In this document: positions 1 to 28,011 of the stretch, piece by piece
Numbering within the stretch: position 1 is the first letter of the stretch
Layout of the letters: each line of letters opens with the position of its first letter
NCBI GenBank assembly: GCA_028293465.1
Contig: JAQGOT010000131.1
Coordinates: 1 to 28,011 of the forward strand
DNA: 28,011 nucleotides
From: Pedosphaera sp.
GTDB taxonomy: Bacteria > Verrucomicrobiota > Verrucomicrobiia > Limisphaerales > Pedosphaeraceae
Direction: 5' to 3'
Made by a program: the position numbers and the translations under genes
The notes under the pieces: generated by a model
Told to the model about the DNA's origin: nothing
Databases searched by the model: none
The model's input: only the letters and a program-made list of their open reading frames with translations

Positions 1-1428
1 CCGTGACGGACGGGAGAGGCCGGAGTTGATCTTCAAGGCCGCGCTAAACTCGGCAAACCAGGTTTTCAGTTCGGGCGGTGAGGGATCAAACGGATTCAGC
101 AGGTTCAGCGGGTTGATGCCTTCCACGCCAATGATTTCCCAATCAATGGAATACGGCGGTGCGTGTTCCCGCAGCAAATGCATGATTTGCGAGCGCGCAT
201 GGGCGCGGGAGTCAGAGGGCGGTTCCATTATCGAGGCCTCAATCACTTTGTCTGAGAGATCCCAGGCCGGCGGTGGTTGGCTCATGGCCCAGCCCAGGCT
301 GCGGGTTGGATCGATGTGATGAAATTCCAAATCCTGCGCCTTCAGCCACGGATCATCCCAATCAATCTTCTCCTGCTCCATGAATTTCCGGAGCAACCAC
401 CGTTTCGTGATCCAATCCACCTTGCCAATCAAGGCTTGCGGCTCCAGCGCCAAGGCCTTCAACGTGGAACCCCAGACATCCAGCAATACATCAGTCTCGG
501 TGTCGCGTCCGTGGAACTCCGTCCAGGCGGCGTCGAAAAATTTCTGCAACAGTTCCACCGCATCGGTGGACCGGCCGTCCGCGAGTCTCACCTGCCAGGG
601 CCCGTCCGGTTGATGCGACATGGCGCGGAAGGTCTTCACCGCGTCGGCCAGCACCAGCTTCGGCAAATGATTAATTTCCAGCAGATCGAGCATCAACGAC
701 GTGGTGCCGACCTTCAACAGCACGGTGGCGGGCAGCACACTGGTGTCCCCGTGCAGCAAATGTAACCGCCGGAACTTGCGGGGATCGCCTAGCGGCTCGT
801 CCCGCGTGTTTATGATGGAGCGGTTGAACTGTACCCATTCGTACAAGTCGTTGTTGATGTAATCCGCCCGCTGACTCATCTGGTAAACGCCATCCGAACC
901 CGGCCGGCTGATTTCCCCCCGCCACTCCGCCGCCAGCGTGGTTCCCACGCGCCCGGCCCCCGTGTAAAGCAGGCGCAAGGTGAGAAATGTCAGCAGCGAG
1001 AGCACGTTGGTTTCGGTCAAGGGAGCCGAGCGGCGCACGAGGTAATTTTCGTGGCATCCGAAAGTCGCCCCCGTGTAATGGTCGATGTTGTTGCGGATGA
1101 AACTGACTTCGCCCGCGAGGCCCAGCGACTTGAGGGCGTGCACCGCCAAGGCATCCCCGGCGCGGTCGTACTTGAGGATGTCGATCAGGGAATAGCACTC
1201 CGGCGTGCAATATTCAAGGTGCCCCATGTCGATGTAAACCCGCCCGCCATTAAACAGAAAACCGCCGTTGCCCGGCGGTTCGTCCCAATCGCGGTGATGC
1301 ACATCAATCAACCCAAATTCTTCGCGTCCAAAAATCCAATCGCGCACGCGCTCGACGGCGATGAAAGAACCCGCCGGCGTGTTCGTCAGACAACCATATT
1401 CTGTTTCCAGTCCTGCTATACGATTCAT
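1..1428 (-). CDS. pafA: PafA-like Pup/UBact-protein ligase (3' end runs off the window; missing from ORF track)
   Basis: Hand translation from ATG at 1428 is open to position 1 (476 codons): MNRIAGLETEYGC (GhExE motif), NGGRVYIDMGHLEYCTPEC, NNIDHYTGATFGCHENY, QRAD, INTRDEPL, FRRLHLLHGD. Lacks the Dop-type DHAH motif and Dop loop. Last gene of an arc-dop-modifier-prcB-prcA operon. Confidence 0.9.
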   Translation of the reverse strand, partial: MNRIAGLETEYGCLTNTPAGSFIAVERVRDWIFGREEFGLIDVHHRDWDEPPGNGGFLFNGGRVYIDMGHLEYCTPECYSLIDILKYDRAGDALAVHALKSLGLAGEVSFIRNNIDHYTGATFGCHENYLVRRSAPLTETNVLSLLTFLTLRLLYTGAGRVGTTLAAEWRGEISRPGSDGVYQMSQRADYINNDLYEWVQFNRSIINTRDEPLGDPRKFRRLHLLHGDTSVLPATVLLKVGTTSLMLDLLEINHLPKLVLADAVKTFRAMSHQPDGPWQVRLADGRSTDAVELLQKFFDAAWTEFHGRDTETDVLLDVWGSTLKALALEPQALIGKVDWITKRWLLRKFMEQEKIDWDDPWLKAQDLEFHHIDPTRSLGWAMSQPPPAWDLSDKVIEASIMEPPSDSRAHARSQIMHLLREHAPPYSIDWEIIGVEGINPLNLLNPFDPSPPELKTWFAEFSAALKINSGLSRPSR

Positions 1429-1553
1429 AAGCTACTCCCGGAGTCCAGACGGTTTGCCCGCGGGATTGGTAAACGCGACCGGAACAACTCCTTTACTCCA
1501 GTGATCCCGAATCCAGCAGCTCGCGCCGGCTTGGTCAGGATCTATTTCAAAAT

Positions 1554-2294
1554 TCATAAGCCGGCCTGCGCCAGGCTTAACGGCTCATAACGAGCATGCC
1601 GCGGACTATTCCGCGCCAGCCAGCCCAGTTCCACCACCCGCTCGCTGGAGCTCGCCCGCCAGCCAGCCTGACGTTGGGCCTCTTCCGGCAGCCCTTCACC
1701 AAAAGGCTTGTTCTCCACCAAGCACCACCAAGCCTGCAACAGCACATCCGCAACCTCCCGACGGTCGGTCTTGCCCGCCAGCGATCCGTTCAGCCACGCT
1801 TGGGCGGCCGCTTCCGGTTCCGGTTGGCTGGCGGCGACCATCACTCCGCCCGCTTGAAACCTGAAACCGCCGTCAAAGTGCAGCCGCAACAACAAATCTT
1901 TCTCCGGCGCATTGCCAATCTCCGCCAGGAGCAACTCCACCAGAAACGGGGCGGTGAAGATCTGCTCAAAGTTGGTCTTCAACTGCGGGCTCAATCCAAA
2001 ACTCACCAACCGCCGCAGGCTCACGTCCTCGGGTGCCCGGGTGAACGACTCCGTGTGCGCCGCGTCGATGGCCGCCTGCCTGATCTTTTCAATATCCGCC
2101 GGATGCCCCAATCCCGCCAGCGCGTGACGGTCAAATAATTCAAAAACCTTCGACTGCCCCCCGCCGACAGCGAGCAACAAGATGCCATCGGGCAGGCTGG
2201 CCGCGAACGCGGGCGAACCTCGCTTGAGCTGTTCGCGCACGTATTCACGGCGGTTCGCCACCGCCTCCAACCACCGATATGGTTCTTCAGTCAT
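1554..2294 (-). CDS. prcA: 20S proteasome alpha subunit, bacterial type
   Basis: 246 aa; RREYVREQLKRGSP, KVFELFDRHALAGLGHPADIEKIRQAAI, RRLV, PFLVELLLAEI and LHFDG align by eye with actinobacterial PrcA; directly downstream of prcB. Confidence 0.9.
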   Translation of the reverse strand: MTEEPYRWLEAVANRREYVREQLKRGSPAFAASLPDGILLLAVGGGQSKVFELFDRHALAGLGHPADIEKIRQAAIDAAHTESFTRAPEDVSLRRLVSFGLSPQLKTNFEQIFTAPFLVELLLAEIGNAPEKDLLLRLHFDGGFRFQAGGVMVAASQPEPEAAAQAWLNGSLAGKTDRREVADVLLQAWWCLVENKPFGEGLPEEAQRQAGWRASSSERVVELGWLARNSPRHARYEPLSLAQAGL

Positions 2295-2390
2295 CGAGTT
2301 TGATTCCTTCTTAACCCTAATCCTGATTCCAATCCTCTCAAGTGAAGAGTCTGAGTGTGCGGGCGGTTAAGAGCTCCTCCTCACCTCTTG

Positions 2391-3164
2391 TTATATCTTA
2401 AGAAAACCGGACTGCTGTTGATCCGTGATGGATTCCACGCCGCTGCTGCGGAGCAGCTTGATGGTGGCGTAGGTTTGGGTCGCGGGATTCACCCCACCCG
2501 TCGCGGAGTCGAACTCCGAGGCCACCATCAACAGGCGCAGGGCAAATTTGACCGCCTCACCCAGCTTCATCTGGGAGGGGCGCGGGCTGCCGTATTGCTC
2601 CTGGAAGCTCAACACGCTCCGGATCGTCCCCGAGCCCGATCCGGAGGCGACGTAGTCCACGGATTGAAATTGCGCCCCGAGCGGGTCGTAGAAATAGATC
2701 TGGGGTTTGGCCGGAGAAACAGTTTGATCCAAGCCCGCGAACAGCGGGGCCACCACCCCGACGCCTTGCATGGTCATGGGCAGATTCTCGCGCAACAACC
2801 GGGCCAGGGCCCGCACCTTCGCCGGGAGGCTGAGGGGTTGTAACTGGCTGCGCCGGTAATACTCGAAGGAAGTTTGCAGGACACGGGCCATCTCGAAAGC
2901 GGTGGCTGGGACACCGGCAATGGCGAGCAGGGAGGTTGCGTCAATCTCGATGACCTTGTCCACGCGATCGGTGACAATGACGTTACCCGCAGTGGCGCGC
3001 CGGTCACCGGCCATCAACACCCCCTCGGCGAACTCGAAAGCAAAAACGGTCGTTGCCTGCGTCTGCACCGGAGCGGTGGACGCAGGAACGATGGGAACAG
3101 GCGCCAGCTTGTGGGTGGCGAGCAGGGACATGAAGTCACCCGCAATCAGCGTCCCGGGGTTCAT
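2391..3164 (-). CDS. prcB: 20S proteasome beta subunit (Ntn hydrolase) with 37-aa propeptide
   Basis: Mature start TTVFAFEFAEGVLMAGDRRATAG with Thr1, Asp17 and Lys33 at canonical spacing, plus the GSGS motif; ATG overlaps the modifier stop codon (ATGA). Confidence 0.95.
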   Translation of the reverse strand: MNPGTLIAGDFMSLLATHKLAPVPIVPASTAPVQTQATTVFAFEFAEGVLMAGDRRATAGNVIVTDRVDKVIEIDATSLLAIAGVPATAFEMARVLQTSFEYYRRSQLQPLSLPAKVRALARLLRENLPMTMQGVGVVAPLFAGLDQTVSPAKPQIYFYDPLGAQFQSVDYVASGSGSGTIRSVLSFQEQYGSPRPSQMKLGEAVKFALRLLMVASEFDSATGGVNPATQTYATIKLLRSSGVESITDQQQSGFLKI

Positions 3165-3331
3165 TGGCCCGTTCTTTGGCGATACCTTTTAGCCTGGTCC
3201 GGATCCACTTTGCGCATCCGTTTCAGGAGCTCCTCCGTGTTGGGTTTTTCTACCTTGGGTGAATTAGGTCCCTCTCCGCCGCCGCTTGGGCCAGCGCCGG
3301 GAGGCCGGTTTTTTTGTGCTTGGTCTGGCAT
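3161..3331 (-). CDS. ubact: UBact, ubiquitin-like/Pup-analogous protein modifier (56 aa; missing from ORF track)
   Basis: Hand translation: MPDQAQKNRPPGAGPSGGGEGPNSPKVEKPNTEELLKRMRKVDPDQAKRYRQRTGQ*. Disordered Pro/Gly-rich N-terminus, C-terminal G-Q, occupies the pup slot between dop (14-nt gap) and prcB (ATGA overlap). The C-terminal half matches the UBact pattern as I recall it. Confidence 0.92.
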   Translation of the reverse strand: MPDQAQKNRPPGAGPSGGGEGPNSPKVEKPNTEELLKRMRKVDPDQAKRYRQRTGQ

Positions 3332-3345
3332 AAACTTGTTAACAA

Positions 3346-4869
3346 TTATGACATCAATTTCAGCATTCGCAAATCCTCCGGCGAACGCGCCTCGTCGATG
3401 TGTCTAGCATACCGCGAAATCTCCTCGGGCGCGAACAAATCCATGAAAGAAATTTTTATCGGCCCGTCCTGTCCCCGCAGGGTGATGTGGTCCCATTGCG
3501 CTGATTCCACGGCGTCTGCGAATTTCTGGATGAGCTTGCCGCGCAAACAAGCCCGGGTGGTCGCGGGCGGTTCGCACATGGCCCAGCGCACCGCCGTTTC
3601 CTCCGGCACGCCCAACATGGCCCCACTCTGTTCCAAGCCGTAGTACAAACCTTCCGCCAGATCCAGCCGGTGATATTCCAAATCCAGACTCTGCAGCCAC
3701 GGGTCGTCCGGGGCCAGGTTTTGTGCCGCTTGAAATTCCAGCACCAACGCCAGTTTGGCCACCCAATCCAGCCGGTTGCGGCAACGCATCACGTCCGCCT
3801 CCAGGTCGTTCAGCACCTGCTCCCAGTCCGCCACCACGGCCTCCCGGGCGGGTGAGCTGAGATCACACAACTCCCTGACCGCCGCCAGGTAATCACGTTG
3901 CACTGCCAATCCGGTTGAGGGGCGCGCACCCTGCAACTCAAGTTCCCAGCGGAAGGAAGGATCCCGCGAAATGGCCGGCAAGGCCTCCAGCGGCTCCGCC
4001 AGTTGCGGCCAGGCCCGCCGCGGATCACGCACCAGGGCCTCCAACACCAACCCGGTGACACCGATCTTCAGCCGGGTCGCAAACGGCGACATATTGGCAT
4101 CGCCGATGATGACATGAAACCGCCGGTAGAGTTTGGGATTGGCGTGCGGTTCGTCGCGGGTGTTCACCAGCGGCCGGCGTTGCATGGTGTCCACGCTTTG
4201 CAGCTCGCTGAAAAAATCGCTGCGTTGCGCAATCTGGAAGTGGGACGAGATGAACCGATCCTCTTCCTCGATGGCGAACTTGCCCGCGCCGGCAAAAATT
4301 TGACGCGTGACCAGGAACGCCTGCACACCTTGGGCCAATTGTCCCCAGGGCAGCGCGCGGGTGAGCAGGTAATTCTCGTGGCAGCCGTAGCTGTGGCCGC
4401 GGAAGTCAGTGTTGTTTTTGTAAAGCCGGACGGTGTCCCCGCGCTGGGCGGAGAGCTGTTGCGCGCACGCCATCATAATGCGCTCCCCAGCGCGGTCCTG
4501 CGCCAGCAACTCGTCCAGCGTGCTGCATTCGGGGGTGCAATATTCGGGGTGGGCGTGATCGTTGTAGAAGCGCGCGCCGTTGCCCAGCACCAGGTCGCTC
4601 TTGATTTCGACGTAGCTCAGCTCGCGGTGAGAGTCCTGCGCGAAATAGTTGGCCTCGTCCGTATCCTGGCGCAACTCCGGCACGTGAAACCCGCGCATGT
4701 CCGCGTGCGGATCTTCACTGTCATAATCCCAACGCATCAAAACGCCGGGCTCGACCACACTGCGCACCAACGCGATGGATTCGGCCACCACGTCCAGGTG
4801 CTCATCGTGCTCGCGGGCGATGCCGATCTCCGTCTCGATCCCGAACTGGATTATGTTTGACGGGGTCAT
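3346..4869 (-). CDS. dop: Dop-like deamidase/depupylase (PafA/Dop family)
   Basis: FGIETEIG (GhExE), Dop-loop-like RWDYDSEDPHADMRGF, NGARFYNDHAHPEYCTPEC, SYGCHENY, RPLVNTRDEPHA, RRFHVIIGDANMS. Start moved from TTG 4965 to ATG 4869, just before the conserved motif (507 aa). Confidence 0.9.
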   Translation of the reverse strand: MTPSNIIQFGIETEIGIAREHDEHLDVVAESIALVRSVVEPGVLMRWDYDSEDPHADMRGFHVPELRQDTDEANYFAQDSHRELSYVEIKSDLVLGNGARFYNDHAHPEYCTPECSTLDELLAQDRAGERIMMACAQQLSAQRGDTVRLYKNNTDFRGHSYGCHENYLLTRALPWGQLAQGVQAFLVTRQIFAGAGKFAIEEEDRFISSHFQIAQRSDFFSELQSVDTMQRRPLVNTRDEPHANPKLYRRFHVIIGDANMSPFATRLKIGVTGLVLEALVRDPRRAWPQLAEPLEALPAISRDPSFRWELELQGARPSTGLAVQRDYLAAVRELCDLSSPAREAVVADWEQVLNDLEADVMRCRNRLDWVAKLALVLEFQAAQNLAPDDPWLQSLDLEYHRLDLAEGLYYGLEQSGAMLGVPEETAVRWAMCEPPATTRACLRGKLIQKFADAVESAQWDHITLRGQDGPIKISFMDLFAPEEISRYARHIDEARSPEDLRMLKLMS

Positions 4870-4873
4870 TTGT

Positions 4874-4984
4874 TTAATCGCCGGTGGAACCGGAGGTTTC
4901 TCGAAAGAGGAGGGTTGGCATCGGACCTTTGCGTGGAATCGAAGGAGGCAACTTTTCAATCTCAACTTCGAGTCGCTTTTTCAT
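4874..4984 (-). CDS. Putative 36-aa small protein between arc and dop
   Basis: ATG 4984 to TAA 4874: MKKRLEVEIEKLPPSIPRKGPMPTLLFRETSGSTGD*; co-oriented, stop codon 4 nt before the dop ATG. No family recognised. Confidence 0.3.
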   Translation of the reverse strand: MKKRLEVEIEKLPPSIPRKGPMPTLLFRETSGSTGD

Positions 4985-5032
4985 CCCTGGTACCGGTTTG
5001 GCCCAGCCGATGGCATCGTGGGCAACCTTTGA

Positions 5033-6730
5033 TTATACGACGCCGCTCCCCAGCGCATCCTTTTTAAGCTGGCGCACCGGGCCGAGCTTGATGACGTTCT
5101 CCGGATCGAAGTCGGTCAACTTGAGCCAGTCCTCCGTTACGTCCGTGGGCGGGAAGAGATCGTTTTCCTCATACTCACGCTGCAAGGCGCGCAACAAATC
5201 CTCCCGGGTCAGATGGGTTTCCTGGCCGGTGTCGATCGAGCGTTTGATGGCAAAACTCTTCGCCCGCTCTACCACCGCCGCAATGATCGCCCCGCTCGCG
5301 AGATCGCCGCGATACAGGAAATCCTTCTTGCCGCTCCGGAACACAATTTCCAGGAACTGGTTTGAGGGCGTGTGGGAATAATGCGCCTCGGTCACCACCC
5401 GCGCCAAATCCGCGCGTGGTTCGGCCAAAGGCAGGCTTTCGCGCAAATAGATTTCGTAGATGGCCTGTGCCCCAGCTTGATCCGGCCGGTTCACCTTGAT
5501 TTTCCGGTCGATGCGTCCCGGCCGCAGGATCGCCGGGTCGATCAGGTCCGCCCGGTTCGAGGCGAGAATCACCACCACATTCTGCAACACCTCCAACCCG
5601 TCCATCTCCGTGCAGAACATCGGCACCAAGGTGCTGAGAATGCTGTTATAACGGCCGGCGCGGCGTGTCCCCAGAATGGATTCCGCCTCGTCGATGAAAA
5701 GGAATGCCAGCGCGCCATCCCGGGCGCGTTCGCGGCATTGGATGAAAAGGTCGCGCACCTGTCGCTCGGATTCCCCCACCCACATGTTCAAGATTTCCGG
5801 ACCTTTGACATGCAGGAAGAATTCCGGATGGTCCACACCGGTTTGGGCCTTGAGTTGTTGCCGCAGATTGTAAGCGGTGGCTTTGCCGAGCAAGGTCTTG
5901 CCGCAACCCGGCGGTCCGTGCAGCAGAAAGCCCTTCGGCACCGTGTGCTCGAAACGCTTGAACAGATCTCGATGCAGGAAGGGGAGTTCAATGGTGTCAC
6001 GAATCGCCTGCACCGCCTCCGTTTGGCCGCCCACGGCGGCCCACGGGATTTCAGTGACCGTCTCCAGGGAGCGTTCGATGCGCCGCCCCATGCCGATCAC
6101 TTCCAGCGCGACGCGTTGGTTGACATCCAACCGCACCTCCATGCCAGGCTTCAGTTTTTCCTTCACCAGCAAAGCGGAGCGGAGGAGCACCAGCGAATTG
6201 AAGCCCGCTTCCTGCCCGATGCGCAGCCGTCCATCGGAAAGCAGTTCATCAATTCGGACAATCGGCCCGTTCTTGTCAAAGCCCAATCCCTGCACCACCG
6301 CGAAAGCTTCGTTGCAGAGGACCCGCTGCCCCATTTGCAGACTGTTCTGCGGGATCTTGGGGTCAACGCGGCAGACGTAATCAGTGCCGCCGACACAAAC
6401 GTGCGCTTTGTCATTTTCCACCGGCATCAAGAAGGTGCCGATGCGGAAGGCCGGCGAGCGGAGCTTCTCGACAATTTCGTCCAGCTTTTCAATCGCCTGG
6501 CGGGCTTGATCGTTCTGCTCCTCGATCGCGGTAATACGATCGCGGAGATAAATCAAATCCATCAGCGAAGAATGGCGCGGGGGCAATTTGCCCGCAATAA
6601 TGTCAACGAGTTGAAGGGCGGAAAGCGATTCTAACTCCTCGTGTGAAAGCATCTGACCAAGCGGTGAGGCTCCCTCCGTGGGGGACTCAATCTTGGGCGA
6701 TGGCGTTGGTTTTTTCTTGGATTCACCCAT
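5033..6730 (-). CDS. arc: Proteasome-associated AAA+ ATPase (ARC/Mpa family)
   Basis: N-terminal coiled coil, OB-like region, Walker A GPPGCGKT, pore loop VKGPEILNMWVGESE, Walker B FIDEAES, second region of homology ASNRADLIDPAILRPGRID. First ATG at 6730 (6736 is TTG); heads the proteasome operon. Confidence 0.95.
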   Translation of the reverse strand: MGESKKKPTPSPKIESPTEGASPLGQMLSHEELESLSALQLVDIIAGKLPPRHSSLMDLIYLRDRITAIEEQNDQARQAIEKLDEIVEKLRSPAFRIGTFLMPVENDKAHVCVGGTDYVCRVDPKIPQNSLQMGQRVLCNEAFAVVQGLGFDKNGPIVRIDELLSDGRLRIGQEAGFNSLVLLRSALLVKEKLKPGMEVRLDVNQRVALEVIGMGRRIERSLETVTEIPWAAVGGQTEAVQAIRDTIELPFLHRDLFKRFEHTVPKGFLLHGPPGCGKTLLGKATAYNLRQQLKAQTGVDHPEFFLHVKGPEILNMWVGESERQVRDLFIQCRERARDGALAFLFIDEAESILGTRRAGRYNSILSTLVPMFCTEMDGLEVLQNVVVILASNRADLIDPAILRPGRIDRKIKVNRPDQAGAQAIYEIYLRESLPLAEPRADLARVVTEAHYSHTPSNQFLEIVFRSGKKDFLYRGDLASGAIIAAVVERAKSFAIKRSIDTGQETHLTREDLLRALQREYEENDLFPPTDVTEDWLKLTDFDPENVIKLGPVRQLKKDALGSGVV

Positions 6731-6736
6731 GACCAA

Positions 6737-6764
6737 ACCTTAGTCCTGTTCCGGGCAATTGCAA
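6737..6764 (-). promoter_or_regulatory. Candidate sigma70-type promoter for arc (TTGCAA-N16-TAAGGT), possibly giving a leaderless mRNA
   Basis: On the minus strand TTGCAA (6764-6759), 16-nt spacer, TAAGGT (6742-6737), then 6 nt to the ATG at 6730; no obvious Shine-Dalgarno. Confidence 0.35.
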
Positions 6765-6902
6765 ATCGCAGTCCATCTTTTCTAAAATAAAAATGCGCGG
6801 TTAAAATGTTTTCTGCTCAACGTCTCCGCGTGGAGGGTCGCAGCGTCCTGAGTCAACCGAAAATGTTTTGCTAAACCACCCGGGAGAGCGGGAGAAGCGG
6901 GA

Positions 6903-6922
6903 CAGCCTTTTCGGAAAGGCTG
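6903..6922. other. Perfect 8-bp hairpin downstream of the DUF883 gene
   Basis: CAGCCTTT-TCGG-AAAGGCTG; no U-tract on either strand. Confidence 0.4.
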
Positions 6923-6966
6923 GATTGGGATGTTTGGTTTAACGCCGGTCACACAGGAGGTGATGA

Positions 6967-7269
6967 TCAAGTTCCAAGCGGGTCAACATTTTTAATATTG
7001 GCGTTCATCCTCCTCGTTGTCCTTGCGTTGGAAAACGCGTTGCGAGCCAGCACCCCCAGGAGAAATCCCAAGCCAAAGGCCAGGCCCATGCCGGGATAGG
7101 GGTTCCGACGGATGCTTGCGTCTGCCGCGCGAGCGCCCGCCCTGGCTTTCTGCTGCAACTGGCCCGCCCCGGATCTAAGGAGTTCCTCGCCATCGCGGAC
7201 CACCACCCGCAAATCATCGACCAACCGCTGCAGCGTCATGGCGTTGCCATTGTGATTTTCAGGTATCAT
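6967..7269 (-). CDS. ElaB/YqjD (DUF883) family small tail-anchored membrane protein
   Basis: LVDDLRVVVRDGEELLR...KARAGARAADASIRRNPY..GLAFGLGFLLGVLA: amphipathic helices followed by the typical (R)xNPy plus C-terminal hydrophobic helix. Confidence 0.8.
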   Translation of the reverse strand: MIPENHNGNAMTLQRLVDDLRVVVRDGEELLRSGAGQLQQKARAGARAADASIRRNPYPGMGLAFGLGFLLGVLARNAFSNARTTRRMNANIKNVDPLGT

Positions 7270-7355
7270 ACAACAGGTGATTTCCTACCTTCATAATCAC
7301 CCCACTGCATCGCCCAGCCAATGGGGTATTTCCCATGTTCTTCCGTCCTTTCAGA

Positions 7356-8555
7356 TCAGCCGCCAAATCTCCTCCTGTTTCCGACATTGACCTCGGCCGC
7401 GCCCACCCTGGTTGCCAACCGATTGGACTCGATTTCGGTCAGATCCGTGTTCACGAGCAGGATGGATTTGGGCTTGCCCTGCTCGGTGCGCATCAACGTC
7501 CAGCGGCTGTGCACGCGGACCTCATGCCCATCTTTGGCGACTTGGTGCAGGTCTCCGCTCCAGGCACCTTGTTCCATGACGGTCTTCTTGGCCGCTTCAA
7601 ATTCGCCGTGGTCGGGATACAACAGTTCGGTGGCCGGCCGGCCCAAGATTTCGTCCTTCGTCCAGCCATACAAGCGCACAGCGCCTTCATTCCAGAATTG
7701 GATGCGGTCCTCCATGTCGCGCACCAGGATGGCATCCGGGTCCAGGTCGAGCAAGCGGGCCTGCTCCTGGATTTGCTCCGCCGCCAGCTTGTGGCCGGTG
7801 ATATCGTGATACAAGCCGATGAGCAACTTGCGCCCGTACAAAATCAACGGCGAAACGCGAACCTGCACCGGCACACGCGCGCCATCCGCCCGGACGATTT
7901 CATCCTCATAGTCCATGGTGGACGTTTGCCCGTTCTCAGCGACAAACCGGCGCCGATGTTCTTCAAATATCTCGGGTGACTGAAACTGGCTCTGGTTCTT
8001 GCCGACGATTTCACTCCGGCTGCGGCCAAGGAGGGCCTCACCTTGTTTGTTGGTGTCTAGGATGCGGCCGGTCTGGACATCCGTGAGAAAGGCGGCGTCG
8101 CCCAGGCTTTCAAACAACTGGCGGTATTTATGTTCGGATTGGCGCATTGCCTCTTCCGCCCGCTGGCTCTCGTTACGCTCCTGTTGATCGCGTAACGCCC
8201 GACGCACAGCGGGGCCGAGACGCGAGAGCCGGTTCTTGAAGATGTAATCCGTGGCGCCTTGCTTCAAGCTTTCCACCGCCAGCTCCTCGTCGATGGTGCC
8301 CGAGACGAAGATGAAGGGCGTCCCGGGCCGCCGGTCTCGCGCCAGCTTCAAAGCGCGCATGCCGTCGAACGAAGGCAGTGTGTAATCCGAAAGGATGCAA
8401 TCAAACTCCCGTTCGCAGAGGGCGGCCAGGAAAGTTTCGCCCGTGTCCGCGCTCACCACCTCGCGCGACAATCCTTCGGCCAGAAGTATTCGCCGGATGA
8501 GTTCGGCATCGTGCCAATCGTCCTCCAGGTGCAAAATGCGAAGTAAAGTATTCAT
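7356..8555 (-). CDS. Receiver domain plus two PAS domains, with no kinase or other output domain
   Basis: ILHLEDD, ILSDYTLP (phospho-Asp), FIFVSG, GATDYIFK = REC; then YRQLFESLGDA...PAS and LLDLDPDAILVRD...WNEGAVRLYGW...PAS. ATG 8555 chosen (399 aa), 10 nt after the GH2 stop. Confidence 0.85.
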   Translation of the reverse strand: MNTLLRILHLEDDWHDAELIRRILLAEGLSREVVSADTGETFLAALCEREFDCILSDYTLPSFDGMRALKLARDRRPGTPFIFVSGTIDEELAVESLKQGATDYIFKNRLSRLGPAVRRALRDQQERNESQRAEEAMRQSEHKYRQLFESLGDAAFLTDVQTGRILDTNKQGEALLGRSRSEIVGKNQSQFQSPEIFEEHRRRFVAENGQTSTMDYEDEIVRADGARVPVQVRVSPLILYGRKLLIGLYHDITGHKLAAEQIQEQARLLDLDPDAILVRDMEDRIQFWNEGAVRLYGWTKDEILGRPATELLYPDHGEFEAAKKTVMEQGAWSGDLHQVAKDGHEVRVHSRWTLMRTEQGKPKSILLVNTDLTEIESNRLATRVGAAEVNVGNRRRFGG

Positions 8556-8565
8556 AATATCCAAA

Positions 8566-11457
8566 CTACCATTCAATAATGACCGTTGGGCAGACGGGAT
8601 AGCGGCCACATTCCGCACCATAAACCGTCAGGCCGCCTTGCGCCAACGCGTCGGCGGGCACCACCAGCCGCAGGTGCACGTGATCGTCCAGGGTGTGGCG
8701 GGCAATCTGTTGCAGTTGCTCGTCCTCCGCAAAAGCGTGAGCCAAATAGCCATAAGCTCCCAGTCCGCCGCGCAGGTAGCTCAACGCCCCGCGCGCATCA
8801 TGCGGATGATTCCGGACGAACGCGCCGTACACTTGGATCCCGTTCAAAAACATCTGGAGCGTGGTGGGGAAGATGTCGTCATCGGTCTGTGGAGTGTCGA
8901 TCCGATGCGAGGAGACCTCGGCCAGGACGCGGATGCGTCGCGCCTTCGAGATGTCCGCACCCTCCAACGGCAGGACCCACTCGAAGAAGCCGTGGCCTTG
9001 GCCATAACAGGAATCCTCCGCCCTTTCGCGCTCGCGCTCACCCGCCCCGCCGCTCCATTCCGCGGTGGCCCAGTCACCGGGCGGGCCCCGCAGCACGAGT
9101 GCCCGGGGGACATCCTCGCGGCTGGCGGGATATTGGTCGGACACAAAATACTGGTGAAAATTCTTCGCGATGACGGTTCCTTCCGCATTATAAGCCTCGA
9201 CGCAGAAGGTGCAGAGCATCGGCTCCGCAGGCATTTGCATTTCGATGGTATGGGCATGCACGACACGCCGATGAGGGAACTCGATCGGCACACTCCCGCG
9301 CGCGAGATCCCGTTGGACGCGGCCGCGCGTGTCCATGCCATCCAGGCGCCAGCGCAATGAAATATTCCGGTTGGGCCGGGACGAGAAATGGGAAGAGGCC
9401 ACGTCCACGCGCACCACCTCGCCGGGGGAACGGCGGGAGATGGGTGCCGCGTCCAACGGCAACGTATCGCTTTCATTGATGATGGCAGGGTCGTAGCCAA
9501 ATTCCTTCGGCGTCCGGTCGTAATTCAGGAAGCCATTGTGCTCCCATTCGACATCATGAAGCTCCGTGAAAATGTAAGCGGAAATCTGCCCGTATCGGCG
9601 CAACTCATTGGTCAGAAATTTGAACGTCCAACTGACATCCACGTCGCCATCCAAGGCCCCCACCCCGCCGTATTCGCTGTTGATCAGCGGCTGGCCTTTG
9701 TGCGCATAGCCGGGCACGTAATTGTAGTTGGAGCCGGGGAACGTGGACTGCACGACCTTGGCAATGTGCTCCTTGGCCCGGGCATAATCATTGATGTAAA
9801 AATGCCATGAATTGATGTCGGTATCGCCGTGGGCATAATAATCCAGATGCTCCCATTGGACGACGCTCATGTCCTCGATCAGCCGGGTGGGGTCCAGCTT
9901 TTTCGCCAACGCCCACATGCTTTGCACCCACACGTGCGCACTAAGGTTCGCGAGCCTGGCCCGGGTCGATGGCGGGGTCAGTTCCGCCACGGCCGTCGCC
10001 CCCGCACTCACAGCGCTGGCGGAAACCGCCAGATTGGTCCTCAATCGCGGCCGGTGTTTGGGAGTGGTGGGATGGATGAGATCCACAAACTCCACCTGTC
10101 CACCAAAGCCCCAGGTTTCGTTGAAGGTGCACCAGGCAAAGATGGAAGGGTGGTTGAAATCCCGTTTGATGGCTTCGCGCATCGTAGCTTCGTAGCGTCG
10201 CCGTCCCAGCGGCGTGTCGCCCCCTTCGCCGAAGTTCGGAAAGTCCGCCATCAACAACATCCCCATCTTATCAGCGTAGTAAAGCAACAGGGGGTCATCG
10301 ATCTTGATGTGGATGCGCAGGAAGTTAAACCCCACCTTCTTGGCATACGCGATATCATTCTTTAACGTTCGCACGTCTCCGGCGGTATAGACCCCGTCCG
10401 GGTAAAAGGATTGATGCAAGGCCCCACGCAGGTAGCGCGCCACGCCGTTCAAGCGCAGAGCCACCGGGGCTTCGGGGGGCTCGCCGGGCGCAAAGTCAAT
10501 TTTCCGCATGCCGAAATAGCTCCGGACCGTGTCCATCACCCGGTCCTGCTGCCGCAAATGGAACCGTAGTTTGTAGAGATGAGGTTCATTGGGGCTCCAG
10601 AGCAACAACGGATCGACCTTCATGGTGCCTTCGGCCATCCCGGTACTGACTTTGAAAGTAGCGGTTTGCGGGGTGCGGCTGTCCGGCGCAATGATTTCCA
10701 CCGCCACCGTCCCCTCGCCCTCAACGTGCTGGCACTCGATCTGAAACCGTGCCGTGCCGGCGTCGATGTCCGTGAACACGCGAAAGTGATCAATATACGA
10801 AGCGCTGCGCGGCTCGACGAACACAGTTTGCCAAATGCCGCTGACGGTGGTGTACCAGCGCCATTGTTTGCCGACGGGTTGCTCGTGGTTATCCACCGGA
10901 TCTTCCACGCGGAACACCAGCAGGGCGCGTCGTTTGCCATCCGTCCCGGGTTCCCCCAAGGTGTCGGTGAGATCGAATTCAAACGGGGTGTAACCGCCCT
11001 CGTGATGGCCGAGGTGTTTGCCATTCGACCAGCAATCGGTAAAGAAGTCCGCTGCGCCGATGGTTAGAATGACGCGCTTGCCCTCCCAATCCGGGTTATT
11101 CGGAATCTCGATGAGGCGCCGGTACCACCCCACTTCATACCGGGGGGCGGAGCGATGATTGGCGGCGTTTACTTCCAGCGGGTTGAGGAACACGCGCGTG
11201 GCGTAGTAGTTCTCGTTGCCGGCGGCATCCCCCTCCCCCCAGGCGGCAAGCGATTCCCAGCAAAAGGGAACGATGATTTGCTCGCGCCATTCCAATTCGT
11301 CGGGGCGGAACCATTCTTCCTCCACCCCGCGCCGGTGCCGGTCAAAACGGAACTGCCAGGGGCCATTTAAATTTAACCAATCAATCCCCTCCCGGGTGCC
11401 CCGCTGGCGGTCGGGCCGGGGATACTCTGGCCGAGGATAGGCAAAAGAAATCGACAT
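8566..11457 (-). CDS. Glycoside hydrolase family 2 with a long C-terminal extension
   Basis: YPRPEYPRPD, WLNLNGPWQF, HEGGYTPFEFDLT, SGIWQTV, GFNFLRIHIK, WCTFNETWG (acid/base Glu), PLINSEYGG (nucleophile Glu). ATG 11457 chosen (963 aa); no signal peptide seen. Confidence 0.9.
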   Translation of the reverse strand: MSISFAYPRPEYPRPDRQRGTREGIDWLNLNGPWQFRFDRHRRGVEEEWFRPDELEWREQIIVPFCWESLAAWGEGDAAGNENYYATRVFLNPLEVNAANHRSAPRYEVGWYRRLIEIPNNPDWEGKRVILTIGAADFFTDCWSNGKHLGHHEGGYTPFEFDLTDTLGEPGTDGKRRALLVFRVEDPVDNHEQPVGKQWRWYTTVSGIWQTVFVEPRSASYIDHFRVFTDIDAGTARFQIECQHVEGEGTVAVEIIAPDSRTPQTATFKVSTGMAEGTMKVDPLLLWSPNEPHLYKLRFHLRQQDRVMDTVRSYFGMRKIDFAPGEPPEAPVALRLNGVARYLRGALHQSFYPDGVYTAGDVRTLKNDIAYAKKVGFNFLRIHIKIDDPLLLYYADKMGMLLMADFPNFGEGGDTPLGRRRYEATMREAIKRDFNHPSIFAWCTFNETWGFGGQVEFVDLIHPTTPKHRPRLRTNLAVSASAVSAGATAVAELTPPSTRARLANLSAHVWVQSMWALAKKLDPTRLIEDMSVVQWEHLDYYAHGDTDINSWHFYINDYARAKEHIAKVVQSTFPGSNYNYVPGYAHKGQPLINSEYGGVGALDGDVDVSWTFKFLTNELRRYGQISAYIFTELHDVEWEHNGFLNYDRTPKEFGYDPAIINESDTLPLDAAPISRRSPGEVVRVDVASSHFSSRPNRNISLRWRLDGMDTRGRVQRDLARGSVPIEFPHRRVVHAHTIEMQMPAEPMLCTFCVEAYNAEGTVIAKNFHQYFVSDQYPASREDVPRALVLRGPPGDWATAEWSGGAGERERERAEDSCYGQGHGFFEWVLPLEGADISKARRIRVLAEVSSHRIDTPQTDDDIFPTTLQMFLNGIQVYGAFVRNHPHDARGALSYLRGGLGAYGYLAHAFAEDEQLQQIARHTLDDHVHLRLVVPADALAQGGLTVYGAECGRYPVCPTVIIEW

Positions 11458-11976
11458 AATAAAAGACTGCTCTCTAGAAAGGGACAGGAACCCGGACTTC
11501 CTGCTCAAAAACCGGTGGGTTTGGACACGGATTGTTTTTTCGGGCGGAATCCTGAGGTTGTGACGCCTCAGTTCCGCGATGGCCTGACATGACCCGGCGG
11601 TTTCAGTGATAGAGCATCACCAGTCCTCCTCTACGTAAAGCCGCTTTGGGTTATCGTCAAATCCCACAGCCAAAGAAAATGTGGTTAAGCAAAAACTTCT
11701 TTTGGTGCCGCTTCCGACTTGGCCCACGCAGGCTGAGTTGGGGTGTAACACGGTGGCATGTACATTTCACTAAATTGGTCTTAATGATTACGCCAGAGTC
11801 AGTTTGCGTTGCATGCGATCCTCCTCCCACCCCGAAAAGCCCTTGGCGCGAGTGCTTCTTGCCGCCGTGAGAGCTGCTGGCTTGCGCCGGATTATCGGGC
11901 ACGGGAGATGGCCCGCGAGGGCGTGCGGTGGGGGATGGAAGGTTTCGGTTATCATGCGGGTAGGAACAGGCGTGCC

Positions 11977-13209
11977 TCAGGAAGCCCTTAAGCTTGCCTG
12001 GCGCCGCCGTTTCAACGTCGGCGCGCTGCCATTACCATTCCCATTTAAGTGCAGAGGAAACGTCACGGCCGTCAGCTTCGGCTCGTATTCCAACTCAATG
12101 GCCTCGGCGCGGCTCAGCCCGGCCATTTGCGCAAAAACCGTCAGGGCCTGGGCCGCCACCTGGTCCATGTTGTAATAACGGTAGGTGGCAAGCCGGCCCA
12201 CAAAGTGTACTCCATTCGTCGCCTCGGCGAGCGCCTGGTACTTCCTGTAGAGTTCGGCATTTTCCGCGCGGGGAATGGGATAATAAGGATCGCCCTCCGC
12301 CCGCGAGAATTCATAGACGATGCTCGTTTTGGCGTGTTCCTGGCCGGTGAGATGTTTGAACTCGGTGACCCGGGTGAAGGCGTAGTCGTTGGGATAATTA
12401 ATCACCGCGACCGGTTGCAGGAATTCCTTGTTGTGGGTCTCGTGTTTGAATTCGAGGCAGCGGTAGGGGAGCTTCCCGTGGATGAAGTCGAAATATTCAT
12501 CGACCGGGCCGGTGTAGATCAACTCGCGGTACGGGATGAGCTCCCGAATCTCCCGGTAATCGGTGTTGAGCATGACCCGAATGTTGGGATGGTCCAACAT
12601 GCTCTGGAACATGCGGGTGAACCCGTGACGCGGCATCGCCTGATACGTGTCGGTGAAATAGCGGGCGTCACGATTGGTGCGCGTCGGCACGCGGGCGGTC
12701 ACCTGCGCATCGAGTTCCGAAGGGTCCAGACCCCATTGTTTGCGGGTGTAACCGCGAAAGAATTTCTCATAAAGCTCGCGTCCGACCTTGCTGACCACCA
12801 CATCCTCCGAGGTTCGGATTGCCTCTTTTTTTTCGGCCCGGCTGGCCAGGAAGTCATCCATTTGCAGCGCGGTCAATTCCAGCCCGTAAAGCTGGTTGAT
12901 GGTATCCAGGTTGATGGGAATGGGCACCAACTGCCCGTCCACGCTCGCCAGCACGCGGTGCTGGTACTGCCGCCAGGCGGTAAACCGCGAAAGGTAATCA
13001 AACACTTCACTGCTGTTGGTATGAAAGATGTGCGGCCCATACTTATGCACCAGGATGCCGGCATCATCGTAATGGTCGTAAGCATTGCCGCCAATATGAG
13101 GCCGCCGATCCACCAACAAGACCTGTTTACCGCAACCCCGGGCCAGCCGTTCCGCCAGAATGCTGCCGGCAAATCCGGCCCCCACGATCAGATAATCGAA
13201 CATCTCCAT
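11977..13209 (-). CDS. glf: UDP-galactopyranose mutase
   Basis: FDYLIVGAGFAG (FAD binding), HIGGNAYD, HKYGPHIFHTN, YTRKQWG, EGDPYYPIP, GRLATYRYYNMDQ; GGGAGG ribosome site just before ATG 13209. Confidence 0.97.
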   Translation of the reverse strand: MEMFDYLIVGAGFAGSILAERLARGCGKQVLLVDRRPHIGGNAYDHYDDAGILVHKYGPHIFHTNSSEVFDYLSRFTAWRQYQHRVLASVDGQLVPIPINLDTINQLYGLELTALQMDDFLASRAEKKEAIRTSEDVVVSKVGRELYEKFFRGYTRKQWGLDPSELDAQVTARVPTRTNRDARYFTDTYQAMPRHGFTRMFQSMLDHPNIRVMLNTDYREIRELIPYRELIYTGPVDEYFDFIHGKLPYRCLEFKHETHNKEFLQPVAVINYPNDYAFTRVTEFKHLTGQEHAKTSIVYEFSRAEGDPYYPIPRAENAELYRKYQALAEATNGVHFVGRLATYRYYNMDQVAAQALTVFAQMAGLSRAEAIELEYEPKLTAVTFPLHLNGNGNGSAPTLKRRRQASLRAS

Positions 13210-13241
13210 TGGTCCTCCCCGGTTTGGCATTTGTGCGACCA

Positions 13242-14561
13242 TCAACGTTTTCCCCCCCCCTTCACGGTCGCTGCCCGCTTGCGTGCCAGTGCATCGTCAA
13301 TGTGGGCCTCCATCTTTTCCACGATCGAATCCCAGCTGTTGTCGGCCGCCATTTTCAATCCCCGCTTGATGGCGGACGCATCCGCGCCGGCAATGGCCTG
13401 CCGACACAATAATATAAATGCGTTATGAGACCGGGCGACTTTGACCACGGATCCAAAATTGTGCACCACATCTGATACTGCGGAGCTGACAACATTCTTG
13501 CCCGTGGCCATGTATTCGAGGGCTTTGGTGGGATTGATGTATTCCGTCGCTTCATTGAGGGCGAACGGCATCAGGCAGACATCAAAGGCCTTGGTATAGG
13601 CCGGCAGTTCGGCGTAGGGACGCTGGCCGAGCCAGTGCAGGTTGGGCCGTTTTGGCAACGCGTGCTCTCTCACCTTGATAACCGGTCCGATCATCGCCAC
13701 GGACCATTGTGGGTTTGCATCGGCCAGCTTCGCCAGCAGTTCATAATCGATCCGCTCATCGATGACTCCGAAATAACCGAGCACATGGGGACCCAGATTC
13801 TTGACTCCGGCCGGGACCAGTGTCTCGACATCCCGCGCGCGGCCGAAGTGGTCAACGTCCACCCCGCAGCCGTAGAAGTGACAGTTTGCGTTGTGTCGGC
13901 TTTTGGCTTCGTACAGTTTTCGTCCGCCGGTGAACACCACATCGGCCCGCGCCAACAACTCCGCTTCTCGCCGCGCCAATTCGGGGTGCGCCTCGCTAAA
14001 CTTGGAAAGCTCATCCATGCAGTCGTACACCGTCGCGATTTCGCCCAGGTGTCCGGCAAAAGCGGTGACGGTCATGGGATCGTAAAACCACTGGACTGCA
14101 TCTTCAAACTGCCCGGCCAACGGTCCCAATAACGCTTCCTGGATCACGCGGCGGCGGGTGCGGTCCACATAAACCGACTGTCCCCAGCGCCAGGCAGGAA
14201 ATTGCAGGCGTACGCGGGTGATGTTGGGATAGTCCGGAGTCGGCAGAATGCGAACCGAGGGTGTGACCAGTTGCGGGTCCGGTCCCATCGTCTCCACGAA
14301 CAGAATCGGATGGCGCTGACTCAGGCGCGAGAGAAATTGTTGCGGGCGCTGCCAGACCCAGTCCCAACAAAGATGGCAGTGAACGATGATGGGATAATTA
14401 TCTGACCGGAATAATGCCTTGGCCTTGGCGCGGGGCGTTCCCTTTTTGCGTGGTATTCGGTCGGAGGTTTTAGAGTCTTTGACACGGGTAAGAAAATGTT
14501 GTTTTGCGGAATTACTCCGTTCGGATGAGCTTGAATCAGAGCGATAAGGCGCGTAGGACAT
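13242..14561 (-). CDS. GT-B fold glycosyltransferase (GT4/TuaH-like), co-transcribed with glf
   Basis: HLCWDWVWQRPQQFLSRL, VYDCMDELSKF, ADVVFTGG, GYFGVIDERID, DVCLMPFALNEATEYINPTKALEYMATGK; first ATG at 14561, preceded in the protein by about 55 low-complexity residues before the fold starts. Confidence 0.9.
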   Translation of the reverse strand: MSYAPYRSDSSSSERSNSAKQHFLTRVKDSKTSDRIPRKKGTPRAKAKALFRSDNYPIIVHCHLCWDWVWQRPQQFLSRLSQRHPILFVETMGPDPQLVTPSVRILPTPDYPNITRVRLQFPAWRWGQSVYVDRTRRRVIQEALLGPLAGQFEDAVQWFYDPMTVTAFAGHLGEIATVYDCMDELSKFSEAHPELARREAELLARADVVFTGGRKLYEAKSRHNANCHFYGCGVDVDHFGRARDVETLVPAGVKNLGPHVLGYFGVIDERIDYELLAKLADANPQWSVAMIGPVIKVREHALPKRPNLHWLGQRPYAELPAYTKAFDVCLMPFALNEATEYINPTKALEYMATGKNVVSSAVSDVVHNFGSVVKVARSHNAFILLCRQAIAGADASAIKRGLKMAADNSWDSIVEKMEAHIDDALARKRAATVKGGGKR

Positions 14562-15019
14562 AGAAAGCAAAATTTGTCATGTTTTATTCTCGTCTTCATC
14601 TTGACCGCAATGAGGGTCTCCCGGCGTCAGGCCAAACTGGCATAAACGCCACTCATAACAGACTTCAGGAAGGAACCTCCCTCAATGGGGTATTCACCTA
14701 AAATACGAAGCATCTGCAGGGGGTTGCACCGGCCCGAAGGCCAACAGCCTTCCGCCGTGCAATTTCATTTTCGAGGATCAGCGTGAAAATCCAACCGTGA
14801 CGCAACGCGGAATCACTGAATCTTTATGGGATTCACCGCACAAACGGTGCGTTTACCCACGCCGTGCAACGGCGATGTGGTGGCCGTCTGAAGGTGGCCG
14901 AACCTCTGGTGTGCATTTCGTGATTTGATGAATACGCCCTGCCCGGGCAAGTCAAAGGAATGGGTTCAGGGATTGAATCCGACCGCGATTGGCAGTATCT
15001 ATCAAAGGCACGAAGTCTT

Positions 15020-15715
15020 ATGCGGCTTAAATTCCGTCACCTTGCGCTGATTGTTGTATCCGGGTCCATGGCCTGGATGCTGACGGCGTGCGGTCCTTCG
15101 CAATCGGCTTCGGAGCAGTCAACGCCAGTGGAGATTCATGGTGAGCCCATCAACGCGGCCAAGGCGCCCCAAGCTCCGGCAGTAGAAGCGGCAACCAAGC
15201 CGGCGCAACCTGCGCCCGAAGTCACGGCTGTTGCCGCGGTCGCGGCGGAGGTTCCCAAAACGGTTGCATCCAAACCGACTGAAGCGGGTGGCGCTTATCC
15301 GGCGGTTGGGTTCGACAAGCTTGCCTCGTATAATTTTGACCTTTCTGATGACGGGCCGGTCACGAACCAAACCGCCGCCGTGGACAAGGCCGACGAACAG
15401 ATTCCCGCTCTCGTCAGGGCTTTCAACCAGAAGAAAGTTTCGATCAAAGGATTCATGCTGCCGCTGAAAGTGGAAAATGGAGTGGTCACGGAATTTTTGA
15501 TCATGAAAGATCAGTCGATGTGCTGTTACGGCAATGTGCCGAAGATCACCGAGTGGGTCAGCGTCAAGACCGCCAGCAAAGGGGTCAAACCCATCATGGA
15601 CCAACCGGTGAGCATTCAAGGGACGCTGCATGTTGGAGCCATGCGGGAGAACGGTTACCTGGTGGGCATCTACCAGATGGACGGTGAGAAATTGACGGAG
15701 CAGCCCGGGAATTGA
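15020..15715 (+). CDS. DUF3299-like predicted lipoprotein
   Basis: ATG 15020 gives MRLKFRH + hydrophobic stretch + lipobox LTA|C, an Ala/Pro-rich linker, then IKGFMLPL, EFLIMKDQSMCCYGNVP, VSIQGTLHVG, GIYQM. Confidence 0.7.
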   Translation: MRLKFRHLALIVVSGSMAWMLTACGPSQSASEQSTPVEIHGEPINAAKAPQAPAVEAATKPAQPAPEVTAVAAVAAEVPKTVASKPTEAGGAYPAVGFDKLASYNFDLSDDGPVTNQTAAVDKADEQIPALVRAFNQKKVSIKGFMLPLKVENGVVTEFLIMKDQSMCCYGNVPKITEWVSVKTASKGVKPIMDQPVSIQGTLHVGAMRENGYLVGIYQMDGEKLTEQPGN

Positions 15716-15752
15716 GGGGCAGCTTACACCAAGGGTGGGGTATCATCAGAGA

Positions 15753-16793
15753 TCAGGATCTCGCTCTCACGCGCAAGCCGGTTTTCTCGGGTGCGTCGGC
15801 GAAGGAGAGGATGCCTTTTTCCGAAGTGACGCCGAGGTAGGCATCATTGGTGATGAGAATATTGCCGTCCACGTCGAGATGGTTGCAGAGTTCGGCGAGG
15901 TGGGCGGCGGCGCTGATGAGAACGCTGGTCTCAATCATGCAGCCGATCATCGTTTTCAAACCGGCTTTGCGGGCGGCCTGCAGGGCTTCATAACCGCCGC
16001 TGATGCCGCCGGTCTTGCTGAGCTTCACATTCACCCCGTGGTAACATTCCGCGCAATGCGCCACGTCCTTGGCGCTGTGATAGGATTCATCGCCGAACAA
16101 CGGCAGCGGTGAACGCTCTTTCAGCCAGATCAGATGCTTAGGATCGGTCGCGGCGGGCATGGGCTGCTCGACAAACTGAATGTGGCCATCCTTGGCCAGC
16201 CACTCGATCATCTCGAGCGCCTTTTCCTTGGTGGTCCAACCTTCGTTGGCATCGACGCGCACCGCTTTCTTCGGCGCGGCTTCCCGCAAGGCACCCAGGT
16301 TCAACTTGTCGTCCGGGCCGCCGAGCTTCAACTTTAACACCGGATATCGTTCCGCAGCGATGACTTTCTGGCGAATGATGTCCGGCTTGTCGATCCCGAT
16401 CGTGAACGAGGTGACGTGGTGTTTCTCGGTGAAGCCGAGCCCGAGGTAATCGTAAACCGCTTGACCAGCTTTGCGGGCAGCGCCGTCCACAAGCGCGATA
16501 TTGAAGGCGCATTTGGCGGCCATGTTACCGGGGGCAACCGTATCGAGGTAGTTCATGCTCCCCGGGACGTCGTCGAAGGAGAGTTTGTTCGCGTCCACCT
16601 TGCCGCAGAACTCCATCACGGTATCGACGGATTCGTTGTAACGGGCGATGGGCGCCGACTCTCCGAGGCCGATGGTGCCGTTGTCATCGGCTAGTTGGAG
16701 CAGGACGACCTTGAAAATATTGGTGCCGGTGCTTCGGGAAATCGCCCAAGTGTGAGTGAGTTGCAGATCGTAACGCCAATATTTGAGTTGCAC
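15753..16793 (-). CDS. L-Ala-D/L-Glu (dipeptide) epimerase, enolase superfamily
   Basis: WAISR, GLGESAP, KLK, RVDANEGW, EQP, GDE, NVKLSKTGG, GCM, DVDG; GTG start at 16793 is likely. Confidence 0.9.
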   Translation of the reverse strand: MQLKYWRYDLQLTHTWAISRSTGTNIFKVVLLQLADDNGTIGLGESAPIARYNESVDTVMEFCGKVDANKLSFDDVPGSMNYLDTVAPGNMAAKCAFNIALVDGAARKAGQAVYDYLGLGFTEKHHVTSFTIGIDKPDIIRQKVIAAERYPVLKLKLGGPDDKLNLGALREAAPKKAVRVDANEGWTTKEKALEMIEWLAKDGHIQFVEQPMPAATDPKHLIWLKERSPLPLFGDESYHSAKDVAHCAECYHGVNVKLSKTGGISGGYEALQAARKAGLKTMIGCMIETSVLISAAAHLAELCNHLDVDGNILITNDAYLGVTSEKGILSFADAPEKTGLRVRARS

Positions 16794-16851
16794 TCCAACC
16801 AAAGAAACCTAAACCGCCGGAAGAATCAATAAGAGAAAGTGGACGCGGCAA

Positions 16852-19800
16852 TCATTTTATCGTGGTCATTTCAAACTTCGGGTTCAACTCGAGCTGGAAA
16901 TCCTTGAAATGCACTTCTGTCGGACCGCCGGCGTGCACCTGGAGAGCAGTGATGCCGCGGCGGGCGACTTGCGCGTCGTCCAGATCGACACAGAGATGCC
17001 CGTTGAGGGCGGTGCGAATTTTTCCATCCACCGCGAGGATCTCGTAGGTGTTCCAATCGTCCGCGTTCACGAATGGATCACCCGGTTTGTCGGAGAGAAT
17101 GGCGCGGCCGTTTTCCTCGTAGAGTTTGCCCCACCAACCGGCACCGATGTCGGCTTGGCAGCCTTTCATTTCATAATCACCAAAGCGTTCGCTGCGGAAT
17201 TGCACGCCGCTGTTTTCCTTGTTGGGGGTAAGCTTCACCTTGAGCACCAATCGGAAGTTTTCCAAGGGCATCGTGCTCTTGAGAAATTCATTATGCTTCA
17301 GGCCGGTCGTGGTGCGGCCGACGATCTCGCCATTCTCCACCTGCCAGAGAGACTTGTCACCCTCCCAACCGTTAAGATCCTTGCCGTTGAAGAAGGCGGC
17401 CGGGTTGGCAGGAGTTTCAACGCTGGCAGGCAGCGGTACCTGGCCGGGCCGGCTGAGGTAATAAAGCAAGTCACGCACTTCCTGTTCGCTGAGCGGCTGC
17501 AACAGGCCTTCCGGCATCATGGACAGGTCGCTTTGTTGCAGGGACTTGATTTCGGCGCGCGGAACAATGAGCGTTTCGTTCGCCGTAATAATGGTCACGG
17601 ATTTGTCGTCCTGCTGGGTCACGATGCCGGTGATGCTGCGGTCATCTTTCGTCTCCATATTGTAGGAGCGATAGTCATTCGGGATGACCGCGTTCGGGTC
17701 CAAGATATTTTGCAGGATATAATCGAGATCGGCACGGTTCGAACCCGTAAGGTTGGGGCCGACCTTCCCGCCGGTATCAAAAAGGGTATGACACTGGGCG
17801 CAGGTGCGGGTAAAAACGGCGCGCCCGCGGGAAGCGTCGCCCGGCGTGGAGCCGCCCGCCTGGTAGATTTTTTTGAACTTCGCGATCTCCCCTTGCTTGT
17901 CGGCGCTGCTGTCGCGGGAAACGCCCCAAACTTTTTGGATCTCCTGCTCAAGCTCGGCATTTTTGAGGCTGCGAAGCTGGCGCACCAGTTCGGCCGTAAG
18001 ATCTTTTACCGGCACCGCATTCTTGCCGACGCCCGCCAGCAGGGCTTGAGCGAAAACGACCCGTGAAGCCAGCGTGTTGAGCGCATCCCGGCGATGTGCG
18101 GGATCCAGTCCGGGGTAAATGCTCAGGATGGCAGCGGGTGTTTTGGCATCGTCATAAGCCGCCAAGCCGCGCAGGGCCGGTCCCTGCAAATTGGCATCCG
18201 TCAATAATCGTTGGAGGATGGGCGCGAGACCGGCATCCCTGATTCCCAGCAACGATTCCAGCGCCGTCCGGCGCACCCCGGCGTTGGCAGCCGTATCCAG
18301 CAAAGTCTTTCGCAGGGAAGCGAGCGCGCTGGAACTGCCGAAGGTAAGGGAAAGCGATTGCACCTGCGCCCGGATTTCTGCGTTCGTGCTGGTGTTGAAC
18401 GCGGTTTCAATGGCCTCCCAACCTTTGGGCATGGCCACATTGCGCTGACCTTTCAGCGCAAGGCTCAGGCCGCTCAACATGTCGAGCCGATGCGAATCAT
18501 CACTCACTTGTTTCAACCGGGCGGTGATGGCGGCAAACGCTTCGGGCGTACCGACGGCAGCGACACGGCGCGTGGTGAAATGGAGGATGCGCGGGAGCTT
18601 GGATAACTCGGCGATGAGGAGTGCGCGATCCGTGTTGTTCGTCGCGAGCGGCTCGGCGGCATACCAAGCCATCAGCGGGAGGTTGTGATCCTCGGCATCC
18701 TCCGAATGAGCACAAAGCGCCGCGACCGTTTCCCAGCGTTGCTCGGCGGGCAGGCGTTGCATCACCGCAGCGAGATAAAGCCGGACTACCGGGGACTCAT
18801 CCGCACTCGCGAGACGGGCGAACTCTTTCAACACGGCTGAAGAAACCGTCCGGTCCTCAGCGAGCAACTGGATGGTCCACGCGCGCACATATTCATCCGG
18901 CTTTTTTAGCAATTTTAGAGCCACGTCCTCCGTCAGGCCGCCGATCGCGTGCAAAGTCCAAAGCGAACGGAGCTCGATGGTTTCCGGCGGCACAACCCGA
19001 CCAAAGTCGGGAAGCTTCAAGCCAATCGATTTATTGTCGGGATTTAGGAAGTACATCAGCAACTGGCTGGCTTCCGGTGACAGGGGCTTCTCCTTCGTCC
19101 GTTCCTGGAGGAGTTTGCGGGCGTGCCGGGCATACCATTCGTTGGGATGCGACAGGAGCGCGACCAAGGCGGCGTCGCTTTTCTGTTCCAAATTTACCGG
19201 GGTCCATTTGGTGTCGCCGTAAACCACTTTAAAAATGCGGCCGTTGGAACGGTCGTGGCCATTGGGATCATTATGATGGCATTGGTTTTTGTCGTACCAA
19301 TCGATCATGTAAACCGATCCGTTCTGGTCGTATTGCAGGTTGAGGATTTGCGACCAGGAATCGTTGAAGTTGATGAAGTCAAAATTGTGATGGCCGACGA
19401 ACCCGGAGCCTTTGCGTTCGGGTGTATCCATGTTGATGCGCGCGCCATGGATGTTGTTCATGTAAAGCTGCCCGTGATACTGCTCCGGCCAACTGTCTCC
19501 CTGATACACCATCAACCCGGCGTGCGCGTGGCCACCGCCCAGGGAGCCGGACCGGCCGTTGGCGGCGTGCGGGCCCTTGCTGCCGGCGTAATGCAGATGA
19601 TCCGCGATGGTCTTGATGTCATCGAAAACGTAGGGATTGAAATGTTGTCCGCCCTGCCGCTCGTAGCGCCCGCCTTGGATCATGTGCCAAAGATGCGGGA
19701 TGACGCACGCCTCGATGAAACATTGGCCATGCTCATCGAAATCCACACCCCAAGGATTGCTGGTGCCTTCGGAAAAATACTCGAACTTATGTTTGGTGGG

Positions 19801-20991
19801 ATGATAGCGCCAGACGCCAGCGGTGACGGGCGTACGTTCGCTCTTCGGTGCGCCGGGTTTGCCCACGTTGGAATAAGTGAAGACACCGTGGCAACCGTAG
19901 AGCCAACCATCCGGCCCCCAAGTGAAAGTGTTCAACGTTTCGTGCGTGTCCTGGTAACCCCAGCCGTCGAGGAGAATTTGTGGCGGGCCGGCAGGTTTTG
20001 GTTCATCGCCGTCCTTCATGGGAATGAACATGAGATACGGCGCAGCTCCTACCCACACGCCGCCGAAACCGACTTCCAGACCACTGACCAGATTCAGGCC
20101 CTCGATGAAGACAGTGCGTTTGTCGAACTTGCCGTCACCGTCGGTGTCCTCAAACACTAGAATGCGGTCCTTGCCCTGTCCTTCCGGCATGCGGATGGGA
20201 TAGGTGTAGGCCTCGGCCACCCACAGCCGCCCGCGATGATCGATGGCGAAGGCGATTGGCTGTTTGACGTCCGGCTCGCCGGCGAAGAGCGTCGCCTTGA
20301 AGTCTGGCGGCAAAGTCATTTCCTTGGTGGCATCCTCCGGGGAGAGGCCGGCAAACTTGATGGTATCCACCGGCGGCATCTCGTCTGCCGCGGGCGGTTT
20401 GGCGGAATCGAGTGCGTCGGCAAGTTGAGGTTTGGTCGCGTAGAACTCGAAATCATCGAAGTTGATATGCCCCCAGCCGCCGGTTTCCTGGTCAATAATA
20501 CGGATGAAAATGTCCTTCCCCTGATCGGCTGCCAAATCGACGAGCACTGGACGCAATTTTTCACCATCGTAGCCGGAGGTTTTGAAAATGACTTTTTGAT
20601 CGCCCGCCCGCACGAGCTCCACCCGGGTGTCCGCATGCGCGCCGCCGGCGACGAGAAAGCTCGCGTAAGGTTGGGTGACCTTGAACGGAACGGAGGTCAA
20701 AGTTCCTTGTGCCGCGTCGCCGGCGGCTTCATAAGTGCCGACCCAATAGCTGCCTTGATGGCCGCTTTTCATGTCGCTGCGGCGGGAGGAAACCGTATCG
20801 CCTTGGACCGGCTGTTTATCGAAGGCGTTGCCGGTGGCGGTCCAATCTTTGAGTGTGCCGTCTTCGAAATCCAGATTGAGCGGCTTGCCGTGGCTGTCCA
20901 CCGGCTTGATTTGCGCGGCGGCGGTAAAAGCAGTGGCGGCCACAGCCAGAACCAGTAAGGCGATGCGAACGATGGATGGTCTATATTTCAT
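16852..20991 (-). CDS. PVC-type haem-binding CxxCH protein: signal peptide, jelly-roll domain, dehydrogenase-like beta-propeller, HEAT repeats, cytochrome c, DUF1080
   Basis: TLPPDFKATLFAGEPDVKQPIAFAIDHRGRLWVAE, EDTDGDGKFD, WGPDGWLY, GTSNPWG (propeller); HEAT-like helices; CAQCH at 17788-17802 followed by KVGPNLTG...ILDPNA...SMMPEGL; C-terminal FFNGKDLNGW...NSGVQFRS...WNTYEI. Confidence 0.9.
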   Translation of the reverse strand: MKYRPSIVRIALLVLAVAATAFTAAAQIKPVDSHGKPLNLDFEDGTLKDWTATGNAFDKQPVQGDTVSSRRSDMKSGHQGSYWVGTYEAAGDAAQGTLTSVPFKVTQPYASFLVAGGAHADTRVELVRAGDQKVIFKTSGYDGEKLRPVLVDLAADQGKDIFIRIIDQETGGWGHINFDDFEFYATKPQLADALDSAKPPAADEMPPVDTIKFAGLSPEDATKEMTLPPDFKATLFAGEPDVKQPIAFAIDHRGRLWVAEAYTYPIRMPEGQGKDRILVFEDTDGDGKFDKRTVFIEGLNLVSGLEVGFGGVWVGAAPYLMFIPMKDGDEPKPAGPPQILLDGWGYQDTHETLNTFTWGPDGWLYGCHGVFTYSNVGKPGAPKSERTPVTAGVWRYHPTKHKFEYFSEGTSNPWGVDFDEHGQCFIEACVIPHLWHMIQGGRYERQGGQHFNPYVFDDIKTIADHLHYAGSKGPHAANGRSGSLGGGHAHAGLMVYQGDSWPEQYHGQLYMNNIHGARINMDTPERKGSGFVGHHNFDFINFNDSWSQILNLQYDQNGSVYMIDWYDKNQCHHNDPNGHDRSNGRIFKVVYGDTKWTPVNLEQKSDAALVALLSHPNEWYARHARKLLQERTKEKPLSPEASQLLMYFLNPDNKSIGLKLPDFGRVVPPETIELRSLWTLHAIGGLTEDVALKLLKKPDEYVRAWTIQLLAEDRTVSSAVLKEFARLASADESPVVRLYLAAVMQRLPAEQRWETVAALCAHSEDAEDHNLPLMAWYAAEPLATNNTDRALLIAELSKLPRILHFTTRRVAAVGTPEAFAAITARLKQVSDDSHRLDMLSGLSLALKGQRNVAMPKGWEAIETAFNTSTNAEIRAQVQSLSLTFGSSSALASLRKTLLDTAANAGVRRTALESLLGIRDAGLAPILQRLLTDANLQGPALRGLAAYDDAKTPAAILSIYPGLDPAHRRDALNTLASRVVFAQALLAGVGKNAVPVKDLTAELVRQLRSLKNAELEQEIQKVWGVSRDSSADKQGEIAKFKKIYQAGGSTPGDASRGRAVFTRTCAQCHTLFDTGGKVGPNLTGSNRADLDYILQNILDPNAVIPNDYRSYNMETKDDRSITGIVTQQDDKSVTIITANETLIVPRAEIKSLQQSDLSMMPEGLLQPLSEQEVRDLLYYLSRPGQVPLPASVETPANPAAFFNGKDLNGWEGDKSLWQVENGEIVGRTTTGLKHNEFLKSTMPLENFRLVLKVKLTPNKENSGVQFRSERFGDYEMKGCQADIGAGWWGKLYEENGRAILSDKPGDPFVNADDWNTYEILAVDGKIRTALNGHLCVDLDDAQVARRGITALQVHAGGPTEVHFKDFQLELNPKFEMTTIK

Positions 20992-21100
20992 TTGTGAACA
21001 AGGAATTCTTCAGGCTTCAAAATGCCAAAGATGCAGACGACTGAGCCGTATTGCCATTCAATCCAATTTGCTTGACGGGGCGCAAGACCAAATCCCGGCT

Positions 21101-22459
21101 TTACTTCGGCAGGGCTTGATCAGCGGCCGCGGTTTTGGCGTCCGGCTTGGGCTGCGCTTTTTGCCATTCGGCTTTGCTCGTCTTCTTGGTTTCGTGAAGA
21201 AAGACGAAGGTTCCCTTCTTGTTGCCCACCACGATGTCGGGAAACTTTGTGTTTTGGATGTTGCCGGCCACGACCTGGGTGCCGACGCCGGAGTTATCAT
21301 CAATTAAATGCGGGATGAAATCGACCCGACCGTTGCCGGTGCGCACCAATTGAAACCAATAGAGCACCGCCGAGGTGTCGGAGTCGGGATCGGGTCCGTT
21401 GTGGCCGTGCGCCCAAAAGCGTTTGCCGGTGATGATGTCTTTGAGACCGTCGCCATCCATGTCGATGAGATCGACGGCGTGGAGTTGCGAGAAGACGACG
21501 CCGTATGCATCGGGCGCAGGCTTATCCTTGCCGTTCTGCTCGTTGAGGATGATGTGTTTTTTGAAAGCAATTTCACCGTTCTCGCCAACCTGCTCGAACC
21601 AGGCGAGTCCGTAACCGTGCGCTGAGAGGGCGGTGACTACATCGTTCTTGCCATCACCGTTGACATCGTAAGCGAACATTTGCGAACTGCCGTGGCCGGG
21701 GGCAAACGGGAATGAATGAAATTTCCAGGCGGGGTCGTTGGCGAGCGAGGCGGGCTGTTCCCACCAACCGCCGGCTTCCAGGATATCCACGCGCGCATCG
21801 CCATTAGCATCACCCACCCCGAGTCCGTGTGTAAAACGCTGCCAATTGCCTTTCGGTGAAATGGGATGGAATTTCCAGGGCTTGGCGGGATTGCTCCAGT
21901 CCGCGGTGGCGTAACCGAAGTAGCCGCCGGAATTACAAACGATGTCGGGCTTGCCGTCGCCGTTCACGTCCGCAAAGGCGGGCGATTCGTTATCAACCAC
22001 GTCGAAAATCTGGTGGCGTTGCCAGTGACCCTCCCGGCCCTTGGGATTCTCATACCAGGAGGCATCGAGTCCGGGAAAGCCATAAATCAAAATATCCGGC
22101 CAGCCGTCCTGGTTGAAATCATAAACGAAACTGAAAAAATTATCGGAGTAGGCGTTGTTGATGCCGAGCGCGCCTTCAAAGCCGGGAATCTTTTCCTCGG
22201 TGCCGTCGGTTTTCTTGTGCGTGAAGAATTTATTGGCGGGATAATATTCGTGTCGCTGCTTGTAGTCTGGTCCTTCATACCAGTAAGGACCGGAGATGAT
22301 ATCCATCTTGCCGTCGTGATTGAAGTCACCGAAGTTGGCGCCCTCGCCCCAGAACTGATCGCTCAACTGGATTTTTTTGAAGCTGTGGAGTGTATATTCC
22401 GCGGCTGATACAGACGCGATGCCCAGAAGGATGGATGCGGCAACCGGGAGTTTGAACAT
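21101..22459 (-). CDS. Exported FG-GAP/VCBS-repeat beta-propeller protein
   Basis: Signal peptide, then seven DxNxDGxxD-like repeats: DFNHDGKMDII, DFNQDGWPDIL, DVNGDGKPDIV, DANGDARVDIL, DVNGDGKNDVV, DMDGDGLKDII, NIQNTKFPDIV. Confidence 0.88.
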   Translation of the reverse strand: MFKLPVAASILLGIASVSAAEYTLHSFKKIQLSDQFWGEGANFGDFNHDGKMDIISGPYWYEGPDYKQRHEYYPANKFFTHKKTDGTEEKIPGFEGALGINNAYSDNFFSFVYDFNQDGWPDILIYGFPGLDASWYENPKGREGHWQRHQIFDVVDNESPAFADVNGDGKPDIVCNSGGYFGYATADWSNPAKPWKFHPISPKGNWQRFTHGLGVGDANGDARVDILEAGGWWEQPASLANDPAWKFHSFPFAPGHGSSQMFAYDVNGDGKNDVVTALSAHGYGLAWFEQVGENGEIAFKKHIILNEQNGKDKPAPDAYGVVFSQLHAVDLIDMDGDGLKDIITGKRFWAHGHNGPDPDSDTSAVLYWFQLVRTGNGRVDFIPHLIDDNSGVGTQVVAGNIQNTKFPDIVVGNKKGTFVFLHETKKTSKAEWQKAQPKPDAKTAAADQALPK

Positions 22460-22599
22460 GCTCTATTTCTGGCAGTTCTCTCCGGCAGGGTCAAGCGGGA
22501 TGAAATGGAGCGGCGTGTTTCGGCGATGTGCCCGCGTCACCAAAGGCTCCGCCCTCAAGCCGCTGGAATGTATGCGAGCAGATTGGCTGTTTGGTAAAA

Positions 22600-22618
22600 T
22601 ACATAGCACCGCTATGTA
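22600..22618. promoter_or_regulatory. Perfect inverted repeat, candidate operator upstream of the FG-GAP gene
   Basis: TACATAGC-ACC-GCTATGTA, about 140 nt upstream of the ATG at 22459. Confidence 0.35.
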
Positions 22619-22804
22619 ATTGGTGTTCTGCCTGCCGAATGGCGGGTTCTATTTGCTCAGCCTAATGCAGCGGTGCAACTCTCCTGAAGGATGAACTCCT
22701 CTGATGTGAAAAAATATTCCCATTGTTTCATTAGCTGGTCTTGCGCTGCGGGGCGAGGGCGTTAGGTTGGAATTGCTTCTTTATTCTACGGGAGGTTCGT
22801 GTGT

Positions 22805-22841
22805 GGGGCGGCAAATTCTGATTCCTTCCGCCGCCCCTTTT
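22805..22841 (+). terminator. Intrinsic-terminator-like hairpin with T-tract on the plus strand
   Basis: GGGGCGGC (22805-22812) pairs with GCCGCCCC (22830-22837) and is followed by TTTT; the loop is long (17 nt). Confidence 0.45.
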
Positions 22842-22923
22842 GTGCCGAAGGATGAGAGCTTACAGGGGATGGCCCAGGTTCCGGTTAGGAACGCCTGAGG
22901 ATCTGTAGGCGGCAGCGTTCAAG

Positions 22924-24888
22924 CTACGAACAGCAATCGCCGGGGTCCGGTGCGGAGGATGTCGGTTCGCTCACCGGGGCGGATTTCCCATTTGGCATCG
23001 CGCCTCGCTTGAGCCAAACCATTAAAACACCTATGTCTGAAGGAGATACGCCGGAAATACGCGATGCCTGACCGAGCGTTGCCGGTCGAATCTGAATAAG
23101 CTTCTGCCGGGCCTCGGTTCGCAGACTGTGGACGGTGGTATAGTCGAAAGAGTCCGGGATTTGTTTGTCTTCGAGTTGCTTAAACTTGGCGACATCCAAC
23201 TCCTGACGGTCAATGTAGCCCTCATACTTCATGGTGATTTCAACCTGTTGAACCACTTCCTGCGGAAGATCGGTTCTGCCCCCCGGCAGATCACCATAGG
23301 TAACTTTAGGACGGCGGAGAAGTTGAGCCAAGGTTTCCGTGCCGACGCGGGTCTTTTCCAAGCGCGTGGTTTCGGCAGCAATGGCGAGTTGCTTGGTTTG
23401 GAGTTGGCGAAAGTTTCGGTCGGGTAAGAGGCCGGCTTGATGCCCGATTTCCGAGAGGCGGAGGTCGGCATTATCTTGGCGCAACAAGAGGCGATATTCG
23501 GCGCGGGAGGTAAACATCCGATAAGGCTCAATGGTCCCTTTGGTAACCAAATCGTCAATCAAGACGCCAATATAAGCCTGATCCCGACGCAAGATGATTG
23601 GATCACGGCTTTGGACACGCCTTGCCGCGTTGATTCCGGCCATAAGGCCTTGTGCACCAGCTTCTTCATAGCCCGAAGTCCCGTTAATTTGGCCCGCTAG
23701 GAAGAGGTTGCGGCAGATCTTGGTCTCCAAGGAAGGATACAACTGCGTTGGAAAGGCAAAATCATACTCCACGGCGTATGCCGGACGCATGATTTCCGCA
23801 TTTTCGCAGCCAATGATGGTTTGGACCATTCCTACCTGAACCTCGAAAGGGAGACAGGTGGAAAAACCATTCACGTAGATTTCATCAGTTGCAATTCCCT
23901 CAGGCTCCAGAAATATCTGTTGGCGCTCCTTCTCGGGGAACTTAACGATCTTGTCCTCAATGGAAGGACAATAACGCGGTCCCACCCCTTCGATGACTCC
24001 GGAGTACATCGGAGACTTGTGGATGTTTGCCCGGATGATCTGGGCGGTCGCATCCGTCGTGTAGGTAACATAGCAAGAAAGCTGGCCGTTGATGCGGTCG
24101 AGTACAGAACCTGGGGGATACTTGCCGTCCGAATGGCCTACGTCCTTGGGATTCACCCCGGAATGTTCCACGTGGAACAAATCCTCCTTCCAGTAGGTAA
24201 AATAGGGAATAGGTTCGTCGCCGCCTTGTGGCTGGGTTTTGGAAAAGTCAATAGATCGGCGCAACAAGCGGGGTGGGGTGCCGGTCTTGAGCCGGCCAAG
24301 CTCCAAACCAAGTTCCTGGAGGGAGCCGGAAAGGCTCATGGCGGCAGATTCACCTGCCCGGCCGCCAGATTGTTGGTTTTGGCCGATGTGCATGAGGCCG
24401 CGGAGGAACGTTCCGGTTGTGACAATGATGGTGGTGCTGTGGTATTGAACCTCCAAGGTGGTCTCAACGCCATAAACCTGACCATCCTTGTGCAGGAGCT
24501 TGGAGGTCTGGCCTTGCTTCACATCCAGATTGGGCTCCCGTTCGCAAACCCATTTAAGGCGGAATTGGTAGGCCTTTTTGTCACATTGAGCCCGGGGTGC
24601 CCAGACAGCGGGTCCTTTCTTGGTGTTGAGCATCCGGAATTGAAGCCCGGTCATGTCTGTGGCTTTGCCCATCTCGCCACCGAGGGCATCAATCTCGCGG
24701 GCGAGATGTCCTTTGGCCAAGCCGCCGATGGCGGGGTTGCAAGACATTTGTCCAATGGTGTCCGCGTTGATGGTGAGCAGGAGGGTTTGGCAGCCCATGC
24801 GGGCGGCCGCCAGTGCCGCCTCGACGCCGGCATGGCCGGCACCGATTACGATCACATCATATTTCCGCGGATAGACGAACATTGCCAT
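22924..24888 (-). CDS. mnmG: tRNA uridine-5-carboxymethylaminomethyl(34) synthesis enzyme MnmG (GidA)
   Basis: [100 protein letters not shown]. Start is 24888 or 24882. Confidence 0.98.
24164..24179. promoter_or_regulatory. parS site (ParB-binding centromere-like palindrome) inside mnmG
   Basis: TGTTCCACGTGGAACA, a perfect 16-bp palindrome fitting the established parS consensus; reads LFHVEH in the mnmG frame. Confidence 0.85.
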
Positions 24889-25079
24889 ATATATACTGGA
24901 AGACCGCCTTCAAGTGGAAGCGAGGAATGCTTGCGAAATACCATTCCTGCGCAATCGCTATCCTCTGGATAGCGGGATTATTATATCTCTTTGCGACCAA
25001 ACTTCCAGACCGCTGGTGAACGGGGCCCCGTTATGAGGGTGCGGCGGCCCAATGCTGGTTGAATGGGCGGCGGTGATGT

Positions 25080-26684
25080 TTACTGGGCGGCGGCCTGATA
25101 GGCAGCCTCGAATGGAGTGCTGCCAGGAATTTTCCGGATCCCGTGATCGGGATTGGCGGCAAGATGTTCGCAGAGTTTGAAAACAGTCTCGAATTCATCA
25201 TGCGCTCCGATGCCGCTGGCTATCTGGGCGGAGGTCAAGGCATGTCCTTTCTTTTCGCCTAAATAGTTCAGGACCTTATGCTGCAAATCAATCACGGCAG
25301 CGGCGGCTTTCTTGCCGGCTTCGACACCAGGCTGGTGGTAAGCATTGATGTTGATCAAGGAGGCGTAAAGGCCAACGGCCCGCTCGAAAAGAGCAATGAG
25401 GATGCCAACGGAAGCAGGAGTGACTTGCTTTATCGTTAACGTTATCGATTCCCGGTTGTTTTCATACAAAGCTTGGCGGGTTCCGAGGAAAAAGCCTTCG
25501 AGATAGTCTCCAGAGGTTACTCCGGGATCCACGGCAATGGACTTTCCATTCCGATCCCGCAGAACCTCGATGAAGGTCACGAAGAAGTTGAGGATTCCTT
25601 CCCGGAGCTGCTGCACATACGAGTGTTGGTCCGTGGAACCTTTGTTCCCGAAAACGGCAATTCCTTGGTTTACCACGTTACCGTTGAGGTCCTTTTCTTT
25701 GCCGAGCGATTCCATGATGAGTTGCTGACAATACTTGGAAAAGAGCTCCAAACGATCCTTATAGGGCAAAATAACCATGTTTTTGGTTCCTTTACCGTTA
25801 CCGATGTAGTGCCACATCAGGGCCAGTTGAGCCGCAGGATTAACCCTGACATTCGTTTGGCGGGTGACATCGTCGCATGCTTTGGCTCCGGCGAGGAGCG
25901 CGTCGATGTCAAACCCTTGGAGGGCAGCCGGTAACAGACCGACAGCGGAAAGCTCACTGGTGCGGCCGCCAATCCAATCCCACATGGGAAAGCGTGTGAT
26001 CCAACCATTCTTAACGGCGTAATTGTCCAACTCGCTTAATTGGCCGGTAACGGCAACCGCATGCTTGCTGAAGTTGAGACCGGCGCGTTCATAAGCAGCT
26101 TTGGCTTCAAGCATGCCATTCCGGGTTTCCTTGGTGCCGCCAGATTTCGAGATAACGATGGAAATCGTTTGGCCGAGTTCATCCCCAATGGCGGCGAGCA
26201 CCTTGTCCATGCCGTCGGGATCGGTGTTGTCGAAGAAAAAGATCGCCGCCTTATCAGTTCCGGGATTTCCCAGGGCGTCGGCCACAAACTGCGGGCCGAG
26301 GGCGGAACCGCCGATGCCGATGACGAGCAGGTTTTTGAATGGGCCTTTCTCGCCGTGAATGGTTCCGTTATGGACCTGCGCGGCGAAATCCTTGATGGCC
26401 GCAATCGTGTCTTTGATTTCCTTGGCAATGGTTTGCGTGGGGGCGAGGCTGGGATTGCGGAGCCAATAGTGGCCGACCATGCGTTTCTCGTCGGGGTTTG
26501 CGATGCCGCCTTTCTCCAACTCCGCCATCGCGATCAGAGCTTTTTGAATGGGCGTGCTCATCAAAGCCAGGTAATCGTCGGCGAAATTCATCCGGCTTAT
26601 ATCGATGGCGAGATCGAGCATGGGAATTTCGGTGTAGTATTTTTGGAAACGAGGCCAGAGTTCGCTTTTTGAGAGGGTCGTCAT
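25080..26684 (-). CDS. pgi: Glucose-6-phosphate isomerase
   Basis: [61 protein letters not shown]. Confidence 0.97.
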
Positions 26685-26860
26685 AAAGTCAGGCGTTTAG
26701 TTTAGCGCAAAGTGCTGTCCAAACAAAGGATTTACTGGAGGGTGATGGGGAACATCCGATTGACTCGGTGTTGGCCGGAAATCACCTACTTGCGGATTGA
26801 AAGGGCAGGGCTTAACTACATTACCATGCAACGAGGAGCCCTTTCCCCGGTAAGATAGCC

Positions 26861-28011
26861 ATGGAAATCAGCACTATAGGGCGGCCGCGGAACGTCGGTT
26901 GGGCGCGTGCCGCGGCGCTCATCTACGGTGATTGGGGGACGAGCAAAGCGTATGTCATCGGACTGGCGCTCTTTTCCATTGGCTTTTCTGCGCTGCCGCA
27001 TTTGCTGGCGGTGTGTGCCGTCACCGGGTTGGTGGGCGTCAATTACATCTGGATCTGCAAACACTTTCCTTCCGGCGGCGGCGTTTACACGGCGGCCGGA
27101 TTGCACTCCCGACGGTTGGCGATGATTGGCGGCTTGCTGCTGCTGGCCGACTACATCGTAACCGCTTCGCTGAGCTGTTTGGATGCCTTCCATTATATCG
27201 GTTTTGATCAGGCCGATGCGAAGAAGTGGGCCATCACGGCAATCTTTGCCATCGGCGCGGCAAATTTTGTGGGACCAAAACATTCCGGAGGGATCGCGGT
27301 CTGGCTGGCCATTCCCACGGTGGTTACGGTTATAGTTTTGATTCTGAGCGGGGTGCCCCATTTGGATAGCTTCCACGCCGTCCCGCCGAGAGGTAGTCTG
27401 GTCCATAACTGGATCGCTTTCACGGGCATGATCCTCGCCTTATCCGGTGTGGAGGCGGCGGCGAGCAGCACGGGGGTGCTGGAGTTGGATCCGGATGCCA
27501 CGCCGGAACGGCCTTCTGTTTACCGGACCGCCCGGCGCGCCATCCTGGTCGTGATGATCGAGGTAGTGTTGGGCACCGCCTTGCTCGGCGTCGTGGCCAT
27601 GTGTCTGCCGGCGGAGGCGGTGAAACATGAAAATGATCTGCTGCGTTACATGGGGGAGATTTTTGTCAGCCCGGAGTTTGGCGTCGTGGTGGGGTGGGTC
27701 TTCAGCGTGTTGCTGCTCTCCGCGGTGAACACGGCCATCACCGGCATGATTTCCCTGCTCTACGTGATGGCGCGGGACCACGAGATTCCAAAGCCCTTTG
27801 CCGAACTCAACAGCTTCGGCGTGCCGTGGGTTTCGCTTCTGCTGGCGACCATCCTGCCGGTCCTCGTGCTGAACGTGGATGATTCCGTGACCGGCCTGGC
27901 ATCGCTTTACGCCATCGGGGTGGTGGGGGCGATCGTCATCAACATCGGTTCGTGCGCTTTTGCCCGGAACCTTCCAATGCCCCGCTACGAACGAGTGACG
28001 ATGGCGGTTAC
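26861..28011 (+). CDS. APC-superfamily permease (runs off the window end; missing from ORF track)
   Basis: Open from ATG 26861 to the window end: MEISTIGRPRNVGWARAAALIYGDWGTSKAYVIG, FPSGGGVY, LLLADYIVTASLS, LALSGVEA, LSAVNTAI, MARDHEIP, LYAIGVVGAI; many hydrophobic helices. Confidence 0.88.
   Translation, partial: MEISTIGRPRNVGWARAAALIYGDWGTSKAYVIGLALFSIGFSALPHLLAVCAVTGLVGVNYIWICKHFPSGGGVYTAAGLHSRRLAMIGGLLLLADYIVTASLSCLDAFHYIGFDQADAKKWAITAIFAIGAANFVGPKHSGGIAVWLAIPTVVTVIVLILSGVPHLDSFHAVPPRGSLVHNWIAFTGMILALSGVEAAASSTGVLELDPDATPERPSVYRTARRAILVVMIEVVLGTALLGVVAMCLPAEAVKHENDLLRYMGEIFVSPEFGVVVGWVFSVLLLSAVNTAITGMISLLYVMARDHEIPKPFAELNSFGVPWVSLLLATILPVLVLNVDDSVTGLASLYAIGVVGAIVINIGSCAFARNLPMPRYERVTMAV

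Follow-up and report, generated by a model that had tools for sequence, protein, structure and literature searches.

The window analysed here is an entire contig, 28,011 nucleotides in length, from a Pedosphaera-like soil MAG. Its minus strand carries, within positions 1–6730, six co-oriented genes in the order arc, dop-like, UBact, prcB, prcA and a second Pup-ligase-family gene, exactly as described in an initial annotation of the sequence, and a genome search found each of them (UBact included) in a single copy. The UBact stop codon and the prcB start codon share an ATGA, read in the sequence at 3164–3161, which is the one overlap that had been reported. The genes had also been called tightly spaced; this holds for the junctions of 14 and −4 nt, but not for the remaining three (from arc to the ligase end, the junctions measure 163, 14, −4, 96 and 125 nt). 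At those three junctions the gaps of 96–163 nt are long enough to accommodate internal promoters. No terminators exceeding shuffle expectation were found within the operon. The 236 nt region 5′ of arc (6731–6966) is the only long non-coding stretch upstream of the operon and presumably contains its promoter; a consensus scan of the minus strand of this region returned no sigma-70-like site.

The six genes form a genuine, intact operon for UBact tagging and bacterial proteasome degradation in an uncultured soil verrucomicrobium. The earlier description of the operon as intact stands insofar as all frames are open and all six genes keep their catalytic or docking residues, with the qualification that the last gene is clipped by ∼5–8 codons: the window being the whole contig, this gene runs off the contig end.

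The first gene (5033–6730, minus strand, with an ATG start at 6730) encodes a 565-residue Mpa/ARC-type proteasomal AAA+ unfoldase, comprising an N-terminal coiled coil, two OB domains and an AAA module. It matches Pfam AAA (8e-30), Prot_ATP_ID_OB_N (8e-21) and Prot_ATP_ID_OB_C (3e-9), as well as TIGR03689 (5e-126, 421 bits against a cut-off of 505), and its AAA module contains Walker A (GPPGCGKT), Walker B (FIDE) and pore loop (W-V-G) motifs. Its best solved relative is Mpa of M. tuberculosis (E 1e-93 over residues 42–550). The second gene (3346–4869, minus strand) encodes a Dop-type deamidase/depupylase of 507 residues, with its start, judged by relatives, at the ATG of M33 of the longest open reading frame. 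The protein matches Pfam Pup_ligase at 6e-142, scores higher with TIGR03688 (418 bits) than with the PafA model TIGR03686 (323 bits), and aligns with Dop in the PDB (4B0R, 2e-98) across the Dop loop, versus 2e-59 for PafA. It carries the Dop loop and the active-site motif D-H-A-H-P-E-Y, keeps 50 of 52 family-invariant positions, and is placed within the Dop superclade in a phylogenetic tree.

The third gene (3161–3331, minus strand) encodes UBact, a ubiquitin-like modifier of 56 residues that exceeds the cut-offs of both PF20513 and NF033388 (3e-24 in each case); its comparison with Pfam Pup gave no match even at E 10. The N-terminal half is rich in Gly and Pro, the C-terminal half is basic (net charge +5), and the protein ends in R-T-G-Q. 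Hardly any variation is seen among 36 relatives in the last 28 residues, which close with Q or E depending on the lineage.

The 20S proteasome beta subunit PrcB (2391–3164, minus strand, 257 residues) was assigned by Pfam Proteasome (4e-27) and TIGR03690 (152 bits). A propeptide of 37 residues precedes the catalytic Thr1, which is T38 and aligns with position 1 of the mature Rhodococcus and Mtb beta chains; Asp17, Lys33 and the DSATGG motif are also retained. The residue at −1 is Ala rather than Gly, a departure found throughout the family. The alpha subunit PrcA (1554–2294, minus strand, 246 residues) is divergent, with no Pfam match and just 58 bits against TIGR03691, and was identified by AF2/Foldseek and a profile search. 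It is predicted to adopt the 20S alpha fold: the AF2 model (pLDDT 90.6) has the Mtb and Rhodococcus 20S alpha chains as its top Foldseek matches (E 2e-14, TM 0.7–0.83), and the profile search reached Rhodococcus/Mtb PrcA at 6e-16. Its activator-pocket lysine, K49, aligns with the Lys of the K-[VI]-S-E-L-Y-D-R segment of those proteins and is invariant among relatives.

The last gene (1–1428, minus strand) encodes a second Pup-ligase-family enzyme, the presumed UBact ligase, of which 476 residues are present; relatives measure 481–484 residues, corresponding to a loss here of ∼5–8 C-terminal residues. Its earlier designation as ‘pafA-like’ is sound at the family level (Pup_ligase 2e-107), but the protein passed no PafA-specific test, and the ligase role is therefore assigned by elimination. 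Both Pup-ligase paralogues, the only two family members in the genome, retain the G-x-E-x-E, N-G-x-R-x-Y-x-D, H-x-E, G-x-H-E-N, N-x-R-D and R-R-x-H cores; this one keeps 46 of 52 family-invariant positions and has signatures of its own (D-M-G-H-L-E-Y-C-T, W-V-Q-F and D-E-P-L). Its AF2 model (pLDDT 89) resembles PafA–Pup (4BJR) and Dop (7OXY) alike, at TM ∼0.8.

The profile searches and the synteny comparison that the initial annotation had proposed assigned all six families with strong E-values, except by Pfam for PrcA, and recovered the same gene order in ∼30 loci of Verrucomicrobiota, ranging from Pedosphaera/Limisphaerales to Methylacidiphilum and down to 50% identity. An identical order in ∼30 independent loci shows that the arrangement is not due to chance; in more distant relatives the junctions are mostly −4 overlaps. 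All six genes are under strong purifying selection, with dN/dS of 0.02–0.10 (0.05–0.10 for UBact). In a metatranscriptome library from the same study, arc, UBact/prcB and prcB are represented by short contigs, evidence that is contig-level, comes partly from a related strain and is open to DNA carry-over.

Family assignments, catalytic residues, selection and synteny all support the original proposal that this verrucomicrobium carries a complete operon for UBact-type tagging, tag removal and the 20S proteasome. By analogy with the actinobacterial Pup-proteasome pathway, we consider it probable that the locus is a functional UBact-proteasome system that works in the same manner. UBact would be synthesised with a C-terminal Gln, which the Dop-type enzyme would deamidate to Glu. 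The second Pup-ligase-family enzyme, with ATP, would phosphorylate the gamma-carboxylate of this Glu and then link it to the epsilon-amine of a substrate lysine. An ARC hexamer could capture the tag via its N-terminal coiled coils and thread the disordered N-terminus of UBact through the W-V-G pore loops, unfolding the substrate, which would enter a PrcA7-PrcB7-PrcB7-PrcA7 barrel and be cleaved at the Thr1 sites; Dop may also remove the tag. The literature that we searched held no biochemistry for any UBact system, and for that reason we infer each of these steps by homology; what the locus itself documents is gene content, order, residues, folds, selection and phyletic conservation.

Tagging and the proteasome might instead be only loosely coupled, with UBact serving mainly regulation or ARC-only remodelling, in the way that proteasome-less Corynebacterium uses pupylation, and the 20S particle acting with another activator or alone. 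The ARC tail bears directly on this alternative, which we regard as unlikely. It ends in G-V-V, and the family pattern is G-[V/I]-[V/I] instead of GQYL, with [V/I][V/I] as the final two residues in 42 of 44 relatives and a penultimate tyrosine in none of the 44. In Mpa the penultimate tyrosine of the GQYL tail is the main determinant of 20S binding (PMC8755798), and an ARC without a GQYL/HbYX tail may not dock on the 20S particle as Mpa does; in ∼10 related genomes, moreover, arc-dop is separated from UBact-prcBA-ligase. Against this, the terminal two residues of ARC are conserved behind a variable linker in the alignment of relatives, as is typical of a docking tail. The PrcA pocket lysine is likewise invariant, arc adjoins the proteasome genes in most loci, and no gene for another activator was seen in the locus or among neighbouring genes.

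A coupled UBact-proteasome pathway also depends on a ligase, and the enzyme at 1–1428 appears from its residues to represent a third lineage, one that is without PafA or Dop signature residues across the family. It might accordingly be a second hydrolase or a family regulator, with ligation carried out by the Dop-type enzyme or an unlinked protein. The Dop and PafA models score it equally (264 bits for TIGR03688, 261 for TIGR03686), both far below cut-off; it is ‘neither’ at all six columns that discriminate PafA from Dop; and it belongs to a distinct, well-supported clade that neighbours the Dop superclade (SH-aLRT 86) and not canonical PafA. A helical alpha-loop marks ligases (Hecht 2020, PMC7947786), but here that loop is modelled as a low-confidence strand and coil, with V-Q in place of two Thr conserved in Dop and PafA. 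We nevertheless judge this reading to be quite improbable. The Dop loop is absent, the catalytic Asp is followed by a hydrophobic residue and Gly as in PafA (versus His in Dop), the ATP and Mg core is preserved, and a topology grouping the enzyme with canonical PafA is not rejected by an AU test (p 0.38). A ligase is required, the genome offers two family members only, and the other is clearly Dop-like; loss of the Dop loop together with a changed alpha-loop is sufficient to turn a hydrolase into a ligase (Hecht 2020, PMC7947786).

That the operon is a decaying, functionless relic of horizontal transfer has almost no chance of being correct: the system occurs only patchily in the phylum (12 of the 401 genomes sampled) and a few relatives (L045, L047 and L057) have broken prcA, prcB or ligase frames, but the open frames and intact catalytic residues, a GC content that matches the surrounding contig and an order kept across order-level divergence all oppose it, and the dN/dS values effectively refute it.

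The six-gene UBact operon is already described in this phylum and catalogued in public databases, and the present example is correct but ordinary. As the initial annotation acknowledged, the system class is not new: Hou (2008) presented the proteasome neighbourhood of Methylacidiphilum infernorum (PMC2474590), Iyer (2008) reported ‘Pup orthologs’ in verrucomicrobia and nitrospirae (PMC2588565), and UBact was named by Lehmann, Udasin, Livneh and Ciechanover (2017, BBRC 483:946, PMID 28087277), as cited in PMC12751074. Its expectation that modifier and ligase would both escape standard annotation is largely incorrect: UBact is detected by NCBIfam NF033388 and Pfam PF20513, and orthologues appear in NCBI records as ‘ubiquitin-like protein UBact’ and as ‘proteasome accessory factor PafA2 family protein’; at JGI, those of the ligase are called ‘proteasome accessory factor A’. 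UBact is omitted, and PrcA called hypothetical, only in some non-PGAP annotations of MAGs, such as that of Pedosphaera sp. RYN_627.

Compared with other Gram-negative UBact loci, the operon shows the same six genes, order, phylum and R-T-G-[E/Q] tag end, and no difference of kind; what sets it apart is its origin in a Pedosphaera-like soil MAG, the wider spacing of three junctions and the truncation of its last gene by the contig end. It aligns gene for gene with the Methylacidiphilum and Methylacidimicrobium loci at 39–72% identity, with a terminal Gln in place of the Glu of Methylacidiphilales. With the actinobacterial Pup system (M. tuberculosis Mpa, Dop, Pup, PrcB, PrcA and PafA) it shares gene order and six roles, a Dop with its Dop loop, a Thr1 beta subunit with propeptide, an ATPase of coiled coil, OB domains and AAA module, a disordered tag with a Gly-Gln/Glu end whose terminal residue varies by lineage, and the glutamine-synthetase-fold chemistry of both enzymes. 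It differs in its diderm host, in having UBact (PF20513) rather than Pup as the tag, with a single Gly preceding the last residue and the +5 C-terminal half, and in the scores of the five enzyme and subunit proteins, all under TIGR equivalog cut-offs. Three family-wide departures remain: the ARC tail (G-V-V versus GQYL), the third-lineage ‘ligase’ outside the PafA equivalog, and the PrcB Ala before Thr1. The Pup-like loci of Rhodopirellula and Plesiocystis (Iyer 2008, PMC2588565), also outside Actinobacteria, share a small G-[E/Q]-ended tag adjoining a Pup-ligase-family gene; they contain a single paralogue and lack genes for a proteasome or an ATPase, whereas the operon described here encodes two paralogues along with ARC and both 20S subunits.

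The initial annotation read positions 1–6730 as a complete ubiquitin-like tagging and 20S proteasome operon, with six co-oriented genes in the order arc, dop, small modifier, prcB, prcA and a pafA-like gene. Family assignments by Pfam and NCBIfam confirmed six open frames in that order, all on the minus strand, and the reading was correct: this is a genuine and intact operon on which selection acts. The HMM searches proposed there as a check matched the UBact, Pup_ligase, Proteasome and AAA models, with PrcA the one product lacking a Pfam match. The ATGA overlap that had been described is present, shared between the stop codon of UBact and the start codon of prcB, and the remaining junctions measure 163, 14, 96 and 125 nt when taken from ARC towards the ligase; the description of the genes as tightly spaced holds for two of the five junctions but not for the other three, which are wide. 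The window is one entire 28-kb contig of a 5.1-Mb metagenome-assembled genome (MAG) that is 75% complete; all six operon genes are single-copy in that genome, and the GC content of the operon is that of the rest of the contig. Pairwise dN/dS values against three close relatives fell between 0.02 and 0.10 for every gene of the operon, UBact and PrcA among them, and on these values a reading of the operon as a relic or a set of pseudogenes was rejected.

The tag is encoded at 3161–3331 (minus strand), between the Dop-type gene and prcB, a position that it also occupies in ∼30 related loci. It exceeded the cut-offs of both existing models for the family, with 84.9 bits against a cut-off of 27.8 for PF20513 and 85.1 bits against 35 for NF033388 (3e-24 in each case), and its length of 56 amino acids and C-terminal R-T-G-Q fit the family trait of ∼50–60 residues ending in R-[T/S]-G-[E/Q]. 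Assignment of the tag to Pup itself was rejected, since PF05639 gave no match to it even at an E-value of 10. The C-terminus reads R-T-G-Q or R-T-G-E in 36 relatives, the last residue being glutamine in most Pedosphaera-type loci and glutamate in the Methylacidiphilales and a few others. This is the same toggle between glutamine and glutamate that is found in Pup, and the glutamine-ended tags fit a deamidation step.

An enzyme that could perform such a step is encoded at 3346–4869 (minus strand; start codon placed at the ATG common to all relatives). The protein matched Pup_ligase (PF03136) at 6e-142 and scored 418.5 bits on the Dop model TIGR03688 versus 323 on the PafA model, the former lying below the equivalog cut-off of 492.3; two of its clade mates in the family tree (P0147 and P0143) scored 484 and 472 bits on the same model. 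The protein is Dop-like and falls just outside the actinobacterial equivalog. The Dop loop of ∼40 residues is present, with 94 residues separating G-x-E-x-E from the catalytic aspartate (versus 61 in the other paralogue of the operon), and the alignment to the structure 4B0R runs through that loop. The motif D-H-A-H-P-E-Y places His-Ala after the catalytic aspartate with no one-residue insertion, which is a Dop trait (Hecht 2020, Table 1; PMC7947786). In the family tree the protein falls inside a Dop superclade of 68 rows (SH-aLRT 99), the identity of which was verified with NCBIfam on representatives, and among 52 positions at which neither canonical Dop nor canonical PafA varies it retains 50. 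In every respect tested except the equivalog score, the protein is a Dop.

The sixth gene (1–1428, minus strand) is truncated by the contig end; its product measures 476 amino acids versus 481–484 in relatives, so that only a few codons are missing. The initial annotation had called it pafA-like, a label that stands at the level of the family, where the product carries the Pup_ligase core (2e-107), but not below it: the scores for PafA (TIGR03686, 261.2 bits) and Dop (TIGR03688, 263.9 bits) are nearly the same and both far below cut-off (551.3 for PafA), and at all six columns that discriminate PafA from Dop the residue corresponds to neither. The Dop loop is absent (the spacing being 61 residues), and alignment with Dop begins only after it. 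PafA-specific features include D-V-G-S-H with a one-residue insertion and A-T-A after E-Y; the corresponding segments in this enzyme are D-M-G-H without insertion and C-T-P. It keeps 46 of the 52 positions invariant in Dop and PafA, and the ATP, magnesium and carboxylate core accordingly looks intact.

Neither phylogeny nor structure prediction served to decide between the two identities. The enzyme belongs to a clade of its own, made up of UBact-associated enzymes (SH-aLRT 99), which lies beside the Dop superclade (SH-aLRT 86). Its union with canonical PafA was not rejected in an AU test (p 0.376), which rejected neither placement, and the deep nodes of the tree are weak (SH-aLRT 13–86). The alpha-loop, described as the switch between ligase and hydrolase by Hecht et al. 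2020 (PMC7947786), folds as a helix in PafA; in the AlphaFold2 (AF2) model this region (residues 188–203) is a strand plus coil of low confidence (pLDDT 67–69, and below 50 at 199–201), and Foldseek matched the model equally to PafA-Pup (4BJR) and Dop (7OXY), with TM-scores of ∼0.8. What points to ligase function is elimination: tagging of this kind requires a ligase, no more than two members of the family are present in the genome, and the other one is plainly Dop. We refer to the enzyme as the presumed ligase and do not file it as PafA.

The ATPase ARC (5033–6730, minus strand, with its ATG at 6730) contains an N-terminal coiled coil, followed by both proteasomal-ATPase OB domains and the AAA domain as matched in Pfam, with Walker A GPPGCGKT, Walker B FIDE and a W-V-G pore loop of the Ar-Hb-Gly type. 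It aligns to Mpa of Mycobacterium tuberculosis (Mtb) over residues 42–550 (1e-93) and matches the proteasome ATPase model TIGR03689 at 5e-126, its score of 421.4 bits being below the equivalog cut-off of 504.75. The pore loop differs from the F-V-G of Mpa (PMC8755798), as does the C-terminus, where Mpa carries GQYL, a motif with tyrosine next to last (PMC8755798), and ARC ends in G-S-G-V-V (window 5033–5047, minus strand) without GQYL. Among relatives the last two residues are [V/I][V/I] in 42 of 44, behind a variable linker (the exceptions being M-V and A-I), and none has a penultimate tyrosine; the tail is G-[V/I]-[V/I] as opposed to GQYL, even though the activator-pocket lysine of PrcA is invariant.

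PrcB (2391–3164, minus strand) matched Proteasome at 4e-27 and TIGR03690 with 152 bits. Its T38 aligns with residue 1 of the mature Rhodococcus and Mtb beta subunits, with aspartate at +16, lysine at +32 and DSATGG kept, so that the propeptide and Thr1, Asp17 and Lys33 are all in place. The residue at −1 of the processing site (residues 37–38; window 3051–3056, minus strand) is alanine rather than glycine, giving an Ala-Thr site in place of the usual Gly-Thr; this position is alanine in Pedosphaera-type relatives and serine in the Methylacidiphilales, among which one locus (L067) has alanine. In the host genome PF00227 matched PrcB only and HslV was not detected, a result from a 75% complete genome that does not amount to absence.

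Sequence support for PrcA (1554–2294, minus strand) was thin, with 58 bits on TIGR03691, and we therefore modelled it with AF2, using 25 aligned orthologues as input. With a pLDDT of 90.6, the resulting structure best matched the 20S alpha chains of M. tuberculosis and Rhodococcus in Foldseek (E ∼2e-14, TM-scores 0.7–0.83), and the alignment profile matched the same chains at 6e-16; PrcA is accordingly predicted to have the alpha-subunit fold. Its invariant K49 aligns with the activator-pocket lysine of those chains, which lies in their K-[V/I]-S-E-L-Y-D-R segment.

A search with the Dop-type protein, restricted to one genome per species, recovered 51 loci, nearly all of them in Verrucomicrobiota MAGs. 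The nearest (83–86% identity) bear the labels Pedosphaera sp. or Verrucomicrobia bacterium, and the proteins of two cultured genera, Methylacidiphilum and Methylacidimicrobium, share 51–54% identity with the Dop-type protein. Public runs in which the sequence occurs come from metagenomes of soil and permafrost. The labels of the relatives and the public runs indicate that the verrucomicrobial host label is right, in agreement with the initial annotation's 'probable verrucomicrobium'. Synteny, also proposed there as a check, was compared by running all six proteins of the operon in tblastn against the 51 loci, and the full order ARC-Dop-UBact-PrcB-PrcA-ligase was found in ∼30 of them, with successive genes overlapping by 4 nt in many relatives. 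About 10 other loci (L034, L036, L038, L039, L041, L044, L052, L070, L071 and L074) hold arc-dop without the remainder nearby, UBact-prcB-prcA-ligase not lying within 8 kb. Pup_ligase genes occur in 12 of 401 genomes sampled evenly across the phylum, and 11 of those 12 carry two copies; taken with the gene order kept in ∼30 loci, these counts describe a system that is sporadic but stable where present.

Several individual loci deserve comment. In G330, a genome from the same order, separate contigs carry the two Pup-ligase paralogues. Three loci (L045, L047 and L057) have prcA, prcB or the ligase gene in two or three tblastn pieces or with internal stops, and these broken frames reflect faulty assembly or else an operon that is decaying in the lineages concerned. 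Two others, labelled Haliangiales (L035, with all six genes) and Baltobacteraceae (L044, with arc-dop only), contain operon genes of verrucomicrobial type with 71–78% identity to the window, and their contigs are probably mis-binned rather than products of transfer.

One metatranscriptome from the same study (n = 1) yielded only contigs of 150–270 nt, on arc, UBact/prcB and prcB, for which DNA carry-over is possible. The one contig that crosses the UBact-prcB overlap has 11 mismatches and therefore derives from a relative. Promoter and terminator scans gave nothing above the level expected from shuffled sequence, the region upstream of arc showed no promoter on the minus strand, and an Rfam search of the whole window returned no match.

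By homology with the Pup-proteasome system, we propose a pathway in which Dop would deamidate the terminal glutamine of UBact, the second enzyme would activate the new glutamate with ATP and ligate it to lysines, ARC would recognise the tag and unfold the substrate, and PrcAB would degrade the unfolded chain; Dop may also remove tags. The literature that we searched contained no demonstration of any of these steps in any UBact system and no published test of UBact conjugation to lysines. Three departures from the Pup system (the ARC tail, the ligase lineage and the alanine at −1 of PrcB) are family-wide and not specific to the window; they make the reading that the system works like Pup slightly less certain in its details, and are the one source of novelty here, a modest one. 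It is conceivable, although we think it rather unlikely, that the verrucomicrobial UBact system does more than replicate the Pup pathway, the enzyme that attaches its tag belonging to a third Pup-ligase lineage devoid of both PafA and Dop signature residues and its unfoldase perhaps docking through the G-[V/I]-[V/I] tail and not through GQYL/HbYX. If so, ligase specificity and the coupling of ATPase to proteasome would follow rules other than the mycobacterial ones.

To our knowledge, bacterial proteasomes with ubiquitin-like tagging are rare, and Actinobacteria are the only group in which they have been studied. The operon is a known kind of system in a known phylum, and the initial annotation rightly treated the class as not new, the UBact operon being already published and UBact itself having models in Pfam and NCBIfam. 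Proteasome subunits and accessory genes were described in Methylacidiphilum infernorum by Hou et al. 2008 (PMC2474590), and for verrucomicrobia and nitrospirae Iyer et al. 2008 (PMC2588565) described Pup-like tags accompanied by proteasome genes and a pair of PafA paralogues; Lehmann et al. 2017 gave UBact its name and listed the homologous components of conjugation and of the proteasome in Gram-negative phyla. Our search found no bench test of this diderm version, which genome studies of 2008 and 2017 had brought to light. As one more intact copy of a known system, from an uncultured soil organism, the window opens no new question alone. Its use is comparative: together with ∼50 related loci it reveals features fixed in the clade, namely a tag whose C-terminal half is basic and nearly invariant and whose last residue toggles between Q and E, the non-GQYL tail of the ATPase, a ligase lineage distinct from PafA and alanine or serine at the beta processing site. 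These are concrete targets for reconstitution, for which cultured Methylacidiphilum would be a better source than this MAG.

The further expectation that standard annotation would miss both tag and ligase proved mostly wrong, given the existing Pfam and NCBIfam models and the NCBI and JGI records of orthologues, which name both. NCBI uses 'ubiquitin-like protein UBact', '20S proteasome subunit A/B' and 'proteasome accessory factor PafA2 family protein', orthologues of the ligase appear in JGI as 'proteasome accessory factor A', and among the records inspected only one, a non-PGAP MAG, lacked UBact and had PrcA as 'hypothetical'. In one related locus (L027), the PrcB orthologue at 9829–10599 (GenBank MBI3414217.1; Thr1 and propeptide present) is named 'proteasome subunit alpha' by NCBI and the name '20S proteasome subunit A/B' is given to the real alpha orthologue, which looks like a mix-up of alpha and beta labels in public annotation.

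Neighbouring frames were considered as further parts of the system and rejected. A 36-aa ORF in the arc-dop spacer (4874–4984, minus strand) has no Pfam match, and none of the 51 related loci, in some of which arc and dop overlap and in others of which they stand more than 200 nt apart, has a counterpart there; it is most likely not a gene. Upstream of arc, positions 6967–8621 (minus strand) encode a 100-aa ORF with a weak match to the DUF883 glycine-zipper family, seen in no related locus, and a response regulator that carries two PAS domains. Outside the window the regulator gene is found only in the two nearest relatives, complete in L054 and partial in L026. The genes downstream of the operon in the closest relative (amidase, MscL and CopC) are all unrelated. 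The rest of the window, 8566–28011, holds ordinary housekeeping and carbohydrate genes, among them those for a GH2 glycosidase, UDP-galactopyranose mutase, a glycosyltransferase, an enolase-superfamily enzyme, an FG-GAP protein, MnmG and phosphoglucose isomerase, and a 1379-aa ORF is present at 16852–20991.

Follow-up and report, generated by a model that had tools for sequence, protein, structure and literature searches.

A UBact gene in the pup position of a Verrucomicrobial proteasome operon, and the changes in its predicted partner proteins that track tag type

A described counterpart of the locus analysed here is the actinobacterial Pup system, whose six genes (for Mpa/ARC, Dop, Pup, PrcB, PrcA and PafA) and their order are the same as in our operon. 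UBact was reportedly described and named by Lehmann and co-workers in 2017 (BBRC 483:946). The family is already known, and both Pfam and the NCBI pipeline annotate it automatically; as an annotation the gene reported below is routine, and the wider interest lies in the machinery of UBact systems. As early as 2008, Verrucomicrobia (e.g., Methylacidiphilum), Nitrospirae and other groups were listed as having Pup orthologues that carry the C-terminal signature G[EQ] and are predicted to possess a bihelical core (Iyer, Burroughs and Aravind; PMC2588565). In the passages of that paper that deal with them, the orthologues outside Actinobacteria are treated as Pup, and neither charge inversion nor changes in the partner proteins are discussed. 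Here, we compare a Verrucomicrobial UBact locus with its actinobacterial counterparts; the encoded protein is, with good confidence, UBact, the Pup homologue of Gram-negative phyla, a small and mostly disordered tag with a Pup-like pathway, as deduced by homology, and most likely a remodelled interface.

The window, i.e., the whole stretch of DNA that was analysed, is an entire contig of 28,011 bases from a metagenome-assembled genome (MAG) of a soil Verrucomicrobiota (5.1 Mb, 75% complete). Six genes are arranged on its minus strand in the order ARC-Dop-UBact-PrcB-PrcA-PafA, and the same order is found in relatives (Table 1). The C-terminus of PafA is missing, as the gene is truncated by the end of the contig. 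PrcA gave no Pfam match, and its assignment is based on the TIGR03691 score (Table 1) and on the gene occupying the same place in every related operon. Dop, PafA, PrcA, PrcB and ARC all score under the NCBIfam equivalog cut-offs (for Dop, 418 bits against the 492 of TIGR03688). The true start of Dop is probably the ATG at 4867-4869. The stretch separating arc and dop holds a frame of 36 codons (4874-4984, minus strand) for which Pfam gave nothing at E<=1; the frame is intergenic if Dop starts at this probable ATG (4869). Upstream of the operon, also on the minus strand, are genes for a response-regulator/PAS-domain protein (7356-8621) and for a GH2-family glycoside hydrolase (8566-11508).

Table 1. 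Features of the UBact operon, with positions in the 28,011-base window
Feature	Position	Strand	Evidence or remark
PafA orthologue (ligase)	1..1428	(-)	Pup_ligase 361 bits; 476 residues to window edge
PrcA, 20S proteasome alpha subunit, divergent	1554..2294	(-)	TIGR03691 58.5 bits, under cut-off
PrcB, 20S proteasome beta subunit	2391..3164	(-)	PF00227 95 bits; TIGR03690 152 bits, under cut-off
UBact gene	3161..3331	(-)	56 aa + stop; ATG 3329-3331, TGA 3161-3163
UBact C-terminus RTGQ	3164-3175	(-)	
UBact predicted helix 2, PDQAKRYRQR	3173-3202	(-)	AF2 of Dop~UBact fusion, pLDDT 50-62
UBact predicted helix 1, TEELLKRMRKV	3206-3238	(-)	AF2 of Dop~UBact fusion, pLDDT 50-62
UBact N-terminal ~30 residues	within 3161..3331	(-)	rich in Gly/Pro
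Dop orthologue (deamidase/deconjugase)	3346..4965	(-)	Pup_ligase family, 474 bits; 539 codons
Dop residues 398-433	3667-3774	(-)	hotspot of changes common to Dop and PafA
Dop-loop motif WDY..EDPH.D.RGF	4687-4731	(-)	in Dop orthologue
ARC/Mpa-type proteasomal AAA ATPase	5033..6736	(-)	
ARC C-terminus ...LGSGVV	5036-5065	(-)	without GQYL/HbYX motif
ARC pore loop 1 NMWVG	5774-5788	(-)	residues 317-321
ARC coiled coil	6455-6565	(-)	residues 58-94

A first-pass annotation, made from the letters of the window and a list of its open reading frames, had proposed that a hidden UBact gene, missed in that list because of the length cut-off, occupies exactly the pup slot. The frame is indeed present on the minus strand, with a translation identical to the 56 residues then quoted, and lies between dop and prcB: its ATG is found 14 nt downstream of the stop of the Dop-like gene, and its stop codon overlaps the ATG of prcB as ATGA. 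A comparison with UBact profiles, which the annotation had suggested as a check, gave a match to the Pfam family PF20513 (84.9 bits against a cut-off of 27.8; E=3.2e-24) and to the NCBIfam UBact equivalog NF033388 (85.1 bits against a cut-off of 35; E=2.7e-24), the latter covering residues 4-56. The conserved motif of the family, LLKRMRKVDP.Q..RYRQR[ST]G[QE], is present in the window protein. Conservation in relatives was also borne out: a search among 5.8 billion proteins returned 731 homologues, the closest of which are 80-93% identical, several carrying the NCBI name 'ubiquitin-like protein UBact' in Verrucomicrobiota MAGs, and the nearest being named Verrucomicrobiota or Pedosphaera. A profile search of a library clustered at 50% identity yielded 175 cluster representatives. 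Within the phylum of the window, UBact was detected above the family cut-off in 11 of the 401 genomes sampled, and its distribution there is sporadic. Against the sequences of the PDB, UBact found nothing beyond a designed protein, at an E-value that points to chance (E=5.1).

When the last 42 codons were compared with those of 12 related loci, 16-23 synonymous and 4-15 non-synonymous differences were counted, the latter lying, as judged by eye on the sequences, mostly in the variable N-terminal part; this excess of synonymous change indicates that the frame is under clear purifying selection. The N-terminal sequence MPDQ.QK.R is conserved among the homologues, and the ATG at 3331 is therefore favoured as the start, although no Shine-Dalgarno motif is found 5' of it. 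The short length of the frame and the lack of that motif are what could be said for a chance open frame in the intergenic spacer; such a reading has next to no probability, and is refuted by E-values of about 1e-24, by the 731 homologues, by the excess of synonymous changes and by the conserved N-terminus, and no family match was found for the plus-strand frames that overlap the gene. Judged by its sequence, then, the window ORF is a genuine gene and a typical UBact, with nothing of note to set it apart from the rest of the family. Contigs matching 3108-3315 (95% identical) and 3135-3291 (2 mismatches) occur in two libraries labelled metatranscriptomic; one of them shares its study with the DNA library that holds the best match, and the other is flagged as probably DNA. 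They give a weak hint of transcription, as DNA carry-over or close relatives could account for both.

UBact differs from Pup in ways that the first-pass annotation had described correctly. The window tag ends in TGQ, with one Gly ahead of the terminal Gln in place of the GG[EQ] of Pup, and it is basic in its C-terminal half (net charge +4 for residues 30-56 and +5 overall) where Pup is acidic, so that it lacks both the GG[QE] end and the acidic helical half that characterize Pup. Both are family-wide traits. UBact sequences end in [ST]G[QE], the Q- and E-forms both being found, as in Pup, and the RYRQR[ST]G[QE] end is invariant, or nearly so, both in the family alignment and among some 140 cluster representatives. 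Over the last 27 residues, the charge is +3 to +7 in nearly all of the roughly 140 representatives with an intact C-terminal motif; its mean is +4.0 in 11 genomic loci versus -6.3 in 46 actinobacterial pup genes, and for the 30 residues before them the values are +1.0 and -5.5. Thus, about 10 charges separate the two tags within the final 27 residues, and the preceding 30 add about 6: UBact has kept the length, the disorder and the G[QE] end, while its charge, compared with that of Pup, has been inverted by about 16 units.

The Pfam model of Pup (PF05639) did not match the window protein at E<=10, nor any protein of the whole MAG. An alignment of the UBact and Pup profiles with hhalign is statistically weak (probability 5.8%, pairwise E 0.0065) and is colinear and anchored at the C-terminus, with LLKRMRKV placed on LLDEIDDV and RYRQRTGQ on AYVQKGGQ; hydrophobic positions and the Tyr are retained between the two, and charged positions are inverted. 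Further likenesses are the place of the gene between dop and prcB, with orthologous Dop and PafA (see below), and the two helices predicted for the C-terminal half, which unlike those of Pup are separated by a conserved Pro.

Following the single-chain format in which PafA-Pup had been crystallised (PMC12053664), the window Dop and UBact were folded with AF2 as one chain, in their natural order and joined by one X, with 64 aligned Dop homologues. The alignment used had no rows of UBact homologues; MAFFT gave a poor result when short rows of UBact were added to the fusion and the Dops, and that alignment was set aside. In the resulting model Dop is confident and the first 30 residues of UBact are disordered, followed by helices at residues 32-42 and 44-53 with a break at the conserved Asp-Pro (pLDDT 50-62). 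On Dop and PafA, Pup forms two orthogonal helices (PMC8599861), and the predicted pair in UBact is consistent with this arrangement, to which the model lends weak support. The conserved Pro argues against UBact forming the single helix of 30 residues that Pup forms on Mpa, and the expected lack of one long helix would fit the coiled coil of the Verrucomicrobial ARC, which according to the alignment is about 20 residues shorter than that of the Pup-type protein.

The two members of the Dop/PafA family could be assigned to their actinobacterial counterparts. In a tree of 98 proteins, from eight UBact loci and 46 actinobacterial loci, the split that places Dop(UBact) with Dop(Pup) and PafA(UBact) with PafA(Pup) has a support of 0.989, by which the upstream gene is orthologous to Dop and the downstream gene to PafA. 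Residues W79, E84, P86, D89 and R91 of the Dop-loop are invariant in 65 Dops, and the AF2 model of the window Dop (pTM 0.83) is closest to the Dop structures 7OXY and 4B0R (target TM-score 0.90-0.92), with PafA behind. The Gln at the end of the tag and the presence of a Dop orthologue suggest the mycobacterial order of events, in which deamidation is followed by ligation through PafA.

By homology with the actinobacterial Pup-proteasome system, Dop would turn the C-terminal Gln of UBact into Glu, and PafA would attach the side-chain carboxylate of this Glu to lysines in the targets. ARC would bind UBact, pull the disordered N-terminus through its pore and pass the substrate to the PrcAB 20S core, and Dop could also be able to take UBact off. 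Conjugation, deamidation and degradation are all deduced in this manner; a literature search found two reviews that mention UBact briefly, and no experiment on any UBact system. How a tag of inverted charge would be recognised is the question that the comparisons below address. The most likely answer is a remodelled interface, and not a coiled coil of ARC whose charge has simply been reversed. In such an interface the tag would retain its amphipathic LL..M..V and Y face, and Dop, PafA and ARC would differ from their Pup-type counterparts at specific contact residues.

The first-pass annotation had argued for a charge-swapped code, the ligase and the coiled coil of the ATPase having to read a tag of opposite charge. 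Spelled out, this would mean that the coiled coil of ARC and the groove of the enzymes are both acidic and read the basic KRMRK/KRYRQR tag, as the mirror image of a basic reader for the acidic Pup. The distance in charge between the two tags speaks for such a code, and the ARC segment quoted in its support (residues 70-92; 6461-6529, minus strand) is indeed acidic, with a net charge of -4. We compared ARCs together with their paired tags from 11, later 13, Verrucomicrobial loci and from 41 loci across Actinomycetota (the underlying tallies count four genomes marked unpublished, G405, G524, G452 and G492, which supplied no sequence and bear on no claim), numbering the positions of the coiled coil backwards from the conserved hinge Pro (residue 95 of the window ARC); as in all group contrasts given here, only three lineages, and hence few independent events, are involved. 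Over the 23 quoted positions, the summed position means are about -3.6 for the 13 Verrucomicrobial ARCs and about -0.3 for 36 distinct actinobacterial ARCs, and over the last 28 residues of the coiled coil the values are -2.9 versus -0.7. At positions -25, -19 and -9, K/R occur in 0.7-0.95 of the 41 actinobacterial ARCs and are replaced by D/E/N in the Verrucomicrobial ARCs, while position -23 is Glu in every Verrucomicrobial UBact-type ARC. Up to this point the comparison agrees with the annotation, the coiled coil being mildly acidic in the lineage of the window. The same figures go against the idea of a swap, as the coiled coil of the actinobacterial proteins is close to neutral, not basic. 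A protein search with the window ARC returned close Verrucomicrobial relatives only.

A scan of metagenome contigs provided a second UBact lineage, with 45 loci that include ARC and 41 distinct coiled-coil sequences over 45 residues. This lineage is probably Nitrospirota, going by the label of the Atlas cluster only; the names of the cluster members gave no taxonomy. Its tag, with the motif LLKRMRKVDPKQAERYRQRTG[QE], is of the same basic LLKRMRKVDP..RYRQRTG type as that of the window, but its coiled coil is neutral to basic: the summed position means for the 23 residues quoted are about +0.9, and the charge of the part that aligns with residues 60-95 is +2.8. No acidic position of the coiled coil is common to both UBact lineages and missing from the Pup-type ARC, although three conserved basic residues of Mpa are absent from both. 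Thus, of the proposed reading by opposite charge, the acidic coiled coil holds for the lineage of the window and is absent in the second lineage; judging from these sequences, it is a trait of the former and not a requirement for reading UBact. The Pup-Mpa pair is, on the same kind of comparison, likewise not described by 'opposite charge', as the OB and AAA domains of Mpa are strongly acidic (-8.4 and -16.8, respectively) though Pup itself is acidic. The comparisons remove the acidic coiled coil as the reader of the tag, an attractive model that appears too simple.

Other features of ARC track the type of tag. For pore loop 1, the sequence is NK[YFW]VG in every one of the 41 actinobacterial ARCs, against NMW[VL]G in the 11 Verrucomicrobial ARCs as well as in all 45 of the second lineage. 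The Lys of this loop is strictly conserved across Actinobacteria and contacts the threaded Pup chain (PMC8755798), and its loss in the UBact-type ARCs appears to parallel the loss of an acidic threading segment in the tag. The GQYL tail, by which Mpa docks on the 20S core, is found in 41/41 actinobacterial ARCs and is absent from all UBact-type ARCs sampled, which end in VV, VI, II or AV in 11/11 of the first Verrucomicrobial set and mostly in QII in the second lineage; the coupling of ARC to the 20S core may therefore differ in UBact systems.

For the enzymes, the charge of PafA speaks in favour of the charge-swap reading. The aligned core of PafA has a charge of about -3 in Actinomycetota, compared with -15.5 for one UBact lineage and -23.7 for the other, so that the UBact-type ligase is 13-21 charges more acidic. 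However, the core of Dop, for which the charge ranges from -16 to -20, is equally acidic in all three groups. Moreover, basic residues at the rim of actinobacterial PafA recruit substrates (PMC10465538), and the acidic shift of PafA may concern the substrates or their recruitment as much as the basic tag.

The changes that Dop and PafA have in common run in both directions of charge. In seven of 413 alignment columns, residues have changed in the same way in Dop and PafA of both UBact lineages, and because the split between Dop and PafA predates that between Pup and UBact, these changes are parallel. Two conserved K/R are lost, at Dop 414 and at Dop 423, the latter now being Trp, and acidic positions are gained at Dop 373 and 430, all of which would agree with an acidic groove for a basic tag. 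Conserved D/E are lost at Dop 278 and 433, however, and a basic position is gained at Dop 398, in each case with the parallel change in PafA, so that four of the changes are towards negative and three towards positive charge. This mixed direction suggests rewiring rather than inversion. Five of the seven columns lie inside Dop 398-433, which corresponds to two helices in the AF2 model, and the seven sites most likely mark, to go by their pattern of change, the tag-binding surface. Taken with the coiled coil of the second lineage, the neutral actinobacterial coiled coil, the acidic domains of Mpa and the constant charge of Dop, the mixed direction of these changes makes a charge-swapped code unlikely; just two UBact-type lineages were sampled, and the correlations cited in favour of such a code rest on very few independent events.

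A further proposal can be made, namely that Pup and UBact are charge-inverted, mutually orthogonal tags, the specificity of which comes from few co-varying positions of the partners. The sites in question would be Dop 398-433 (PafA 336-371), where conserved K/R of the Pup-type enzymes are now W, A or E and a conserved Asp is lost, the substitution of the pore-loop Lys by Met, and the much more acidic PafA. We consider this possible but rather doubtful. If it is true, there would be no cross-tagging between the two systems, and swapping these residues would swap tag specificity.

An altogether different function for the 56-residue protein should also be considered: instead of being conjugated as a degradation tag, UBact could serve the proteasome operon as an accessory peptide, small and basic, such as an assembly factor, a regulator or a nucleic-acid-binding peptide. 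The protein is basic and disordered, no conjugates are on record, UBact-PrcB-PrcA stand apart from ARC, Dop and PafA in some genomes, and the ARC that would deliver its conjugates is devoid of the GQYL docking tail; each of these would suit an accessory peptide. Such a peptide would, however, leave unaccounted for the invariance of the C-terminal G[QE] and its alternation between Q and E, exactly like in Pup, the co-occurrence of UBact with orthologues of both Dop and PafA, and the parallel changes in the two enzymes that track the type of tag. We regard an accessory role as very improbable, and maintain that UBact is a Pup-like tag, most likely read by a remodelled interface. The comparisons name concrete sites for mutation: the pore loop of ARC, the tail of ARC, the stretch 398-433 of Dop and the net charge of PafA.

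The arrangement of the operon is not uniform among the genomes that carry it. UBact-PrcB-PrcA, with or without Dop, are separate from ARC in several genomes (L123, L125, L127, L128 and L177), and in some of those they are also separate from Dop and PafA; a different contig was found to carry ARC in four of the Verrucomicrobial genomes. Lastly, one metagenomic gene call (protein P0315 of locus L184; 158 aa) has both a Pup_ligase and a UBact Pfam match, and is either a natural read-through or fusion of Dop and UBact or an artefact of assembly or gene calling on a contig of 940 bases.
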